Positions 1 to 59,425 of a stretch of 59,425 bases of DNA are shown in pieces. Source of the DNA: a virus. Taxonomy: Duplodnaviria; Caudoviricetes. The notes beneath the pieces are model-generated. The model was not told the origin of the DNA. It saw nothing but the letters and a program-made list of their open reading frames with translations, and did no database searches. Both the position numbers and the translations under genes were made by a program. The stretch is taken from IMG/VR virus record IMGVR_UViG_3300049144_000150, positions 1 to 59,425 of that record; one strand, written 5' to 3'. Every line of letters starts with the position of its first letter. The stretch's first letter is position 1.

Positions 1-441
1 CTATCTGGCCCGGAAGACGACGCCACCGATTATCTCATCATCGCTGGCTTTGATCACCCGTTGAACAACATCCGTCACTTGTGGTATCGCATTCCACTCG
101 AACGTACGTTTGGGGTTCATCGCCTGCTGGCGCCCGGCTTCGAGCTGCCCGGCCACCGCAGCCAGGTACTTGTCGATGAGGGCGTACTTCGCCGCCTCGA
201 TCGTCCAGGTGTCGAAGACCTCGCGGACCGTGTCGCGGCGCCCTCCAAGATGCGCGGTTTTCAGCCGCTTGCGGGCGGCCTCCGCCTTGCGGTCGGCCTC
301 CAGGTAGCGCTCGTTGACCCATTCGCGCTCCGCGTAGATCTCTCGCACGTCCCGGGGTTCCCACACTCGCAGCTCACCCGGCGCCACGAGCCTTCCCAGG
401 GGCCCGAGGTCATCGGCTACCAGGAACTCACCCTCGATCAT
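1..441 (-). CDS. Hypothetical protein downstream of dnaB
   Basis: 146-aa ORF with a GGGAGGG RBS and high GC3, co-oriented with dnaB; stop TAG at 1-3. Confidence 0.6.
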   Translation of the reverse strand: MIEGEFLVADDLGPLGRLVAPGELRVWEPRDVREIYAEREWVNERYLEADRKAEAARKRLKTAHLGGRRDTVREVFDTWTIEAAKYALIDKYLAAVAGQLEAGRQQAMNPKRTFEWNAIPQVTDVVQRVIKASDDEIIGGVVFRAR

Positions 442-536
442 GGGTTTCCCTCCCCGCCCTTTTCGGTATCAGTCGGGCGCCCGGCAAGATCCTGCCGGGC
501 ACCCTGTTTTTCGTCACCCTTTCGGGTGAATCACCC

Positions 537-1895
537 TCAGTGGCCGCCGCCGACGACCAGCGCCGGATCGAGGAACCTGCTGTGCTCGCCGTCGAACAGC
601 ATCTCGATCTCCGACGTGATGCCGCCTCGGTTCTTGGCCAGGATGAGGTCGGCCAGCTTCCCGCGCTCGGTCTCCGGGTTCACCTTGAACTCCAGGTGGA
701 CGAGGATGACGATGTTGGCGTCCTCCTCGATCTCGCCGGACTGGCGCAGGTCGGTGATCCTCGGCTTGCTGTCGTCCCGGTTGGCCACGCCACGGTTGAG
801 CTGAGCCAGCGCGATCACCGTGATGCCGAGCTTGCGGGCCATCTTGCGCAGGCCGTCGGAAACGTCGGCGATGTCCTGCGTCTTGTTGCCGGTGCCGCCT
901 CCGTCCGGCTTGACGAGCTGGAGGTAGTCGATCACGACGACCTTCACGCCGTGGTCCTTGATCAGCTTCCGGGTCTTCAGGGAGATCTCGCCGACCGACT
1001 GGTCCGGGTCGTCGTCCACGAAGAGCGGACGACCCTCCTGCTCGTCCACGTACTGTTCGAGCAGGGCGAGACCCGCACTGTCGACCTTCCCGTCACGGAT
1101 CTTCCCGAAGGGAACGCCGGTCTCCGCCGAGGCGTTGCGCTGCCCCAGCTCCTCCTTGGGCATCTCCAGGGAGAAGAACACCACCCCCGTCCCGGCGTTG
1201 CTGATGTTCCGGGCGATCTGGGCACCGACGGTCGTCTTGCCGTGACCGGGGCGGCCAGCGATCACGATCATCTGACCCGGCCTCATACCGCCGGTCAGCC
1301 GGTCGAGATCGTCGATCCCCATCGGGATGCCGGGCTCCACGTCCCGCTCGCCGAAGAGGTGTCCGAGCGCGGCGTCGACCACCTGGATCGCCGAGAACAG
1401 CGTCTCGGGCTTGACGGCCTTGTCGACCACGTCCGAGATGGCGCCGGACACCTCACCGGCCACCTCCTCGTAGGAGCCGGTCGCCGAGACCACCAAGTTG
1501 TCGCTGCTCATCAGCACACGGTGCAGCTCCCGCTTGCGGTACAGGTCGAGGATGGTGCTGGCGTCCTCGACAGCGCCGGTCATGACGCCCGCGCTGCGCG
1601 GCAGTTCGTGGACCAGGTCGAACAGGGCCTGCGTCAGCTCACCCTTGCGACGCAGGTTGGCCACGACCGAGACGGGATCCGTCGGCCGATTGTCCAGCAT
1701 GCAGTCGACGATCGCCTGGTAGATCTTCTGGTGGTCGACTTCGTAGAAGACCACGGAGCCGACGTCGCGGAACTTGTCCACCACCTCGTCCCGGCAGTCG
1801 AGCGGGTGCCCGTCGGAGACGAGCATCGCACCGAGCGTCGCCGTCTCCGCCTTCACGTCCGTCAAGGGCATGCTGAAGTTGCGCGTCTCGCCCAT
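537..1895 (-). CDS. dnaB: Replicative DNA helicase DnaB
   Basis: N-terminal AETATLGAML/HQKIY domain; Walker A AGRPGHGKT; FFSLEM, VVIDYLQL, LAQLNR, DLRQSGEIEEDA and AKNRGG motifs. Confidence 0.95.
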   Translation of the reverse strand: MGETRNFSMPLTDVKAETATLGAMLVSDGHPLDCRDEVVDKFRDVGSVVFYEVDHQKIYQAIVDCMLDNRPTDPVSVVANLRRKGELTQALFDLVHELPRSAGVMTGAVEDASTILDLYRKRELHRVLMSSDNLVVSATGSYEEVAGEVSGAISDVVDKAVKPETLFSAIQVVDAALGHLFGERDVEPGIPMGIDDLDRLTGGMRPGQMIVIAGRPGHGKTTVGAQIARNISNAGTGVVFFSLEMPKEELGQRNASAETGVPFGKIRDGKVDSAGLALLEQYVDEQEGRPLFVDDDPDQSVGEISLKTRKLIKDHGVKVVVIDYLQLVKPDGGGTGNKTQDIADVSDGLRKMARKLGITVIALAQLNRGVANRDDSKPRITDLRQSGEIEEDANIVILVHLEFKVNPETERGKLADLILAKNRGGITSEIEMLFDGEHSRFLDPALVVGGGH

Positions 1896-1925
1896 ATTCG
1901 GTTCTTCTCCCTTTCCGAGCAGCGG

Positions 1926-2969
1926 TCAGGACTTGCGCGGGAATCCGGGTCCAGCCATTCTGCGCCGGGCCCTCTTCTCCTGGTACTGCCGCTTGATCAG
2001 TTCCTTTTCGACCTCGTCACCCACGTCCGGACCAGACTGCGGCTCCGGCGCCCGGCGCATGTCGGCCTCGCGAAGCCCGTCGAGCTTGTCCGGGTCCACC
2101 GAGGGGGCCTCGGAGGGGGCGTTCTTCGGCGGGTCGCCGATGTCCTTGAGCTTGCTCAGCAGGAAGCGCTCGGGCGTGTTGATGCGCGGGTTCAGCTCGC
2201 TGGCCAGCCTGTTGACCAGCATCTTCGGGGACCATCCCCGGTCGAGGACGGGTCGCGCCGCTTCGGCAAGACGCTGGCAGGCGCCGGTCAGGAGCCGCAG
2301 CTTGGGGTCGTTGAACTGCGCCGTCCGCTCCTCCAGCATGTCGGCGAACTCCTTCATGGCGGGGGTGACGTCGTCGCGTTCCTCCGTCTCCTCGGCGCGG
2401 GGCTCCGGCACCTTGGCGTGGCTGACGGCCGGGGTCATCTCGTCCTCGGGTGCCTCGTCCTGCGGCCCGGCCGGGCTCTCGTTCTCCTGCTCACCCCAGG
2501 AGTCCACGTCCTGCGGAACCTTGCGGCTGCCGAGGCGCACACCGGTCACCGAAGGAATGCCGGGCAGACCGTCCTTGCGCTCGTAATAGACCTTCGTGCC
2601 GCACCGCTTGGCCGTCCGCTTGGCGTGCTCGAAGCCGTTGACGGGGCCGTCGATCTGCCCCCGGGGGTCGGCGACGAAGGCCAGCACGAAGCCGCTGCCG
2701 TCCTGCGGCTCGTTCAGTCGGATCAGCACGCCCTTGTCGATCAGTCCGTTGATGCCGCGCCGGGCGGTCGAGGCCGGGAAGGGCTTCTCCCAGTGAGAGG
2801 TCATCTCGGTGAACCAGGAGGCCGTGACGTGCACCGCGTGCTCGGCCACCCCCTTGCGCCCGAAGGAGGTGTTGCAGCGCAGCAGCATGTAGACGGTGCG
2901 CTCGGCGGGTTTGAGGTCCATCAGCGCGACGTAGTCGTCCGCGATGAAGAAGGTTGGCCTATCGCCCAT
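1926..2969 (-). CDS. Putative replication initiator (N-terminal winged HTH)
   Basis: AERTVYMLLR...STARRGINGLIDKGVL wHTH pattern, acidic linker, directly upstream of dnaB as in phage initiator-helicase pairs. Confidence 0.6.
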   Translation of the reverse strand: MGDRPTFFIADDYVALMDLKPAERTVYMLLRCNTSFGRKGVAEHAVHVTASWFTEMTSHWEKPFPASTARRGINGLIDKGVLIRLNEPQDGSGFVLAFVADPRGQIDGPVNGFEHAKRTAKRCGTKVYYERKDGLPGIPSVTGVRLGSRKVPQDVDSWGEQENESPAGPQDEAPEDEMTPAVSHAKVPEPRAEETEERDDVTPAMKEFADMLEERTAQFNDPKLRLLTGACQRLAEAARPVLDRGWSPKMLVNRLASELNPRINTPERFLLSKLKDIGDPPKNAPSEAPSVDPDKLDGLREADMRRAPEPQSGPDVGDEVEKELIKRQYQEKRARRRMAGPGFPRKS

Positions 2970-3039
2970 GACGCTGTATCATCCTTTTTGGTTTGGCTTT
3001 TCTGAGGGGTCCCGGTGCGACGGGGCCCCTTTCCTTTTG

Positions 3040-3435
3040 TCAGCCGAACGAGACGATCGGCAGATCCTCCACGTGCGCGGACTTGCCGATCTCCTCCCGG
3101 ACCTCGGGGGGGTACATCTCGATCTCGAAGCGCGTCTTGCCGACCTTCTTGTAGGCGGCCACCTTCGTGACGGCGCCCGCGTCCATCAGCTCCTTCACGG
3201 CGGCAGCTCCGTCACCCCGGGCGTACCGGTCGAGCTGCTGGTCCGAGAGCGTCAGGCGCACGCCCATCGCGGCGTCTTCGTCCTTCGCGATGCGGCACAT
3301 CCACAGGTACAGCACCTGAGCGGCGGCGGTGAGGTCGAGTTCGATCACCCAGTCTGCGACCTCGGTGGTTCCACCGGTCTGGTTCATCAGGTCCCACCGG
3401 TCGATGCCGATGGTCTCCGTTGCCTTCCCACCCAT
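3040..3435 (-). CDS. Small wHTH-like protein of the replication operon
   Basis: GGAGAGGAG RBS before ATG 3435; VADWVI..LTAAAQVLYLWM...AVKELMDAGAV resembles HTH_36-type domains. Confidence 0.55.
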   Translation of the reverse strand: MGGKATETIGIDRWDLMNQTGGTTEVADWVIELDLTAAAQVLYLWMCRIAKDEDAAMGVRLTLSDQQLDRYARGDGAAAVKELMDAGAVTKVAAYKKVGKTRFEIEMYPPEVREEIGKSAHVEDLPIVSFG

Positions 3436-3439
3436 GTCA

Positions 3440-4360
3440 TCTCCTCTCCGGTGAACAACGCTAGCACAAGACCCTGCCGATACAAGGGTGTTCAAGGTGG
3501 AGCGCTCAGGAGCATGCAAGGCTCCCGCTTCCCTGGGTGCAGAGTCCCCGGTTCACCCTCCCTGTAGGCCATTCCACACCGACACTCCGTCACTTCCTCA
3601 CAGTTGCTCCCGTTTTACGAACATCTGGTTCGTCCTACTTTGCACCGCCCCTGTGACCCCCGGGGGTTGAACGTCAGGGTACAAACCTTTCTACACCAGC
3701 ATGCAACCCCCTTCGAGCCTGGTGAACGGATCGCAAACCCCTGACCTGCGTGGATTAGGTATCCCCCACCGCAAGAAGTTAAGAATCCTCTAGTTGTACG
3801 GGCGGCGCCTCCGCGACCCCGTACACGTCTCGTCGCGAGGCGCGGCCCGGTACTCGGTACCGCTGGGCTACGGCCCCGCCCTCCCGCCGTCTTGGACAGA
3901 GTCCGTCGTCCTCCCTCCGCCATCGCTCCGCGATGGCTCCCTTTTTTGCCGACCACCGCTTCGCGCTGGCGGCGTTCTTGAGGAGGAGTCGCTGCGCTGG
4001 AAAAGATCTTTCGAGGCTTGCGGCCTTCAGTCGGCCGCGCGTCCGGCGTCAGGCGGGGCCGGTTCCAGTGGGTTCGGTCCGCCGCCGTCTGCGGGTTGCC
4101 GGGAGTTCAGGGGAACGTGATGAGAGGGTCGGAGGTGGTGACCCGCGTCTCACGTCTGGGCACGTCTGAACTTGCCCAGTTGATCTCTATTCACCGGTAG
4201 TATCGGTGTGCACACCGTCAGTAGGCGGAGCGTCGCCCATCCAAGGCCCCCGGCCAGGCCGAGTTTTACCTGCCGGGGGCCTTGTGCGATCCGTGAACCT
4301 TTGGGCATGGATTCTCAAGTCCGTTGTGCTAGAATTAAGTTCACGGATAGGAGAGAAAAG
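3440..4360. other. About 0.9 kb non-coding region between divergent operons; candidate replication origin or control region
   Basis: No ORF with typical codon bias; AT-rich patch at about 3770-3797; TAGAAT -10 at 4330-4335; adjacent to initiator and dnaB. Confidence 0.3.
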
Positions 4361-4361
4361 G

Positions 4362-4661
4362 ATGTTGGGTGAGAACCCTTTTCTGGAAGACGGTGAGGCC
4401 GTGATCAACCCGGACGAGGTCGTCGAGTGCAACTTCGAGCGGATGGCCATCAAGGACATCCCCAGCGCCCAGGCCCGAGCGATGCTCGGTTATGGGCATC
4501 TCCCCGCACCGGGCCGTGACGTGATCGCGAACCCGAACGGCGAGCCGTGGACCTACGAACCGGAGAACTGCCTGCGGGCCGACGAGACGCGGTGGACGTG
4601 GATTACGGTGGGCAACGAGGAGTTCCTGGTGTGCCCCGGCTGCGGCGTGGACGGCACGTGA
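4362..4661 (+). CDS. Hypothetical protein with C-terminal CxxC
   Basis: AGGAGA RBS, ATG 4362; CPGC near C-terminus; GTGA overlap with next gene. Confidence 0.65.
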   Translation: MLGENPFLEDGEAVINPDEVVECNFERMAIKDIPSAQARAMLGYGHLPAPGRDVIANPNGEPWTYEPENCLRADETRWTWITVGNEEFLVCPGCGVDGT

Positions 4662-5185
4662 AGCCCGAGAAGCCGGTCATCTACCGAACCTTGGATGGCG
4701 ACTGGCTGTGCCCCACCTGCTGGTGGGATCTGAACCGGCCGTCCAACCCGCTCTACCGGACGGACCTTGTCGACACGGAGACCCGGGTGTGCCGGGGGTG
4801 TGACGAGGTGGTCCGGATCGAGCAGACGTCACCTCCGGAGCCCTGCGTCTTCTGCGACATCATCGCCGGAGATGCGCCGGTCGAATGGGTCCTCCGCCCG
4901 GACTTCTGGCCCGACGCGGTGGCCTTCATTCCGCTGGATCCGGTGACCGAAGGGCACTGCCTGATCGTCCCAAAGGTCCACGTTCAGGACTTCGCCGAGG
5001 ACGCCGAGATCTTCGCGGCAACGGCCCGCAGGGCGTCCGAGCTGATGCGCTTCACGCCCCACGCGATGAACGTCCTCACGACGCGAGGCAAGGCGGCGGG
5101 CCAGGAGATCATGCACCTCCACCTGCACCTGATCCCGCGTGAACACGAAGACGGCATCCGGCTACTGGCAAGGGGGAAGAAGTGA
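4658..5185 (+). CDS. HIT (histidine triad) family nucleotide hydrolase with N-terminal Zn finger
   Basis: CVFCDI, GHCLIVPKVH, AGQEIMHLHLHLIPR (HxHxH); extra CxxC...CxxC at the N-terminus. Confidence 0.9.
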   Translation: MKPEKPVIYRTLDGDWLCPTCWWDLNRPSNPLYRTDLVDTETRVCRGCDEVVRIEQTSPPEPCVFCDIIAGDAPVEWVLRPDFWPDAVAFIPLDPVTEGHCLIVPKVHVQDFAEDAEIFAATARRASELMRFTPHAMNVLTTRGKAAGQEIMHLHLHLIPREHEDGIRLLARGKK

Positions 5186-5222
5186 ACCGCCGGGATGACA
5201 AGCCGAGGATGGAGGGGGAGAA

Positions 5223-5600
5223 GTGAGCGAAAAGCTGATCGGCTTCAGGTTCCCGGCGCCACACCCGGAGATCCTGCCTTTGATTCCCGACGAACTGCAC
5301 CCCCTGTTCAGCAATGAGCAGGAGAGCGCTGAGCCGGACGAAGTCACTGACGTGGTTGATTACCTGTACACAGTGCACCGGCCGGACGGATCGTCCGATG
5401 CAGTACCTGTCTACCGTGAGCAGTGCCGACCGGAGGATCTTCCGGTCGCCTTCATTCTCGGTAGCCGCATCGAACTGGATGGCATCGGGGTCGAGGTTGT
5501 CGATTGCACCCGGGAGAGCATTGAAGACGGCTGGACCGATGAAAGGTACATGTATTGGCGGGTCACTGTACGCCTGCCGGAGAGGGGGAGTGATGGCTGA
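5223..5600 (+). CDS. Hypothetical protein, paralog of 6159-6521
   Basis: GGAG RBS; alignable with 6159-6521 (DYLYTVHRPDG vs EYTYLIKRPEG). Confidence 0.65.
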   Translation: MSEKLIGFRFPAPHPEILPLIPDELHPLFSNEQESAEPDEVTDVVDYLYTVHRPDGSSDAVPVYREQCRPEDLPVAFILGSRIELDGIGVEVVDCTRESIEDGWTDERYMYWRVTVRLPERGSDG

Positions 5601-6129
5601 CCTGGAGCGTTACGAGATCGCTGGAGCCCTGCTGCTGTGCCGCACCTGCGGCGAGGGCGGAGTCCGACACATCGTGAAGGACTTCGGCCGCCAGACGATC
5701 GACGTGGCCGAGATGCACACCGAGATCTTCGTTCACGAGACCGACCGCCACGAGGTGGTCTTCGAGAACAACGCGACCGAGAACGCCGAGGCGGCGAAGC
5801 GCGCCTCCCAGGAGCTGGCGAAGCGAGCCGACGACGTCACCTGGGACATGCGCGAGAGCGACTACTTCCGGTGCTACCCGGCCGCGACGGCGTACCGGGA
5901 CGGCATGGTGAACGGCATGGGTGGTGCCTCCGGTGCGATGGCCGGTCTCCTCGGTCCCGAGGCGGTGCGCGCATTGTCCAAGGCTCTGGAGCGGGTCGCC
6001 GAGATGGGCAAGGACTACCCCGAGCTGATCCAGGACCACAATCGGAAGACCTGCGACGACTTCATGTGCTTCATCTACGGCGACCTGATCGACGCCGCGC
6101 GTGCGGTGGACAGCCAGCTCCAGCACTGA
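5593..6129 (+). CDS. Hypothetical protein
   Basis: GGGGGAG RBS, ATG 5593, high GC3. Confidence 0.65.
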   Translation: MADLERYEIAGALLLCRTCGEGGVRHIVKDFGRQTIDVAEMHTEIFVHETDRHEVVFENNATENAEAAKRASQELAKRADDVTWDMRESDYFRCYPAATAYRDGMVNGMGGASGAMAGLLGPEAVRALSKALERVAEMGKDYPELIQDHNRKTCDDFMCFIYGDLIDAARAVDSQLQH

Positions 6130-6158
6130 CGACGCATTTCGGAAAAGGGGAAGAAAGC

Positions 6159-6521
6159 ATGCACAACGTTACGGTCGGCACTTACGGTCGGGGCGCCCCC
6201 GAATGGGTTCTCGATCAGGTTCCGGAGTCCCTGTGGTCGGTGTACGACGGGGAGTCCGTGCCGACGCCGGACGACGTCCGTTTCATCGTCGAGTACACCT
6301 ACCTGATCAAGCGGCCGGAAGGTGACTCGATGGACACCTCGCTCGGCTACGAGTACTTCACTGCCTCGGACCCGGAGCCGAGCTTCAGCGTCGGCGAGCG
6401 GATGTTCCTGAACGACGTCCCGGTCATGGTGACCGACCTGGACATCAAGGACGAAGAAGACGAAGAGACCGGCAAGCCGGTGCGGTTCTTCTCGGTGCGT
6501 GTCGAGGAATTCGTGGAGTGA
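6159..6521 (+). CDS. Hypothetical acidic protein, paralog of 5223-5600
   Basis: CGGAAAAGGGG RBS, ATG 6159. Confidence 0.7.
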   Translation: MHNVTVGTYGRGAPEWVLDQVPESLWSVYDGESVPTPDDVRFIVEYTYLIKRPEGDSMDTSLGYEYFTASDPEPSFSVGERMFLNDVPVMVTDLDIKDEEDEETGKPVRFFSVRVEEFVE

Positions 6522-6538
6522 ACGGGGGAGGCGTGAAG

Positions 6539-7129
6539 ATGTCGATCGTGCTGGACAAGATTCGCAGTGAGGCGCCTCAGTGGCGCGACCGGATCGGGCG
6601 TACCCCGATACCGATGGACCGGTGGGGCAAGGACCACTGGTCCCTGCTCGTCTACGTCGAGGATCGGGTCGTCAACAAGCACGGCCTGATCGACTGGAAC
6701 AATCTGACCCTGTCGCAGAGGAACTGGCCGATGCTGTGGGCCGCGCGCAATCGGTGGGCCAGTGCCTCCGGCGAGGATGCTGCCGACAAGTACGGTCTGC
6801 GACTGCGGTCCCCGGAGGGTGGCACGGAGAACGTCAAGGGCTGCTGCGAAGGCGATGCCCTGATGGATCTCGTGGGCGCCGGTCTCGTGACCGTCACGAT
6901 GCCGCCGCTCAGCTCGACGGGTGCGAGCTATCTGCGGCCCGACGGGCACGCACTGAACGATCCGTCTCCCGACGAACCGGTCACGGGACGGGTTGAGTGG
7001 GCCCTGATGCCGTGGGCCCGGTTCGGTCTGACCGGGCGGGGCTGGGGACTGGCGGCTGCCGTGCGCCGACACCGTGGCAACGGCGGCAAGGTGGCCGCCT
7101 TCGTGCCGGAGCAGGGAAATCCACAGTGA
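6539..7129 (+). CDS. Hypothetical protein (WGKDHWS motif)
   Basis: GGAGG RBS, high GC3, coupled to neighbouring genes. Confidence 0.7.
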   Translation: MSIVLDKIRSEAPQWRDRIGRTPIPMDRWGKDHWSLLVYVEDRVVNKHGLIDWNNLTLSQRNWPMLWAARNRWASASGEDAADKYGLRLRSPEGGTENVKGCCEGDALMDLVGAGLVTVTMPPLSSTGASYLRPDGHALNDPSPDEPVTGRVEWALMPWARFGLTGRGWGLAAAVRRHRGNGGKVAAFVPEQGNPQ

Positions 7130-7344
7130 TCCGGGTGTTCCACTGCCTCCTGCTCGGCACCCTCGTGGCCGCCGTGCTGAACGGACTGTACTGGCTGGCC
7201 ACGGCAGACCTTCTGCCGCCGGTCGCGAGCGTGGCGATGTCGATGACTCTCTGCCCGGTCTTCGACATCGCGCTCCGGTTTCGCGACGTTCGCGACCGGG
7301 AGCGGTTGAACCATCTGTACGGCCTTCCGTCGTACGGGGAATGA
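7126..7344 (+). CDS. Small 2-TM membrane protein
   Basis: GTGA overlap; two hydrophobic stretches. Confidence 0.55.
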   Translation: MIRVFHCLLLGTLVAAVLNGLYWLATADLLPPVASVAMSMTLCPVFDIALRFRDVRDRERLNHLYGLPSYGE

Positions 7345-7361
7345 CCAAGGAGGGGAGAAGC

Positions 7362-7610
7362 GTGCCGAGCTATACGCTCACGAAACACGGAGACCGGGTC
7401 GATCCGGGTCCCGTTCAGGTGATCCCGACTCACGAGATCACCGTCACCTGGGAGGAGGGGGAGGGGCGACCGCCCTTCCTGCCGCCGGGCGGGGTCATCG
7501 ACCTCCAGGACGGCCGGGGATTCTGGCAGATCATCACTCCGATCCTCTACGCGGCCAACGGCGCCGAGCCCGAGTGCCACTCGTATCTGGTCCGGGGGGT
7601 GACGCCGTGA
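7362..7610 (+). CDS. Hypothetical protein
   Basis: AGGAGGGGAG RBS, GTG 7362. Confidence 0.6.
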   Translation: MPSYTLTKHGDRVDPGPVQVIPTHEITVTWEEGEGRPPFLPPGGVIDLQDGRGFWQIITPILYAANGAEPECHSYLVRGVTP

Positions 7611-7855
7611 GGCGCGAGATTTCGTCGGCGTTCGGGGTCCCGTTCCCGAAGATTCCGGGCAAGACGGTCCGGTTCTCCCAAGAGGACGGAGGGTCCATGG
7701 TGCAGGTGGAGGTCTTCGCCGAGGGCGAGGAACTGCCCGAATGGAGCGCCGAGCGCACGCGGCTGGAACAGGCGGTCTCCGTCGTCTGCCAGCAGTACGG
7801 AGTCGGCCTCCCCGTGCCCGCGCCGCGTTCGGCGGCCGAGACGGAGGAGTGGTGA
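7607..7855 (+). CDS. Hypothetical protein
   Basis: GTGA overlaps at both ends. Confidence 0.55.
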   Translation: MRREISSAFGVPFPKIPGKTVRFSQEDGGSMVQVEVFAEGEELPEWSAERTRLEQAVSVVCQQYGVGLPVPAPRSAAETEEW

Positions 7856-8097
7856 GCGAGCCGTTCCGCACCTCTCTCGGTTTCCGGGGCCGCGTCACGA
7901 TACCGTCGGCCATTCAGGAGGAGGCGGGTGTCGCCGTCGGTGACCGCCTGATCATTCGCGCGGCAGGCCCGGGTGTCGTCGTCATCGAGACGCCGCAGGC
8001 GGTGAAGGACCGCATCCGGTCTGCGGCAACGGGCGGCGGAGAGGAGAAGGAAGATGGAGATCAGGATGCAGAAGACCAGCAGCGCGAACGCGGGTAA
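7852..8097 (+). CDS. AbrB/MazE/SpoVT-family DNA-binding protein
   Basis: RGRVTIPSAIQEEAGVAVGDRLII swapped-hairpin signature. Confidence 0.8.
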   Translation: MSEPFRTSLGFRGRVTIPSAIQEEAGVAVGDRLIIRAAGPGVVVIETPQAVKDRIRSAATGGGEEKEDGDQDAEDQQRERG

Positions 8098-8560
8098 CGC
8101 CGTGTACACGTACCCCGACGGAAGTCGGGCGGCCATCCTGTTCGTCCGGGTCGGGGACGGCGAGGCCATGAGGGGCCTGGCCCAGGTCTACAGGCTGCAC
8201 GGTGCTCTCACGGCGAACCTGAGCGAACGGGTGCCTCGTCACGACCGGACGTCGGGAAGCTGCCTGATCCACGACAACGGCGTGACGGTGACGTTCGGCG
8301 CCGTGGATCCGAGTATCGAGAACGGCGGCCACGGCATGCTCGGCGCCGAGGCCACGGTGCCCTGGGGGGCGACTGATCCGGACTGGATGAACGCCGCCCT
8401 GAAAGAAGGGTGCGTCTGGGCCGGGCTCATCTCCGAGGAGGTCTATCAGCGGGTCTGCCTGGCTCACCCGGTCGTGAACGACGGGGTTCTGGGGGCCGGT
8501 GTGCACCTGTCGGATGTGCCGTCGATGCCGGTGCTGAAGCTCACCGCGCAGCGGGGGTGA
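8054..8560 (+). CDS. Hypothetical protein
   Basis: High-GC3 ORF with RBS; start 8054 or 8066. Confidence 0.6.
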   Translation: MEIRMQKTSSANAGNAVYTYPDGSRAAILFVRVGDGEAMRGLAQVYRLHGALTANLSERVPRHDRTSGSCLIHDNGVTVTFGAVDPSIENGGHGMLGAEATVPWGATDPDWMNAALKEGCVWAGLISEEVYQRVCLAHPVVNDGVLGAGVHLSDVPSMPVLKLTAQRG

Positions 8561-8673
8561 GCTGTTTCACCTTCCTGGTGCCCAGTGCTGGGCAAGGGGC
8601 CTCGCGGATTTCTGCGAGGCTCTTTCCAGTTCCTGCGAAAACGTCGCAGAATTCTGGAAGGATAGGTGTGGAG

Positions 8674-8925
8674 ATGGATGAGTCTCGGGCCACGATTCAC
8701 AGGGTTGCCGTTGTGGGCGACGAAGATCCCTTCGACCGACTCGTTCGCGCCCAGTTCGACACGATCGTCAGTGCCCATGCCATTCGCGCCCTGATGATCC
8801 TCCTCCATGTGGCCCGTGGCGGCGCGTGGAGTCTGCTCAACTACATCACCGAGCTGGACCTGGAGTATCTGGTCAAGTCCGAGCTTGTTCAGCAACCTCG
8901 GCCTGGAGTGATCTTCGTGATGTGA
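8674..8925 (+). CDS. Small wHTH-like protein, paralog of 9034-9300
   Basis: DRLVRA..VSAHAIRALMIL..DLEYLVKSELV pattern. Confidence 0.55.
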   Translation: MDESRATIHRVAVVGDEDPFDRLVRAQFDTIVSAHAIRALMILLHVARGGAWSLLNYITELDLEYLVKSELVQQPRPGVIFVM

Positions 8926-9033
8926 TCCACGGCACCTCCGTACCGTCCAATCCTGGACTGTCCAGGCCGTGACCTGGCGCGAAGATGAATTCAACGGCCG
9001 CGAAAAGACCCGGCCTTCGGAAAGGGAAGAGAC

Positions 9034-9300
9034 ATGGAACCCACCGTCGGAGTCGTCCTCGTCGAGACGTCTTCCACCGCTGAAGCATCCATCCGGCGCC
9101 TCGTCTGGGCCACCGCGCACAACGAGGGGATGTTGTCCCGCAGCGCGCTGCACACCCTGGTCCAGCTCACGGCCATGGCTCACCCGGCGGGCGCCGAGGG
9201 CGACATCGTCAGCGCCTCGTTCCCCACGGCCGACCTGGACCGCCTGGAGTTCCTGGGCTTCATCAAGCTCGCCGACAGCGGCGCGATCGAACTGGTCTGA
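9034..9300 (+). CDS. Small wHTH-like protein, paralog of 8674-8925
   Basis: CGGAAAGGG RBS; RRLVWA..LSRSALHTLVQL..DLDRLEFLGFI. Confidence 0.65.
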   Translation: MEPTVGVVLVETSSTAEASIRRLVWATAHNEGMLSRSALHTLVQLTAMAHPAGAEGDIVSASFPTADLDRLEFLGFIKLADSGAIELV

Positions 9301-9310
9301 GGAGTACAGC

Positions 9311-9736
9311 GTGATCATCCCTCGTGCTGCGGCGTTCCCCGCCGCCTACGTCTTGCTCAGGATCGCGGCCGACGTCGCCGATCACTGGGTCCAGACCGAC
9401 CACCAGGCGCAGCACAAGGCGAAGCCCGGCTTCGAAGGGCACCGGGCGCTCGCCGGACATGTCGCCTCGTACGCCGCCACGCAGGCCCTCGTGCTCCTCG
9501 CGGGGAACCGGGCCCTCGGGCTTGGTCTGCGGGGCCGCAGCATGGCCGCCGCACTCGCCCTGTCGGGGGCGACGCACTACGTGATCGACCGGCGATGGCC
9601 CGTCCAGAAGGCGGCCGACGCCACCGGCAAGGCGCCGTTCTACCGGATGGGCGGCCCGCTCGGAGGGGCATACCTGATGGATCAGTCGGCGCACCACTTC
9701 ATGGAGGGCATCGCGGCTTACGTGGCGACGCGATGA
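9311..9736 (+). CDS. DUF3307-like membrane protein
   Basis: ADHWVQTD..K, GHVASY, THYVIDRR and DQSAHH motifs. Confidence 0.8.
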   Translation: MIIPRAAAFPAAYVLLRIAADVADHWVQTDHQAQHKAKPGFEGHRALAGHVASYAATQALVLLAGNRALGLGLRGRSMAAALALSGATHYVIDRRWPVQKAADATGKAPFYRMGGPLGGAYLMDQSAHHFMEGIAAYVATR

Positions 9737-9793
9737 CAAGCCGCCCGGCGCTTGCCGGGCGGCTCTCTGGTGTATCGGAAAGGAGACGAAACG

Positions 9794-10492
9794 GTGGGAA
9801 TCAGGATCAACAAGGTGATCGGCTATGGCCTGGACGATGTGGTCACGGAGAACGGGGTGATCTCCGACCCTCGAATCAACCCCGACAGCCCCCTGCTGAT
9901 CGGCATCGACGAGGACGGCGACGATTACTGGACCTTCCTGGAGGGGATCGCCGAGGCGGGTGACGAGACCGCCCAGCACGAACTGCTCCTGATGAAGATG
10001 CTCACCGACCGGGAGGCCGACACCCGCTGGCTGGTGACCCATCAGGCGGAGTACGGGCTGCCGAACGTGCTCGTCGTGCGCCCGGTCGGGTTCCCGGACT
10101 GGCACCGCCACGACGACCCGATCGACTACCAGGAGGAGGTGCTGCGCGAGGATCACCCGGATCCCCGGGTGGTGCGCCCCCTTGGGGGCCTCTACCCGTT
10201 CAACGGCCTGCACATGGACGTCCGGACGGGGGAGCGGATCGAGGGAACCATGGTCAACACCTGGCGTCGCGCGGCCAGCGGCACCTCCGAGGACGAGGAC
10301 GAGGAGAACCGTCTTGCGGTGCTCGACCTGCTGGCGCGTGGCTTCGGTTACGCCGACCATGTCGAAGCCGAACGCTTCGTGGCGCCGCTCGTGCCGCACG
10401 AGGTCCGTCATGTCTGCGCTTGGGGCAAGCTGTTCACCAGCAAGGAAGTCTGCTTCCAGCTCCGGCCGTTGATCTACACCTACTGGGCCTGA
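9794..10492 (+). CDS. Hypothetical protein
   Basis: CGGAAAGGAG RBS, GTG 9794, high GC3. Confidence 0.7.
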   Translation: MGIRINKVIGYGLDDVVTENGVISDPRINPDSPLLIGIDEDGDDYWTFLEGIAEAGDETAQHELLLMKMLTDREADTRWLVTHQAEYGLPNVLVVRPVGFPDWHRHDDPIDYQEEVLREDHPDPRVVRPLGGLYPFNGLHMDVRTGERIEGTMVNTWRRAASGTSEDEDEENRLAVLDLLARGFGYADHVEAERFVAPLVPHEVRHVCAWGKLFTSKEVCFQLRPLIYTYWA

Positions 10493-10512
10493 CGGCCCGA
10501 AGGGGGAACGTG

Positions 10513-10665
10513 ATGAGCGAAGCCGACTCGTTCGGTCACCTGTCCGCCGATGAGAAGGAAGCCCTGGCGGCCGAGGCGGCGGCGACGGTCAACCGCACCC
10601 TGGCGGAACTCTTCCTGCGCCTGGGGCCCCCTCCAGGCTCCGCCGACAGTCAGACGCAGGGGTGA
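10513..10665 (+). CDS. Small hypothetical protein
   Basis: AGGGGG RBS; followed by terminator-like hairpin at about 10681-10712. Confidence 0.45.
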   Translation: MSEADSFGHLSADEKEALAAEAAATVNRTLAELFLRLGPPPGSADSQTQG

Positions 10666-10960
10666 CACGCCTGCTCGAACCGAAGGGCCCGGCCGTGAGG
10701 CTGGGCCCTTCGTGTGTCACATGCCAGACCCGTTGACCTCCCGGACGTGGGGCAGGTCTGCAACCGCAGCATGGCGCGGCCGAGATCGACCCGACTCGGC
10801 CATGCGTGACTAACAGGTTTCTCCGGCTTTGCATGACTGTTTTTCACCAGCCTGTTCACCGGATGCCCAGAACCTATAAAACCGCAGGTCAGAGCGATTG
10901 TCAGTGGCCCCCTATAGAGTGGAAACATCGCTGGAGGAACGCCGGAAAAGGGGTAGGGGC

Positions 10961-12052
10961 ATGCCGGTAAAGAAGATCGCGCACAAGGTCAACCACGTCT
11001 CTCTGGTCATGGACCGTTCCGGGTCCATGGGGCGCCACGAGAGCCAGGTCATTCGCGTCGTGGACGAGTTCGTGAAGGGTCTGAAGGAGGAGTCGGACCG
11101 GCTCGGTCACGAGACCCGCATCTCGCTGTACCAGTTCGACCACAACGTGGAGAACCTGGTCTGGGACATGGACGTCAAGCACCTGCCGTCCATGCAGGGC
11201 CGGTACCACGTCGAGGGCGGCGCCACCGCGCTGATCGAGGCGGCCGTGCAGTCCATCGACGACCTGAAGCACATCTGGGAGGGCTATGGCGAGCACTCCT
11301 TCCTCCAGGTCGTCGTCACCGACGGCGAGGAGAACGCCTCCGGCTGCTCGGAGACGGGCCGGATGCACACCCGGATGTACGGCTCCCAGGGCCGCGCCGA
11401 GCTGGACAAGTGGGTTGGCCGGATCCGGACGGCGATGGGCGACCTTCCGGGGCACTGGACGTCCGCGATCCTCGTCCCCAACTCCTTGGCCAAGCGCACC
11501 GCGCAGGGCTACGGCTTCCCGGCGGGGAACATCGCCATCTGGGACGCCGACTCCACCCAGGGCGTCGAGGAGGCCATCGGCACCGTCAAGACGGCGGCCA
11601 CCAGCTTCCTGCGGGGTCGCGAGCAGGGCGTGCGCGGCACGAAGAACCTGTTCGCGATGGGTCAGGATCTGTCCAGCATCGAGGTGAAGGCCAACCTCGA
11701 TGCCCTGGACACCGGCAAGTACATCCTCATCCCGGTCGACCAGGAGATGCAGATCCGCGACTTCGTCACCCGCGCCGGACACCCGTACAGGACCGGCTGC
11801 GCCTTCTACCAGCTCTCCAAGCGTGAGAAGGTCCAGGGCAACAAGCAGATCGCCGTCGCCGAGAAGGACCCGGCCACCGGCCGCATGACGGGCAAGGTCT
11901 TCTCGGGTCCGGCCGCTCGCCAGCTCCTCGGCCTGCCGGAGACCGAGGTCACGGTCAAGCCGGGCCACAACGACAAGTACACGATCTTCGTGCAGTCGAC
12001 TTCGGTCAACCGCAAGCTGATCCCCGGCACGAAGCTCCTCGTGATGCTGTAG
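10961..12052 (+). CDS. vWA-domain protein with C-terminal accessory domain
   Basis: MIDAS DRSGS, GGATAL and VVVTDGEEN motifs; TAGAGT -10 at 10915-10920. Confidence 0.85.
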   Translation: MPVKKIAHKVNHVSLVMDRSGSMGRHESQVIRVVDEFVKGLKEESDRLGHETRISLYQFDHNVENLVWDMDVKHLPSMQGRYHVEGGATALIEAAVQSIDDLKHIWEGYGEHSFLQVVVTDGEENASGCSETGRMHTRMYGSQGRAELDKWVGRIRTAMGDLPGHWTSAILVPNSLAKRTAQGYGFPAGNIAIWDADSTQGVEEAIGTVKTAATSFLRGREQGVRGTKNLFAMGQDLSSIEVKANLDALDTGKYILIPVDQEMQIRDFVTRAGHPYRTGCAFYQLSKREKVQGNKQIAVAEKDPATGRMTGKVFSGPAARQLLGLPETEVTVKPGHNDKYTIFVQSTSVNRKLIPGTKLLVML

Positions 12053-12311
12053 GAGTTCACGGCCAAGTAGCGGAATTGCCGCTATAGTTCTTTCACCTTC
12101 CCGTCGTCGGAGGGTGACGGAGACCCCCTGTTGCAGGCGTAATGCCACCCAGCCCGGTGAGCCTGCATCAGGGGGTTTTCGGATTTCCCCTTATGCTGAA
12201 TACGCGCAGCGCAGACGGCCGTTCTTCCGAGGGGACGGCTGTCTGCGCTTTTCGCGATCTACAGCCCGCTCATCAGCAACTACGCTGATCCCATTGGGAG
12301 AGGGGGCTCGA

Positions 12312-15300
12312 ATGCCGCTGCCTACGGAGCGCACTGTCACAGGGAAGTACGTCAATCCGGTCACCGGAGAGCCGTACGACGGAACGAACGGTCAGAATTA
12401 CGTCATATTCGAGCCGGTGCCGGACCGCTGGACCGATCAGACGGGAAATCAAATCCTGCTCGGCGGCGGCCGGGTGAACCTCGCGGCTGACGGCACTTTC
12501 GCCGAGGACGTGGTGTGCACCGATGTCGATGGAGTTCTTCCCGAGGACGGCCGCCTGTGGCGGCTGCGCCAGTACATCGGCGGGACCTGGGCGGAAGCCC
12601 AGTACATCAAGGTACCCATGGGGGAAGGTCCGCTCGACATCAGCGACCTGCTCTCTGTCGACCTGTGCGGCGTCGAGTACGTTCCGGTCCCGGGGCCGAA
12701 GGGTGACCCCGGCCAGCAGGGTGAGCCGGGCCCGCAGGGCAAGCCCGGACTGGATGGGGGGCTCGACACCGGCATCACCTCCGGCGGCGACCTGACGCCC
12801 AACGCCTCCAACCCGTTGGCCGTCGACATCTCCCCGCTCACCGGCCGGATCGTCGACTACTCGACCGACCCGGTCACCGTCACGCCCGTCGAGGTGGCCG
12901 CGACGACCACGGTCGAGCTGGACTCGATCGCGCAGACGAGGGCGGTCACCTGGCTGCTGATGGGATCCGACGGATCCGTCTTCCAGCAGGAGGCTCGGCC
13001 CTCCCCGGAAGACCGGCGCAACTTCCTGGCGCTCGGAGTTGTCGTACAGGACGGCGGATCCATCGTCCTCGCACAGTCCATACCCACGCTCATCGAGCAG
13101 CCGGTCAACCAGTTCTACGACTTCCTCGACGCCATCGGCGCCTTCAACATGTCGGGCAACACCATCAGCCCGAACGGCGCCAACCTGATGCTCGACCACT
13201 CCAGCGGCCAGGTCTTCTCCCGGGGCTGGAACCACTTCGACGGCGTCGCCAAGACCAAGAACCCGCACATCGTCACCACGGTCGGCGCATCCCCGGCCCC
13301 CTGGGTGCACGTCCTGCGGGACTCTCCACTCACTCCGTCCACCGCAACCACCACCGTGGACGTGGGGCACTACGACGCCGACGGCGTCCTCGCTCCGGCG
13401 GTCGGCGGCGCCGTAGTGCACCAGCTCTGGATCTTCCCCACCTCCGATGGTGCGGAGATCCATGTCCTTCAGTACGGCCAGCAAGTCTTCGACTCGCTGG
13501 CCGAGGCGATCGACGGGGCAGCCGTCACGCCCATCACGCCCAACCCGGCACTGCCGGGCAACGCGGTCCTGCTCGCCTACCTGGCTGTGACGCCGGATGC
13601 CACCGATCTCTCCGATCCCACCCAGGCTCAGGTCGTCGCCGCCTCCCGGTTCGGCGGCGGGTCCAGCGCAGGCGGCGGCGGGGGAGACGTCAGCGGCTAC
13701 GCCCGCCTCTCCGGCGCCGAGTTCACCGGCCCCATCGGCACCCGAATGGATGCGGCGGAGGACATCGCCCAGTACTCACGGACCACCACCGACACACAGG
13801 ATCGTTTCCGCAGGCTGTCCGACGGCACTCAGCAGTGGGGTGACGGCAGCGCCCCGCCCGACGCCGAGCTGCGCCGCCTGGCCGCCGGACTCCTGGGATT
13901 CCTCGGCACAGACCTCCTCGTTGGTCAGGCGGACGCCAAGGCGTACCGCATGAGCCAGTCCGGTGAAGTACTGGACTTCGAAGGAGCGGGCGCCGACCTG
14001 ATCCTGTCCGTCTACGAGCTGGCCAACTTCGCCTCCACCCAACATGCGTACCTGCGGCTGGAGTCGGCCACCCGGCTCGCTCACGCCCTGGGCAAATGGA
14101 TCTTTTCCGACACGCCACTCGGCGCCGCCGTGCACACCCTGGACGGCGAAGCCAACCAGCTCGGATTCCACGGCGCGACCCCTGTTGGACAGCAGACCGT
14201 GACTGGCGACCGTTCCACCGGGGACGCCCTCTACAGCCTGCTGCAAGCCCTCGACGCCGTCGGCTTGATCTCCGACACCTCCACGCCCGGAACGCCCCCC
14301 GTGCGCACCGTGAACGGCGAGGAGGGCCCCGACGTCACCCTCGACGCCGCCAACATCGGAGCAATCCCCGCCGAGGAGAAGGGGGCGGCGGACGGCGTGG
14401 CCACGCTTGATGCCGCGAGTAAACTTCCCCTGGGTCAGGTACCGGACCTTCCTGCCTCTCAGATCAGCTCAGGAACCTTCGCCTCGGCCCGCATTCCGGA
14501 CCTTTCCTCGAAGTACCTGACCGTCGACCGTCGAGGAGCTGTTTTCGGCGTCGCCCCGCTCAGCGGCACCGGCATGGTCCCTTTCAACTTCGTCGACAGC
14601 CTCCCAGCCTCGAAGATCAACGCAGGTGTCTTCGATCGGGCCCGCATCCCGGACCTCTCCGGCACCTACCTCACCCCCGCACAGGCCAGCACCCTCTACT
14701 CCACCAAGGACTCCCTGGTCTTCAACGCCAAGGAGCACGGAGCCTTGGCCGACGGCACCACTGACGACCAGCCCGTCATCCAGGGTCTGCTGAACTCGTC
14801 CCCGGCGGGCAGCACCGTCATCCTGCCGCCCGGCACCTACGGCACCAATGCGCCGATCGTGGTGCCGCCGGGTAAGACGCTGCGCGGCATGCGCACGAAT
14901 CTGATGGGTGTCGTCGGCCTGTACGACCCGCAGGTCTGCATCAAACCGCTGTCCACCTTCACGGGCGTGGCCGCCATCCGCTTCCTGGACCAGGCTGAAG
15001 GCGGATACACCGCCATCAGCGGCGAGCAGCGCGTTCTCGACCTCATGCTCGACGGTGTGAACGTGACTGCCGGGGCTGACGGCATCCAGGCGAAGGGGAA
15101 CATCCAGAACGTCGCACTCAGGGACGTCACGATCGCCCGCTTCCCCAACTCCGGCATCTACTGCGGACTAGGCGGCGACAACATCGCCCCCTACTCCTGG
15201 CGCATGCACCGCGTGATGCTTGACAACAACCACACGCACGGCATGTACGGCGACCGCATGGTGGACCTGACGGCCGTCGACTGCCAGGCCATCGGTAACT

Positions 15301-18300
15301 GGTCCAACGGGTTCATGTTCGGCAACAGCGCCAACAGCCAGCTCATCGGCTGCCGGGCCGAATGGAACGGCAATCACGGCTTCTACCTGACCGGGGACTG
15401 GGGCCTGGGTGCCGGAGCCGGAGGGGCGCTGCTGTCCGGCTGCTCGACCGACCGCAACGGCTACAACGGCGTCTTCATCGACGTGGTGGGCACCAACGCC
15501 CCGCTCGTCATCTCCGGCCTGATGACCCGCCGGGACGGGCGCAACGGCGGAGCGGGCGGCGGGGGCTACGCAGGCGTGGCCGCCCTCAACAGTTCCATGC
15601 CCCTCATCATCGGCGACTGGACGAACTTCCCCGGCACCGACGATGACGGCACCCAGGCCAACAGTCCCGAGTTCGGCGGCTCGTTCGACAACTGCGACCA
15701 CGTCCAGATCGACAACGCCTACCTCCACGCGGACGTGAAGGGCCTGAACGACGCTGGAAACAACCGGGCCCTCCGGCTCGGCTCGGCCATCACCTACGGC
15801 GTCGGCACCACCGAGACGCTGGTGCGCACCCCGGCTCACAGCAACCAGATAACCGTCGCCGCCTCCGACTCCCGGACGAAGAAGGGCGCCGACTACGTCT
15901 GCACCGGGGTCGACGACCACCTCGTGATCCAGCAGGCCATCGACCTGGTCAACGCGGCTCCCGGCAAGGGCACCGTGAGGCTGCTGGACGGCACGTTCAA
16001 CCTGGGCGCCACCCTCTCCGTCCCGCCCGGCGCCGGACTAAGGATCGTCGGTTCAGGGTGGGGCACCGTCCTGAAGAACGCCCCCGCCAGCAACATCTAC
16101 GCGATCACCTTCGCCGGACCGGGGGAGACTCGGGCGCACTTCGCCGACCTCACCGTGGACGGCAACCTGACCGCCCAGACGGCAGGCGGCGGTATCTGGG
16201 CACCCGGCGCAGTCGAGTGCGTCTTCCAGAACCTGCACGTCACCGCCTGCTACGACACCGGCCTCTACCTGGGGCCCCAGGCCGACAACGCGTTCGGGCA
16301 CAACAACCACGTCAGCCAGTGCCTGTTCGACAATGCCATGGCCAGCCCCGGAGCGGGGCGCGGTATCCGCACCCAGAGCAACGACGAGAATTTCATCGTC
16401 GCCTGCGACTTCCAGTTCCTCGGAGGGGCCACCGCACAGGCTGCGGGCGTCTACGACCAGGCCGGAACCCAGACCATCCTGGGGTGCAACTTCGTGGGCG
16501 GAGGCAACAGCATGCCCGCCGTCCGCGTGCAGGACGCCGCCGCCACCAAGATCATGGGCTGCAACTTCGACGGAGTCGGCGGAGACGCGGTGTTCCTGGC
16601 TGCCAGCAACTGCGTGGTCCAGGGAAACATCATCTTCGGGGTAGGGGTGATCGGCACCGCAGGCGCCTACACCGGCATCCACCTGGAGTACGCGGCCACC
16701 AACAACCTCGTCTCCGGGAACTCCATCGCCTCGGCCGACGCCAACGGTGCAGCCCACTCCCTGATCCGCGAGGAGTCGGTCGGCGACTCGGGCAACAACA
16801 GCATCATCGGCAACGTCCTCATCACCAAGGGCACGATGACGGTCGGCCCCCTCGACCTCAACGCGCCGGGCACGCTGGTCCGCGCCAACAGGGGTGGTGG
16901 CGTGCTGGGCGACCCGCCCCCTCCGATTCGCGAGTTCGCCGGTCCGGTCTCCGACGCCAGCTTCCCCGCCAACCGGCCCCCGGCCAACGGCACCCTCGGC
17001 ATCGACTCCGCCAACCGGCGCCTGTACGCCCGCATCGGCGGAACCTGGAGCTACCAGTCCTTCGCCGCTACCGCTCGCGCACTGCCCGGGGCCCGTTTCG
17101 TGGCCGCCTCCAACGCCCCGGCGGCCGACAAGCAGGTGGCCGACTACGTCTGCGACGGCACGGCCGACAACGTCGAGATTCAGGCTGCCATCGACGCCGC
17201 ACAGGCGGAGGGCGGCGGCGTCGTCATCCTCTCGGCAGGCAACTTCAACCTGGCGGCCACCCTCGTCATCAACGGAACCACCAACGAGGACGACGCGAAG
17301 ACCGTCACCCTGCTCGGCCAGGGCCAGCAGGTCACTGAGCTGACCGTGGCCTCCGGCGTCACGGGCATCACGATCTCGAACTGGGCCCAGGTCAACCTCG
17401 ACTCGTTCTGCCTGTTCATCTCGGGTGCAGGCATCGGCATCAAGTCGGTCGGCGTCACCTCCGGCAACACGATGAGCTTCTGGCACTCCAGCTTCAGGAA
17501 CCTGCGCATCAACGGCGGGTTCGTCGCGACCTCCACCACGTGGGGCATGGAACTGGACGTTCCGTGGCGTTCGGTCTTCGAGAACATCGAGATCGAGGGG
17601 TGCAGGAACGGCATAAAGATCATCAACAATTCCACGGTACAGAACGCCGGAGACTGTGTCTTCAGCCGCTTCTTCGTGGAGATCGTGGGCAACGACGGGT
17701 ACGCCCTGTACTTCGACTCCATCGACGGCAACATGAACCAGAACATCTGGGACATGTTCGAAGCTGGGGCGAACGGGTCGGGCTGCACCGGCATCTACCT
17801 CGGCGGCGCCGTCGGCACGGCAAGTCAGCGGTTCTACGGCCTCAACCTGGAACAGTTCCAGACGCTCATCAACGTGGCCAACGGCGAGAGCAACGAGTTC
17901 TACTGCAACTACGTCACTGCCGACAGCGGCCAGGCCGGGAACAAGGCGTTCGTCTGCGGCTCGAACTCCTACAACAACCTCTTCCAGGCCAAGTGGGTCA
18001 ACGTCGAGACCAACGGAACGCTCCAGGTCATCGAAGATCTGAACACCACATCGGCCGCTCCGAACATCTTCGAGCGGATCCGGATCGAGAACAACAACGG
18101 CGGAACCGTCACCTACACCAAATCCTCCTCGACGGTGATCCGGGACATCGTCTCCTTCAATACCGGCAACCCGCTTCCGGCAGGTCTGCTCCAGTACCCG
18201 CTCAGCACGGTCAACGACCCGACCTTCACCCCGTCCGACCACGGACTGGTCACCTGGACCACCGAGCCTTCGTCGCTGGGTTCGACCAACACCCTGGCCA

Positions 18301-18743
18301 CAGGCACGGTCTACCTGTGCAAGGTCAAGATCGTCAACCGGTCGACGGTGGTCTCCAACATCCTCATGGGCATCACGAACACCCCGACCAACCTCACCGC
18401 AGGACAGAACGTGGCCGGGCTGTACAACAGCAGCGGCACCCTTCTGGCCCAGACCGCCGACCAGACCTCCAACTGGCTCTCGGCGGGCCTGAAGACGATG
18501 CCTCTGACCGCGCCGGTCACGCTGGCCGTGGGCACCTACTACGTGGCCTTCCTCTCCAACGGCACCGGAACACAGCCCAGCATCTTCTCGGCGGGCGGCT
18601 TCTCCAGCGCGGTGAATGCGGGGCTCAGCACGGGCCAGGCCCGCTTCCTCAACACAGCGGCGGGCAACACGGCCCTTCCCGCCACCATCACCCTGTCCGC
18701 ACAGAGCACCAACATCGCCTCCCGCTGGGCGGCGCTCAACTAA
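12312..18743 (+). CDS. Very large tail-fibre/tail-spike-like protein: collagen linker plus three parallel beta-helix (pectate-lyase-like) modules
   Basis: Actinophage-tail-like N-terminus; GPKGDPGQQGEPGPQG; three DG..DD/DN..IQ.AI-type module starts followed by N/G-rich beta-helix repeats. Confidence 0.75.
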   Translation: MPLPTERTVTGKYVNPVTGEPYDGTNGQNYVIFEPVPDRWTDQTGNQILLGGGRVNLAADGTFAEDVVCTDVDGVLPEDGRLWRLRQYIGGTWAEAQYIKVPMGEGPLDISDLLSVDLCGVEYVPVPGPKGDPGQQGEPGPQGKPGLDGGLDTGITSGGDLTPNASNPLAVDISPLTGRIVDYSTDPVTVTPVEVAATTTVELDSIAQTRAVTWLLMGSDGSVFQQEARPSPEDRRNFLALGVVVQDGGSIVLAQSIPTLIEQPVNQFYDFLDAIGAFNMSGNTISPNGANLMLDHSSGQVFSRGWNHFDGVAKTKNPHIVTTVGASPAPWVHVLRDSPLTPSTATTTVDVGHYDADGVLAPAVGGAVVHQLWIFPTSDGAEIHVLQYGQQVFDSLAEAIDGAAVTPITPNPALPGNAVLLAYLAVTPDATDLSDPTQAQVVAASRFGGGSSAGGGGGDVSGYARLSGAEFTGPIGTRMDAAEDIAQYSRTTTDTQDRFRRLSDGTQQWGDGSAPPDAELRRLAAGLLGFLGTDLLVGQADAKAYRMSQSGEVLDFEGAGADLILSVYELANFASTQHAYLRLESATRLAHALGKWIFSDTPLGAAVHTLDGEANQLGFHGATPVGQQTVTGDRSTGDALYSLLQALDAVGLISDTSTPGTPPVRTVNGEEGPDVTLDAANIGAIPAEEKGAADGVATLDAASKLPLGQVPDLPASQISSGTFASARIPDLSSKYLTVDRRGAVFGVAPLSGTGMVPFNFVDSLPASKINAGVFDRARIPDLSGTYLTPAQASTLYSTKDSLVFNAKEHGALADGTTDDQPVIQGLLNSSPAGSTVILPPGTYGTNAPIVVPPGKTLRGMRTNLMGVVGLYDPQVCIKPLSTFTGVAAIRFLDQAEGGYTAISGEQRVLDLMLDGVNVTAGADGIQAKGNIQNVALRDVTIARFPNSGIYCGLGGDNIAPYSWRMHRVMLDNNHTHGMYGDRMVDLTAVDCQAIGNWSNGFMFGNSANSQLIGCRAEWNGNHGFYLTGDWGLGAGAGGALLSGCSTDRNGYNGVFIDVVGTNAPLVISGLMTRRDGRNGGAGGGGYAGVAALNSSMPLIIGDWTNFPGTDDDGTQANSPEFGGSFDNCDHVQIDNAYLHADVKGLNDAGNNRALRLGSAITYGVGTTETLVRTPAHSNQITVAASDSRTKKGADYVCTGVDDHLVIQQAIDLVNAAPGKGTVRLLDGTFNLGATLSVPPGAGLRIVGSGWGTVLKNAPASNIYAITFAGPGETRAHFADLTVDGNLTAQTAGGGIWAPGAVECVFQNLHVTACYDTGLYLGPQADNAFGHNNHVSQCLFDNAMASPGAGRGIRTQSNDENFIVACDFQFLGGATAQAAGVYDQAGTQTILGCNFVGGGNSMPAVRVQDAAATKIMGCNFDGVGGDAVFLAASNCVVQGNIIFGVGVIGTAGAYTGIHLEYAATNNLVSGNSIASADANGAAHSLIREESVGDSGNNSIIGNVLITKGTMTVGPLDLNAPGTLVRANRGGGVLGDPPPPIREFAGPVSDASFPANRPPANGTLGIDSANRRLYARIGGTWSYQSFAATARALPGARFVAASNAPAADKQVADYVCDGTADNVEIQAAIDAAQAEGGGVVILSAGNFNLAATLVINGTTNEDDAKTVTLLGQGQQVTELTVASGVTGITISNWAQVNLDSFCLFISGAGIGIKSVGVTSGNTMSFWHSSFRNLRINGGFVATSTTWGMELDVPWRSVFENIEIEGCRNGIKIINNSTVQNAGDCVFSRFFVEIVGNDGYALYFDSIDGNMNQNIWDMFEAGANGSGCTGIYLGGAVGTASQRFYGLNLEQFQTLINVANGESNEFYCNYVTADSGQAGNKAFVCGSNSYNNLFQAKWVNVETNGTLQVIEDLNTTSAAPNIFERIRIENNNGGTVTYTKSSSTVIRDIVSFNTGNPLPAGLLQYPLSTVNDPTFTPSDHGLVTWTTEPSSLGSTNTLATGTVYLCKVKIVNRSTVVSNILMGITNTPTNLTAGQNVAGLYNSSGTLLAQTADQTSNWLSAGLKTMPLTAPVTLAVGTYYVAFLSNGTGTQPSIFSAGGFSSAVNAGLSTGQARFLNTAAGNTALPATITLSAQSTNIASRWAALN

Positions 18744-18754
18744 GGAGGGTCCTC

Positions 18755-18928
18755 ATGGCGTTCGACCAGAAAACGAAGAGCATCGTTCTGATCCCGGCCG
18801 GTGTCCTCGGCGCCTACGACACCGAGGCCGACGCGATATCGGCCGCACAGGCGGCCCTCACGAGCCCGGAGATGGAAGTCTTCGCGGCCTGGGTGGTGCC
18901 CGCCATCCAGGTGACCGGCACCCCCTGA
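18755..18928 (+). CDS. Small protein after the tail-spike gene (possible chaperone)
   Basis: TAAGGAGG RBS overlapping the upstream stop; 57 aa. Confidence 0.6.
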   Translation: MAFDQKTKSIVLIPAGVLGAYDTEADAISAAQAALTSPEMEVFAAWVVPAIQVTGTP

Positions 18929-18934
18929 GACGCG

Positions 18935-18976
18935 CAACGGCCCCGTCCCGGCAGGATCGCTGGGGCGGGGCCGTTG
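18935..18976. terminator. Bidirectional intrinsic terminator
   Basis: CAACGGCCCCGTCCC...GGGGCGGGGCCGTTG stem between convergent genes. Confidence 0.65.
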
Positions 18977-18989
18977 GTGTGTCCGACGG

Positions 18990-19199
18990 TCAGAAGCCGC
19001 CGCTGTCGCACGAGCTGGACGACGAGCTGCCGGAGTCGTACGACGACGAGCTGCTGCACGAGCTGGACGACGAGTCCGAGAACGACGCCGTGTACATGGC
19101 GGTGTTCGCGGCGGTGGTGTCCGGCGTGGTGGAGCCCGGACGGGACGAGGAGCCGGTCTTCTTCTGGAGGGCCCTCTTGCCCTGCTTCTTCAGCGTCAT
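18990..19199 (-). CDS. Small Ser-rich protein
   Basis: 69 aa ending SDSSSSSCSSSSSYDSGSSSSSSCDSGGF; high GC3; ends at the terminator. Confidence 0.55.
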   Translation of the reverse strand: MTLKKQGKRALQKKTGSSSRPGSTTPDTTAANTAMYTASFSDSSSSSCSSSSSYDSGSSSSSSCDSGGF

Positions 19200-19403
19200 A
19201 CCGGCATCTTTTCCACCCGGCTCCGGAACATCACCCGACTTGAGGAAGTACAGAGGTTTTCCAGCGAATTCCTACCTGTTTTCTGGATCGCTGGCGTACT
19301 CTCGTAGTGAGTCCTCCTGGAGCCGGGGGGGCGACGGCGTCCGCCCCAGCGGGCGCCCGTGCCGAGCGGCCACCTTCCTCCCCCGTAGAAGGTGGCCGCT
19401 CAT

Positions 19404-19913
19404 TCATTTCGTGCGCCAGGCCCGGTAGTAGCGGGCGAGCTTCCTGCGGGCCCCGGGCCACCCCATCGCCTTCTGCGGCCCGTCCACGGTGAGATAGCTG
19501 CGCGCGCCTGCTCGGCTCGTCCCCTCCGCGCTCACGTCCATCAATAGGCCCTCTCCCAGCAGGGCATCCAGGGCCTCCCGGGCTCTCGCCTTGGATGTCG
19601 GCTTCCCGTTGACGCCCGGCAGCAGCCAGCAGACCTGATCGAGGGTCATGGGCGGGATTCCCGGGCCCTGTTCGAACTGCATGCTGCGCAGGATGCACCA
19701 GAGCCGGAATGCCGTCGGATTGATCCGTTCGTTCAGCATGATCCAGTCGGGGATCAGTGTGAAGGCGGGCCTGCGCCAGGTTCGGCGCCTGCGTCGGGCC
19801 TGGGCACGCAACTGCACTGCGGGGATCTCGGCCTGTTCCACTTCCCTCCCCTCCTGGTCCTGTGGAGAACCTTCCCAGAGACGGGGCGAGGACGGGGCCT
19901 CGCGGTTCATCAC
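19404..19913 (-). CDS. HTH_36-like winged-helix protein
   Basis: FTLIPDWIMLNERINPTAFRLWCIL...AREALDALLGEGLL. Confidence 0.7.
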   Translation of the reverse strand: MMNREAPSSPRLWEGSPQDQEGREVEQAEIPAVQLRAQARRRRRTWRRPAFTLIPDWIMLNERINPTAFRLWCILRSMQFEQGPGIPPMTLDQVCWLLPGVNGKPTSKARAREALDALLGEGLLMDVSAEGTSRAGARSYLTVDGPQKAMGWPGARRKLARYYRAWRTK

Positions 19914-20290
19914 TCGTGTTCGACGAGGTCGGAGTTGTAGCCCTCGTACCGGGCGTCACCGAGGAAGACGCGCAGCCGCTTCGCGATGTCCAGCCATTCC
20001 TCGTAGGTCTCGCGGGGCATCCACTCCTCCTTGTTGAAGGAGAAGTCCCCGGCCCAGTCCTCATAGCTGTCGGCAGCCTCGGCGGTCTGCGAGAACCGGA
20101 TCGCCGGGCCGAGAATGCTGGCAGCGGAGGGATTGGTGTCGTCGCTGGCGGCGCTCTGCGACCAGTCGTGTTCCAGCGTGCGGTCCTCCAGGTGGAAAGT
20201 TCCATGGAACGCCCTGACGTCTCCCACCACCTTCGAGGTGTAGGTCAGCGTGACGCCATCAGCGGCAAGAGCTTCGGACAGGGTCTTCAA
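19910..20290 (-). CDS. Hypothetical acidic protein
   Basis: GAGGAGG RBS before TTG; ATGA overlap with next gene. Confidence 0.7.
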   Translation of the reverse strand: MKTLSEALAADGVTLTYTSKVVGDVRAFHGTFHLEDRTLEHDWSQSAASDDTNPSAASILGPAIRFSQTAEAADSYEDWAGDFSFNKEEWMPRETYEEWLDIAKRLRVFLGDARYEGYNSDLVEHE

Positions 20291-20370
20291 GGAGTCCTCC
20301 TCGCGTCGGCATTCCCCGGCATCGCCGAGGCTGCATCATTGCTGCTCAAGTCTACCTTCCAACAGCGGAC

Positions 20371-20399
20371 TTGACGGCCTAGGCCGTTCATGGAAGAGT
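20371..20399 (+). promoter_or_regulatory. Promoter with ACGGCCTAGGCCGT operator palindrome
   Basis: TTGACG-17 bp-AAGAGT; palindrome 20374-20387 overlaps the -35 and spacer. Confidence 0.65.
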
Positions 20400-20444
20400 A
20401 ATCCATGTCGCCAGGAATGGTGGCCTCGGAAAGGAGACCAAAAG

Positions 20445-20705
20445 GTGCGTAACGGCCGAAACAACGTGACCAAGCCGATGGGCTTCAAGAATGCGGCGCA
20501 GACGTTGACCCGCAAGCTCTCTCCCGAGGCCACCAGGGAGTTCACCAACCTGGTGACCTCAGTCGCCCGGCAGTACTCCTACGACGACTCGGCCATGCTG
20601 AAGACCGTGAACCGCCGCCTGAAGAGCGCGGCCGGGCGGCGCAAGGCGTGGGCGGTCGAGGTGATGGACCTGCTGGCCGAACAAGGGCAGAAGGCGTCCG
20701 CCTGA
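20445..20705 (+). CDS. Small basic hypothetical protein
   Basis: CGGAAAGGAG RBS, GTG 20445. Confidence 0.6.
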   Translation: MRNGRNNVTKPMGFKNAAQTLTRKLSPEATREFTNLVTSVARQYSYDDSAMLKTVNRRLKSAAGRRKAWAVEVMDLLAEQGQKASA

Positions 20706-20757
20706 CACATCCCGGCCTCGTTCCGGCGTGACCGCCGGAGGGCCACCGAGGGGGCTC

Positions 20758-21447
20758 GTGAGATCCGTCGCCGCGCATCTGGCGCTGGCGGCTGCGGGAA
20801 TGGCGGTCTGGGCCTGGGTCGTACTGACGACCCAGGCCCGCTTCTTTCACCTGGCAGGTCTCGTCGTCGTAACGGCGTGCTGCCTCTGCGCCAGCCATGC
20901 ACCGAAACGCCGCAGGAAGCATCGGAAGGAGAAGGCTCGTGAAGAAGGTCAGGACGTGGGCGTGCCTCACGATGGCCGCGACCCTGGCGCTGGTCGTCGG
21001 CGGACGTCGCCTCGCGGAGAGCGTCCCGCTGGACCCCGACAACCTGTCGAGTGGCCGGTGAACGGCGTCAAGGTCGAAGTCAACACGGTCCTCCAGGGGG
21101 ACGGGTCGACCCTGGGTGCCTTCCTGTACCACCCGGAACCCGACGGCCGCGTCAAGGCCGAGACGGTGCTGTACGAGGAGGGGGCCCAGTTCGTGGTCTA
21201 TCCCCATGTCTACGACCTCGCCCCGGTCGCAGGGACCGCCCTCGTCGCGGACTCCACCCTGACGATCTCCGTCGGTCCGCTGTACGTGATCACTCCGCTG
21301 GAAGTCCCGGCCGACGCCGTGAAGGCCGTGAAGCGTGTGGCGCTCTATCTCCTGCGTGAGCCGTTCCGGGCGGCCGACCGAACCGAAAAGACCGTTCTGG
21401 CGGCTTCGCTGCCGCTGGACATCCTGGAAAGGGGAAGTGCTACGTGA
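20758..21447 (+). CDS. Hypothetical protein with possible N-terminal TM helices (start uncertain)
   Basis: High-GC3 3' half; alternative start at 20956. Confidence 0.5.
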   Translation: MRSVAAHLALAAAGMAVWAWVVLTTQARFFHLAGLVVVTACCLCASHAPKRRRKHRKEKAREEGQDVGVPHDGRDPGAGRRRTSPRGERPAGPRQPVEWPVNGVKVEVNTVLQGDGSTLGAFLYHPEPDGRVKAETVLYEEGAQFVVYPHVYDLAPVAGTALVADSTLTISVGPLYVITPLEVPADAVKAVKRVALYLLREPFRAADRTEKTVLAASLPLDILERGSAT

Positions 21448-21695
21448 ACGATCGCGAGAAGGCGAAGCGACTCCGCGAGAAGGGCTGGAACGGCCCGTCG
21501 GCGAGCGAGAAGGCCCGAGAGAAGGGGACGCGTTCCGGGCGTTCCGGCCGCCGCAGTGAACCTGCTTCCGGCGGCATCGTGGAGGCGCTTCGGAACTTCG
21601 ATCCCAACCGTCCGAACGAGACGGCGGTACCGCGAAGCGAGGAGTCCAAGAGTCGCGCGCGGACCTTCAAGTCCCGCCTTCCGGGGCTCGGCTGA
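21444..21695 (+). CDS. Small basic hypothetical protein
   Basis: GGAAAGGGG RBS, GTGA overlap, hairpin terminator at about 21715-21742. Confidence 0.5.
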   Translation: MNDREKAKRLREKGWNGPSASEKAREKGTRSGRSGRRSEPASGGIVEALRNFDPNRPNETAVPRSEESKSRARTFKSRLPGLG

Positions 21696-21904
21696 GCAAG
21701 CATCGTGCACGACAGAGGGGCCCGGTTCTGCCGGGCCTCTTTCCATGTGGCCTGATTTTTATCAAGATTGGTGCAATGCTGAACTGAAGCCCGACGTACT
21801 CTTGTTCTTACTGAACTTGGTGTGACTGGGGCCCAACGTCATATTTTGGGAAGTTGACTGCCAAGACCTGGTAAGATAGCCGCAGTTGAGGAAGGGAGCC
21901 CAGC

Positions 21905-22264
21905 GTGGCCAACACCGAAACCATCACCCTGAGCCTGAACAAGATGAAGCTCGCGGACCGGCTGGCCGACCGCATGGGTTTGGCTCGAACCGTCGCCTAT
22001 GAGGCGATCGAGAACGTCTTCGACATCTGCGCCCAGGTCGTGGCACAGGGCGGCTCGGTATCGATCACGAACTTCGGCAGTATCGAGCTGGTCGAGAAGC
22101 AGCCGCGCAGGGCGCGGAATCCGCACACCGGAGAAGCGATCGACGTGCCCGCCCGCAAGGCGGTGAAGTTCAACGTGAGCCCCCGCCTGAACGAGTTCGC
22201 GAACTCGATGGATCCGGCCTCCACGACCATCAAGAAACTGCCGAAGGGCCCCGCCAAGAAGTAG
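21905..22264 (+). CDS. hup: HU/IHF-family histone-like DNA-binding protein
   Basis: LNKMKLAD, VSITNFGS, RRARNPHTGEAIDVPARKAVKF. Confidence 0.93.
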   Translation: MANTETITLSLNKMKLADRLADRMGLARTVAYEAIENVFDICAQVVAQGGSVSITNFGSIELVEKQPRRARNPHTGEAIDVPARKAVKFNVSPRLNEFANSMDPASTTIKKLPKGPAKK

Positions 22265-22344
22265 TGGCCCAGGCCAAAACGTGCTATGCTGTTCTCGATG
22301 AACAGCGAGCATTCTGAGAGCTGTTGACGGAAAGGAAAAGAAAC

Positions 22345-22803
22345 GTGTCCCTCGGACAGACCACCCGCGCCCTGACCCGCAACGCGAAGAAGCGCTTCGT
22401 CGGCGCCGCCGACGCCGACATCCGCAAGTTCGTCCTGCTCCAGGTGAACGTCGCCCTCGACCACCCGACCAACACGACCAAGGACGACGAGCTGGCCAAG
22501 CTCGCCGACGTCGCGTTCGAGGAGGCCGTCACGGAGGGCGAGACCTGGGCCGTGTCCCTGAAGAACTCGTACCGCGACAACGTCATCAAGCCGCTCGTCG
22601 ACAGGGCGCGCGACAAGGGCGTCGACCCGGTCCCGGCCATCGTCATGGAGACGGACCTCACCCAGGAGCAGGCCAGCGACATGGTGGCCGCGCTGGACGC
22701 CGCCGACGCCGACGCCGACGACGCCGACGACACGGAGTTCGACCTGGACGCCCTCGGCTCCGACGCGGACGCCGACGACAGCGCCCTCGTCTCGGCGGTC
22801 TGA
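22345..22803 (+). CDS. Hypothetical protein with acidic C-terminal tail
   Basis: CGGAAAGG RBS; very high GC3; TATGCT -10 at 22285-22290 with GGCCCAGGCC box upstream. Confidence 0.75.
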   Translation: MSLGQTTRALTRNAKKRFVGAADADIRKFVLLQVNVALDHPTNTTKDDELAKLADVAFEEAVTEGETWAVSLKNSYRDNVIKPLVDRARDKGVDPVPAIVMETDLTQEQASDMVAALDAADADADDADDTEFDLDALGSDADADDSALVSAV

Positions 22804-22893
22804 CCGACCGCCGTACATGCACGGAAGGCCGGACCCGGTACCCCACACCCGGGCCCGGCCTTCCGCGTACCCGCTTCCGGAAAAGGAGAAGAG

Positions 22894-23226
22894 ATGTACC
22901 GCTACTACGCTGCCCCTGTGCGGCGACAGGGCAGGATGCTGCTGGTGAATCCGCTCGACGGCGCCTGCGTCCTCGCCAACACTCCGCACGACGCGAGCAT
23001 CCAGCTCGGCCTGCCCGACGTCGGCGAGATGTTCGCCGTCTGGACGCTCGGCATCCTGGACGGACTCGACAGGCCCGAGATGACGCTGAAGGAGGCGGGC
23101 GAGATCTGCTCGAAGATCCCGCCGTCCCGCATCTTCGCCTGCCTCGGGGACAGCCTGGTGCTGCCGCTCGGCATCGACCCGACTCTCGACGTGCGTATGG
23201 AGGTCGGCCGTGCTGGTGGCAACTGA
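22894..23226 (+). CDS. Hypothetical protein coupled to the FtsK-like gene
   Basis: CGGAAAAGGAG RBS; overlaps the next ORF. Confidence 0.65.
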   Translation: MYRYYAAPVRRQGRMLLVNPLDGACVLANTPHDASIQLGLPDVGEMFAVWTLGILDGLDRPEMTLKEAGEICSKIPPSRIFACLGDSLVLPLGIDPTLDVRMEVGRAGGN

Positions 23227-24514
23227 GGAAGAACTGCGGCTGCTTGGCCTGCTCACCCCTGACGAGTGGGCCACCAAGGCGCCCAAGCGCAACATCCGCA
23301 ACGTCACCCTGAACAAGGCCGAGCTGACCGAATCCGGAGTCGTCGCCACGCTCCTTCTCGAAGGGGCCGACGCCCTGGAAGACCTGGAGCGCAAGCACCG
23401 GTCGATCCGCGTGATGCTCGATGTGCTCGACGAACACCTCACCGACCTGGCCCCCGGCGGCCGGGCCTCGAAGGTGCTGTTCGCCGTGCGCACCCGATAC
23501 ATCACCGACGAGCTGGACATGCTCTGGCACCCGGACATCACCACACTCGGCCGGGACACGGTCACGGGCGAAGAAGTCGACATCCCCCGCAACGAACGAC
23601 TCCTCGTCGGCGGCGCCTCCGGGTCCGGCAAGAGCTGGTCCACGCGCGCCCTCATGGCCAGGGCTGTCGTCCACCCCGACGAGAAGCTGGCCTGCTTCAT
23701 CGACGGCAAGGGCGAGGAGGCCACCGTCTGGCGCGGCGTTTGCCCGTGCGCCGTGGAGCACGAGGAGATCATCGACGCGATCGAGGAGGCGCATGCCGAA
23801 ATGCTCCGGCGCCGGGACCTCCTGGCGGCGGAGAACCTGAGCGTCTGGAACGCCTCCCTCGGACCGCGTCTGCTCTACGTGATCGACGAAGGGCAGGCCG
23901 TCCTCCAGGCCGTCGAGCTGGAAGACAAGATCCGCAAGTCCCGCAGGGGCGACGAGGACTACGAACCCGACAAGACGGTCATGCAGAAGCTGGTGGAGCT
24001 GTCCAGCCAGGGCCGCTCCCGCGACGTCATCCTGATGTGGATGACCCAGAACCCGCTGCGCTCCGGCTCCGACCGGGGCATCACCTCGGCGATCCGGGCC
24101 AACTTCGACTACGGCCTCTGCTTGCGGGTCAACACCCCGGAGAACACCGAGACCGTGCTCAACGCCGGATCCGGGGTCGAGCCGCACAACCTTCCGAAGG
24201 GCACGCGATTCCGGGGCCACGCCTACCTGAACGTGCACGGCCGGAACCTGCTGCGCACCTGGACCGTCACCGACGACATGGTGCGCCTTCTGGGCTACCC
24301 GAATCACGGCCGGGGCATGTGGCCCCGCGATGTCGCCCTGAAGACCCTTCACGGCCAGCCTGACGCCCTGTGGACGCCGGATCTCCTCGCGTCCCACACC
24401 GGGTGCGGCCGAGTGCAGGCCAACCGCTTCCTGCGGACCTTCTCCCGCGAGGGGCTGATGGTGGCGGACGGCGACAAATTCCGGTTCGTCCCGCAGTCGG
24501 AGGAGGGCCGGTGA
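23210..24514 (+). CDS. FtsK/SpoIIIE (TraB-like) DNA translocase ATPase, no obvious TM segment
   Basis: Walker A GASGSGKS, FIDGKG, Walker B YVIDE, QGRSRDV..MTQNP; C-terminal wHTH. Confidence 0.85.
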   Translation: MLVATEEELRLLGLLTPDEWATKAPKRNIRNVTLNKAELTESGVVATLLLEGADALEDLERKHRSIRVMLDVLDEHLTDLAPGGRASKVLFAVRTRYITDELDMLWHPDITTLGRDTVTGEEVDIPRNERLLVGGASGSGKSWSTRALMARAVVHPDEKLACFIDGKGEEATVWRGVCPCAVEHEEIIDAIEEAHAEMLRRRDLLAAENLSVWNASLGPRLLYVIDEGQAVLQAVELEDKIRKSRRGDEDYEPDKTVMQKLVELSSQGRSRDVILMWMTQNPLRSGSDRGITSAIRANFDYGLCLRVNTPENTETVLNAGSGVEPHNLPKGTRFRGHAYLNVHGRNLLRTWTVTDDMVRLLGYPNHGRGMWPRDVALKTLHGQPDALWTPDLLASHTGCGRVQANRFLRTFSREGLMVADGDKFRFVPQSEEGR

Positions 24515-25113
24515 ACGTGTGGCATCACAACCTCGGTGTCGCCGATCCGGGTGAGAAGCATCGGATCTATCCGACCCGGGCGCTCTTCACCGGCACGGGG
24601 GAGCTGGCTGACGTCGCCGACTTCACGCAGGCCCAGCATATCGAGGCCGTCGCCGTTCACGAACTGGGGCACTTCCTCGTGAACTGGAAACTGGGCGCCT
24701 ACATGCGGTCGTTCAGCATCCGCGATGCCCCGTCGAACGTCATCCCGGACGCCGAGGTCTGCTTCAGCTACCCGGACACCGTTGACGCCCGTCGGATCCT
24801 GGTGGGCGGTGCGGCCGGTGAGCGGGCCTGCGACCGGTGGCTCCGCGAGGAAGGTCTGTGGACTCCGGCGCGGGCCGTGTACGCCGAGGTGCAGGGCCAG
24901 ACCGACCGTCAGGACGCGCTGGCCGAGGATCCGTCCATCACGTTCGACGGGGGGCCGAACGACTACAGCCTCCTCCAGGATGAGGCGGACGGGCTCCTGG
25001 ACGAGATGTGGCCGCTGCTGCGACGCGGCCTGCCCGGCTTCTGTGACTTCGTACGGCTGACCGGGGATGCGGCGTGCAGCATGCTGGGGATCAGGAACAA
25101 CCCTGCGGTCTGA
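24511..25113 (+). CDS. Stand-alone HEXXH metallopeptidase-like (FtsH/M41-like) domain
   Basis: VAVHELGHFLV followed by AGERA and a downstream D. Confidence 0.7.
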   Translation: MNVWHHNLGVADPGEKHRIYPTRALFTGTGELADVADFTQAQHIEAVAVHELGHFLVNWKLGAYMRSFSIRDAPSNVIPDAEVCFSYPDTVDARRILVGGAAGERACDRWLREEGLWTPARAVYAEVQGQTDRQDALAEDPSITFDGGPNDYSLLQDEADGLLDEMWPLLRRGLPGFCDFVRLTGDAACSMLGIRNNPAV

Positions 25114-25122
25114 CCGTGCCAC

Positions 25123-25152
25123 TTGACCTAGGCCACTCGGGGGCCGTAAAGT
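25123..25152 (+). promoter_or_regulatory. Sigma70/HrdB-type promoter of the tRNA/ncRNA cluster with overlapping operator variant
   Basis: TTGACC-18 bp-TAAAGT; GACCTAGGCC at 25125-25134 overlaps the -35. Confidence 0.7.
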
Positions 25153-25264
25153 AATAACCAGTTCAGGCGATTCCATCGCAGGAACTACTGCACCGAGGTT
25201 GATGCAACCTTCCTCGGCGTATGAGTCGATGCCGGAAGGACTTCTCACCCCTCCGGCTCGGCGG

Positions 25265-25338
25265 TGGCAGGTAGCTCAGTCGGTTAGAGCGCGCCTCTGA
25301 TAAGGGCGAGGTCGAAGGTTCGATCCCTTCTCTGCCAA
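25265..25338 (+). tRNA. tRNA-Ile(GAT), no encoded CCA
   Basis: Acceptor TGGCAGG/TCTGCCA; D arm GCTC/GAGC; anticodon arm CGCCT-CTGATAA-GGGCG; T arm GAAGG-TTCGATC-CCTTC; discriminator A. Confidence 0.9.
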
Positions 25339-25526
25339 CTGGACCGGAAGTCGCGGATGTCAGGCACGGCACGGATTTCCGGTCCGCCCTTCAGCACCCG
25401 CCCACACCTGGCACAGTCGGTGTGGGCGGGTGTCCAAAAGCCACAGAGGAGTTCGCGATCAGGCGCGCGGGGTTTGGGCACCCCGTTTCGCGAATTCCGC
25501 CAAGTCCCCCATGGCAGGCGGGGGCA

Positions 25527-25597
25527 GCCCGTGTTGTGTAATCGGCAGCACGCCATCTGGAGGGGTGGAGGTGCGGGTTCAAAGCCCGCCACGGGCT
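25527..25597 (+). ncRNA. tRNA-like RNA with non-canonical 6-nt anticodon loop
   Basis: Perfect acceptor GCCCGTG/CACGGGC, D arm GTGT/GCAC, T arm GCGGG-TTCAAAG-CCCGC; CCATC/GGTGG stem closes TGGAGG. Confidence 0.75.
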
Positions 25598-25687
25598 CTT
25601 GGGCAGGGGTGGAAGAAGAGTCCATTGATCCGCGTAGAAATCATGACCCCTGTAAGCGGATCTGGGTCAGCGTTGATTGCGCTGACA

Positions 25688-25807
25688 GCGCACGTATCCA
25701 AGCGGCCGAAGGAGGTCTGCTGAATCCGCCCCAGCGGAGGAGGCAGGCAGGTCCGGGAAACTGGGTGGTTCTCGGTGCCTCGCGGGTTCGAATCCTGTCC
25801 GTGCGCA
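25688..25807 (+). ncRNA. Expanded tRNA-like RNA (120 nt) with a hairpin inserted in the anticodon loop and a long variable arm
   Basis: Acceptor GCGCACG/CGTGCGC; D arm TCC-AAGCGGCCGAA-GGA; GTCTG/CAGGC stem encloses 24 nt; GGTTCGAATCC T loop. Confidence 0.7.
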
Positions 25808-25935
25808 CGCAAAAGGAAAGGAGATGGAAACGGTGAGTGACTTCATCGCGATCGAGGACGGTCACACCTTCCTCTCCCGGGAAGAGCTGGACGAGTACCG
25901 CACTCAGAAGGTTCAGATGGCATCCGAGGAGGGTG

Positions 25936-26085
25936 ATGGCTGAGCAGCACAAGCCGTGCAACGGCACCGGAGAGACGCAGACCGTGAACGCGGCCACGGG
26001 CGACGTGCAGAGCAACACCTGCCAGCCCTGCGGCGGCAACGGTACGGTGGCTTCTCCGCAGCACGGCGGCAGCAACAGGGGCTGA
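25936..26085 (+). CDS. Mini DnaJ-type zinc-finger peptide (49 aa)
   Basis: GAGGAGG RBS; HKPCNGTG...CQPCGGNG. Confidence 0.6.
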   Translation: MAEQHKPCNGTGETQTVNAATGDVQSNTCQPCGGNGTVASPQHGGSNRG

Positions 26086-26149
26086 ACGCCCTGCACTTGG
26101 GGGCCCTGCGGGGCCCCTTTGCCGTACTTCGAAAAGGAGACAAGTCGAC

Positions 26150-26626
26150 ATGTCGGCGGCAGTACTGTTCTACGGGTACAACCTGGGTGCTCCGGAGGAC
26201 TCCGGCTGGGCGCTCAAGGTGGACACCCCTGACTTCAGGGCCGACACCGACTTCGAGCCCGAGTGGCTGACCGAAGCCGAGGCGGCCGATGAAGACCTCG
26301 TCGAAGCGATGCGCCGGGCCATCCTGATCGCGTCCGGTGTTCCTGAGAGTGAAGCCGTGGTGAACCGAGTCCCCGGACTCAGTCTCGACGACCTCCTGGC
26401 CAAGCGCTGCGGTGTCCGGCTGCTCACCTGCGGCCACTCCAACTCCCCCTTCTACGGCCTCGCCCTGGCCGACACCGTCCACCAGGCCGACGACTGGACC
26501 CCCAAGTGCATCGCCCCCACGGCGCGGTGCGCGAACCATGAGCCGCTGGACAAGGCCCTGGAGGCGCTGGACATGAAGCCCGCTCAGCGCCACCCCTCCT
26601 GGATCCTGGCGCCGGAAGAGTTCTAA
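26150..26626 (+). CDS. Hypothetical protein
   Basis: AAAGGAG RBS, high GC3. Confidence 0.7.
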   Translation: MSAAVLFYGYNLGAPEDSGWALKVDTPDFRADTDFEPEWLTEAEAADEDLVEAMRRAILIASGVPESEAVVNRVPGLSLDDLLAKRCGVRLLTCGHSNSPFYGLALADTVHQADDWTPKCIAPTARCANHEPLDKALEALDMKPAQRHPSWILAPEEF

Positions 26627-26632
26627 ATAAGG

Positions 26633-26662
26633 TTGCGATCCCGTCGCAGGATCCCGTAGTCT
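26633..26662 (+). promoter_or_regulatory. Promoter for the Y RNA array
   Basis: TTGCGA-18 bp-TAGTCT; predicted +1 near 26669-26671, where Y RNA 1 begins. Confidence 0.65.
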
Positions 26663-26670
26663 TTTTCTTA

Positions 26671-26746
26671 GCACCCGGTGTGAAGGCAACGGTTACTTCT
26701 TCTGCAAAAGGAACCCAAACCGTAGCCGCTTCGGTTAACCGGGGGC
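26671..26746 (+). ncRNA. Y RNA 1, minimal form (Ro-binding stem, no tRNA-like domain)
   Basis: CCCGGTGTGA...CGGTTACTTC...GGTTAACCGGG motifs shared with the two following RNAs; adjacent to Ro60. Confidence 0.75.
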
Positions 26747-26753
26747 GTCAACT

Positions 26754-26919
26754 TCACAGTGGTTCTGGAGTCGTTCGGTGTGATAGTGACGGTTACTTCA
26801 CCTCTGGAGTGAGTAGTCCGGTTCAAATCCGGCGACGGCGAAAGCCCGGTAGTGTAACGGCAGCACGCTAACGTTCCCGTTGCGACTTGGTTAACCGGAC
26901 GGCCCCAGAATCACTGTGA
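26754..26919 (+). ncRNA. Y RNA 2, YrlA-like with a permuted tRNA mimic (CTG anticodon-like loop)
   Basis: About 26-bp terminal stem; GGTGTGA/TTAACC; TTCAC-CTCTGGA-GTGAG; CCGG-TTCAAAT-CCGG; GAAA-capped acceptor; TA-GTGT-AACGGCA-GCAC D arm placed after the T arm. Confidence 0.85.
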
Positions 26920-26921
26920 TG

Positions 26922-27093
26922 ATGTACGCAGACAAACCGGCTGGTGTGTAAGCATCAGTTACTTCCGGTAATCTCTAGGTCGTTGGTTCGAATCCAATCC
27001 GGTGCCGAAAAGCTCCGGTAGCTCAGTTGGCAGAGCAAGAGACAAAATGTCACTGATGCGATTTGGTTAACCAGCCGGTCTGCCTGCGTACAT
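26922..27093 (+). ncRNA. Y RNA 3, YrlA-like with a permuted tRNA mimic opened in the anticodon loop
   Basis: ATGTACGCAG/CTGCGTACAT and ACCGGCTGGT/ACCAGCCGGT stems; GGTAA-TCTCT-AGGTC-GTTGG-TTCGAAT-CCAAT; CCGGTGC-CGAAAA-GCTCCGG; TA-GCTC-AGTTGGCA-GAGC-A-AGAGA. Confidence 0.88.
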
Positions 27094-27098
27094 AAGAT

Positions 27099-27129
27099 GC
27101 CCCCTCCGCCCGGAGGGGGCTTTCTTTTT
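27099..27129 (+). terminator. Intrinsic terminator between the Y RNAs and the ligase gene
   Basis: GCCCCCTCCG/CGGAGGGGGC stem followed by TTTCTTTTT. Confidence 0.8.
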
Positions 27130-27150
27130 GATCGGAAACGGAGAAAGAAC

Positions 27151-27909
27151 GTGACGACGTTGGCGATGACAGATCTTCGGATCCTGAACAGCGCGACGAA
27201 GTACCCGGAGATCCTGACCTACCACGCACTCGGCGAACGCGGTCGCCTCACCGACAGCCTGACGGCGACGTTCGACGGCCCCACGCTTCTCTTCGAGAAG
27301 GTCGACGGAACCAACATCCGGGTCATCAAGGACGGAACCGGCGACTGGATCATCGGCAGTCGCGAGGATCTGCTGACCGCCAAGGGAGACCGGGTGGCCA
27401 ACAAGTTCGAAGGCGTCGTCGAAGCGCTGGGTGACCTGCCGGACCGTCTGCCCGACCCCTTCAACCAGGCTCGCGTGTACTACATGGAGGTCTACGGCGG
27501 CCGGATCACTGGCAACGCGAAGAACTACTCGAAGTCCGGAGCGACGGGCTTCCGCATCTTCGACGTGGCGACCGTGCCGCTGAACCTCTTCACCCACTGG
27601 ACCCTCGACCAGGTGTCCGGCTGGCGCAAGCGGGGGGGCCAGGAGTGGTTCCCCTGGGACCAGGTCCAGGCGCTCGTCGGAGGGCTCGACGGCATCGAAA
27701 CAGTCCCCGAGCTGGGCCGGTGCGACGCCACCGAACTGCCGACCGAGCATCAGACCACGCTCGACTGGCTGGAGCGCAAAGCCCCGAAGACGCGCTGCGG
27801 CCTGACCGAACAGGGCCCGGCCGAAGGCATCGTGCTGCGGTCGCCCGACCGCTCGCAGATCGCCAAGGCCCGCTTCCAGGACTACCGCCGCACCCTCGGC
27901 ATCAAGTGA
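27151..27909 (+). CDS. ATP-dependent RNA ligase, Rnl2-like nucleotidyltransferase domain
   Basis: Motif I FEKVDGTN, III YMEVYG, IIIa FRIFDV, IV AEGIVLR, V IAKAR; no OB-fold tail as in DNA ligases; GGAG RBS, GTG 27151. Confidence 0.85.
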   Translation: MTTLAMTDLRILNSATKYPEILTYHALGERGRLTDSLTATFDGPTLLFEKVDGTNIRVIKDGTGDWIIGSREDLLTAKGDRVANKFEGVVEALGDLPDRLPDPFNQARVYYMEVYGGRITGNAKNYSKSGATGFRIFDVATVPLNLFTHWTLDQVSGWRKRGGQEWFPWDQVQALVGGLDGIETVPELGRCDATELPTEHQTTLDWLERKAPKTRCGLTEQGPAEGIVLRSPDRSQIAKARFQDYRRTLGIK

Positions 27910-27953
27910 CAGCGAACGGACCGGTCATCCCGACCGGAAAGGAGAACTGAGAC

Positions 27954-29552
27954 ATGGCCCGCTTCAACACCAAGACGACCCAGCCGAAGGCGAAGGCCCC
28001 GGTCACCGGCACCTCTGTGAACCACGAGGGCGGCACGGGCTACACCCTCCCGGAGAAGGGCGAACTGTTCAACCTCGCCACCGTCAACTTCGTCGGCCAG
28101 GACACCTTCTACGAGAAGGGCAACGCCCGCGACGCCCGCTACAACGGACTCGTCGAGAGCATCGCGGTCGCCGACTGGCCGTGGCTGCACGGCATGCTGC
28201 CGTGGCTGCGCTCCGACGCCAACATCCGCACCGCCTCCCTCACGGGCGCCGCGCACGCCGTGCACCGCCGTCTGGAGGCCGGTCAGTACGACGACAACGC
28301 TGCGCTGGTCGACTCCGTCATCCAGCGCGCTGACGAGGTCGGCGAGTTCGCCGCGTACTGGCTCGCCACCTTCGGCGGCGTCATGCCGAAGCCGGTCAAG
28401 AAGGGCCTGGCGATGGCGATGCGCCGTCTGTACACGGCCCGCAACGTCCTGAAGTGGGACTCGGGGGCGCGCGGCATGCGCTTCGCCGACGTCATCAACC
28501 TGGTTCACCCGAAGCCGCGCGACTCCGAGCAGGAGGCGCTGTGGAAGTACCTGCTCGACGAGCGCGGCCACAAGGACGGCGACGTCAACACGGTGCCGAT
28601 GATCGCCACCCGCAAGCGGTGGTACGACGAGTTCTCCGACGAGCAGAAGCTGGCCTCGCTCCGCGACGGCTCGGCGTTCCGCGACTTCGGTCTCACGTGG
28701 GAGAACGCGTCGTCCGAGCTGAAGGGCCGGGTCGGCGAGAAGGTGCTGTGGGAGGCGATGGCTCCGCACCTGCCGTACATGGCCGCCATCCGCAACCTGC
28801 GCAACATGGACGAAGCGGGCATCTCGTACGCCACGGCCAACAAGCTGGCGGCGCGGATCGCGGACCCGGCGGAGGTGGCCAAGTCCCGGCAGCTCCCGTA
28901 CCGGTTCCTGTCCGCCTACCTGGCGGCGCCGAGCGACCGCTGGAAGGGTGCACTGGAGGAGGCCATCAACCTCTCCCTGAAGTCCGTTCCGGAGCTGCCG
29001 GGGCGCACGCTGGTTCTGGTCGACACCTCGGCGTCGATGAACGGCATGGGCTTCTCGGCGAAGTCGAAGGTCACCCCGGCCATGGCGGCGGCGATCTTCG
29101 GGTCCATCCTGGCCCAGCGGAACCCGGGCCGGGTCGAGCTGTACGGTTTCGCCAACGGCGTGTTCAAGCACGACGTCAAGGCGGGCCAGGGCGTCCTGTC
29201 GGCGGCTCAGAGCTTCGTCCGCCGCATCGGCGAGGTCGGCCACGGCACCGAGATGACCGCGTCCGTCCGCCGGGCGTTCGCCGGTCACGACCGCGTGTTC
29301 ATGATCAGCGACATGCAGTGCTTCGCGGACTCCGCCGGTCGCGGCTTCGGCGACGGAGGGTACGGCAGCAACCCGGTTCCGGTGCCGGACGGCACGAAGG
29401 TGTACGGCGTCAACCTCGGCGGCTACGCCAAGACGGCGATCGACAGCCGAATCAAGAACCGGTTCGAGTTCTCCGGGCTGACCGACCAGGTCTTCCAGCA
29501 GATCCTCGCGCTGGAGGCCGGGTTCGCCGAGAAGTGGCCGTGGGTCGCGTAA
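27954..29552 (+). CDS. rsr: Ro60/Rsr (TROVE plus vWA) Y-RNA-binding protein
   Basis: VNHEGG.GY, DTFYE, NIRT, DVINLVHPKP, TWE, YMAAIRNLRNM, SRQLPYRFLSAY; vWA VDTSASM and ISDMQ. Confidence 0.95.
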   Translation: MARFNTKTTQPKAKAPVTGTSVNHEGGTGYTLPEKGELFNLATVNFVGQDTFYEKGNARDARYNGLVESIAVADWPWLHGMLPWLRSDANIRTASLTGAAHAVHRRLEAGQYDDNAALVDSVIQRADEVGEFAAYWLATFGGVMPKPVKKGLAMAMRRLYTARNVLKWDSGARGMRFADVINLVHPKPRDSEQEALWKYLLDERGHKDGDVNTVPMIATRKRWYDEFSDEQKLASLRDGSAFRDFGLTWENASSELKGRVGEKVLWEAMAPHLPYMAAIRNLRNMDEAGISYATANKLAARIADPAEVAKSRQLPYRFLSAYLAAPSDRWKGALEEAINLSLKSVPELPGRTLVLVDTSASMNGMGFSAKSKVTPAMAAAIFGSILAQRNPGRVELYGFANGVFKHDVKAGQGVLSAAQSFVRRIGEVGHGTEMTASVRRAFAGHDRVFMISDMQCFADSAGRGFGDGGYGSNPVPVPDGTKVYGVNLGGYAKTAIDSRIKNRFEFSGLTDQVFQQILALEAGFAEKWPWVA

Positions 29553-29566
29553 CTGGCGAACTGGCA

Positions 29567-29604
29567 AGAAGACCCTTCCCCTCGGGGAGGGGTCTTCTCG
29601 TTTT
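29567..29604 (+). terminator. Intrinsic terminator after rsr
   Basis: AGAAGACCCTTCCC/GGGAGGGGTCTTCT stem followed by TTTT. Confidence 0.75.
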
Positions 29605-29651
29605 CGGGGACCAATCTGCGCTAGAATTGGTGTAGTTGGAGAGGGGAAAAC

Positions 29652-29867
29652 ATGGCCGAGAGGGAAGATCCGATCGTGACCGCCTTCGATGAAACGAAGG
29701 CGTTGTGGCTCCTGATGAATCGGGATACCGAGGGGGCCCGGCAGGTCATCGACGAGATGGACCATGAGGAGAAGTCGCTGCTTGCTCGACAGCTTCGAGA
29801 GCTTCACCGGATGATCGCGGAATCAAGTGCCGGGCGACGGCCCGAACCGGGGAAGGGCAGTCGGTGA
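29652..29867 (+). CDS. Small helical protein, paralog of 31190-31450
   Basis: GAGGGG RBS; TAGAAT -10 at 29622-29627. Confidence 0.65.
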   Translation: MAEREDPIVTAFDETKALWLLMNRDTEGARQVIDEMDHEEKSLLARQLRELHRMIAESSAGRRPEPGKGSR

Positions 29868-30145
29868 AGGCCGTCAGTGGGCACTGGTTCCGGGCGGACT
29901 ATAGCGACGAGCCGTGCCGCTTCCCCGATTGCGGGCGCCCGCAGGATGAGCACGTGGAGTCCTGCGGCGAATGGATGGATCCCCGGCACGCCTTCCGCCC
30001 CACCCTGTCCAGCCGGAATGGCTTCCGCTGCTCCCGCTGCGGGCGTCGCTGGGGGCACTCGACACACTTCGGAAGCCGGAAGAACCGGTCCTTGTGGTGG
30101 GACCGATGGAACGGCTTCTGGGACACGGTGAGGAGAAGGAAATGA
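29864..30145 (+). CDS. Small Cys/His-rich (Zn-binding) protein
   Basis: C...CGR...H and C..CGR...H motifs; translational coupling. Confidence 0.55.
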   Translation: MKAVSGHWFRADYSDEPCRFPDCGRPQDEHVESCGEWMDPRHAFRPTLSSRNGFRCSRCGRRWGHSTHFGSRKNRSLWWDRWNGFWDTVRRRK

Positions 30146-30525
30146 AGAACCGGACCATTCAGCTCGGCGGCGAGACCTTGAAGCCCGGCGACACCGTGGT
30201 GGTGTTCACGGCTAGCGGCGGCAGGTCGGAGCGGCCCATCACGAGGATCGGCACCAAGCGGATCTACCTCGACGGCTATGGCAGCGAGGTCGCCTTCGAG
30301 ATCGACACCCGCAAGGAGGTCGGATACGTCGCCGGGTACATCCCGCACTTCAAGACCCACAAGGAAGTGGCCGCGATGGACCGGCGCCGGGATCTGGTGC
30401 TCAAGCTCCGCGAGTTCGGCCTTCAGCCCGTGGACGGCGCACTTGGCGACCTTGGGCAGCACTCGGACGAAGCCCTGGAGGACGTCCTTGCGGTGCTGTT
30501 GAAACACCGCAACACCAAGAACTGA
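30142..30525 (+). CDS. Hypothetical small beta-barrel-like protein
   Basis: AGGAG RBS; LKPGDTVVV..ITRIGTKRIYL. Confidence 0.65.
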   Translation: MKNRTIQLGGETLKPGDTVVVFTASGGRSERPITRIGTKRIYLDGYGSEVAFEIDTRKEVGYVAGYIPHFKTHKEVAAMDRRRDLVLKLREFGLQPVDGALGDLGQHSDEALEDVLAVLLKHRNTKN

Positions 30526-30592
30526 CAAGGCAGTTGACCCACGGGGGCCGGTTCCTGATAGACTGGCCTAGGCCGCACAGGGAGGGAATGCC

Positions 30593-30937
30593 ATGAGGAT
30601 CATCCGGTATCTCGAAGCGAGTGACGTGGCGCGGTTCCTCGGCGTGAAGTGGAACGAAGTGGTCGGGTGGTCCAACAGTCCCACCGCGAACTTCCCCCTC
30701 CCTGTCGCAGTCCTGGGCCCCCGGGGCAACAAGCCGCTGTGGACTCTGGACCAGATCCCCATGCTGCGTGCATGGCTGGCGGCCCGGCTGAACCTCAGCG
30801 ACCCGGCCTCCCACTGGGAGAGAGTCGACCGGGGCGAAGAGCAGCCGGGCGGCCACCAGGACCAGATGGCCATGTTCTGCGTGGATTCGCTCGCGAACGA
30901 AAAGGAGCCCCAGGGCGGACTGTTCTCCGTCCCGTAA
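30593..30937 (+). CDS. Excisionase/MerR-like HTH DNA-binding protein
   Basis: YLEASDVARFLGVKWNEVVGW..FPLP..PLW; own promoter TTGACC...TAGACT followed by GGCCTAGGCC at 30565-30574. Confidence 0.7.
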   Translation: MRIIRYLEASDVARFLGVKWNEVVGWSNSPTANFPLPVAVLGPRGNKPLWTLDQIPMLRAWLAARLNLSDPASHWERVDRGEEQPGGHQDQMAMFCVDSLANEKEPQGGLFSVP

Positions 30938-30968
30938 GGGGGCTGAAACGGAAAGGTAGAAGGACGAC

Positions 30969-31193
30969 GTGACCGATTCGCGTCTCGATCAGCACCTGGT
31001 GATCCACGACCTCAGCGCCATGACCCTGGCGGCGGCCCTCGGAGCGCTCGTCGCTCTGGTCTCGGGGTCGATTCTTCTGGGACTCGGCACAGCCCTACTC
31101 TTGTCGGCTCTGGGCATCGGCCTCATGCGAGTGCGACCCTTCCGCTGCGCCGTGAACCGGCTGGCCACAACCACCAAGGGGGACAGCCAATGA
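30969..31193 (+). CDS. Small 2-TM membrane protein
   Basis: Two hydrophobic helices; CGGAAAGG motif upstream. Confidence 0.55.
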   Translation: MTDSRLDQHLVIHDLSAMTLAAALGALVALVSGSILLGLGTALLLSALGIGLMRVRPFRCAVNRLATTTKGDSQ

Positions 31194-31450
31194 GCCGCCC
31201 GCAGACCCCGCCTGTCAATGCGTTCGCCGAGACATCGGCGCTGTACGCGGTGCTGGAGGGAGACGACGTCGAGGCCCGCCGCATCGTGAGTGACATGCTC
31301 CCGAACGAGCGCGCCGAGTTCGCCGCCCAGTTGGACCGCCTCCGGGCCATGCTCACAGACCGGTTCGGCAACGACATCCCCTCCGAGGCCCAGCCGCGCG
31401 TGCGTGTACTGGACGACGAAGGCCGCTTCATCGCCCGGAACGGCCAGTAA
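31190..31450 (+). CDS. Small helical protein, paralog of 29652-29867
   Basis: VNAFAETSALY vs VTAFDETKALW. Confidence 0.65.
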   Translation: MSRPQTPPVNAFAETSALYAVLEGDDVEARRIVSDMLPNERAEFAAQLDRLRAMLTDRFGNDIPSEAQPRVRVLDDEGRFIARNGQ

Positions 31451-31460
31451 GGAATCCCAG

Positions 31461-31805
31461 ATGATCGCCGACCTGGAGGCACTGCCGGAACGTCCGGCCG
31501 ACGACGACCTGCCTTCCGACATGGACTGCGTGTACGCCTTCGATCATCCCGAGGAGTGCAGGCGTCCGGGTGTGGTGGTCGACTGCGCGAACTGCATCCG
31601 ACCCTGGGGCCCCGACCCCAGGAAGGTCCGGATGTGGACCCCCTGCTGCGGTCGGGTCAGGCAGAGTCTCCGTAGCGGGGACAAGATCTCTTGCCCGACC
31701 TGCGGCTGGGAATGGAGGGTGTTCCTGCTCGGCTGGACCAGCCGCATCGTGTCCCTGGGTCCGCGACCGCGAAGGAAGAGGAAGACATGCCCCGAGAGCA
31801 CATAG
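31461..31805 (+). CDS. Cys-rich hypothetical protein
   Basis: Several CxxC motifs; TAAGGA RBS. Confidence 0.5.
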   Translation: MIADLEALPERPADDDLPSDMDCVYAFDHPEECRRPGVVVDCANCIRPWGPDPRKVRMWTPCCGRVRQSLRSGDKISCPTCGWEWRVFLLGWTSRIVSLGPRPRRKRKTCPEST

Positions 31806-31963
31806 AGCCGGATGCCCGTGCCGAGATCCTGCGCGAGCTGATCTCCGACGCGACGTCCGAGACGCCGCGCACCATGGAGGACGGAGCCGACCAGCAGGGG
31901 GCCGTCCGCTTCCTCCAGCGCAAGCTGAACGAACTGGAGACGCAGGTGATCACGGGTGACTGA
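31787..31963 (+). CDS. Small hypothetical protein
   Basis: GAGGA RBS, high GC3. Confidence 0.5.
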   Translation: MPREHIEPDARAEILRELISDATSETPRTMEDGADQQGAVRFLQRKLNELETQVITGD

Positions 31964-32267
31964 GCAGAAGAGCGGACGGTGGAGTCATCTCCGGCCGGAC
32001 GTCACGGATCTTCCGTCGGACCAGTTCTTGAAGTCCATGCTCCCGACGGTGACGCTTCGGTGCCTCGACGAGGTGTCCGCCCAGCGCGTGGTGAACGAGT
32101 TCCCCAACCGTGATCGCGGCGGCCAGACCAACACCATGAAGCTCGACGGAGGCACCGTCGTGATCACGTACGCCGACAAGAGGTGGCCGTACGACATCGC
32201 CGACTGGGCCGGTGAAATGGGCCTGGCTTCCGACTCCGACTCCGCGAGGGTGATCGCGTGCCTCTGA
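31956..32267 (+). CDS. Hypothetical protein
   Basis: Overlapping operon member, high GC3. Confidence 0.6.
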   Translation: MTEQKSGRWSHLRPDVTDLPSDQFLKSMLPTVTLRCLDEVSAQRVVNEFPNRDRGGQTNTMKLDGGTVVITYADKRWPYDIADWAGEMGLASDSDSARVIACL

Positions 32268-32608
32268 ACGATGTACCGTCCCTGCCCGACGCTACCCCGA
32301 GGAACGACCGGGGCTTCCTGGTGTACGGCGGCGCCCCGGTCAAGACCGACTACGGGCACGAGGTGCGCATCCAGGAGTCCTCGGCCGCGAGCGGTCCGAA
32401 GGTGTGGATGTTCGTCGGAGACAGCCCGTTCGTCGAAGGGCATGACCCGCACTTGAGCCCGGTGGACGCGATCGAGATTCGCGACAGGCTCACCCAGTTC
32501 ATCGACGGCGTCACAGAGCGCTGGACCAACGGTGAGCAGTTCCTGGAAGAGGCGTACCAGACCATCGCCGAACGCCGGAAGAACAGCGAAGGACTCGGAA
32601 AGGGATGA
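32258..32608 (+). CDS. Hypothetical phage-type protein (RGF...D.YG..V.IQESSAA motif)
   Basis: High GC3, coupled to neighbours. Confidence 0.65.
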   Translation: MPLNDVPSLPDATPRNDRGFLVYGGAPVKTDYGHEVRIQESSAASGPKVWMFVGDSPFVEGHDPHLSPVDAIEIRDRLTQFIDGVTERWTNGEQFLEEAYQTIAERRKNSEGLGKG

Positions 32609-32886
32609 GCAACGTGCTGAGCCACGAGGAGAAGGCCCGGGAGACGCACCCGAGGGCCAGCGACTTCCGCCCCGCGACCCGGCTGGGGAAGGTGATCGGA
32701 TGGACGTTCCACGTCCCCCGTGACCCCAACAAGGACTACGACCACGACGGCTTCTCCTGGATGGACCTGGAGGGCAACGTGACCAGCGACACCTTCAGCA
32801 CGCGCCACGCGGCGCAGGGGGTCCTCAAGGGATATCTCCGGATGAAGCGTCAGACCCCCGTCAACCCCCTGGAGAAGCGCGCATGA
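32605..32886 (+). CDS. Hypothetical protein
   Basis: CGGAAAGGG directly before ATG; ATGA overlaps. Confidence 0.6.
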   Translation: MSNVLSHEEKARETHPRASDFRPATRLGKVIGWTFHVPRDPNKDYDHDGFSWMDLEGNVTSDTFSTRHAAQGVLKGYLRMKRQTPVNPLEKRA

Positions 32887-34610
32887 AGACGCTTCGGCCG
32901 TATCAGGAAGAGGCTGTCGAGATCCTGGCCGAAGGCGGCCTCAACGCCTCTGGTCTGGGGGCAGGCAAGACGCTGATCAGCGTCGAGACGTGCCGCCTCC
33001 TGAACCTCGGCCGGGCGCCGCGCATTCTCGTCGTGGCACCGATCACCACGCTGCATCAGTGGGAGGAGACGTTCGTCGAGCAGTTCCCCTCCCTGGGCAT
33101 CAAGAACCTGGTCCACGTCGTCGGCACTCACCACAGGAACCCTGAGACCTGGTCGCTCATGACCAAGAAGCGGCCCGGGGTGTACATCATCGGCTGGGAG
33201 GCGATGCACGGAGCGGTTCCCGAGGAGCTGCGCCGGGCGGGATCCAAGGGGAAGAACGCCAACCGCAAGAACCCCGAGGTCACGCAGGACGCCGTCCGGA
33301 AGGCGATATCCAAGGGCTTCGTGCCCCCGTGGACCCGGACCGGCACCTGGGACATCGTCATCCTCGACGAGGTGCACCGGGCCTGCAACCGCAAGGGCGT
33401 CCCGCATCACGTCCTCAAGCTCATCAAGGCCCACCGGAGGCTCGGCCTGTCCGCCACCCCCGGCGGCAACCACCCCAAGGGGCTGTGGGCGGTCCTGAAC
33501 CTCCTCTGGCCGGAGAAGTACTCGTCCTTCTGGGACTGGGCGAACGAACACTTCTACGTCACCGAAGAGGTCATCAACCGGGCGGGCGCCACCAAGCGTT
33601 CGATAGGGGGCGAGCGGCGTCCCGGCAGCGTGTGGAACGACATCCCCGCAGTGGTGCGCTTCCGAACGGAGGAGGTCTACGACCAGCTTCCGCCTGTCAT
33701 CGAACGGACCGTGTCAGTTCCGATGACCCCGGAGCAGGAGGAGCAGTACCTGGACTTCGAGGAGCAGTGTCTGGCATGGCTGAGCGATCAGCCGGTGGCC
33801 ACGCCGCTCCCCATCGAACAGCGCATCCGGCTGCGCCAGGCGGCCCTGGGGACACTCAAGGCCGAGGAGGCGGTACGCAGGATCTCCTACCGGCTCTCCC
33901 GCTCCGAGAGGGCGATCGTGGAGGCGTGGAGGGAGTACCAGGGCGACCACGCGGGCGCGGCCCGAAAGGACTTCTTGCGGGTCTACAACGGCAAACTGGC
34001 CCGAGGGGAGCGGCACCTGTTGGAGGACCGGTTCCACCGGATTCTGGAGAAGCAGCTCAAGCTGGACCAGGGGGTCGAGTTCGAAGAGTTCGTTCTCGAC
34101 GACCTGGACATCGCCTACGAGGAGGGGGCCGACCAGCTCAAGCTGGAGGCCGTCAAGGACATCCTCGCCGACCTGCCGGACGGTGAGCCTCTGCTGGTGT
34201 GGACCCACTCGGCCAAGTGGGCGCGGATGGCGGAGAAGAAACTGGGGTCTCAGGCCGTGGCCTGGACGTCCGGCACCACCGCTGCCCGGCGCGAGAAGAT
34301 CAAGGACGGATTCGGGACTCAGTGGCGCGTGCTCATCGCGCAGCTCCAGTCCCTGTCCACGGGCGTGGACTGGCTCAAGCACGCCTGTCGCTGCGAAGTG
34401 ATCGCTTCGTGCACGGAAGACGAGGTCATGAATCAGCAAGCCGAGGGGCGTCTGCACCGACCGGGGCAGAAGTCCCCGGTGCAGCGGTGGCGGCTGGTCA
34501 CCGGAGGCACGATCGATGACGACGTGAACCTCAACAACCTGGAGAAGCGGGCCCGGATGGGCTCGATCTACCAGGACAACGTGAAGACGGAAAGGAGAGA
34601 GGCGGCGTGA
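32883..34610 (+). CDS. SNF2-like superfamily 2 helicase/ATPase
   Basis: LRPYQ, GLGAGKT, ILDEVH, LSATP, STGVD and QAEGRLHRPGQ motifs. Confidence 0.9.
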   Translation: MKTLRPYQEEAVEILAEGGLNASGLGAGKTLISVETCRLLNLGRAPRILVVAPITTLHQWEETFVEQFPSLGIKNLVHVVGTHHRNPETWSLMTKKRPGVYIIGWEAMHGAVPEELRRAGSKGKNANRKNPEVTQDAVRKAISKGFVPPWTRTGTWDIVILDEVHRACNRKGVPHHVLKLIKAHRRLGLSATPGGNHPKGLWAVLNLLWPEKYSSFWDWANEHFYVTEEVINRAGATKRSIGGERRPGSVWNDIPAVVRFRTEEVYDQLPPVIERTVSVPMTPEQEEQYLDFEEQCLAWLSDQPVATPLPIEQRIRLRQAALGTLKAEEAVRRISYRLSRSERAIVEAWREYQGDHAGAARKDFLRVYNGKLARGERHLLEDRFHRILEKQLKLDQGVEFEEFVLDDLDIAYEEGADQLKLEAVKDILADLPDGEPLLVWTHSAKWARMAEKKLGSQAVAWTSGTTAARREKIKDGFGTQWRVLIAQLQSLSTGVDWLKHACRCEVIASCTEDEVMNQQAEGRLHRPGQKSPVQRWRLVTGGTIDDDVNLNNLEKRARMGSIYQDNVKTERREAA

Positions 34611-34825
34611 GCAGCTACACGAGGGAGCAGGTGGAGGAGGGCTTGGAGCAATATGAACCCTCCGTCGAAGGAGGTAACAAGTTCTTCTCCGTGGACCTGA
34701 CCGAAGGCGAGTCCGCCTGGAATCCGGAAGGCGACACCTACGACGGACCCGGTTCCGTTACGTACGCGCTATACGGGAAGAGTCGTGCCCTTTGTGCGAC
34801 CTTCAGCCCCATCGACAGCATCTGA
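34607..34825 (+). CDS. Small hypothetical protein
   Basis: CGGAAAGGAG RBS, GTGA overlap. Confidence 0.5.
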   Translation: MSSYTREQVEEGLEQYEPSVEGGNKFFSVDLTEGESAWNPEGDTYDGPGSVTYALYGKSRALCATFSPIDSI

Positions 34826-34950
34826 TTGTGGAGTCATGACGCGCATCAAGCGCAACCCCAAGAGGTGCCGCAGGTGTGGGTGGATCAAGATCTTCACTCC
34901 CCTCGGATCCCAGTGCGGTTGCACGTACTGAAGGAAAGGAGAGAAACGGC

Positions 34951-35259
34951 GTGAACGACCTGAGTGCTCTCGCGGCCCGGTTCCTGGATGTCCTGGCGGA
35001 AGCCCAGAAGGAACGTCCGCAGCGAGACGGCCTGATCGAAAGGGCCGACGGTTACCCCGAGCTGGAGTGGGCCGCCTACGAACGAGGCGTCATGCAAGCG
35101 GAGGTGAACCGGGTCCGGGCGAAGGGCGGGCGTGAGCCGATCCCGCTGGCGCTGGTCGAGCGGGTGGAGAGCCAGGCGGCCGGTCACTCGGACTACTCCT
35201 ACAAGTTCGCCCTGTACTGCGCCGAGCTGGCTCTCGGTGTGTCACGACAGACGTACTGA
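34951..35259 (+). CDS. Hypothetical protein (A.GHSDY..KFALYCAEL motif)
   Basis: GAAAGGAG RBS, GTG 34951. Confidence 0.65.
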   Translation: MNDLSALAARFLDVLAEAQKERPQRDGLIERADGYPELEWAAYERGVMQAEVNRVRAKGGREPIPLALVERVESQAAGHSDYSYKFALYCAELALGVSRQTY

Positions 35260-35278
35260 CGGAAAGGGAAGGAGCGGC

Positions 35279-35929
35279 ATGAAGATCTACGAGGTTCTTC
35301 TGCGGGTCGAGGCGGACAGTGACGTCACGGCCACGCGCATCCGTGATGAGATCTACGACGCGTGCGGCGACGTGCCGTTCGGGTTCGACGTCGAGACGGT
35401 CGACCCGAAGATGGTCTCCCTCGCGGAGGTCGACCGGTTCGCGGAGCGGGCGCACATGGGCCAGTTCGACAAGGGTGGCGTGCCCTACGTCGAACACGTG
35501 CGAGCCGTGGCTGCCGGGCTGGAGCCGTTCAGCACCCGGCTCCAGATGGCGGGCCTGCTGCACGACGTGATCGAGGACACCGAGTGGACCGCCGAGACTC
35601 TGCGGGCGGCGGGCGTCGAGAGCCGGGTCGTGCGGATCGTCGAGCTGGTCACCAAGGAGCAGAGCGAGTCCTACATGGACCGCATCCGCAAGATCTCCCA
35701 GGATCGCGAAGCGACGCTCGTGAAGATCGCGGACAACGCGCACAACAGCCGCGCGGACCGGGCGGCAGCACTGCCCGACGGCAACCGCAGCCGCCTGGAG
35801 CGGTACCGCAAGGCCCGCGAGATCCTGTGGGCCGCCGTGAAGCCGGAGGAGGTCGAGGAGATCATCTCGATCGTCAACCCGGACCTCCTGGCCGAGTACC
35901 GCCAGTACCTTCCGGGGTGGAACTGGTGA
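35279..35929 (+). CDS. Mesh1/SpoT-type HD hydrolase (small alarmone hydrolase-like)
   Basis: HMGQFDKGGVPYVEH, AGLLHDVIEDT and VKIADNAHN motifs. Confidence 0.88.
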   Translation: MKIYEVLLRVEADSDVTATRIRDEIYDACGDVPFGFDVETVDPKMVSLAEVDRFAERAHMGQFDKGGVPYVEHVRAVAAGLEPFSTRLQMAGLLHDVIEDTEWTAETLRAAGVESRVVRIVELVTKEQSESYMDRIRKISQDREATLVKIADNAHNSRADRAAALPDGNRSRLERYRKAREILWAAVKPEEVEEIISIVNPDLLAEYRQYLPGWNW

Positions 35930-35940
35930 GGAGCTGAAGG

Positions 35941-36102
35941 GTGAAGTGGTACGACGACATCTTCCGTGATCCGGAGATGGCCAGGATCGATCCGTTCGGG
36001 TACGGCATGGGGCTCGCCCTCGGGTACGTCATCATCCCCGCCGTGCTGCTCGGACTGGTTCTGTACCTGGGCTACCTGGCCTGGGTCAGCCGTCGCCAGT
36101 GA
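35941..36102 (+). CDS. Small membrane protein (53 aa)
   Basis: GAGGAG/GAAGG RBS, GTG 35941; long hydrophobic helix; not in the ORF track. Confidence 0.45.
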   Translation: MKWYDDIFRDPEMARIDPFGYGMGLALGYVIIPAVLLGLVLYLGYLAWVSRRQ

Positions 36103-36114
36103 AGGAACAGATCC

Positions 36115-36148
36115 GCCCGGAGTTGTATCGCGCGATACAACTCCGGGC
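36115..36148. repeat. Perfect 34-bp palindrome containing the parS-like core TGTATCGCGCGATACA
   Basis: GCCCGGAGTTGTATCGC/GCGATACAACTCCGGGC. Confidence 0.85.
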
Positions 36149-36165
36149 ATCCCGGAAAGGAGAAC

Positions 36166-36945
36166 GTGATGGGTGACAACACCGCACTCGGTGACCGCAT
36201 GAAGAGCTACGAAGCCGTCCAGAGGACCGTCCTGCCGCGCCGGACGTATACGCTGATGCGTCTCGACGGCAGGGCCTTCCACACCTACCTGCGGGGCGCC
36301 GACAAGCCCTTCGATATGCAGTTCATCAAAGACATGGCCGCCGTCGCCGAGGCTCTGTGCGCGGAGATCAGCGGCGCCGTGTTCGCCTACACCCAGTCGG
36401 ACGAGATCAGCCTGCTGGTCACGGACTTCGCGTCGCCCCAAACCCAGCCCTGGTTCGGCGGGGTCACGGCCAAGATGCTCTCCGTCTCCGCATCGCTGGC
36501 CACGGCCGTACTCAACGAGCGGCGCCCGGGAAGACGTGCGCTGTTCGACGCCCGGGTCTTCACCCTGTCCGACCCGGTGGAGGTGGCCAACTACTTCCTG
36601 TGGCGACAACGCGACGCGGTCAGGAACTCCATCTCGATGGCGGCCCAGGCGCACTTCTCGCACAAGCGGCTGAAGGGCGTCGACAGCGACGGCATGCAGG
36701 AACTTCTGTGGTCCGAGGCGGGCGTCAACTGGAGCGAGTACCCCGCAGAGTGCAAGCGGGGCAACGTCTCGGTCCGCAAGGTGGGCGAGCGTCCGGTGGA
36801 GTACTTCGACAAGCGCATCCAGGAGACGGTGCAGACCGTGGCCACCCGTTCGTGGTGGGAGACGACTCCCGCGCCGCACTTCACGCTGAACGCGGACGGC
36901 TGGCTGACTGAGGTGATCCCGCCCCTTCCCCGCCTCGGGGAATGA
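36166..36945 (+). CDS. tRNA(His) guanylyltransferase Thg1-like protein (3'-5' polymerase)
   Basis: RMKSYE, RLDGRAFH, YTQSDEISL, FDARV and YFLWRQRDAVRNSI motifs. Confidence 0.95.
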   Translation: MMGDNTALGDRMKSYEAVQRTVLPRRTYTLMRLDGRAFHTYLRGADKPFDMQFIKDMAAVAEALCAEISGAVFAYTQSDEISLLVTDFASPQTQPWFGGVTAKMLSVSASLATAVLNERRPGRRALFDARVFTLSDPVEVANYFLWRQRDAVRNSISMAAQAHFSHKRLKGVDSDGMQELLWSEAGVNWSEYPAECKRGNVSVRKVGERPVEYFDKRIQETVQTVATRSWWETTPAPHFTLNADGWLTEVIPPLPRLGE

Positions 36946-37020
36946 CCGGGAAGAACGGGGTGGCCCCGGGTGGCTGCCCCGTTCGATACAGTCACGCGCA
37001 CAAGAAAGGGGGAGGGTGAG

Positions 37021-38226
37021 ATGGGTAAGGACAAGAAGCCGTCGCCGAGAGTGCGTCGGGCCGCCGAAACCAACGAAGCCGTGGAACGGATCATCGCGTG
37101 TACGGCCCGTGCGGCGCGAGATCTGGCCGACATCCCGCAGGCCAGCGAGAACGTGCGCAGACTCCGCCGGGGTGAGCCAGCCCAGTGGTCTCGTGCACTG
37201 ATCGCCCACTATGGCGCCGAAAGCATCCTCCGAGTTAACGATCACGTGGCCCGGAATGCTGTGGTGGACCTGTGGCGACAGCAAGGCCGGATCGCCTATG
37301 ACCTCCACCCAGAGATGGCGGCCCAGCTCCACCGAGCTGACCTCAAGGGCAAGCTGCCTGGCGGTCTGTTCAACCGGTTGCCTCACATCAATCCACTGAT
37401 CCCGCTGCCCCGGCCGTGGCCGTTCCGCTCCACCCACAACGGGTTGATCCGGGGCTACTTCATCACCGGCCTGATCGGGCGGGAGGCGTTCTGCCCCACC
37501 ATCGATCCGAACCGGGTGGGACTGGGGATCATGCCGTGGATCGAATGGGAAGATGCCGACCCTGACAACTACATGGAAGTGGCAACGCCCCTGTTCGTGC
37601 TGCCCAACACCGATGATCCGTTCACCCTGGAAGACGTGCTGGATCACACGGGCACCTGGCACAACTCGGTCGCGCAGGGCGGCGAGATGAAGTTGGTCCG
37701 ACAGATTCTGCCCGGCCTCATATCGATCCTGATGTATCTGTGCTGTGACAACCGGGATGTGCGAGAACCCATCGACCGAGGACCGGGGGCAAGTAAGCGG
37801 AGCAAGGCGGCGCCTCCACGAGACCCGTTCTGGGTCCAGGTGGGATGGCACATCGGCCCCAAGCTGCACGCCACGCGAATGCTCGCCCAAGGCGGCGGCC
37901 GGATCCGCGACGGAGTCTCGGTACCGTCGGGCGTCGAGTACGGTCCGCAACACCGCGTGGGTCACTACAAGTGGGTGCGCCATGGGCCGGGTCGCTCGCA
38001 GCAGTCGTTCAAGTGGATCGATCCGTACTGGACGAAGTTGGACCTGCTGGAGCAGATGCGGGCCGAGGGCCGCGAACCTGGCACCGGGATCATCCCCGTG
38101 GATCCCCAGCGGGGGGACCCGTCCAGTCACCGCGACGTGAAGCTGTCCAACCTGGGGCGGGCCAAGGAGAAGGAGATCCGCGAACGCGAGGCCCAGCGGG
38201 CGAGAGAAGACGACTGGGACTGGTGA
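37021..38226 (+). CDS. Hypothetical protein with C-terminal P.HR.GH....HGPG......WI.P motif
   Basis: GGGGGAGG RBS; motif resembles the conserved tail of AcrVA2-like phage/plasmid proteins. Confidence 0.7.
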   Translation: MGKDKKPSPRVRRAAETNEAVERIIACTARAARDLADIPQASENVRRLRRGEPAQWSRALIAHYGAESILRVNDHVARNAVVDLWRQQGRIAYDLHPEMAAQLHRADLKGKLPGGLFNRLPHINPLIPLPRPWPFRSTHNGLIRGYFITGLIGREAFCPTIDPNRVGLGIMPWIEWEDADPDNYMEVATPLFVLPNTDDPFTLEDVLDHTGTWHNSVAQGGEMKLVRQILPGLISILMYLCCDNRDVREPIDRGPGASKRSKAAPPRDPFWVQVGWHIGPKLHATRMLAQGGGRIRDGVSVPSGVEYGPQHRVGHYKWVRHGPGRSQQSFKWIDPYWTKLDLLEQMRAEGREPGTGIIPVDPQRGDPSSHRDVKLSNLGRAKEKEIREREAQRAREDDWDW

Positions 38227-38269
38227 TCCCGAAGACGAGCGAGGGGCGGACCAGGCGGTCCGCCCCTCA

Positions 38270-38328
38270 GAGTTGTATCGCGCGATACAGGTTCAGCCTG
38301 TCGGAGTTGTATCGCGCGATACAGGTTC
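38270..38328. repeat. Two 25-bp direct repeats, each with palindrome TGTATCGCGCGATACA (candidate parS)
   Basis: GAGTTGTATCGCGCGATACAGGTTC at 38270-38294 and 38304-38328; second copy lies inside the 3' end of the ParB-like gene. Confidence 0.85.
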
Positions 38329-39198
38329 GGGTTCCACCCCCAGCTCGGCGAAGATCTCCTTGGCCACCAGCAGAGCGATGTCAGGCTGAGCGCGAGCCAC
38401 CTCCCGGACCAGCCGGGCGTCGAAGGTGCCCGGCTTCGACTGGAACCGCAACACAGGAAGGTCCGAGCCCGAGCTGGGCAGCTCCTCGTCGCCCTCCGAC
38501 ACCTGCCTGTCGGGTTCGTACCCGAGCTGCCTCCGGATCTTCAGCAGGGACGGAGCACTGGTGTCCCCCCATCCCATGGCGGTCGTCCAGACTTCCCGGA
38601 CCGCCTTCTGGCCGAAGTTGGTCAGCACCGGAGCGAGAGCGTCGATCTGCCGGACGCCCAGCTTCCCCACGTCGAGTCCCGCCAGGGCCTCACGGATCGG
38701 CTCTTCCTTGGTCATCCGGTACGCATGCTGCCGGGACACCTTCACGATGCGCAGCCACGCCGACCACGACCGGCACTCCTTGCCGGTGTCGGGGTCCTTG
38801 CAGGCCCTCCAGGACTCCGTTGCCCACGCCAGCCGTACCGCAGGACCCGCGTACTCGAAGTACGTCGTGAGGGTCTTCTTCTGCATCGCCTCCAGTAGAG
38901 CGTTCGCCGCGTACAGGCGCTTCTCGCAGGCAACGATGACCTCGGCAGCTTCCCCGGTTTCCGGCAGCTCGGCCGTCAGTATGTCGCGTACGGGGGCAGG
39001 TACCAGATCGGCCAGCGTGGGGGACGAGACCTGCTTCGGCATGGCCGCCTTCACGGAGTTGCCGTCGCCCGCCTCCTCCGCCAGCGTCTCGCGCGTCACT
39101 TCGATCGGCCCATTGCCGGTCGGAGGCAGCATGCCCCGGGGGACCTTGACCGACGTGCCCCCGTCGGCCTTTCCTCCGACGACCTGACCCTTCCTCAT
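38293..39198 (-). CDS. Atypical ParB-like centromere-binding protein
   Basis: Coupled downstream of parA; HTH-like SWSAWLRIVKVSRQHAYRM; no recognisable GxxR CTPase motif. Confidence 0.65.
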   Translation of the reverse strand: MRKGQVVGGKADGGTSVKVPRGMLPPTGNGPIEVTRETLAEEAGDGNSVKAAMPKQVSSPTLADLVPAPVRDILTAELPETGEAAEVIVACEKRLYAANALLEAMQKKTLTTYFEYAGPAVRLAWATESWRACKDPDTGKECRSWSAWLRIVKVSRQHAYRMTKEEPIREALAGLDVGKLGVRQIDALAPVLTNFGQKAVREVWTTAMGWGDTSAPSLLKIRRQLGYEPDRQVSEGDEELPSSGSDLPVLRFQSKPGTFDARLVREVARAQPDIALLVAKEIFAELGVEPEPVSRDTTPTG

Positions 39199-40097
39199 CG
39201 TGCGGCCATCTCCTTCAGCAGTTCATCCAGCTTCGGCTGCGTCATGATGTCGAGGGAGCGCACCTGCTCGGCGGTCAGAATCTCTCCGTCGAGCAGCATC
39301 GGCACGTGCTCCTCCATCTCCCGCTTGGTCATCAGGCCCGCATTGAGAACCTGTGCAGGCGACAGAATCTCCGTCTCCAGGAGGAGGGGCACCAGCCCCG
39401 CCAGCTCGTCCCAACGGGGCTGGTCCGGGTCCTGTACAGGGGATCCCTTCATCCTCGGGATTCGGCCGAACGCCCGCTTGTACGCCGTCCGCATGGGGAT
39501 GTCGGTGTCGAGCAGGGGATACGGCTCCTGCCGGTCGTCGTCCGGGTCGTCCCAGAGCAGGACCGCGCGGCTCTCCACCTTGTCCCGGCTGTTCTCGCAG
39601 CGGCTCAGCACGTAGTAGAAGGCGCAGCCGTAGGGGTTGAGGGTGGCAGCCATCAGGGCGGCATCGCGCGTTTTGGGGGCCTGCTCCAGGTCACCCTCGT
39701 CGGGGCACAGGGGTACGAGCAGCTTGTGCGCGCGCCGGACGGCGCTCTGGAAAGCCCCGATGTTGCCGCCTCCGACATCGACGAGGACATAGTCGACGTC
39801 TCCGCGCGCCACGACCTTGTCGATCTCCTCGTGCAGCGTGTCGAAGGGATGCCGGATGACCTCGATGTCCCATTCGTACTTTCGCTGACGGGCCTTGACC
39901 GGCCAGTTGGAGCTGGTCTGCGATCCCGAGTCCGCATCGAAGACGACGACGCGGTAGCCGAACACGGTGCGCAGAATCAGAGCGATGAGCATGGCCAGTC
40001 GGCTCTTGCCGGTGCCGCCCTTCAGGGCGCCGACTGCGTAGACGCGCGTCTCCGCTCGCTCGCCCTGACGGGGCGCGACGAGCTTGGGGGTTGTCAT
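39195..40097 (-). CDS. parA: ParA-family partition ATPase
   Basis: Deviant Walker A LKGGTGKS, VVVFDAD, DYVLVDVGG, KLLVP. Confidence 0.9.
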   Translation of the reverse strand: MTTPKLVAPRQGERAETRVYAVGALKGGTGKSRLAMLIALILRTVFGYRVVVFDADSGSQTSSNWPVKARQRKYEWDIEVIRHPFDTLHEEIDKVVARGDVDYVLVDVGGGNIGAFQSAVRRAHKLLVPLCPDEGDLEQAPKTRDAALMAATLNPYGCAFYYVLSRCENSRDKVESRAVLLWDDPDDDRQEPYPLLDTDIPMRTAYKRAFGRIPRMKGSPVQDPDQPRWDELAGLVPLLLETEILSPAQVLNAGLMTKREMEEHVPMLLDGEILTAEQVRSLDIMTQPKLDELLKEMAAR

Positions 40098-40255
40098 GGG
40101 GGTCCCTTTCCGAGTACCGGCCCCGGTGATCCGTTATCACGGAGCCTGGGGAAGCACCACCCAACCACCTCAGCGGCTCGAAGAACAAGCTGGACAGGCA
40201 GCAGACTTGCTCATCAACACACGAAAAGACGGACCCCGGCACCGGGGTCCGTCTT

Positions 40256-41017
40256 TCATGCGATCGTTTTCAGGAGGGATACGAGGAAGGTGTCCGGGGG
40301 CCGAGTGGCCTCCTTGGCGTCATCTCCCCGAGCTGAACTTGCCGAGTCGTCCGGTCTGGGTTCGCTCGTCGACTCGCCAGGTTCCGGAGAAGGAGACGGC
40401 GGTGGTTCTTGAAGTACGCACTCGTACTTGGGTTCCGGGTCCGTAGGGCCCGTCGTCCGGGTGCAGGTGTACCTGTTCCCCTGCGGGTCCACATACGTCC
40501 ACTCGTACGGGGGTTCACCCGGATCCCCCTTCTCGCCGTCCTCGCCGTCCTTGCCGTCCCGCCCCGGAGCCCCTGTCGCATCCTGACCAGCCGGACCCGG
40601 TGGACCGGGGACTGTGGAATCGGCGCCCGGCGCACCGGAGGGGCCTGGGGATCCTGGCGGCCCGGCAGGGCCCGATGGTCCGGGGCTGGGCGTGATGGTC
40701 GGAGCGGGCTTGCCGGGGCGTCCGGACGGGCCAGGAGGCCCAGAGGGGCCGATGACCGTCCGACCGTCAGCACCCTTCGGTCCCGCTATCGGCGTGCCCC
40801 CCAGATCCTTCACCTGTTCGGCAAGCAGGGCCCGGTCCCGGTTGACCTTGTCCAGACTGTCATTGGCCCTGGCCAGGTTCTGGGACAGGATCAAGAACGC
40901 CGTGACTACGGCGGCCAGCGCCCCCGTCGCCAGAGCAATCGCCACACCGGCCGCCACGTTCCCGCGCTTGCGGCGTATTCGCGCCTCCAGGCGACCGCCA
41001 GGCTTCGCGGTTTTCAC
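40256..41017 (-). CDS. Membrane-anchored collagen-like protein of the lysis cassette
   Basis: TM helix, coiled coil, LGGTP, GPxGPx repeats, Cys-flanked C-terminal domain; AGGAGG RBS; GTGA overlap. Confidence 0.75.
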   Translation of the reverse strand: MKTAKPGGRLEARIRRKRGNVAAGVAIALATGALAAVVTAFLILSQNLARANDSLDKVNRDRALLAEQVKDLGGTPIAGPKGADGRTVIGPSGPPGPSGRPGKPAPTITPSPGPSGPAGPPGSPGPSGAPGADSTVPGPPGPAGQDATGAPGRDGKDGEDGEKGDPGEPPYEWTYVDPQGNRYTCTRTTGPTDPEPKYECVLQEPPPSPSPEPGESTSEPRPDDSASSARGDDAKEATRPPDTFLVSLLKTIA

Positions 41018-41367
41018 GGGTTCCCTCCTGAGACAAGGAACAGAATCACCGGGATGCAGAGGCCGAGGAAGGGGATGATGACGCTTGCCACGAGCCACCT
41101 CCGGGTCTGGGTGACCCGGTTCGCATCCTGAGTACGCTGTTCCCCGAGAGCCTGGATATCCCTCTCCTGTTTCGCCGCCAGTTGTTCGACGGCTTTGGTG
41201 AGGTCGATGATGTCCTTGGCCATGGCCGCCTTCTCGACGGCGTAGACATCGGCCGACACTAGCTTGTCCAGGCGCTGGTTGATGGCTTGCATGTCCTCGC
41301 GGACGTCATCACGCAGCGCTCGGATGAGTCGCCCTAGCTCCCCCAGGGACGGCTCGTCTATGTTCAC
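41014..41367 (-). CDS. Phage-type coiled-coil membrane protein
   Basis: EPSLGELGR coiled coil plus C-terminal TM helix. Confidence 0.7.
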   Translation of the reverse strand: MNIDEPSLGELGRLIRALRDDVREDMQAINQRLDKLVSADVYAVEKAAMAKDIIDLTKAVEQLAAKQERDIQALGEQRTQDANRVTQTRRWLVASVIIPFLGLCIPVILFLVSGGNP

Positions 41368-41455
41368 GGTTCACCCCCGGTGGAGCCCAGACGGGCAGGC
41401 AGTCCAGTTGCACGCAAAGGGCAGCGGCCCGCCGGGATTCGGGCCGCTGCGCTCG

Positions 41456-41833
41456 TCAGGCTGCCTTGGTCAAGGGCTGGGGGCCCTTCTGCTCCAGGGG
41501 AAGAACGGTGACCGGCGGGGTGACCTGCGGGCGCTCGACCACGGCGAGGACGGCGGCGACGAGGGACATCCATCCGGCCTGCGCCTCACTGGACATGTCG
41601 AGACCGAAGCCGACGAACAGGGCCAGAAGGGCGGACGCGAACTGCATGATGGCGGCACCGACAGCGCCGTTGCGCAGAATCCATGCCGACGCCACGGCGA
41701 CCGCGCAGGACAGGACGGTGTTGATGAGCGTCTGCTGCGTCTCGCTCACGTCGAGGCCGTAGGCCGCCCCGAGCTTGAGCGCGATGGAGATGACGGCCAG
41801 GATGAGGACCGGCTCTCTGCCGAAGATCTTCAT
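41456..41833 (-). CDS. Holin-like multi-TM protein
   Basis: MKIFGREP start and ERPQVTP end typical of actinophage holins; follows the endolysin. Confidence 0.75.
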   Translation of the reverse strand: MKIFGREPVLILAVISIALKLGAAYGLDVSETQQTLINTVLSCAVAVASAWILRNGAVGAAIMQFASALLALFVGFGLDMSSEAQAGWMSLVAAVLAVVERPQVTPPVTVLPLEQKGPQPLTKAA

Positions 41834-41852
41834 TGCATACCCCCTCGTGGGT

Positions 41853-42953
41853 TCAGGCGACGACGGTGAAGCCGTGCTTGTCGCCGAGCTTCGTGAGACT
41901 TTCCTTGCCCGGGATGCCATCGGCGGCCCCGCCGGGCTTCGTGGAGGCACCGGGGTACAGCTTGAGCTGCCACTTGCGGTACGCCTCGATCGTGGTGCTG
42001 CCGAAGTGACCGTCGCTGTACTTCTTGGCCAGCAGGCCCTCGTCCACCAATGCCGCTTCGACCGTCTTGACGCCGGAGTACGTGACCGGCTGACCCGACG
42101 CCGACGGGTTCTTGCGGGCGGCCTCAATGAGCTTGGAGAGGTCCACCTTCGGCTTGACCGGAGTCGGCAGGGGCTTGCCGTTCGGCACGACCAGTTCCTG
42201 CCCGACGTGGATCTCGTCCGGGTCCTTGATGCGATCCCGGTTGGCCAGGTACAGCGCTTCCGGCGTGACACCGAGCGCCTTGGCGATGCCCGACAGGGTG
42301 TCGCCGGGCTTCACGGTGTACGTGGTGCCGGTGGACGGCGGCGGCGTCGGCTTGTCCGGCGCAGAGGCGAGACGGGCACGGATGCGGTTGCGCATCGAGT
42401 CCATCGTGAACCCGCGCGGGTCGACCTTGCCCGGCTGCCACTCCAGGTGACCGATGACGGATCGCTCACTCCAGCCGTAGTGACGGCAGATCGCGGCGGC
42501 GACACGCTCGATCGCTTCGAGCTGCGCGGCGGGCCATGGATCCTTACCGTCTCCCAGGTTCTCGCATTCGAACCCGAAGAAGTGACGGTTTCCGTCCACG
42601 CTTGCCTGGTTGTCGGCGGGGAGATTCCGCTCTGCGATGACGGCCGAAAGTACGTCCGGGTCACCCAGGCCCGCGTGGTTGGCACGGCCGTAGCCAACCA
42701 GGTAGACCGTGCCGGACTTGGCGATCATGCCGTGGCACAGAGGACCGGGCAGCGAACTGTAGCCGTCCCGGACAATGTTGACGGTGTTGCTGGTCCCCTT
42801 GGTGACGGTGTGGTGGATCATCACACCGTTGACCGGACCCCAGGGTCCCTTGTGATTCCTGTTGTGCGTCTCCCAGTTGCCGACTTCGACTACTTCAACG
42901 CCCTCCTTCTTCAGGATGGCGATGAACGTTGCTGCGCTCATCGGCGTAGACAA
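41853..42953 (-). CDS. Endolysin: N-acetylmuramoyl-L-alanine amidase plus LysM plus PG-binding domain
   Basis: MIHHTV, GRANHAG, GFECEN, IGHLEW, K.DP; LysM YTVKPGDTLSGIA; DGHFG...DGIPG; TTG start after AAGGAG. Confidence 0.92.
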   Translation of the reverse strand: MSTPMSAATFIAILKKEGVEVVEVGNWETHNRNHKGPWGPVNGVMIHHTVTKGTSNTVNIVRDGYSSLPGPLCHGMIAKSGTVYLVGYGRANHAGLGDPDVLSAVIAERNLPADNQASVDGNRHFFGFECENLGDGKDPWPAAQLEAIERVAAAICRHYGWSERSVIGHLEWQPGKVDPRGFTMDSMRNRIRARLASAPDKPTPPPSTGTTYTVKPGDTLSGIAKALGVTPEALYLANRDRIKDPDEIHVGQELVVPNGKPLPTPVKPKVDLSKLIEAARKNPSASGQPVTYSGVKTVEAALVDEGLLAKKYSDGHFGSTTIEAYRKWQLKLYPGASTKPGGAADGIPGKESLTKLGDKHGFTVVA

Positions 42954-43060
42954 GGCTTTCTCCTTCCTTCGACGAACACAGCTTCGCACGGATCTACGAA
43001 CTTTCTGCTCGACAGATTCTCGTTTTTCTGCAAGACTGGTACCAGGAAAGGGGATTGAAC

Positions 43061-43642
43061 GTGAACAAGAAGACCATCGCCGTCCTGACCGGAACCGTCA
43101 TCCTGCCGCTGGCGGCGGTCGGATGTTCTGGCGGATCGAGCAAGACGTATTCCTACGAGGTTTCCGGCGTCGTGGAGGCCGCTCAGGTCGACTACGAGTG
43201 CAAGGGGGACCTGGACATGGAGGCCGCCTCCTTCGTGGTGGGCCGCGCCAAGCCGAAGCCGAAGAAGGCGGACTCGGGCGACAGCTCCAGCGACTCCGGG
43301 GACAACAAGCAGGAGGAGCCCGCCAAGAAGAACGTGGCCACCCCCAAGGCCCCGGCGAACAAGGCGCCCTCCAAGGCCCCGGCGAGCAGGACTCCGGCGA
43401 GCAGGAGCAAGGAACCTGCCAAGTCGGGCGGCGTGAAGCTGTCCAAGAAGCCGGACAAGCCGGAGCGCGTCACCAAGATCAAGCCCCCGAAGTACAAGCA
43501 CAAGCCGAAGGGGTGTCACGAGGAGTACGAGCTGTTCGTGAAGAACCGCGAGGGTCTGTTCGAGCAGGATGTCCGCAAGGTCGACTACGACAACTGCCTG
43601 GACAAAGCGCGCGAACGCTTCCCGGCCTGCACGAAGAACTGA
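43061..43642 (+). CDS. Lys/Pro-rich lipoprotein
   Basis: Signal peptide with lipobox AVGC; KAPA repeats. Confidence 0.75.
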   Translation: MNKKTIAVLTGTVILPLAAVGCSGGSSKTYSYEVSGVVEAAQVDYECKGDLDMEAASFVVGRAKPKPKKADSGDSSSDSGDNKQEEPAKKNVATPKAPANKAPSKAPASRTPASRSKEPAKSGGVKLSKKPDKPERVTKIKPPKYKHKPKGCHEEYELFVKNREGLFEQDVRKVDYDNCLDKARERFPACTKN

Positions 43643-43721
43643 CCTAGCAGCAACGGGCCGCCGTCCCAGAGACACACTGGGGCGGCGGCCCGTTGTCGTC
43701 GTTTACGGAGGAGGGAATCAC

Positions 43722-44138
43722 ATGGAACTGAGGATCAGCGTTCGAGGCGAGTTCCGCATCGAACCGCCGCTGAAGTGGTCGGAGATCAAGGCCAGCAGCT
43801 TCCTTCACACGGAGCAGGGCGGCTCCGGAATCACGGACCTGGTGCTCCAGGTGACATCGCAGGAGTACGAAACGGAAGAGGGGCTGAACACGGTCATAAC
43901 CTGTGATCGCGCCGTGCCCTGGACCCACTCGCCCTACGACCCGGCGAACCTGCTGGAGAACGCGGAGGATCTGCGGGCCGAATGTGCTGGGCACAAGGTG
44001 ACCGGCGAGATGATCCTGTACGACATGGAGCGAGTGGGGTACGTGACCAGGATCGTGATGGATGCCGAGGGTGTCCGCGAGGAGTGCGCACGGCTGGTGT
44101 GGCCGGACGGCGAGGAAGGCGAACCGCTGTACTACTGA
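43722..44138 (+). CDS. Hypothetical actinophage-type protein (DUF6205-like)
   Basis: GEFRIEPPLKWSEIK...LVWPDG; GGAGGAGG RBS. Confidence 0.65.
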   Translation: MELRISVRGEFRIEPPLKWSEIKASSFLHTEQGGSGITDLVLQVTSQEYETEEGLNTVITCDRAVPWTHSPYDPANLLENAEDLRAECAGHKVTGEMILYDMERVGYVTRIVMDAEGVREECARLVWPDGEEGEPLYY

Positions 44139-44784
44139 AGTCCGATCTCTTGAGAGGGCGGGGTCTTATGGCTCCGCCCTCTTTGCGTACCGTCGGCTTC
44201 ATGCCGACAGCGCCGATCTGGATGACCGAGCCGTGCCCTCGTTGCGGCATCTGCCATCCGCGCCATTGTCCGGACTGCCCGAACGATCCTCCATGCCCCG
44301 ATCACGTCTGCTCCTGGCCGGAGGAAGAGGATCGGTAGTTTCACGAAGTCACAAGAAGTTACCGGGCAGTCACGCGAAAAGGGTTGGAAGAGACTCGAAT
44401 TCCGGAAGAGAAGCTACCGAACGGTAACCTGCAAACCTCTTGGATAAGTAGGACGTACGGGCGTGAATGCCCCTTCTGGGGATGAACCGAAAAGGTATCT
44501 TGACCTGGGCAGTTGAAGAGAATGTCCCAGTTCGCCGCACTATGTGACGCCCGATTCACCCTGTCTTGACCGGAATCATCCACCGCCAGTCCAAGCGGAG
44601 CGCGCCCCAAGTTGGGTTGAATGTCCATATTCGCTGCGCTTCGCCCTCTGGGTCGAATCACAATGAATCGGACATTCAGAAGTGGCCTACCTTCGGATAG
44701 GCCATCCCTGATATGCTCGGCCTAGGCCAACTCGAAGACAGGTCAACAGGGTTGGCGTTTACGCAGGTCAGCGACAGGAGTCTC

Positions 44785-45009
44785 ATGAAGGACAAACACG
44801 GCTTCCCCGCCCACTCCTATGCCTGCCGGAACAAGGAGCATCGCCCCGCCTGGAGTGTCGACGTGCGCCACGCCAACTACTCCGCTTTCAACGGAGGCCG
44901 CAGGACGCCGTCCGCCTACTCCCAGGTGCGCTGCGGATCCTGCGGTTGCGTCTGGCGCACCAAGGCGGCCTACGTCGACACCCTCCCGAACACCCGGACG
45001 AACGCGTGA
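44785..45009 (+). CDS. Small Zn-binding hypothetical protein
   Basis: AGGAG RBS; NYSAFNG..TPS.YS.V.C..CG..WRT; GGCCTAGGCC at 44719-44728 upstream. Confidence 0.65.
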   Translation: MKDKHGFPAHSYACRNKEHRPAWSVDVRHANYSAFNGGRRTPSAYSQVRCGSCGCVWRTKAAYVDTLPNTRTNA

Positions 45010-45458
45010 TCCTCATCGTCACGGGGTCCCGCGAATGGGGCGAACCGGCCCATCGCCGACTCGGGCGCGGAAGGGCTTCCGTCTGGGTTCCGCTCGACAG
45101 AATCCGCCTGCGACATGCCACTCCCGAGAATCCTCTGGTCGTCCGCAACGGCATGGCCAGCAGGGGCCTCGACTCCCTCGTGCACGAGTGGTGCGAAGAG
45201 TACAAGGACGAGTACGTCGTCGAGGACCCCAACCCTGCCGACTGGGATCGCTGGGGCTGGAGGGCAGGTTTCCGCCGCAACGGCAGCATGGTCCGCAAGG
45301 GCGCCGACCAGGGGCTGGTCTGGGCTGTTCCGTGCACGAAGGACTCCCCCTGGTGCCCACCAGGGCCCCACCCGACCCACGGCACCGCCGACTGTGTCGA
45401 GCAGATGCGCAAGGCGGGCATCCCGGTCTTCTTCTGTCCGAACGGGATGAAGTGGTAG
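45006..45458 (+). CDS. SLOG superfamily (YspA/DUF2493-like) protein
   Basis: ILIVTGSREW, G.A.RG.D, PADWDRWG..AG.RRN..MV, GTADCV...RKAGIPV. Confidence 0.85.
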   Translation: MILIVTGSREWGEPAHRRLGRGRASVWVPLDRIRLRHATPENPLVVRNGMASRGLDSLVHEWCEEYKDEYVVEDPNPADWDRWGWRAGFRRNGSMVRKGADQGLVWAVPCTKDSPWCPPGPHPTHGTADCVEQMRKAGIPVFFCPNGMKW

Positions 45459-45591
45459 CCGTGACGTAGACGGCAAAGAAAGGTCAACTTCCCTTGTTCG
45501 CCATAGATTCCAGGGCGAACTCCGGAAAGAACTTCGGAAAGGAAAGAAAGCCCCGGCTATCGTCGGGGCTTTCGAAGAAACGGAGCGCACC

Positions 45592-46071
45592 ATGAACAAG
45601 GTCACCAAGTTCACCGTTCCCGTCGTCATCGGCTGGGGTCTCACGCTGGCCCTCGTCCCCACCGACGCCCATGCCGCGACCTCGATACGCAGCAAGGCGC
45701 TCAGCACCGCCGCCGCCCAGAAGGGCGACCCCTACCGCGACAGGGCGGCCGGGCCCAACGCCTTCGACTGCTCGGGCCTCACGTACTACTCGTACAAGAA
45801 GCACGGCAAGACGCTGCCGCGCACCGCCCAGGGGCAGTACAACAAGTCCACCAAGGTCAGCGCCTCGAAGCGCCAGAAGGGCGACCTCGTCTTCATCGGC
45901 CGCTCGTCCGGCTCGATCTACCACGTGGGCATCTACGCGGGCTTCTGGTCCGGCAAGGGCTGGATGTGGAACGCGAACTCCGGCAAGTACCGGGGCAAGA
46001 AGGTGGTGCTCGCTCCCATCGCCGAGTACACCAAGGGCACCCCGAAGGCGTACTACGGCAGGTTCAAGTAG
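45592..46071 (+). CDS. Secreted NlpC/P60 cell-wall peptidase
   Basis: Signal peptide; GDPY, FDCSGL, LPRTA, GDLVF, HVGIY. Confidence 0.92.
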   Translation: MNKVTKFTVPVVIGWGLTLALVPTDAHAATSIRSKALSTAAAQKGDPYRDRAAGPNAFDCSGLTYYSYKKHGKTLPRTAQGQYNKSTKVSASKRQKGDLVFIGRSSGSIYHVGIYAGFWSGKGWMWNANSGKYRGKKVVLAPIAEYTKGTPKAYYGRFK

Positions 46072-46128
46072 ATATTCGCCTCAGATTCCGAGGCGAATCA
46101 AAGTAGAAACTTTCGGAAGGGTGGAAAC

Positions 46129-46380
46129 GTGATCGAACAGGTCGAGATCCCTGTGGGCGCCGAGACGGCCATCCGGTCGGTGCGGTGGGTCATCCAGTCC
46201 CGCGCGCACGAGGGTGACCCCTGGCGCACCGAGAACGACACCACCCCCGGCCTGCCCGGGGCCTTCGAGGACGGCGCCCGCAAGCTCCTGGACATCTACC
46301 GCAGGAAAGTGGGCCCGGAGCGTGAAAGCCGCCTCGTGAAGCGGACGATCGCCTGCTACGACGAGCCGGTGGAGGGCTGA
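46129..46380 (+). CDS. Hypothetical protein
   Basis: High GC3, CGGAAGGG RBS. Confidence 0.6.
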   Translation: MIEQVEIPVGAETAIRSVRWVIQSRAHEGDPWRTENDTTPGLPGAFEDGARKLLDIYRRKVGPERESRLVKRTIACYDEPVEG

Positions 46381-46381
46381 C

Positions 46382-46726
46382 ATGGGGGTCAAGGACGACG
46401 CTGGGGACCAGGTCTTCGATCCGGTCGTGGACGAACTCCTCCAGGTCAAGGGCCAGATCGGCGAGGAGGCCATGCAGCGGATCCTCTCGAAGCTGGTCGG
46501 CGGCCTGCTGAGCCTGGGGTGGGGCAACGCCGACGGCACCCTCGGCGCCTACGAGGACGAGTCCAGCGTCGTGGCCGCCTTCGCCGAGCACAACGTCATG
46601 CTGGCCTGCATGTCCGAGAACGCCGAGCACGGCGGCGTGTGCGAGGAGAATCGGGGTCACTACCCCGACACCGATCACAAGGACTTCCGGGGCTGGACCT
46701 GGGGACATGAGGAGGAAGTGCAGTGA
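46382..46726 (+). CDS. Hypothetical protein with C-terminal Cys/His cluster
   Basis: GGAGG RBS, high GC3. Confidence 0.65.
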   Translation: MGVKDDAGDQVFDPVVDELLQVKGQIGEEAMQRILSKLVGGLLSLGWGNADGTLGAYEDESSVVAAFAEHNVMLACMSENAEHGGVCEENRGHYPDTDHKDFRGWTWGHEEEVQ

Positions 46727-46932
46727 GCCTGTACGACAAGATGCTCTGTTCGGGCCCGAGCGGTTGCGGGCACCCGCGCCACCAGCACACCGGCACCCAT
46801 GTGGAGGGGTCGAAGTCGGCCTGCCGCAGCAAGCTGGGGAACGGTCGGGCGACCTGTGCGTGCACCCGATTCAAGGAGGTTCAGGGCGCTTCGTCCGTTT
46901 CGAAGCGGCCCGTGGAAGCGTCGCGTGGCTGA
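46723..46932 (+). CDS. Small Cys/His-rich protein
   Basis: C..CGH...H...C...CAC..F; GAGGAGG RBS. Confidence 0.55.
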   Translation: MSLYDKMLCSGPSGCGHPRHQHTGTHVEGSKSACRSKLGNGRATCACTRFKEVQGASSVSKRPVEASRG

Positions 46933-47247
46933 CGAGCGGCAGGTGCAGGCGGGCGACGCGACCGGCAAGCTCGCTCGCCTGCTGCTCGACCTGCACCGCT
47001 GCGAGCACGGCCGCCTGGAAGGGGATCCCTGCCTCGCATGCGGCGGCCCCTCGGCAGGCAACCGGCTCCTCCCGCCCGGCACCACGATCGGGCACACCCG
47101 GTACGGGGACAGGATCGTGGTGCCTCCCTGGGAGGACCACAACGACCCGCTGAAGTGGGTCGATCAGGGCTGAAAGTGGCCTGCTGAACAGTTCGAAAGA
47201 CGGCCCACCGGGGACCTCCCGGTGGACCATTCGGAGAGGAGAAGAAC

Positions 47248-48675
47248 ATGGCAACGGACCAGCAGGCGCCCGCCTCGCGCAAGCGGCGGATCGGGCGCTC
47301 CGTAGAGGTGCAGCACGGCCGACGAGGCGTCGTCCTGATGCTTCGCCGAGGGCTGCACGGCGCCAAGAACTGGGTCCTGGAACCCGACGGAGACGGCCTT
47401 CCCCGGTCCCCGTGGACCAAGTTCCTTCGCGTGCTCGTCATCCTGGCACCGCTCTGGATCGTCCTCAGTGCGGCGACTGGCGGTCCCGAGCGGGGTGGTC
47501 ACCAGGTCGGCCTCGGGCAGGCGATCCTGTCCGCCTTGATCGTGACCCTGGTGGGCCTCGGTTTCCTGTCCGCCCGCGAGCGACGGCTGGGACGTGAGGA
47601 GCCGTGGGCGGAACTGCCTGACATCGACACGTCCGGTGACGACGCAGAGTCGACGACTCTGGTGGACCCTGCGCCGGAAAACCCCACCGAGGTTCTGGAA
47701 AACGCGCAGGTCAGCGAAGCGGGGCCTGACGGCGAGGTGGTCACCCCGGGTGACATTCCGGACGAAAGCGATCATACGTCGCAGATTTCCCCGGAAACGG
47801 CCACTCAGGTGGTCACCGCCCCCCTCGCCGAGACCTCCCCCGAGGAGGTGAGTGAATCCCCTTTTGTGCAGGTCAACGAGGGTGACCAGCAGGTGGCCGA
47901 GCCCAGCGGCAACCCGGTCACTCCGGTGGACACCTGGGCGGAAACTCCGGTGATCAATCACCACAATTCGGATCCGTTCGAAGGGGACAACCCGACGGTT
48001 CCCCTCGTTCCGGCGAAGACCGGTGGTCACCCGGTCACCGTCTCCCTGGAGAAGGCGGTAAAACCGCAGGTCATTCCGGGTGACCAGGTGGACACCGCGC
48101 CGCTCGGGGGAGGTGTTGAACCGGTCGAATCGTTCATCACGGAAAGTGACGAAGACTCCGGAGTGAAGGATTCCGGAGGATCGGTCACCCTTGTGGGCAC
48201 CCGGCCCGTGCAGGAAGTGCTGTTCCCGCAGGTCAACGCGGGCGACCGGGTGGTCACCGAGGTGGTCACCCCCCAGATGGCACTGCCTGGTCCGTACGAA
48301 GTCGCCGACGACCCGATGGCGGAGGACTGGTGGCTCGTCAAGCCGGACCAGACCGCCCCGGAGAGTGAAGAAGTCGAGCCGGTCGAGGCGCCCGAGGTGC
48401 AGCCGCCCGTCGTCGAAGAAGCGGCCCCGGTGGAGATCGCACCGGGTTCCGGTCTCGACCCTGCGGTGGTCCTGTACCGGGCCCTGCGGACGATGCCGAA
48501 CGCGACGGAGGACGAGAAGGCGGCGGCGCGTGACGGAGCTGCCGAGTGGGCCCGCCGGGAGATCCGGGCCAGGCGGCAGAGCCAGCGGTCGGCCGCCGAG
48601 ATCCTGGGGGTCAGCAAGACCACCGTGGCGAACTGGGTGGGCCACGATCCCTGGGAAGCAGTGGATGTCGGGTAG
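47248..48675 (+). CDS. Membrane-anchored HTH protein (SpdA-like spread/stability protein)
   Basis: Two N-terminal TM helices, long acidic/Pro linker, C-terminal HTH SQRSAAEILGVSKTTVANW; internal GGTSACC repeats. Confidence 0.7.
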   Translation: MATDQQAPASRKRRIGRSVEVQHGRRGVVLMLRRGLHGAKNWVLEPDGDGLPRSPWTKFLRVLVILAPLWIVLSAATGGPERGGHQVGLGQAILSALIVTLVGLGFLSARERRLGREEPWAELPDIDTSGDDAESTTLVDPAPENPTEVLENAQVSEAGPDGEVVTPGDIPDESDHTSQISPETATQVVTAPLAETSPEEVSESPFVQVNEGDQQVAEPSGNPVTPVDTWAETPVINHHNSDPFEGDNPTVPLVPAKTGGHPVTVSLEKAVKPQVIPGDQVDTAPLGGGVEPVESFITESDEDSGVKDSGGSVTLVGTRPVQEVLFPQVNAGDRVVTEVVTPQMALPGPYEVADDPMAEDWWLVKPDQTAPESEEVEPVEAPEVQPPVVEEAAPVEIAPGSGLDPAVVLYRALRTMPNATEDEKAAARDGAAEWARREIRARRQSQRSAAEILGVSKTTVANWVGHDPWEAVDVG

Positions 48676-48775
48676 GCCACCCGCAGTGGCCTACCGAGAG
48701 GGGCGCCGGACATGGTTACGGCGCCCCTTCTGCGTACCCTGATCCCTGACACAGGCCATACGGAAAGGCACGGCG

Positions 48776-49207
48776 ATGAGCGACACGACTTTCGACCGAA
48801 GCGTCCTCGGTTTCGAGGCCGCCAGGCTTCTCGAAACGCTCCTGGAGCGCGCCGGGGAGGACGGCCGGGTGCAGATCTCCACTGCGGCCCTCCAGAAGGC
48901 GTCTGGCCTCACTCAGGGCGCCCTGATACGGGCGCGTACCGAGCTGACCCAGCACGGCCTGCTGCGCACCGAGAGCGGCTTCTCGGCGAACGGGCTGAGG
49001 GGTGCCAACGTGTACTCCCTCGACCTGGTGGCGCTGGGGCCCGTTTCCTCCACCCTTCCGGACGGCGAACCGGTGCAGAACCGGACACACGAAGCGTCCG
49101 TAACGCCACTGCCTGGAGCTTCGGAGGTTCGTCCGGCTTCCGAGGGCGGCGACCGGGTCCGATCAGGGTTCCTCGCCCGTCTGTTCCGGCGCTCGCGGGC
49201 CTCCTGA
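48776..49207 (+). CDS. Winged-HTH protein
   Basis: ISTAALQKASGLTQGALIRARTELTQHGLL...ANVYSL. Confidence 0.7.
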   Translation: MSDTTFDRSVLGFEAARLLETLLERAGEDGRVQISTAALQKASGLTQGALIRARTELTQHGLLRTESGFSANGLRGANVYSLDLVALGPVSSTLPDGEPVQNRTHEASVTPLPGASEVRPASEGGDRVRSGFLARLFRRSRAS

Positions 49208-49375
49208 TCGACGAACGAGGCTTCCGTGTCGCTGGAATCCCTGGAACGAGAGCAGGCGATTCTGCTGTCGAATCGGACGAACCGGGGCGAAGCGATGCGA
49301 CAAGAGTCAACGCATCCCCGCGAAGGGGGTCGAATCGGACAGAACGTTTTCTGGAAGGCGCGAACCCCGTTTTGC

Positions 49376-49404
49376 TTGACACGGCCTAGGCCATCTGGAA
49401 GAGT
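49376..49404 (+). promoter_or_regulatory. Promoter with GGCCTAGGCC operator
   Basis: TTGACA-17 bp-AAGAGT, same architecture as 20371-20399; palindrome at 49383-49392. Confidence 0.7.
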
Positions 49405-49455
49405 CATGCGCAACGCCCCTTCGCGGGGGTTTTCGGAAAAGGGAGAAGTGGAAAA

Positions 49456-50598
49456 GTGGCCGAGACGGTGAACGAGACGAAGCCGGAAAAGACGGAAACG
49501 AAGGGCCGCAGGAAGTTCAGTCCTCTCGTCCTCCTCGCGTCGATCCTCTCGCTGGGGTCGCTGATCTGGACGACCTACTCGCTCCTCGACTTCTTCCAGG
49601 ACGGCGGCATCGACCCGGCGACCTTCGACTGGAAGGACGTCAGCATCGTCGGCCTCTCGGCGGCTGCCACGGCCGACATCGCATGGAGCCTGACGATGTT
49701 CGCCCAGTACCGGGGAACGCGCCTCATGGTCCGCAAGGCGTGGGGGAAGAAGAAGTTCGAGGTGGACATCCTCCCGGCCATCGGGTGGATCGAGGTGCTG
49801 TTCGTGGCGGCCTTGCTCTTCGCTCACGGCAAGGACGTCGGAGGTGGCGAGGCGGCGTTCGCGGCGGTCCTGCCGATCCTGACCAAGTTCTCCTGGATGG
49901 TGGCCCTGGCCGACCTGAAGGACCCCTCGGAACTGACCGAGGAGGAGAAGCAGGAGATCGCCGAGATGGAGCGCGAGTCCCGGCGCACGAAGGCGCGGAT
50001 GGAGGCCACGGCCAAGAAGCACCAGGCCGAGATGGAGCAGAAGCGCCGGGAGAACGAGGCCAAGCTGGAGGACAAGAAGCTCGCGAACGAGATGATGCTC
50101 CTCGACAAGGAGGCCGACTTCAGCATCAAGGAGCTGGAGCTGCGCCAGGAGAACCGGCTCAAGGCCCTGGACATCTCCCTGAAGGCGGAACTCCGGATGA
50201 GCGAGCTGGACGCTCGGGCGCAGGTCGACATCAAGCGCGAGGACCACGACTGGGAGATGAGCCTGCGGCGCCCGCGCACGATCTCCGGACAGGTCATCCC
50301 GCAGCGCGGCCTGGCGCAGTCGTCCTCCATGCTGGAGATCGAGGGTGCGCAGCAGGATGTGGAGCCGGATTTTCTCGACCTGGCCAAGCTGGGTCTGAGT
50401 CCGGCCGAGCAGAGGCGGGCGCAGATGGCCCGTGACTACTACACGGCCGACGCCCTGCACAACGGCACCGTGACCAAGGCGGCCTTCGCCAAGGCCAACG
50501 GCATCAACCCGCCCCGCGTGACCGAAGCGACCAAGGACTTCCCGGTCGAGTGGTTCTTCGAGCACGGGCTGGCCACTTGGACGTCCCCCCAGGGCTGA
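49456..50598 (+). CDS. SpdB2-like multi-TM coiled-coil spread protein
   Basis: About four TM helices followed by a long coiled coil and a C-terminal HTH-like segment. Confidence 0.65.
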   Translation: MAETVNETKPEKTETKGRRKFSPLVLLASILSLGSLIWTTYSLLDFFQDGGIDPATFDWKDVSIVGLSAAATADIAWSLTMFAQYRGTRLMVRKAWGKKKFEVDILPAIGWIEVLFVAALLFAHGKDVGGGEAAFAAVLPILTKFSWMVALADLKDPSELTEEEKQEIAEMERESRRTKARMEATAKKHQAEMEQKRRENEAKLEDKKLANEMMLLDKEADFSIKELELRQENRLKALDISLKAELRMSELDARAQVDIKREDHDWEMSLRRPRTISGQVIPQRGLAQSSSMLEIEGAQQDVEPDFLDLAKLGLSPAEQRRAQMARDYYTADALHNGTVTKAAFAKANGINPPRVTEATKDFPVEWFFEHGLATWTSPQG

Positions 50599-50707
50599 CA
50601 GTGCAACGTGGCCCAGAACACGGAACCCCCCTCTTCGGAGGGGGGTTCCTGCTTTTCAACTTCCCTGTAGCCTAGAGATGTTGGCACTTTTTGGAGAGGA
50701 GAGAGGC

Positions 50708-51016
50708 ATGAGTTGGCGCATCGAAGCGTCCGGCGCGAAGGGCGCCAACCGAGTGACCATCGAACCCGTTTCTGACGACAGCCCCAACAGCGAGATCAAG
50801 CACGTTCGCATCCGGGTCACACCGCGAACCGGGGAGCTGCCGACCATGCCGTTCTTCCCGGAAGGCATGGTCTACACGGACCGGATCGGCATGGAGTACA
50901 CCATCCTGTCCTCTCGGGTCAGAGAGGTGGGGGCCGACGACGGGGAGCGGTCCATCTGGGTCTACGACTACCTCGCGGCTATGGGGGCTCACACCCTGAC
51001 GGGGCCCCGTATCTGA
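50708..51016 (+). CDS. Hypothetical protein
   Basis: GGAGAGAGG RBS, ATG 50708. Confidence 0.6.
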   Translation: MSWRIEASGAKGANRVTIEPVSDDSPNSEIKHVRIRVTPRTGELPTMPFFPEGMVYTDRIGMEYTILSSRVREVGADDGERSIWVYDYLAAMGAHTLTGPRI

Positions 51017-51077
51017 GCCGCACTTCGGAAAGGGAAAGGAACGTGACGATGAAGGGTGAGACGGCGGTGTTTCCGTC

Positions 51078-51287
51078 GTGATGGAGAAGGCTGTCATATG
51101 GGCCGTACAGAAGGCGGTCGAGGACGTTGACGACAGCGTGGCCATGGCTGCCTTGTTGGGTGCCGGACTGGACAGTGCGACGTTCGTGGCTCTCGGTGTC
51201 GACTCGAAGACTGCCGTTGTTGCGGGTGCCGCGACCGGCGCCGGGATGAAGATCTGCAAGAAGCTCCGGGAAGGGGAGAAGCAGTGA
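51078..51287 (+). CDS. Small hydrophobic Ala/Gly-rich protein
   Basis: GTGA overlap with next gene. Confidence 0.45.
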   Translation: MMEKAVIWAVQKAVEDVDDSVAMAALLGAGLDSATFVALGVDSKTAVVAGAATGAGMKICKKLREGEKQ

Positions 51288-52000
51288 CGGTCGACTGGTG
51301 GAGCACTCAACCCGCCGTAGAGCCGGAGAAGCAGGAGTCTGCCGACTCTGCACCCCCGACTCCGCCCCGCATGCCCGAGCTTCCCCCCGAGCCCGCGTCT
51401 GCGCCCTCGGCTCCGCCCGAACCGGTTCACGAGGCGGACGAAGAGGCGTCGTCGAAGCGGGCGCGCGGCATGGCCGTGAAGGTGATGGGCGGGGTCGTCG
51501 GGGCAATGGCTGTCGGTGCTCTGATCTTCAACGCCTCTTCCGGCGGTGGTGAGCAGAACCCCTCGACGGTCGCATCGGCCGAGCAGGGGGAAGAGCTGCC
51601 GCCTGCCGGGGGTGCGATTCAGGATGGTGACCTCCCGGCCGCCGGGGGCGGTCCCCAGTCGCCCCGACAGGAAGAGGGGCCGGTCCGGCAGACGCAGCAG
51701 CCCGTCCATCATGGAGTGACGCTCTCGGCCAGCCCTCACGGCAAGGGCAGCGTCGGCGCGGTCGTGAAGATCTCCGTTCGCAACGACACCGAGAAGCCGC
51801 TGACCCTGATGGCCACGCTGGTACGCGGTGACGGCAGGTCGGGCATCGTGGGCGAAGGCACCCTGGCGCCCGGATCCCGGGTTGTGGAGCCGGGAGGAAC
51901 GGCGGAGGGTACAGTCGAGTTCTCCGCAGCGACGGCCCCGCACCAGGTGGCGCTCGTCGACCTTTCGGGCAACATCGTCGCCCTGAGCGCCGATGGCTGA
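51284..52000 (+). CDS. Single-TM protein with extracellular Ig-like domain
   Basis: Pro-rich N-terminus, TM helix, VKISVRND...GTAEGTVEF beta-sandwich pattern. Confidence 0.65.
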   Translation: MTVDWWSTQPAVEPEKQESADSAPPTPPRMPELPPEPASAPSAPPEPVHEADEEASSKRARGMAVKVMGGVVGAMAVGALIFNASSGGGEQNPSTVASAEQGEELPPAGGAIQDGDLPAAGGGPQSPRQEEGPVRQTQQPVHHGVTLSASPHGKGSVGAVVKISVRNDTEKPLTLMATLVRGDGRSGIVGEGTLAPGSRVVEPGGTAEGTVEFSAATAPHQVALVDLSGNIVALSADG

Positions 52001-52208
52001 CCGAACGCCCCTGAGCGCCGAGGAGTTGCGGCGCATGGCGAAGTACCAGGCGGGTCTGATACTCGACTCGAACCTGAATCACTGGGAGCCTGAAGAGTTG
52101 ATGGCCGAGCTGAGCGAGGACGACTTCGACTACCTCGTCACGGAGATCTCGGCCATCGCGACCCGCCTGATACGGCAGGGCGGCGGTTCGACGAGTCGAC
52201 GTGTCTGA
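51993..52208 (+). CDS. Small hypothetical protein
   Basis: Overlaps the previous stop; high GC3. Confidence 0.55.
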   Translation: MADRTPLSAEELRRMAKYQAGLILDSNLNHWEPEELMAELSEDDFDYLVTEISAIATRLIRQGGGSTSRRV

Positions 52209-52330
52209 AAGTTTCTCATCTCTGTCCGAAATCAGCCGAGACGAGAACGCATATGCGGACTACGTTGTCCGTCGTGAGCTAGTACGCGATCGGCTCGCCA
52301 GCTAGTTCGCCGGAAAGGGGAAGAAGTGAA

Positions 52331-53065
52331 ATGACATCCAAGGTGGAGCGCGTGCCGCCTCCCTTCGCGCAGATCGCGGAGAGGTTCCGTACGCAGATCC
52401 GGGAAGGCGTCCTGGAGCAGGGCGCCCAACTCCCCTCCATCGTGGCCATCGCCCGGGAAGCCGGGGTCGCCACAGCGACCGCCTCCAAGGCGATCCAGCA
52501 GCTTCAGCGGGAGGGGTATGTTCTTACCTCGAACCAGGGCACCTTCGTCGACTTGCGAAAAAACCTGACACAGGGTTCCGATCGCCTTCAAATGCTGCGC
52601 GTGTCGGGAAGCGGTCTTCGCTCTGGGGAACGCGTCGACATCGTCGGCGCCGGACTCACCAGGGCCCCGAACGAAGTCGCCTTCGCGCTCGACGTTCCGT
52701 CTGGCGGTGATGCAGCCTGGCGGCGAAGGGTCTACCTCGACGACGAGGGCGTCATGACGGTGTCCACGTCCTGGCTTCCGAAGAATCTGGCGGAGTCTCT
52801 GCCGGAATTACTGGATCCGTCTCCGCTCCCGAAAATGACATTCGGTCTGGTCGAAGAGCGAACCGGGAGACGTGTCGTTCGACGAAGCGACACTGTGGCC
52901 ATCAGGTCCGTTCCGGCCGACGTCGCCCCTCACCTCGGCGTCGAACCCGGACAACCGGCCCTGACGATGGTCAATCGCTACTGGGATCAGAACGGCGATC
53001 CCGTCGAGTTCGCCCTGGACTTCTACGGGGCAGGAAGGGAGCTGTCTGCCGAACACAACCTCTGA
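52331..53065 (+). CDS. GntR/HutC-family regulator with UTRA domain (KorSA/TraR-like); contains a TTA codon
   Basis: PPFAQIAERFR..I..G.L..G.QLPS...GVATATASKA; UTRA C-terminus; in-frame TTA at 52808-52810. Confidence 0.92.
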   Translation: MTSKVERVPPPFAQIAERFRTQIREGVLEQGAQLPSIVAIAREAGVATATASKAIQQLQREGYVLTSNQGTFVDLRKNLTQGSDRLQMLRVSGSGLRSGERVDIVGAGLTRAPNEVAFALDVPSGGDAAWRRRVYLDDEGVMTVSTSWLPKNLAESLPELLDPSPLPKMTFGLVEERTGRRVVRRSDTVAIRSVPADVAPHLGVEPGQPALTMVNRYWDQNGDPVEFALDFYGAGRELSAEHNL

Positions 53066-53151
53066 TGTGCACGGGAAAGGCCCGGTCGCAGGGTTGTGGC
53101 CTCCCTGCGACCGGGCCTCCCGTCGCGGTACATCGGCTTGTCGTCTCCCTT

Positions 53152-53901
53152 TCACAGCGCGCTGTGAAAGGACACCGACCTGCTGCCGTCGAACACCTTC
53201 ACGGCAACCTCGACCGTCTTGCCGTTCGCCAGGAGAACCCGGCGGGCGAGCTGAGTGACGACGTTGTACGCCCCGCCCAGCTCCAGCAGTTCACGCTCAC
53301 GGTCGGTCGCCAGACGCGACGTCACGATGGTGACGACGTCCTTCTGCTTGGAGCCCATGCGCTCGGCGGCCAGCTCTCGGGATCCCGAAGGGATCGACTG
53401 AGGGCGCCGCAACTCCGGGGTACGCTCCGTCACTTCCGGCGGGTAGTACGAGTACCCCGTCGCCACCGGCCTCTCCTGGCCGTCTTCGCTCGACAGCAGG
53501 TTCAGTCGGGTGCGGCACAGCACCTCGGCACCCGGCTCGACCCCCAGGTAGGGGGCGACGTCCACCGGGCACGGAACCATCTCGACGGACAGGATCCGCG
53601 TAGTCTCCTTTTCGCCGAGGGCCCGTCCGTTCGCCGCGTGGTTTTCCACCCTGTTCTGCACGGTCGCCGTGCGCTGCGAGATGTCCGCAATCACCGGGGG
53701 CCGGTTGCCGTCGGACGGCTCCAGATACCCCTCGGCAGTCAGCAGCTCCATGACCTTGTCGATCGTGGCGCGCGACGTCTTGTGGACCTTCACGAGCTTG
53801 CGGCGCGAGTCGAGAGTAGTACCGGGAACCAGCTCGCCGGACGTCACCTTCGCCCGGTAAAGCTGGGCAATAGCCCGGTACTTGGGGATCTGCTCGCTCA
53901 C
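53152..53901 (-). CDS. Second GntR/HutC-family regulator with UTRA domain (KorSA/TraR-like)
   Basis: PKYRAIAQ...GELVPG...SRATIDKVM; UTRA C-terminus; GGCCTAGGCC at 53925-53934 in its upstream region. Confidence 0.92.
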   Translation of the reverse strand: MSEQIPKYRAIAQLYRAKVTSGELVPGTTLDSRRKLVKVHKTSRATIDKVMELLTAEGYLEPSDGNRPPVIADISQRTATVQNRVENHAANGRALGEKETTRILSVEMVPCPVDVAPYLGVEPGAEVLCRTRLNLLSSEDGQERPVATGYSYYPPEVTERTPELRRPQSIPSGSRELAAERMGSKQKDVVTIVTSRLATDRERELLELGGAYNVVTQLARRVLLANGKTVEVAVKVFDGSRSVSFHSAL

Positions 53902-54143
53902 GTTCTCTCCTCACCTTCACTTGTGGCCTAGGCCGTATTGTGTCATGCTGGAGTCCACGGCGCCAGTCAAGACGATGGGGCCGTGAAGCATGGCAACGAG
54001 GAGGGCTGGAATCTTGCGGTTCTGGAAGAAGACCAACCTCTCTTTCACGGATTGACCCTGCTCAGGGTATCGCCAGCCTAGGCCAATCCGTGAGGAGGGT
54101 ACCGGACCGACTTTCAGCCATCTCCTCATCGGGAAGGAGGGAC

Positions 54144-55055
54144 GTGACCGCGCCGGTCAATGCTCCGCCGAGACCGACACACGCTCCCGACGTGCACTTG
54201 AAGAACCCGGGGAAGCGGAAGCCTCCGCGCACCCTGAAGGGCGACCTCAAGGCACTGAAGGGAAAGGCGCTCTCGGTCCACTCCAAGTGGACCGAGGGAC
54301 GGAAGTCGGTCGAGAACAAGAAGGAAAAGGTCCGAAGGGAAGCCGGGGAAATCCTGGCCCCCGCGAAGCAGAAAGTCAGCGAGGAAAAGAAGATCGCTGG
54401 CGAGGTGATGAAGCCGGTCCTCCAGGCCGCCGTGACCGCCAAAAAGGCGCTCGATCCGGCCAACGGAAAGACTCGGCCGTACGTCACCTCGTTCATGATC
54501 TCCCTGGTGGTGTCGTGGGTCCTCAGCCCGCAGATCCTGCTGGCGCTCTACGAGCGCGTCAGGTTCGGAACCAGCACCACTGGCTGGGGTTTCTTGCAAG
54601 GCCCCGGGCGCTGGTTCCGTGACACCGTCGGCATGGCCTATGAGACCGGACAGATGACGGGGCTGATCGCCTCCGCCATCATCGGGCTCGCGCCGATGAT
54701 CCTCACGAGCACCCGGAACGTGGCGGCAAACCACATCGCCCAGTCGTCCTACCAGGGCAAGGCTTCGGCGTTCGCCCTCAAGTGGCTGGGGAGGCTGCCG
54801 TACGCGGTACCCGTCATCTACCTGACGGGGGTGGCCTACCCGGAGTACGTCACCGCGTGGTTCGGCCACGCGTGGACGCTCGCTTGGTGGCAGTTCTGGG
54901 TCGCTGGCCTTTTCTGCCTCGCGTACTACTGCACGATGTGGGTGTTCGACCGAGTCGAAAAGGGTTTGGGACTGGGGTATTTCCACGTACTCCTCATGGT
55001 CCCGCTGGCCTCGCTCGTCTCGGGTGTTCTCTACGCTCCGGGCGCTGCCTGGTGA
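54144..55055 (+). CDS. Multi-TM membrane protein, probably transfer-associated
   Basis: GGAAGGAGG RBS; basic N-terminus plus about five TM helices; AGCCTAGGCC at 54075-54084 upstream. Confidence 0.7.
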   Translation: MTAPVNAPPRPTHAPDVHLKNPGKRKPPRTLKGDLKALKGKALSVHSKWTEGRKSVENKKEKVRREAGEILAPAKQKVSEEKKIAGEVMKPVLQAAVTAKKALDPANGKTRPYVTSFMISLVVSWVLSPQILLALYERVRFGTSTTGWGFLQGPGRWFRDTVGMAYETGQMTGLIASAIIGLAPMILTSTRNVAANHIAQSSYQGKASAFALKWLGRLPYAVPVIYLTGVAYPEYVTAWFGHAWTLAWWQFWVAGLFCLAYYCTMWVFDRVEKGLGLGYFHVLLMVPLASLVSGVLYAPGAAW

Positions 55056-55063
55056 TGCAAGGG

Positions 55064-55109
55064 GCCCCTGCCGCGTGGCGGGAAACCGGTTCGAAACCGG
55101 TCAGGGGTG
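55064..55109 (+). ncRNA. tRNA-like mini-element (acceptor stem plus T arm) in an intergenic spacer
   Basis: GCCCCTG/CAGGGGT stem, CCGC/GCGG hairpin, ACCGG-TTCGAAA-CCGGT. Confidence 0.5.
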
Positions 55110-55259
55110 CGAGCGACAAAGGGTCGCCGGAAAGGGGATGAGTCGTGATCCGAAAGGACGACGGCCACGGTGGGATGCCGATCCTGACTCCCGCCCGTCC
55201 CGGTCGATGAAGGGAGAGGGGGCGCTTCGTTGCGCCCCCTCCGAGAAGGAGAGGCACAG

Positions 55260-55826
55260 GTGAACCTGGCCATACAGCAGCAGCAGATCAATATCCCGGA
55301 GAACTCCTGGGCTGGCCACATGTCGATGGCCGGTTTCGGGATCATCCTCCTGGTGATCTCGATCCTCTGCATCAAGGGCAACAAGAAGGGCGTTCCGATG
55401 GGTCCCTGGGGTCCCATGTGGGGGGCCCTGATGGACAAGACCGTAACCAAGCCGACCGGGCGCCTCATGGCGAAGCACGGTGGAAGCGGCGAAGGGTTCG
55501 ACTGGAAGTCCCTGATGACATTCCTCATCGGAATGTGGGCTATGACGTCGATCCTCAGCTCTTCCCCCGGCACCGTCCTGTCGCTGGTCGAATGGTTCCA
55601 GGATCTGGTCTTGAACCTGGCCAACTGGCCGATCTTGCAGGACATCGGGGCGGGCGGCATCTGCCTGTTCCTCGGCTTCCTCGCCATGCGGAACAAGGAC
55701 GACGACAAGGCCGACCTCATCTACGGCTCGGTCTGCGGCTTCTTCTTCCCGCTCGGCGGCGGCGTCTTCGCCGAGATCACGCTCTGGATCGGCAACTGGA
55801 TCCCGCAGATCATGCAGCTCGGCTGA
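55260..55826 (+). CDS. Multi-TM membrane protein
   Basis: AAGGAGAGG RBS; about four hydrophobic helices. Confidence 0.75.
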   Translation: MNLAIQQQQINIPENSWAGHMSMAGFGIILLVISILCIKGNKKGVPMGPWGPMWGALMDKTVTKPTGRLMAKHGGSGEGFDWKSLMTFLIGMWAMTSILSSSPGTVLSLVEWFQDLVLNLANWPILQDIGAGGICLFLGFLAMRNKDDDKADLIYGSVCGFFFPLGGGVFAEITLWIGNWIPQIMQLG

Positions 55827-55987
55827 ACGGACCCGGAAGCGGCCCGACCTCCAACCCGGAGGCGGGCCGCTTCGGCGTTTCCGGACTCTCTCCCTGTCCT
55901 GCTTTTTCAAGAGTCTTGTTCTACCGCCTTGTTAGATGGCCTAGGCCGTTGTTATGGTGGATGCAGCAACCAGGAAAGGAGGAGGGA

Positions 55988-56623
55988 ATGCGCCGGTCCG
56001 GAGGAGTCTTCGTCGGAGTCTTTTTGATCACCGGAGCAGTGCAGGCGGTCACCGGTTTCATCCCGGCCGTTCCGTCCGCCACCGACACGGTTCCTGCTGC
56101 GAAGGCGGAGTCGAACGAAGGGTACAAGTTCACTGGCACCAGCGCCCCGATCCGCGAGGGGTCCCTGCCGAAGAAGCGCTGGGAAGAGCTGGTGAACAAG
56201 TGGGGCAACAAGTGCAAGACGCTGACCCCCGCACTGCTCGCAGCCCAGCTTGAGCAGGAAAGCATGAACTTCAAGCCGGAGGTCATCGACGGCCGCCTGG
56301 ACTCCCCGGCCTCTGCCAAGGGCATGGCGCAGTTCATTGACGCGACCTGGGCAACGGAGGGAATCGACGCCAACGGGGACGGCGAGCGCAACAAGTACGA
56401 CCCCGAAGACGCCATCCCGTCTGCTGCCACGTTCGACTGCAAGCTGGCCAAGGGCCTGAAGGATGTGCCCGGTCCGACCTGGAAGAACATGCTCGCCGGA
56501 TACAACGCGGGCGGCTTCCGGGTGAAGCAGTACAACGGCGTCCCGCCCTGCTCCTTCGCCAAGTGCGAGACCTACAACTACGTGAAAATGATCGAGCAGA
56601 AGACGAGGAAGTACGAGCAGTGA
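55988..56623 (+). CDS. Secreted lytic transglycosylase (SLT/lysozyme-like)
   Basis: LLAAQLEQES, SPASAKGMAQF, YDPEDAI, AGYNAG, ETYNYV; GGCCTAGGCC at 55938-55947 in the promoter. Confidence 0.9.
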   Translation: MRRSGGVFVGVFLITGAVQAVTGFIPAVPSATDTVPAAKAESNEGYKFTGTSAPIREGSLPKKRWEELVNKWGNKCKTLTPALLAAQLEQESMNFKPEVIDGRLDSPASAKGMAQFIDATWATEGIDANGDGERNKYDPEDAIPSAATFDCKLAKGLKDVPGPTWKNMLAGYNAGGFRVKQYNGVPPCSFAKCETYNYVKMIEQKTRKYEQ

Positions 56624-57225
56624 ACCGACTCCACCGAGCCGCACTGACCGTTGCCTCGACCGCGATGTGCGCCGCGATGGCCACCGGATGTGGTGCGTTG
56701 CATGCGGCGCCCATCTCGAACGCCAAGGCCAACAAGAACCCGGCGATCGAGAAGGTCAACTGGTACTCCCCGGAGCGACGCCGCGAAGAGGCCCGGCAGC
56801 AGGAGAGGGACGCTTCGAACGTCTCCGAGATCCGCTCGGCGAACGCCGCAGCCGAGGCCATCGCCTACGCCAAGACGAAGATCGGCGTCCCCTACCTGTG
56901 GGGCGGCACCGGAACGGCAGCCCAGGGCGGCCGGTTCGACTGCTCGGGCCTGACGCAGGCGGCGTACGCCAAGGCGGGCATCAAGCTGCCTCGCGTCGCC
57001 AACGACCAGTACCGGACGACTGACGTTCACCCCTCCTGGGATGAACTGAAGCCCGGTGACCTCGTGTTCTTCGGAAACAAGGGCGACTGGCGGTCCATCC
57101 ATCACGTGGGCATCTATGTCGGCAACGGTCGGATGCTGCATGCCCCTCGCACCGGAACGTTCATCCGGATCGACGACGTCCACTACATGTCGGACTACTT
57201 CGGAGCCACGCGCGTCAGCCCGTAA
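56620..57225 (+). CDS. NlpC/P60 lipoprotein peptidase
   Basis: Lipobox ATGC; GVPYLWGG, FDCSGL, PGDLVFF, HHVGIY, MLHAP. Confidence 0.93.
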   Translation: MNRLHRAALTVASTAMCAAMATGCGALHAAPISNAKANKNPAIEKVNWYSPERRREEARQQERDASNVSEIRSANAAAEAIAYAKTKIGVPYLWGGTGTAAQGGRFDCSGLTQAAYAKAGIKLPRVANDQYRTTDVHPSWDELKPGDLVFFGNKGDWRSIHHVGIYVGNGRMLHAPRTGTFIRIDDVHYMSDYFGATRVSP

Positions 57226-57277
57226 GAACACCCCCCGACCAACCAGTTCCGCCACAACGAATCCCATGGAGAGCGGC

Positions 57278-57757
57278 ATGAAGATGCCCGAGAGCATGCC
57301 CAACAACCCGAAGGCCCTCATCGAAGAGGAGATGAAGAAGCTCGGCGTCTCCCGAGAAGGGGCCCTCTACCTGGTCCTGCGCAGCTTCGAGGGAGTGCTG
57401 CGCGCCGAGGACGACAGCAACGAGGCCATCGAGCGCGAGATCTTCAAGCTCCTCGTCCGGGACACCAAGGACCGACACCCGCAGGCCGTCGAGCTGGCGG
57501 AGGCGAGCCTTCGCAAGGATCTACCCGAGTGGATCCGGGTCAACGACGAGGCCGTGGCGCGCGACCAGGACCCCGTCACCTCTCTGGCCATCAAGACCAA
57601 CTGCTCGACCGAGCGGGCCAAGCGTCGCCTGCGCCGGGTCCAGGAGGCCAAGGCGGGCAAGTCCATCGCCGAGAGCACGGAGATCTCGCTCACCGAGGAC
57701 GACGGCAAGACCCTCGGCGAGCTGTGGGCCGAGCACGAGGAGAACCAGAAGGTCTGA
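57278..57757 (+). CDS. Hypothetical protein, possible antitoxin
   Basis: High GC3; acidic C-terminus; upstream of the RelE-like gene. Confidence 0.6.
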   Translation: MKMPESMPNNPKALIEEEMKKLGVSREGALYLVLRSFEGVLRAEDDSNEAIEREIFKLLVRDTKDRHPQAVELAEASLRKDLPEWIRVNDEAVARDQDPVTSLAIKTNCSTERAKRRLRRVQEAKAGKSIAESTEISLTEDDGKTLGELWAEHEENQKV

Positions 57758-57824
57758 CGCAGCACCGTGGGCGGCCGGAGCGCTCGCTCCGGCCGCCCTT
57801 CGTGTATCGGAAAGGGGAAAGAAC

Positions 57825-58157
57825 GTGACAAAGGTTGAGACGCAGTCCACCGGGACCGAGCCACAGGTGGAGATGGAACCCGCAGCTCGCAGGGAGCTGA
57901 AACGCCTGCACAAGTCCGACTTCAAGGCAGCCGAGCGCATCCAGAAGCTGGTCGACGAGGTTCTGGCAGGACGAACGCCACACGGCAGTGTCTGCATGAC
58001 CAACGGGCAGGCGACCAGGAAGCAGTTCGGAGCCCTTCCGTGGAAGGTCGCCGAGGGCAAGCTACGCCTGATCTTCATCCCGGGTCGGTCCATCATCGCC
58101 TTGGGATACCGGCGCGAGGTCTACTCGGTGCTGGGCGGGAACGGCTGGGGGAACTGA
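57825..58157 (+). CDS. RelE/ParE-family toxin-like protein
   Basis: EMEPAARRELKRL...ERIQKLV...KLRLIF...IIALGYRREVY. Confidence 0.7.
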   Translation: MTKVETQSTGTEPQVEMEPAARRELKRLHKSDFKAAERIQKLVDEVLAGRTPHGSVCMTNGQATRKQFGALPWKVAEGKLRLIFIPGRSIIALGYRREVYSVLGGNGWGN

Positions 58158-58158
58158 C

Positions 58159-58374
58159 GTGAGCGCAGAGGGAGTTCGTTACACCAGCATCGCCCCACCC
58201 GAGGGAGATTGTGACGGCTGCCTGGCCATCAAGAGCGCCCGCGCCTTCTGCGAGAAGTGCCGGAACGGCCGACCGTGTACCTGGTGTCTCGGTCGCGGAT
58301 GGCGCACCAAGGAGGGCCGCTGGGTCCGCTGCTGCAATCAGCCGACGTCGTCGGCGAAAGGAGAAGGAACGTGA
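58159..58374 (+). CDS. Small Cys-rich zinc-finger protein
   Basis: CDGC, CEKC, CTWCLGRG, CC. Confidence 0.5.
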   Translation: MSAEGVRYTSIAPPEGDCDGCLAIKSARAFCEKCRNGRPCTWCLGRGWRTKEGRWVRCCNQPTSSAKGEGT

Positions 58375-58712
58375 CGGAAGAGCGGTCCGGGGTTGTCGCC
58401 CTGGAGGTCGAGCTGAAGAAGCCGCTCGGAAGAAGCAAGCTCATCCTGGTCGATCTATTCTGGGACGACATGCTGAGCCTGCCGGTGTCCGGCGACAGCC
58501 TCACCATAGGTGTCTTCACCGTGAAGGTGATCCGAGGTCCGGCGTCCGACGAGATGCTGCTGGACCAGCCCTCGACAGCCTTGCTGTCGGCCGCGCACCG
58601 GGGCCCGGTGCGCTGGTACTGCCGTCACGAGGGCCCGTGGCTGCGTGCCGAGACGCTGATGAACGGCTTCTGCGAAGACCGGCGCTACCTGAGCGCGAGG
58701 ATCCTGCCGTGA
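58371..58712 (+). CDS. Hypothetical protein
   Basis: GAAAGGAG RBS; GTGA overlaps. Confidence 0.55.
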   Translation: MTEERSGVVALEVELKKPLGRSKLILVDLFWDDMLSLPVSGDSLTIGVFTVKVIRGPASDEMLLDQPSTALLSAAHRGPVRWYCRHEGPWLRAETLMNGFCEDRRYLSARILP

Positions 58713-59425
58713 GGGGGTCGGTACACGCAGCCATCGGCGCGTCGGCCCCGATCGGACTGGTCATCACCCAGCATGCGACCCTCCTTCAGGGGGCGGTAAT
58801 GGCGGCCGTCTCCGCCGGATACTCCCTCCTGCCTGACATCGAGTGCGAAAACTCGACGGCGGACCGGGCCCTTGGAGGGCATCTCCACAAGCTCGTCCAC
58901 AAGATGTGCGCCTGGGTGTACAACGCAACTGGGACGAGCAGGGACGCCCGGAGTGTCCGGTGGATGCTGATCCGGAAATGGGAGAACCCCTACCACCGGA
59001 CTTTCACTCACACGCTGCTCGCGACGCTGGCCTTGGGTGTACTCGCCTACGGGCTCGCCCTTACAGGTCCGGTGCTCTCCGCATCCGTCGCGGCCTTCGG
59101 TGTCTTCCTGCTGTGGCCGTTGCGCCGAGGGGCCGTCGGTCCGGTCGTCTGTGGTGCCGCTGCTGCCGCTGTAGGAGCGGCCGTCCTGCTGAACCCGTGG
59201 CTTCTTTCGCTCGCGGTCGCGGGCGGGTATCTCACTCACATCGTGGGCGACGCCTGCACGAAGGGTGGGGTCCCGGCTCTGTGGCCGCTTCCGATTCAGG
59301 GGAAGCGCTGGTGGAACATCCGGCTCCTGGGCAGCTTGGTGGCCTCGGGGTCCGCGCAGGAGAAGGGCCCGGCCGTCGGGGTCTCCCTGACGGCGAACGC
59401 CTTCCTGGTGTTCTTGCAGTTCTGA
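58709..59425 (+). CDS. YdjM-like membrane-bound metal-dependent hydrolase
   Basis: G.VH, LLPDIE, HRTFTHT, THIVGDACT..GVP.LWP. Confidence 0.85.
   Translation: MRGSVHAAIGASAPIGLVITQHATLLQGAVMAAVSAGYSLLPDIECENSTADRALGGHLHKLVHKMCAWVYNATGTSRDARSVRWMLIRKWENPYHRTFTHTLLATLALGVLAYGLALTGPVLSASVAAFGVFLLWPLRRGAVGPVVCGAAAAAVGAAVLLNPWLLSLAVAGGYLTHIVGDACTKGGVPALWPLPIQGKRWWNIRLLGSLVASGSAQEKGPAVGVSLTANAFLVFLQF

What the first reader, a model, noticed from the sequence alone, without database searches (positions are those of the whole stretch)
25688..25807. tRNA-like RNA with a 17-nt hairpin insertion after a GAA anticodon and a branched variable arm
Seen: intact acceptor, D and T elements, but the anticodon stem encloses 24 nt (CT-GAA followed by a TCCGC-CCCA-GCGGA hairpin). 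The 33-nt variable region includes a TCCGG-GAAA-CTGGG hairpin, and there is one extra C before the acceptor 3' strand. The paired insertions suggest selection on structure rather than decay. The insert is near the canonical 37/38 intron position of archaeal and eukaryotic tRNAs. Inference: either a ligase-dependent spliced tRNA or a non-decoding mimic or decoy.
Basis: partly seen in the sequence, partly recalled or inferred. Interest (0 to 1): 0.72.

Follow-up and report, generated by a model that had tools for sequence, protein, structure and literature searches.

The report
Phage tRNA look-alike that cannot decode
A small clade of large Streptomyces phages carries a conserved 120-base RNA that keeps the acceptor, D and T parts of a transfer RNA but has a closed, rigid arm where the anticodon loop should be, so it is most likely a tRNA mimic rather than a working or spliced tRNA.

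Summary
The feature at 25688-25807 is real. ARAGORN and Rfam do not call it. A covariance model built from four copies finds 13 distinct versions, all on Streptomyces-phage-like contigs, at 117-137 bits. The best match in 141 Actinomycetes genomes scores 50.6 bits and is an ordinary tRNA-Ser.

Covariation supports six helices: 95.5% of cells are paired against 38-48% for slid controls, and 23 of 39 pairs change on both sides. The core is a type-II tRNA core.

The "GAA anticodon" is the invariant 5' side of a 3x3 purine internal loop, inside a 15-layer arm closed by an NCCA tetraloop. The variable arm is one 12-bp stem with a CUGGN loop, not branched. The extra C occurs only in the window.

The two apical loops are complementary, but the covariation for that pairing is weak.

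The element shares a strand and a likely transcription unit with a YrlA-like RNA. RNA ligase and Ro60 genes follow.

Splicing is unlikely. The insert is conserved, excision would leave a self-pairing loop, Satis has a normal tRNA-Phe, and 0 of 5 genomes encode a splicing endonuclease.

Best reading: a non-decoding tRNA mimic. Its function is untested.

The parts
25123..25152 (+). Sigma-70-like promoter candidate (TTGACC, 18-nt spacer, TAAAGT) upstream of the RNA cluster
   Evidence: the only promoter-like site in 24900-27200 (shuffles give a mean of 0.3). Similar hexamers sit at the same place in L006 and L007. This is a consensus match only.
25265..25339 (+). Canonical tRNA-Ile(GAU), first module of the cluster
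   Evidence: ARAGORN; Rfam tRNA at 65.8 bits.
25527..25598 (+). Second tRNA-like module (TL2) with a 6-nt 'anticodon' loop
   Evidence: ARAGORN gives tRNA-???; Rfam tRNA at 44.9 bits. In relatives the same module has loops of 3, 6, 7, 8 or 19 nt, by my reading.
25606..25662 (+). Conserved H-type pseudoknot candidate in the linker. S1 is 25606-25610 with 25646-25650; S2 is 25627-25633 with 25656-25662.
   Evidence: 97.0% of cells paired against 32.6-52.8% when slid, and 5 of 12 pairs change on both sides, across 11 distinct sequences (MAFFT alignment A4).
25666..25686 (+). Hairpin ending 1 nt before the element's first base
   Evidence: Read. A hairpin of differing sequence occupies this place in all 12 aligned loci. 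It was not counted formally because the MAFFT register shifts by one column between rows.
25688..25807 (+). The tRNA-like element (TL3), whole
   Evidence: Model R1 scores 118.5 bits here and 117-137 bits in 12 other distinct homologues. Not called by ARAGORN or Rfam.
25715..25748 (+). Closed 'anticodon' arm: 7-bp outer stem (25715-25721 / 25742-25748), 3x3 purine loop (GAA 25722-24 / GGA 25739-41), 5-bp inner stem, CCCA tetraloop (25730-25733)
   Evidence: In the outer stem 4 of 7 pairs are invariant. In the inner stem 4 of 5 pairs change on both sides. GAA is invariant in 13 of 13; the opposite side reads GGA, GGG, AGG or AGA.
25749..25780 (+). Variable arm: a single long stem with a purine-rich mismatch about 6 pairs from its base, and an apical loop starting CUGG (25761-25764)
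   Evidence: 10 of 12 pairs change on both sides. Columns 67/88 are unpaired in 11 of 13 sequences. CUGG is invariant in 13 of 13.
25782..25798 (+). T arm with canonical T loop
   Evidence: 3 of 5 pairs change on both sides. The loop is conserved in 12 of 13 sequences; L068 has one change.
25824..25943 (+). First small ORF (39 aa), 16 nt after the element and preceded by a purine-rich ribosome-binding stretch
   Evidence: A homologous ORF follows TL2 directly in L007, which lacks the element.
26952..27062 (+). YrlA-like (Y RNA-like) candidate, below Rfam's threshold
   Evidence: RF02553 at 41.7 bits (gathering score 69), E 5e-7 to 7e-8, covering the full model. Sub-threshold matches occur in 5 of 5 element-bearing genomes, but the same search also gave sub-threshold matches in 6 of 14 control genomes.
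27099..27128 (+). Intrinsic-terminator-like hairpin plus T run, closing the putative unit that starts at the promoter
   Evidence: It overlaps the first codons of the ORF listed from 27097, so the true ligase start may lie further downstream.
27097..27909 (+). RNA ligase (PF09414 family)
   Evidence: E 9.5e-17; phrog_548, RNA ligase.
27954..29552 (+). Ro60-like TROVE-domain RNA-binding protein
   Evidence: PF05731, E 5.8e-16; phrog_850, E 1.3e-41; weak match to Rsr.

Best explanation
TL3 is a non-decoding, tRNA-shaped noncoding RNA derived from a type-II (Tyr/Ser-like) tRNA. It is kept by a clade of roughly 185-200-kb Streptomyces phages.

Proposed mechanism:
1. It is transcribed from the conserved promoter at 25123-25152 as part of a unit of about 2 kb: tRNA-Ile, TL2, pseudoknot, TL3, small ORFs, YrlA-like RNA, terminator. 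This step is inferred.
2. Its intact acceptor/T/D core folds into the tRNA L-shape. It is therefore handled by tRNA enzymes (RNase P, 3' trimming, CCA addition) and is stable. This is inferred; M. smegmatis YrlA is the precedent.
3. In place of an anticodon loop it has a 15-layer closed arm with an invariant purine internal loop and an NCCA tetraloop. Beside it stands a 12-bp variable arm with a UGGN loop. The architecture is shown.
4. The two apical loops pair with each other, within one molecule or between two. This makes a rigid lower body that cannot enter the decoding site and offers no anticodon loop to cut. This step is inferred.
5. It acts through its shape, as a pseudo-substrate, decoy or adaptor for a tRNA-binding protein, in the conflict over tRNA integrity that the neighbouring RNA ligase, Ro60 and YrlA-like RNA also serve. 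This step is inferred and is the least certain.
For: Family and structure:
- 13 distinct sequences score 117-137 bits.
- 95.5% of cells are paired against 38-48% when slid. 23 of 39 pairs change on both sides. All six helices hold.
- The tRNA core letters are invariant in the four-sequence alignment: U8, A14, G15 with the C before the T stem, the GG of the D loop, and the T loop.

No decoding loop:
- GAA lies in a 3x3 loop flanked by invariant C-G and U.G pairs. The arm is closed by a 5-bp stem and a tetraloop in 13 of 13 sequences.
- The neighbouring module TL2 has 'anticodon' loops of 3 to 19 nt in different phages. The locus therefore makes tRNA shapes that are not decoders.

Apical loops:
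- 89.7% of cells pair over six positions against 20-59% when slid. The one variable inner position reads C-G in 7 sequences, U-A in 1 and A-U in 1.

Context:
- Same strand, with one promoter-like site upstream and one terminator-like site after the YrlA-like RNA.
- RNA ligase and TROVE genes follow.
- TROVE is present in 5 of 5 element-bearing genomes.
- Passages of PMC4201824 report that Y RNAs lie within 4 kb of Ro60 on the same strand, and that M. smegmatis YrlA is cut by RNase P and receives CCA.
- Passages of PMC7824862 describe jumbo-phage RNA ligase, TROVE, Thg1 and CCA-adding enzymes as repair of tRNAs cut by host RNases.

Distribution:
- 0 of 32 bacterial loci holding the pattern are members.
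- 0 of 141 Actinomycetes genomes score above 50.6 bits. Seven of those genomes are unpublished.
Against: - No expression, end-mapping, modification or binding data exist. Processing, stability and any partner are all inferred.
- The Ro60 motif GNCGAAN0-1G is not conserved in the element. It occurs only in the window's D loop, by my reading.
- TROVE also occurs in two related complete genomes that lack the element, so the link to Ro60 is one of position only.
- Covariation for the loop-loop pairing is weak. 4 of 6 pairs never vary, the inner variable pair is mismatched in 4 of 13 sequences, and only 1 pair changes on both sides. A tetraloop is also a poor kissing partner unless its closing pair opens.
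- A hairpin ends 1 nt before the 5' end and could hinder RNase P. If so, TL3 may stay part of a larger RNA.
- The 13 sequences come from one narrow clade, so some of the counted changes are inherited together.
- The alignment was fitted to the model.
- The single-sequence fold is not exceptional.
Confidence: 0.55

Rival explanations
1. Processing and stability signal. The tRNA shape serves only as punctuation. RNase P and 3' processing at TL2 and TL3 cut the long transcript, releasing and protecting the downstream mRNA, which starts 16 nt after TL3. The RNA has no function of its own.
For: TL3 sits directly before the first ORF's ribosome-binding stretch. TL2's 'anticodon' loop is free to vary, as expected if only the acceptor/T/D part matters. 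The ORF is kept without TL3 in L007, so TL3 is dispensable.
Against: A punctuation mark needs neither a 15-layer arm with an invariant internal loop and tetraloop, nor a 12-bp variable arm with an invariant CUGG loop. Both are maintained by compensatory changes. The hairpin abutting the 5' end is not what an efficient RNase P site looks like.
Confidence: 0.15
2. A second Y RNA. TL3 binds the phage Ro60 protein, as YrlB does beside YrlA, and gates or targets it.
For: It lies 2.15 kb upstream of the TROVE gene on the same strand. That is within the 4-kb window in which Y RNAs were found (PMC4201824, section 5). That paper's discussion says Ro60-bound RNAs escaped bioinformatic discovery. TROVE is present in 5 of 5 element-bearing genomes.
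Against: There is no Rfam YrlA or Y_RNA match on the element even at E up to 10. The topology is opposite to YrlA: the ends are at the acceptor stem and the anticodon-side helix is closed. The Ro60 motif is not conserved. A better YrlA candidate sits next to the TROVE gene. TROVE occurs without the element in G142 and G143.
Confidence: 0.12
3. One module of a larger ornate RNA. The roughly 0.5-kb stretch (spacer, TL2, pseudoknot, hairpin, TL3) works as one multi-domain RNA. The complementary NCCA and UGGN loops pair between molecules to build dimers or larger assemblies, or they capture the NCCA 3' ends of tRNAs.
For: The whole interval from tRNA-Ile to TL3 is conserved and structured. The linker pseudoknot covaries. 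Hairpins abut the 5' ends of TL2 and TL3 with a 1-2-nt spacer, whereas tRNA-Ile has 8 nt. The loops are complementary to each other but not to themselves.
Against: No Rfam large-RNA family matches 25000-26200 at E up to 10. No data exist on transcript ends. TL3 can be absent while TL2 and the linker remain.
Confidence: 0.08
4. Intron-containing pre-tRNA. The 17 nt after GAA are removed by an endonuclease and the halves are joined by the phage RNA ligase, giving a type-II-bodied tRNA with anticodon GAA.
For: The insert sits at or next to the canonical 37/38 position. C-U-G-A-A and discriminator A are invariant. An RNA ligase gene lies 1.3 kb downstream. Other tRNA-like genes in related phages carry structured inserts at the same place: L137 has 61 nt and TL2 of JustBecause has 12 nt.
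Against: The insert has fixed length and conserved letters. There is no bulge-helix-bulge. The loop left after excision would pair C with G and U with G. The 12-bp variable arm with its conserved loop has no counterpart in the decoding tRNAs I know (recalled, not checked against a database). Satis has its own tRNA-Phe(gaa). 0 of 5 genomes encode PF01974. The ligase also occurs in a relative that lacks the element.
Confidence: 0.05
5. Decaying tRNA pseudogene with chance insertions.
For: tRNA finders do not call it. The single-sequence fold has z = -1.24.
Against: Compensatory changes occur in every helix, including both 'insertions'. Core tRNA letters are invariant. It is present at the same site in 13 diverged sequences.
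Confidence: 0.02

Closest known systems
YrlA / bacterial Y RNAs (Rfam RF02553; Chen et al. 2014, PMC4201824, passages and section 5 read)
   Same: A noncoding RNA that mimics the acceptor, T and D parts of tRNA and has a long helix where the anticodon stem would be. It is encoded on the same strand within 4 kb of a Ro60/TROVE gene, in phages as well. M. smegmatis YrlA is cut by RNase P and receives CCA.
   Different: The topology is permuted. In YrlA the ends lie in the anticodon-side helix and the acceptor stem is closed by a loop. In TL3 the ends are at the acceptor stem and the anticodon-side helix is closed. TL3 has no conserved GNCGAAN0-1G motif and no Rfam match. The phage has a separate YrlA-like candidate.
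Type-II bacterial tRNAs (Tyr, Ser, Leu)
   Same: 7/5 acceptor/T geometry, a 3-bp D stem with a long D loop, and an arm between the anticodon and T stems. The best cellular matches of the model are tRNA-Ser(gga/cga), Tyr and Leu. The D arm and T arm are nearly letter-identical to actinomycete tRNA-Ser and tRNA-Tyr.
   Different: There is no 7-nt anticodon loop. The variable arm has 12 pairs, against 3-7 in ordinary type-II tRNAs (that range is recalled). Cellular tRNAs score at most 50.6 bits against 117-137 for the family.
Intron-containing tRNAs of archaea and eukaryotes (bulge-helix-bulge, 37/38)
   Same: Extra nucleotides immediately 3' of an anticodon-like triplet, with the triplet held in a paired or structured context.
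   Different: There is no bulge-helix-bulge. The insert is conserved in length and sequence. No splicing endonuclease domain is found in 5 of 5 phage genomes. The excised product would not have a usable loop.
Viral tRNA-like structures and tRNA-like stable RNAs: plant-virus 3' TLS with an upstream pseudoknot domain, gammaherpesvirus-68 tRNA-like RNAs, phage T4 species 1 and 2 RNAs. All are recalled from general knowledge; none was checked in a call.
   Same: Virus-encoded RNAs that copy the tRNA top half in order to use host tRNA enzymes without decoding. The TLS is preceded by a pseudoknot, as here.
   Different: Hosts, sequences and architectures differ. To my knowledge none has a closed 15-layer anticodon arm paired with a 12-bp variable arm.
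ROOL and GOLLD large phage-associated RNAs (recalled; Rfam holds models)
   Same: Ornate structured RNAs in phages, often next to tRNA genes, whose loops mediate RNA-RNA contacts.
   Different: No Rfam match to any such family in 25000-26200 at E up to 10. The size and modules are different.

Membership tests
Canonical decoding tRNA (RF00005) | 7-bp acceptor stem, D and T arms with the conserved tertiary-interaction letters | tested here: met
   Acceptor, D and T helices are 100% paired. U8, A14, G15, the GG of the D loop, the C before the T stem and the T loop are conserved.
Canonical decoding tRNA (RF00005) | 5-bp anticodon stem closing a 7-nt loop with U33 and a purine at 37 | tested here: not met
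   The stem encloses 24 nt, which form 2 more pairs, a 3x3 loop, a 5-bp stem and a tetraloop in 13 of 13 sequences.
Canonical decoding tRNA (RF00005) | Recognised by tRNA finders or the Rfam model | tested here: not met
   ARAGORN makes no call. Rfam gives no match at the gathering score or at E up to 10.
Protein-spliced intron-containing tRNA | Bulge-helix-bulge: two 3-nt bulges on opposite strands separated by a 4-bp helix | tested here: not met
   By inspection, the two 3-nt strands face each other directly as a symmetric internal loop, with no central helix.
Protein-spliced intron-containing tRNA | A splicing endonuclease is available | tested here: not met
   PF01974 is found in 0 of 5 element-bearing phage genomes, while the control finds it in 4 archaea. 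Host genomes were not searched. An unrelated nuclease cannot be excluded.
Protein-spliced intron-containing tRNA | A spliced form exists | not testable with these tools
   No RNA data (see Tried and rejected).
Group I intron in a bacterial tRNA | A self-splicing intron of a few hundred nt with the P1-P9 fold | tested here: not met
   The insert is 17 nt. No intron family appears in Rfam scans.
YrlA / Y RNA | Match to RF02553 or RF00019 | tested here: not met
   No match on 25688-25807 at E up to 10. The window's match lies at 26952-27062.
YrlA / Y RNA | 5' and 3' ends pair to form the Ro60-binding stem, with the GNCGAAN0-1G motif near the 5' end | tested here: not met
   The ends are at the acceptor stem. 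The motif is present only in the window's D loop and not in the other 12 sequences, by my reading. The motif is taken from PMC4201824.
YrlA / Y RNA | Encoded within 4 kb of Ro60 on the same strand | tested here: met
   The element ends at 25807 and the TROVE ORF starts at 27954, both on +.
YrlA / Y RNA | Bound by Ro60 | not testable with these tools
   Needs immunoprecipitation.
tRNA-Sec / allo-tRNA (8/5, 9/4, 8/4, 9/3) | An acceptor branch of 12-13 bp with non-7/5 geometry | tested here: not met
   7 + 5 pairs in all 13 sequences. For the allo-tRNA paper PMC5389517 only the search listing and abstract were seen.
tmRNA | A tRNA-like domain plus a tag reading frame | tested here: not met
   ARAGORN reports no tmRNA in the window.

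The most novel reading that the evidence does not exclude
TL3 is a true pre-tRNA whose 17-nt insert is cut out by a still-unknown phage or host nuclease and sealed by the neighbouring phage RNA ligase. This would be the first protein-spliced, non-group-I tRNA intron in the bacterial and phage world. The inserts in TL2 of JustBecause and Frankenweenie and in L137 would be further examples.
Probability: 0.05. Interest if true: 0.9.

Novelty: new variant of a known kind. Interest (0 to 1): 0.6.

Why it matters
tRNA mimics are a recurring way for viruses to engage host machinery. In bacteria, Y RNAs tie tRNA mimicry to Ro60 and RNA repair.

TL3 is a well-supported new RNA family with a previously undescribed design: an intact tRNA top half joined to two long, knee-bearing arms with complementary tips. 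It is encoded in phages that also carry RNA ligase and Ro60 genes and a candidate YrlA-like RNA.

If it proves to be an uncuttable tRNA decoy or an adaptor for repair proteins, it would be a new RNA-based move in the phage-host conflict over tRNAs. It would also be a natural example of the 'tRNA scaffold' used in RNA engineering.

The carrier phages Satis, JustBecause and Frankenweenie are isolated and grow on laboratory Streptomyces, so the questions can be tested directly.

The family is narrow (13 sequences, one clade) and its function is unknown, which limits the claim.

Tried and rejected
- RNA evidence: no RNA holder listed for window:25100-26000.
- Plasmids: 208 records match the 701-nt query. 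The 30 rows listed cover only query positions 63-149, which is the tRNA-Ile. No record covers 80% of the query.
- Bacterial genomes: the 31-nt pattern hit 32 loci, and none is a family member. Most pattern matches in metagenome and viral contigs were chance: 58 of 69 loci had no R1 match of the element class.
- Ro60 motif and permuted-YrlA idea: rejected. The motif is not conserved. The nearest look-alike letters are on the strand that does not correspond to YrlA's motif-bearing strand.
- Thg1-like gene as a partner: the window has one, but 0 of 5 other element-bearing genomes do. It is not linked to the element.
- A recalled idea that the inner hairpin derives from the host tRNA-Phe anticodon stem. 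The two phage tRNA-Phe genes do not share that stem. A recalled degenerate tRNA-Phe motif found nothing in three large Actinomycetes genomes. Dropped as unverified.
- The linker's invariant UGG between pseudoknot and hairpin as the tetraloop's partner: its fourth letter does not follow the tetraloop's variable letter, whereas the variable-arm loop's does in 2 lineages.
- Literature: searches returned nothing describing this RNA. Supplements of PMC4201824 list the phage YrlA RNAs but could not be opened, so they may bear on the YrlA-like candidate.
- The search of earlier findings returned nothing.
- Searches (script syntax; search-term format; needs a G handle) were slips, corrected.

Full report
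**What the window is.**
G000 is a 59,425-base IMG/VR virus record, estimated at 31% complete. The region around the finding matches Streptomyces phages of 184-200 kb: Frankenweenie, JustBecause, Kela, Satis, Quantum, Kradal and EhyElimayoE. In those phages the order is FtsK-like translocase, tRNA-Ile, an odd 'tRNA-OTHER/His', the stretch in question, small ORFs, then RNA ligase and/or a Ro-like RNA-binding protein. The window has the same order.

**Checking the observation.**
ARAGORN and Rfam do not call the element, even at E up to 10. RNAfold gives a cloverleaf, but its energy is unremarkable: z = -1.24, and 28 of 200 shuffles fold at least as well. Reality therefore had to be tested by comparison.

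**The family.**
- The 120-nt query finds 7 of 50,697 phage records, all Streptomyces phages, at 72-77% identity.
- I built covariance model R1 from the window, Frankenweenie, JustBecause and Satis.
- Pattern scans gave the following. The first pattern hit 1 viral locus. The second hit 16 viral, 54 metagenome and 32 bacterial-genome loci. A third hit 8 viral loci.
- Screening with R1 found 11 of the 69 viral and metagenome loci to be members, one of them truncated. None of the 32 bacterial loci is a member. One of the 4 new loci from the third pattern is a member.
- In all there are 17 full-length loci holding 13 distinct sequences, at 117-137 bits. Some loci are the same contig held in two collections.
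- In 141 Actinomycetes genomes the best match is 50.6 bits. Seven of these genomes are unpublished and enter only this tally. The top matches are ordinary tRNA-Ser, Tyr and Leu.
- Two related complete phage genomes of 259 and 251 kb have no member. Their best scores are 36.7 and 35.2 bits. At the syntenic site of one of them, TL2 is followed directly by the same small ORF. The element is therefore clade-specific and dispensable.

**Structure.**
On the 13-sequence alignment, 95.5% of cells pair against 37.7-48.2% when partners are slid. 23 of 39 pairs change on both sides. No shuffle out of 500 reaches the observed pairing or covariation score. The alignment was fitted to the model, which leans towards the structure, and the sequences are close relatives.

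Per helix, pairs changing on both sides:

| Helix | Pairs changing on both sides | Note |
|---|---|---|
| Acceptor | 3 of 7 | |
| D stem | 2 of 3 | |
| Outer 'anticodon' stem | 1 of 7 | 4 pairs invariant |
| Inner hairpin | 4 of 5 | |
| Variable arm | 10 of 12 | |
| T stem | 3 of 5 | |

1. Two invariant pairs (C-G, U.G) extend the 5-bp stem. The invariant GAA therefore faces GGA, GGG, AGG or AGA in a 3x3 all-purine loop, and the arm is closed by a 5-bp stem and an NCCA tetraloop.
2. The variable region is one long arm. It has a purine-rich mismatch about six pairs up (unpaired in 11 of 13 sequences) and a 7-8-nt loop that always begins CUGG.
3. The extra C is unique to the window.

[quoted passage not shown] The origin is a type-II tRNA.

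**Apical loops.**
The tetraloop with its closing bases is complementary to the first six letters of the variable-arm loop. 89.7% of cells pair against 20-59% when slid, and 4 of 500 shuffles reach that level. However, four of the six pairs never vary. The variable inner pair reads C-G in 7 sequences, U-A in 1, A-U in 1, and is mismatched in 4. I treat a loop-loop contact, within one molecule or between two, as a hypothesis with suggestive but weak support. Both arms carry an internal loop at a similar height followed by about 5 pairs, which would allow the tips to approach each other. That geometric point is inference.

**Surroundings.**
- One promoter-like site lies at 25123-25152. It precedes tRNA-Ile and is conserved in L006 and L007.
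- The interval up to TL3 is conserved and structured.
- The second module, TL2 (25527-25598), keeps its acceptor, D and T arms, but its 'anticodon' loop is 3, 6, 7, 8 or 19 nt in different phages.
- The linker holds an H-type pseudoknot: 97% of cells paired against 33-53% when slid, and 5 of 12 pairs change on both sides.
- A hairpin ends 1 nt before TL3.
- Downstream come small ORFs, then a YrlA-like RNA at 26952-27062 (41.7 bits against a gathering score of 69).
- Next is a terminator-like hairpin at 27099-27128, followed by RNA ligase and the TROVE/Ro60 gene.
- TROVE is present in 5 of 5 other element-bearing genomes.
- Sub-threshold YrlA-like matches lie between the element and TROVE in the same 5 genomes. 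The same model also gives sub-threshold matches in 6 of 14 control genomes.

**Spliced tRNA or mimic?**
For splicing: the insert's position, the invariant C-U-G-A-A and discriminator A, and the nearby ligase.

Against splicing:
- The insert has fixed length and conserved letters.
- There is no bulge-helix-bulge.
- After removal of 17 nt, the first and last loop bases (C, G) and the next pair (U.G) would pair.
- The variable arm is unlike that of any decoding tRNA I know (recalled).
- Satis has a canonical tRNA-Phe(gaa).
- No PF01974 endonuclease is found in 5 of 5 genomes, while the control finds it in 4 archaea.
- TL2's freely varying loop shows that this locus produces non-decoding tRNA shapes.

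I put splicing at about 0.05.

**Most likely mechanism.**
TL3 is a stable tRNA mimic. Its top half engages tRNA enzymes. The published precedent is that M. smegmatis YrlA is cut by RNase P and receives CCA (PMC4201824, passages). Its closed lower body prevents decoding and cleavage in an anticodon loop.

It shares a strand and a likely transcription unit with the YrlA-like RNA, and sits beside the RNA ligase and Ro60 genes. A review of jumbo phages reads such genes as repair of tRNAs cut by host RNases (PMC7824862, passages). The most economical role is therefore a pseudo-substrate, decoy or adaptor for a tRNA-binding protein in that conflict.

The structure is shown. Processing, loop pairing and the decoy role are inferred.

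**Rivals.**
These are listed with odds in their own section: a bare processing or stability signal (0.15), a second Ro60-bound Y RNA (0.12), a module of a larger or oligomerising RNA (0.08), splicing (0.05) and a pseudogene (0.02).

**Novelty.**
None of my five literature searches returned a description of this RNA. In GenBank it is unannotated in Satis, Kradal, EhyElimayoE and Frankenweenie. It is overlapped by a 'hypothetical protein' in Quantum and Kela, and partly annotated as a 72-nt 'tRNA-Ser' in JustBecause. It is a new variant within the known kind 'tRNA-like noncoding RNAs'.

Noticed in passing
window 25527-25598; L002:1746-1831; L001:1729-1814; L003:1463-1532: A second tRNA-like module (TL2) keeps its acceptor, D and T arms, but its 'anticodon' loop is 6 nt in the window, 3 nt in Satis (annotated tRNA-His), 8 nt in L006, 7 nt without U33 in L007, and 19 nt with a small hairpin in JustBecause and Frankenweenie (annotated tRNA-OTHER). 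It looks like another non-decoding tRNA mimic.
   Followed up: partly
window 25606-25662: Conserved H-type pseudoknot between TL2 and TL3, with conserved loops. 97% of cells paired against 33-53% when slid, and 5 of 12 pairs change on both sides. No Rfam match.
   Followed up: partly
window 26952-27062: YrlA-like RNA directly upstream of the RNA ligase and Ro60 genes. It scores 41.7 bits, below Rfam's gathering score of 69, and covers the full model. It is followed by a terminator-like hairpin at 27099-27128 that overlaps the listed start of the ligase ORF.
   Followed up: partly
window 36166-36945: Thg1-like 3'-5' nucleotidyltransferase (PF04446, E 4.4e-23, plus the Thg1 C-terminal domain). 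It is absent from 5 of 5 other element-bearing phage genomes. Such genes are sporadic in jumbo phages according to PMC7824862.
   Followed up: partly
window 29971-30525 and 35132-35929: A phage ProQ C-terminal-like domain protein, and an HD_4 / RelA-SpoT-hydrolase-like protein. With the ligase and Ro60 these make an RNA- and nucleotide-metabolism neighbourhood.
   Followed up: no
L133:1501-1618, L134:1501-1620 (-), L137:1501-1627 (main tRNA clusters of the 259- and 251-kb relatives): Other oversized tRNA-like genes. Two are Tyr-like RNAs with a variable arm of about 49 nt and C instead of U at position 33. One tRNA-like gene has a 61-nt, three-hairpin insert in the anticodon loop. Aberrant tRNA shapes seem to be a recurring theme in these phages.
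   Followed up: partly
L002:1978-2049 (JustBecause gene 141): The deposited 'tRNA-Ser' annotation lies wholly inside the 118-nt element (1933-2050). It appears to read the variable-arm loop as an anticodon loop, so it is likely a mis-call.
   Followed up: partly
window 25937 onward: The second small ORF after the element overlaps the stop of the first and has Cys-x-x-Gly / Cys-x-x-Cys-Gly motifs, as seen in the L007 homologue. It is possibly a small zinc-ribbon protein.
   Followed up: no
window 12114-18743: A very long ORF (2209 aa, + strand) of unknown function. It was listed only, not searched.
   Followed up: no

Follow-up and report, generated by a model that had tools for sequence, protein, structure and literature searches.

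Which RNAs does a phage encode between positions 26671 and 27093 of the DNA studied here, just ahead of the genes for an RNA ligase and a Ro60 orthologue, and what might it use them for? The window, i.e., the whole stretch of DNA that was analysed (a 59,425-base virus record, estimated to be ~31% complete), is a fragment of a large Streptomyces phage. Our analysis identifies 26671-27093 as three tandem structured Y RNAs of the bacterial YrlA/YrlB class, located upstream of a phage rsr gene: RNA 1 is a short YrlB-like hairpin, RNA 2 a tRNA-Gln-like variant and RNA 3 a canonical permuted tRNA mimic. As a phage YrlA/YrlB set beside rsr, the array belongs to a known class of system.

Genomic context of the array

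All genes examined in the window lie on the + strand, in the 5' to 3' order FtsK-like gene, tRNA-Ile(gat), odd tRNA-like gene, 158-aa ORF, three-RNA array, RNA ligase gene, rsr and ProQ-C-like gene. The 158-aa ORF upstream of the array had no family match in Pfam or PHROG. The neighbouring genes to which we refer below are as follows:

25265-25339, + strand, tRNA-Ile(gat) (ARAGORN / Rfam tRNA call)
25527-25598, + strand, odd tRNA-like gene (ARAGORN / Rfam tRNA call)
27151-27909, + strand, RNA ligase gene (Pfam PF09414, E 7.8e-17; PHROG 548)
27954-29552, + strand, rsr, the Ro60 orthologue (Pfam TROVE PF05731, E 5.8e-16; PHROG 850)

The rsr gene begins 861 nt 3' of the array end (27093) on the same strand, and its product is the presumed protein partner of the three RNAs. 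The nearest relatives of this Rsr (86-88% identity) are encoded on two IMG/VR phage contigs of 251 and 260 kb (L005 and L006). They are followed by the 186-kb Streptomyces phages Satis, Kradal, Quantum and EhyElimayoE, the closest cultured group (72% identity, the Satis protein being annotated as 'Ro-like RNA binding protein'), by the soil metagenome contig L010 (71%) and by the phages JustBecause, Kela and Frankenweenie (37-40%). The RNA ligase is 73% identical to the JustBecause ligase at the matching place and is missing from four of the five related genomes searched; a sequence search against the PDB returned no match for it. In Satis, L005, L006, L010 and Frankenweenie, the array directly adjoins rsr, and the ligase as a neighbour of the array is a genuinely new detail. 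A swap of an Rsr-plus-handle module between lineages was considered and rejected, as the 37% identity of Rsr to its JustBecause counterpart falls in the 36-54% range of the neighbouring genes, the ligase at 73% being the outlier.

Three RNAs built on a common plan

The first-pass annotation of this DNA had reported that the three RNAs share 5', internal and 3' motifs, and these were found where it had placed them, far above chance. The composite 5' motif GGTGTG-N8-RGTTACTTC, hereafter the handle, has its only sites in the 59,425 bases at 26677-26699, 26777-26799 and 26943-26965 (three matches against 0.00 expected from 100 shuffles), and the 3' motif GGTTAACC occurs at 26733, 26889 and 27065 only (three against 0.25 expected; none of the 100 shuffles reached three). 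Neither ARAGORN nor Rfam tRNA made a call inside 26671-27093, the two tRNA calls of the window lying elsewhere, and the metazoan Y_RNA model of Rfam had no match in the array at E up to 10. The RNAs and their parts are as follows:

26671-26746, + strand, RNA 1, short YrlB-like Y RNA (handle 26677-26699)
RNA 1, inner helix, GGC.ACGG with CCGT.GCC (two pairs changed on both sides)
26697-26713, RNA 1, 5-bp hairpin with the 7-nt loop CTGCAAA at 26702-26708 (95.8% paired in five arrays)
26733-26740, RNA 1, 3' strand with GGTTAACC
26754-26919, + strand, RNA 2, Y RNA with tRNA-Gln-like module (handle 26777-26799)
26754-26778 with 26895-26919, RNA 2, terminal stem, 25 positions, A.C mismatch at 26769/26904
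26797-26813, RNA 2, closed anticodon-like arm, 5 bp, with the 7-nt loop CTCTGGA at 26802-26808
26818-26832, RNA 2, T arm with a 4-bp stem
RNA 2, acceptor remnant, 3 bp, GAAA-capped
26852-26866, RNA 2, D arm
26922-27093, + strand, RNA 3, canonical YrlA-type tRNA mimic (handle 26943-26965)
26922-26944 with 27071-27093, RNA 3, terminal stem, 23 positions, mismatches at 26935/27080 and 26932/27083
26972-26976 with 27038-27042, RNA 3, open 5-bp anticodon-like stem
26982-26998, RNA 3, T arm
26999-27018, RNA 3, closed acceptor-like stem, 7 positions
27021-27036, RNA 3, D arm

In published descriptions, YrlA RNAs have a T and a D stem-loop on either side of a closed acceptor stem, with an open anticodon stem leading into the Rsr-binding stem (10.1101/312249; PMC4201824), and RNA 3 has exactly this anatomy, like YrlA of Salmonella Typhimurium (RF02553; 10.1101/312249). 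Its T arm, closed acceptor-like stem, D arm and open anticodon-like stem are all present, three of the four covary, and the RNA lies on the same strand as a Ro60/rsr gene and within the ~4 kb used to recognise a YrlA. The Rfam YrlA model RF02553 matched it end to end (model positions 1-114) over 26952-27062 with 41.7 bits (E 9.4e-8), under the Rfam gathering threshold of 69 bits; RNAs 1 and 2 had no match, RNA 2 not even at E up to 10. Using the same model, we obtained 42.2 and 40.1 bits for chromosomal actinobacterial YrlAs beside rsr in Krasilnikovia (L023) and Lentzea (L015), respectively, and 39.1 and 36.3 bits for the relatives L005 and JustBecause. Since the chromosomal YrlAs score only 40-42 bits, the actinobacterial branch as a whole falls below the Rfam threshold. 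Pairs changed on both sides were counted in the terminal stem of RNA 3 (5 of 21), the anticodon-like stem (4), the T stem (3) and the acceptor-like stem (4), and its fold z-score is -5.83. The proposal that an anticodon stem is made from the two ends of this RNA holds, as the open stem 26972-26976 with 27038-27042 was found and covaries.

RNA 1 combines the common handle with a covarying inner helix and with TTACTTCTTCT followed by a small hairpin, as is characteristic of a YrlB-type short Y RNA. The hairpin itself resembles an anticodon arm (5 bp, loop CTGCAAA). Outward from a C(C/T)GG anchor, the terminal stem runs for five positions, a mismatch and then two more, and the fold is marginal (z-score -1.74; 11 of 200 shuffles as good). 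RNA 1 had been said to carry no tRNA domain, and both a T arm and a D arm are indeed absent from it. A D arm at GCAACGGTTAC was tried and ruled out, as ACGG pairs with CCGT and this pairing covaries.

RNAs 2 and 3 carry their arms in rotated order (T arm, closed stem, D arm). RNA 2 also has an anticodon-like arm that is closed, a feature absent from YrlA as described for Salmonella (10.1101/312249). The loop CTCTGGA of this arm is invariant in five related arrays while the stem below it changes, and the same arrays show almost no change in the core that extends from T arm to D arm; as this tRNA-like core never varies, it gives no covariation signal either way. The RNA 2 fold has a z-score of -4.60, and the minus strand is weaker (-3.29). 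To place the tRNA-like module, its halves were compared with 39 tRNAs. The D half matched best to the odd tRNA of the window (25527-25598), with 24 of 27 identities over its first 27 bases, then to an 86-nt tRNA-like gene, and then to phage tRNA-Gln(ctg) and tRNA-Glu(ctc), which tied; the anticodon-plus-T half was closest to a Gordonia phage tRNA-Gln(ctg). The closed loop CT-CTG-GA and Gln-type D arm claimed earlier are therefore both borne out, the arm being seen and the term 'Gln-type' being backed by the 39-tRNA comparison. This likeness also fits the proposed derivation of YrlAs from dimeric tRNAs (10.1101/312249), and the retention of a complete tRNA-Gln-like anticodon arm in a Y RNA is a genuinely new detail.

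Covariation and long terminal stems

A covariation alignment of homologous loci was built from five arrays (window, L005, L006, Satis and L010), with the structure taken from RNAalifold. This structure contains 140 pairs, 96.7% of the cells are paired and 29 pairs are changed on both sides, a result that none of 500 shuffles reached; slid controls gave 34-44% pairing. It should be noted that the five arrays form two clades (3 + 2), so that most double changes may be single events, and that the structure was tested on the sequences that had supplied it. The GGT/ACC part of the handle never varies and is therefore uninformative on covariation. Independent support comes from JustBecause, Kela and Frankenweenie, whose arrays follow the same plan (short, long-stem, long-stem) with unrelated stem sequences.

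Terminal stems were measured by a gap-free ladder outward from the C(C/T)GG anchor. The extra terminal duplexes of about 24-26 bp that had been described for RNAs 2 and 3 were recovered as 25 positions with one mismatch and 23 positions with two mismatches, respectively, and both covary. For example, 9 of the 25 pairs in the RNA 2 stem are changed on both sides and 97.6% are paired over the five arrays. By a strict count, lower stems of at least 20 pairs were found in 18 of 109 bacterial Y RNA modules (the median for bacterial modules with a T arm being 11 bp), while those RNAs 2 and 3 of the Streptomyces phage arrays that were scored in this way always had lower stems of 22-32. In 15 of the 16 long-stem RNAs (two per array in eight phage arrays), a mismatch lies exactly ten positions below the anchor, and in the remaining one, RNA 2 of Frankenweenie, it lies at position eleven. 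In 14 of the 16, A faces C at the mismatch, whereas RNA 3 of Satis and that of L010 have two Cs there; a second mismatch is present at position 13 of RNA 3 in nearly all arrays. Since the fixed mismatch is kept across lineages whose Rsr proteins are only 37% identical, it is likely functional, perhaps as a ruler or a block for a double-strand nuclease, or as a point of protein contact. Its presence in unusually long lower stems is a genuinely new detail.

A handle shared with actinobacterial Y RNAs

The region upstream of rsr was surveyed on the rsr strand in 80 actinobacterial rsr loci. TTACTTC was found in 62 of the 80 (no copy in 18 loci, one in 27, two in 21 and three in 14), and almost all copies are preceded, at equal spacing, by CCGGTGCG(A/C)(A/G)G. 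The actinobacterial handle, CCGGTGCG(A/C)..GGTTACTTC, is near-identical to that of the window; over 26 bases, for example, one Krasilnikovia handle and that of RNA 1 are one base apart, at the T/C position. As both elements are kept at a fixed spacing in this survey, the 5' motif and the 'internal' motif form one conserved module, the two ends of which correspond to the GNCGAA-type Rsr motif and the conserved YUAY described by Chen 2014 (PMC4201824). Several TTACTTC copies also lie beside rsr in Streptomyces phage GiJojo, Gordonia phage Rabbitrun and Arthrobacter phage Atuin; since the element is repeated beside rsr in bacterial and phage loci alike, rows of three or more Y RNAs are ordinary. 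Judged from these sequences, the handle is the standard one of the family and not special to the window.

A looser handle pattern selected 109 modules in the 80 loci, among which GGTGCGC (50) and GGTGCGA (48) prevail and the window form GGTGTGA occurs once. The window RNAs read GGTGTGA/T, which is close to the published motif GNCGAAN0-1G without matching it letter for letter, as the window is without its C; Satis-type relatives and 98 of the 109 bacterial handles have GGTGCGA or GGTGCGC. In the window clade (window, L005, L006), all three RNAs of each array have T at one handle position where the three RNAs of Satis and of L010 have C; C also stands at the three corresponding places on contigs of a C-type relative. 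Three parallel T-for-C changes suggest that a shared partner selected for them or that sequence was copied between the three genes, and this parallel handle variant (C-to-U in the RNA) is a genuinely new detail. In JustBecause, Kela and Frankenweenie, the handle differs and reads CCGGAGCGT with TGTTGGCCGG.

Overall, the array resembles YrlA/YrlB of Mycobacterium smegmatis as described in PMC4201824. That system is likewise actinobacterial, with several Y RNAs upstream of rsr on the same strand; one of its RNAs, comparable to RNA 3, is a permuted tRNA mimic whose acceptor stem is closed and 7 bp long, another is a simpler hairpin comparable to RNA 1, and it has the conserved 5' motif taken as the Rsr site and YUAY after the handle helix, the same as here. 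The present array differs from it in having three RNAs, in being phage-borne, in the T of the handle in place of the family C, and in the lower stems of 23-25 positions on RNAs 2 and 3.

We also considered decayed tRNA genes or tRNA dimers without any Ro60-related role, which is a most improbable account of the locus. It draws on the ARAGORN calls inside the Y RNAs of JustBecause and Frankenweenie (annotated in GenBank as a tRNA-Cys inside RNA 2 and a tRNA-Pro inside RNA 3, respectively), on the resemblance of the RNA 2 halves to tRNA-Gln and to the neighbouring odd tRNA, and on the dimeric-tRNA origin put forward for YrlA (10.1101/312249). However, the ARAGORN and Rfam tRNA searches of 26671-27093 were empty, the arm order is rotated, the acceptor ends in a closed loop and a free 3' end is absent. 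Moreover, the RNAs have in common a non-tRNA handle and long stems, which covary, and linkage to rsr is kept in eight phage arrays and 62 of 80 bacterial loci.

The invariant G of the handle

The G after GGT is invariant in all 15 RNAs of the five close arrays and in 105 of the 109 bacterial handles, where GGTGCG is the norm. The first-pass annotation had paired GGT[G]TGA with TTAACC, which bulges a G in the place of the bulged C of metazoan Y RNAs. On the handles compared, the G is a family trait and not a peculiarity of the window, as it is common to 105 of 109 actinobacterial handles. The bulge itself depends on the register. With YGA paired to TTA, 36 of 45 cells are paired and C stands opposite A in all 6 C-type RNAs of the 15; with YGA paired to a conserved TTG four bases upstream, 40 of 45 are paired and the G faces a four-base loop. 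No double change was seen in either register among the 15 RNAs. Moreover, the bacterial Y RNA 3' strand reads ..YYGATCTCGG in place of TTGGTTAACC, and it therefore cannot form the helix first proposed or settle the register. Chen 2014 describes Ro60 as reading mainly the 5' strand (PMC4201824), so that the helix may not be needed.

It is therefore doubtful that the bulged G is a Ro60 recognition element that replaces the metazoan bulged C, with RNase III-type cuts releasing the adaptors, as was originally suggested. Metazoan Y RNAs do resemble the array in the 5' strand GGUCCGA (compare GGT-N-YGA), a likeness also drawn to the bacterial motif by Chen 2014 (PMC4201824), and in a terminal stem that bears the Ro60 site below a variable inner module. 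The invariance of the G and the covarying duplexes with their positioned mismatch also agree with this suggestion. Against it stand the C opposite A in 6 of 15 RNAs, the lower pairing (36/45 vs 40/45) with no double change, the incompatible bacterial 3' strand and the reading of mainly the 5' strand by Ro60 (PMC4201824); for these reasons, we treat the bulge as unproven. In addition, the better-pairing register leaves four extra bases on the 3' strand, and the inner modules are tRNA-like, both unlike metazoan Y RNAs.

A probable transcription unit and its processing

The array is flanked by a putative promoter and an intrinsic terminator:

26633-26662, + strand, promoter-like site, TTGCGA, an 18-nt spacer with an inverted repeat, TAGTCT (predicted start ~26669-26671)
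27099-27130, + strand, intrinsic terminator, 9-bp G+C-rich stem (8 G-C pairs) followed by a T run, conserved in five arrays

The promoter-like block is kept in all five close arrays and in JustBecause and Frankenweenie; with blastn against the distant phages, the match was limited to window positions 26600-26704. A strict sigma-70 promoter scan listed no site at 26633-26662, which we take to be a housekeeping-type promoter from its likeness to the consensus. A single precursor is likely, as had been proposed, since the array has just one promoter-like site, which is conserved, and one terminator. The spacers between the RNAs measure only about 7 and 3 nt. Single precursors are documented for M. 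smegmatis YrlA/YrlB, from which the Y RNAs are processed, and for D. radiodurans Yrn1/Yrn2 (Chen 2014, PMC4201824). Among the runs on record as RNA, none contains the stretch. Two runs labelled metatranscriptomic and flagged 'probably DNA' hold short contigs of the C-type relative, which cover ~26626-27087 and continue into unlike sequence; contigs of this kind do not reveal RNA ends.

RNase III could act on duplexes as long as those of RNAs 2 and 3. An RNase III domain was found in none of the five related phage genomes, so that cutting of this kind would need the host enzyme. Release of the RNAs by RNase III is plausible, and the long stems with their fixed mismatch would fit it. Cutting by host RNase III in the distal part of the RNA 2 and RNA 3 stems has nearly an even chance, and single-strand cuts in the spacers (put at 4-7 nt), with the stems retained, are somewhat less probable.

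The ligase start lies 20 nt past the terminator and a separate ligase promoter was not seen. As only 20 nt separate the two, the ligase-rsr message is probably made by read-through. This raises an alternative, which we consider unlikely, in which the array acts mainly in cis as a leader of the ligase-rsr message and the handles are Rsr sites for self-control, e.g., of terminator read-through or precursor stability. The short distance, the lack of a visible second promoter and the arrays that abut rsr in Satis, L005, L006, L010 and Frankenweenie would agree with such a leader. However, with a 9-bp stem (8 G-C pairs) and a T run the terminator is strong, conservation of the inner modules (tRNA mimic, loops) goes far past the needs of a binding site, and the characterised relatives are reported to accumulate as free Rsr-bound RNAs (PMC4201824). 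A leader role and a free-RNA role are not mutually exclusive.

A model for the function of the array

Taken as a whole, the locus is most probably a phage Y RNA array made as one transcript, which is cut into three Rsr-docked RNAs that tether host enzymes. In this model, a ~460-nt transcript would run from the promoter-like site at 26633-26662 to the terminator at 27099-27130, and the precursor would be cut into three RNAs. Each RNA would then dock via its handle on the phage Rsr, and the inner modules would tether Rsr to host RNA enzymes, PNPase or tRNA-binding enzymes, which may redirect RNA decay or tRNA quality control during infection. Such tethering follows the model published for D. radiodurans, Salmonella and the Thermus phage phiLo, and YrlA has been described with the tRNA-like domain as the effector side and the terminal stem as the Rsr side (10.1101/312249). 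The idea of a modular adaptor set with different partners thus keeps its basis in the common handle, the three inner modules and the Ro60 neighbour, and loses its novelty, as it is the standard published Y RNA model.

Phage precedents point in the same direction. Mycobacteriophage YrlA-like RNAs (PMC4201824) and Yrl1/Yrl2 of phiLo (PMC12135203) are likewise Y-like RNAs immediately upstream of a phage Ro60. The phage Ro60 with its own Y-like RNAs is reported to bind host PNPase, the capture of which is the use proposed for phiLo (PMC12135203). Unlike these systems, the present one belongs to a Streptomyces phage lineage and has a three-RNA array and a different handle. Likewise, in Salmonella, an RNA ligase gene lies near rsr (rsr-yrlBA-rtcBA operon, PMC7790460), whereas the ligase of the window is ATP-type (PF09414) and not RtcB.

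The phage also carries Thg1-like and HD-domain genes, and we asked whether these, the RNA ligase and the array could together be a phage countermeasure against tRNA damage. The loops CTGCAAA of RNA 1 and CTCTGGA of RNA 2 would then lure host anticodon nucleases as decoys, or would guide Rsr and repair enzymes to broken tRNAs. We regard this countermeasure, loops included, as improbable. A hint of it comes from the 7-nt loops of JustBecause and Frankenweenie, in which the middle bases change (CTG vs CAT, GCA vs GGA) and the loop bases on either side do not; the two phage lineages also carry these two loop types on different scaffolds.

Significance of the array

None of these RNAs is annotated as a Y RNA in the Streptomyces phage records examined, and in the literature on Streptomyces phage Ro-like proteins and Y RNAs we found nothing on them, an earlier listing in the supplementary phage table of Chen 2014 being possible. 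Phage Ro60/Y RNA systems are known but barely studied. Satis, Kradal, JustBecause and other cultured Streptomyces phages carry the array unannotated or mis-annotated as tRNAs, and they therefore offer a tractable system. Moreover, a simple handle pattern finds actinobacterial Y RNAs that the Rfam YrlA threshold leaves out. With these phages, the array could address how Y RNA precursors are cut, what the long stems and their fixed mismatch do, which partner a tRNA-Gln-like Y RNA has, and whether Ro60 and an RNA ligase act together in a phage.

A tRNA-like gene upstream of the Y RNAs

Upstream of the array of three Y RNAs, ARAGORN reports an odd second 'tRNA' which has counterparts in related loci, as follows:

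Window 25527-25598: odd second 'tRNA', 5' of the Y RNA array
L010:160-245: counterpart in a soil metagenome contig
L008:807-892: counterpart in phage JustBecause
L007:321-406: counterpart in phage Frankenweenie
L006:1799-1870: counterpart in an IMG/VR phage contig
L001:3725-3794: counterpart in a related locus

According to ARAGORN, the anticodon loop of the window gene has 6 nt. The homologue in three relatives is 86 nt long, and an additional hairpin stands where the anticodon loop would be. The identity assigned to it also varies, being given as His, Arg, Ser, Pyl or undetermined. The gene may be a further tRNA mimic, not a decoding tRNA, and the D half of RNA 2, the Y RNA with a tRNA-Gln-like module, looks like a copy derived from it.

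Nearer the array lies a promoter-like block whose spacer carries an inverted repeat that is conserved in every array compared; a regulator of Y RNA expression might use this repeat as its operator.

Window 26633-26662: promoter-like block; spacer inverted repeat GATCC..GGATC, overlapping GCGA..TCGC

Genes on either side of rsr

Several genes upstream or downstream of rsr, which encodes the Ro60 orthologue, are of note:

Window 27151-27909: RNA ligase gene, after the Y RNA terminator and before rsr (JustBecause, L008:2229-2981)
Window 29971-30525: ProQ-C-terminal-like protein gene (PF24203), ~420 nt downstream of rsr
Window 35132-35929: HD-domain gene
Window 36166-36945: Thg1-like gene; tRNA-His guanylyltransferase family, enzymes of the kind that repairs tRNA 5' ends

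The ligase gene occupies this position in the window, JustBecause and the Streptomyces phage Kela, and is missing from the Streptomyces phage Satis, Frankenweenie and both 250-kb relatives. Between the window and JustBecause, the ligases share 73% identity, compared to 36-54% for the flanking proteins. It resembles a mobile accessory gene with the terminator-rsr spot as its target. The ProQ-C-terminal-like gene keeps its position 3' of rsr in relatives, its product being a possible additional RNA-binding partner. This phage region abounds in tRNA-handling functions when the Thg1-like and HD-domain genes, ~7-9 kb 3' of rsr, are counted with the ligase, tRNAs and Y RNAs.

Annotation of Y RNAs in phages and actinobacteria

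Two relatives carry GenBank tRNA genes within their Y RNAs, and ARAGORN makes the same calls:

JustBecause L008:1835-1905: tRNA-Cys, within Y RNA 2
Frankenweenie L007:2745-2835: tRNA-Pro, 91 nt, within Y RNA 3

Both are probably false annotations, arising because the Y RNAs have tRNA-like parts.

In the actinobacterial rsr loci, Y RNA genes 5' of rsr can be recognised by GGTGCG with TTACTTC 8-16 nt further on; this simple pattern marks them in 62 of the 80. The Rfam YrlA model gave the actinobacterial Y RNAs tested only ~40 bits, against a threshold of 69 bits. This actinobacterial branch of Y RNAs will go unseen by standard annotation.
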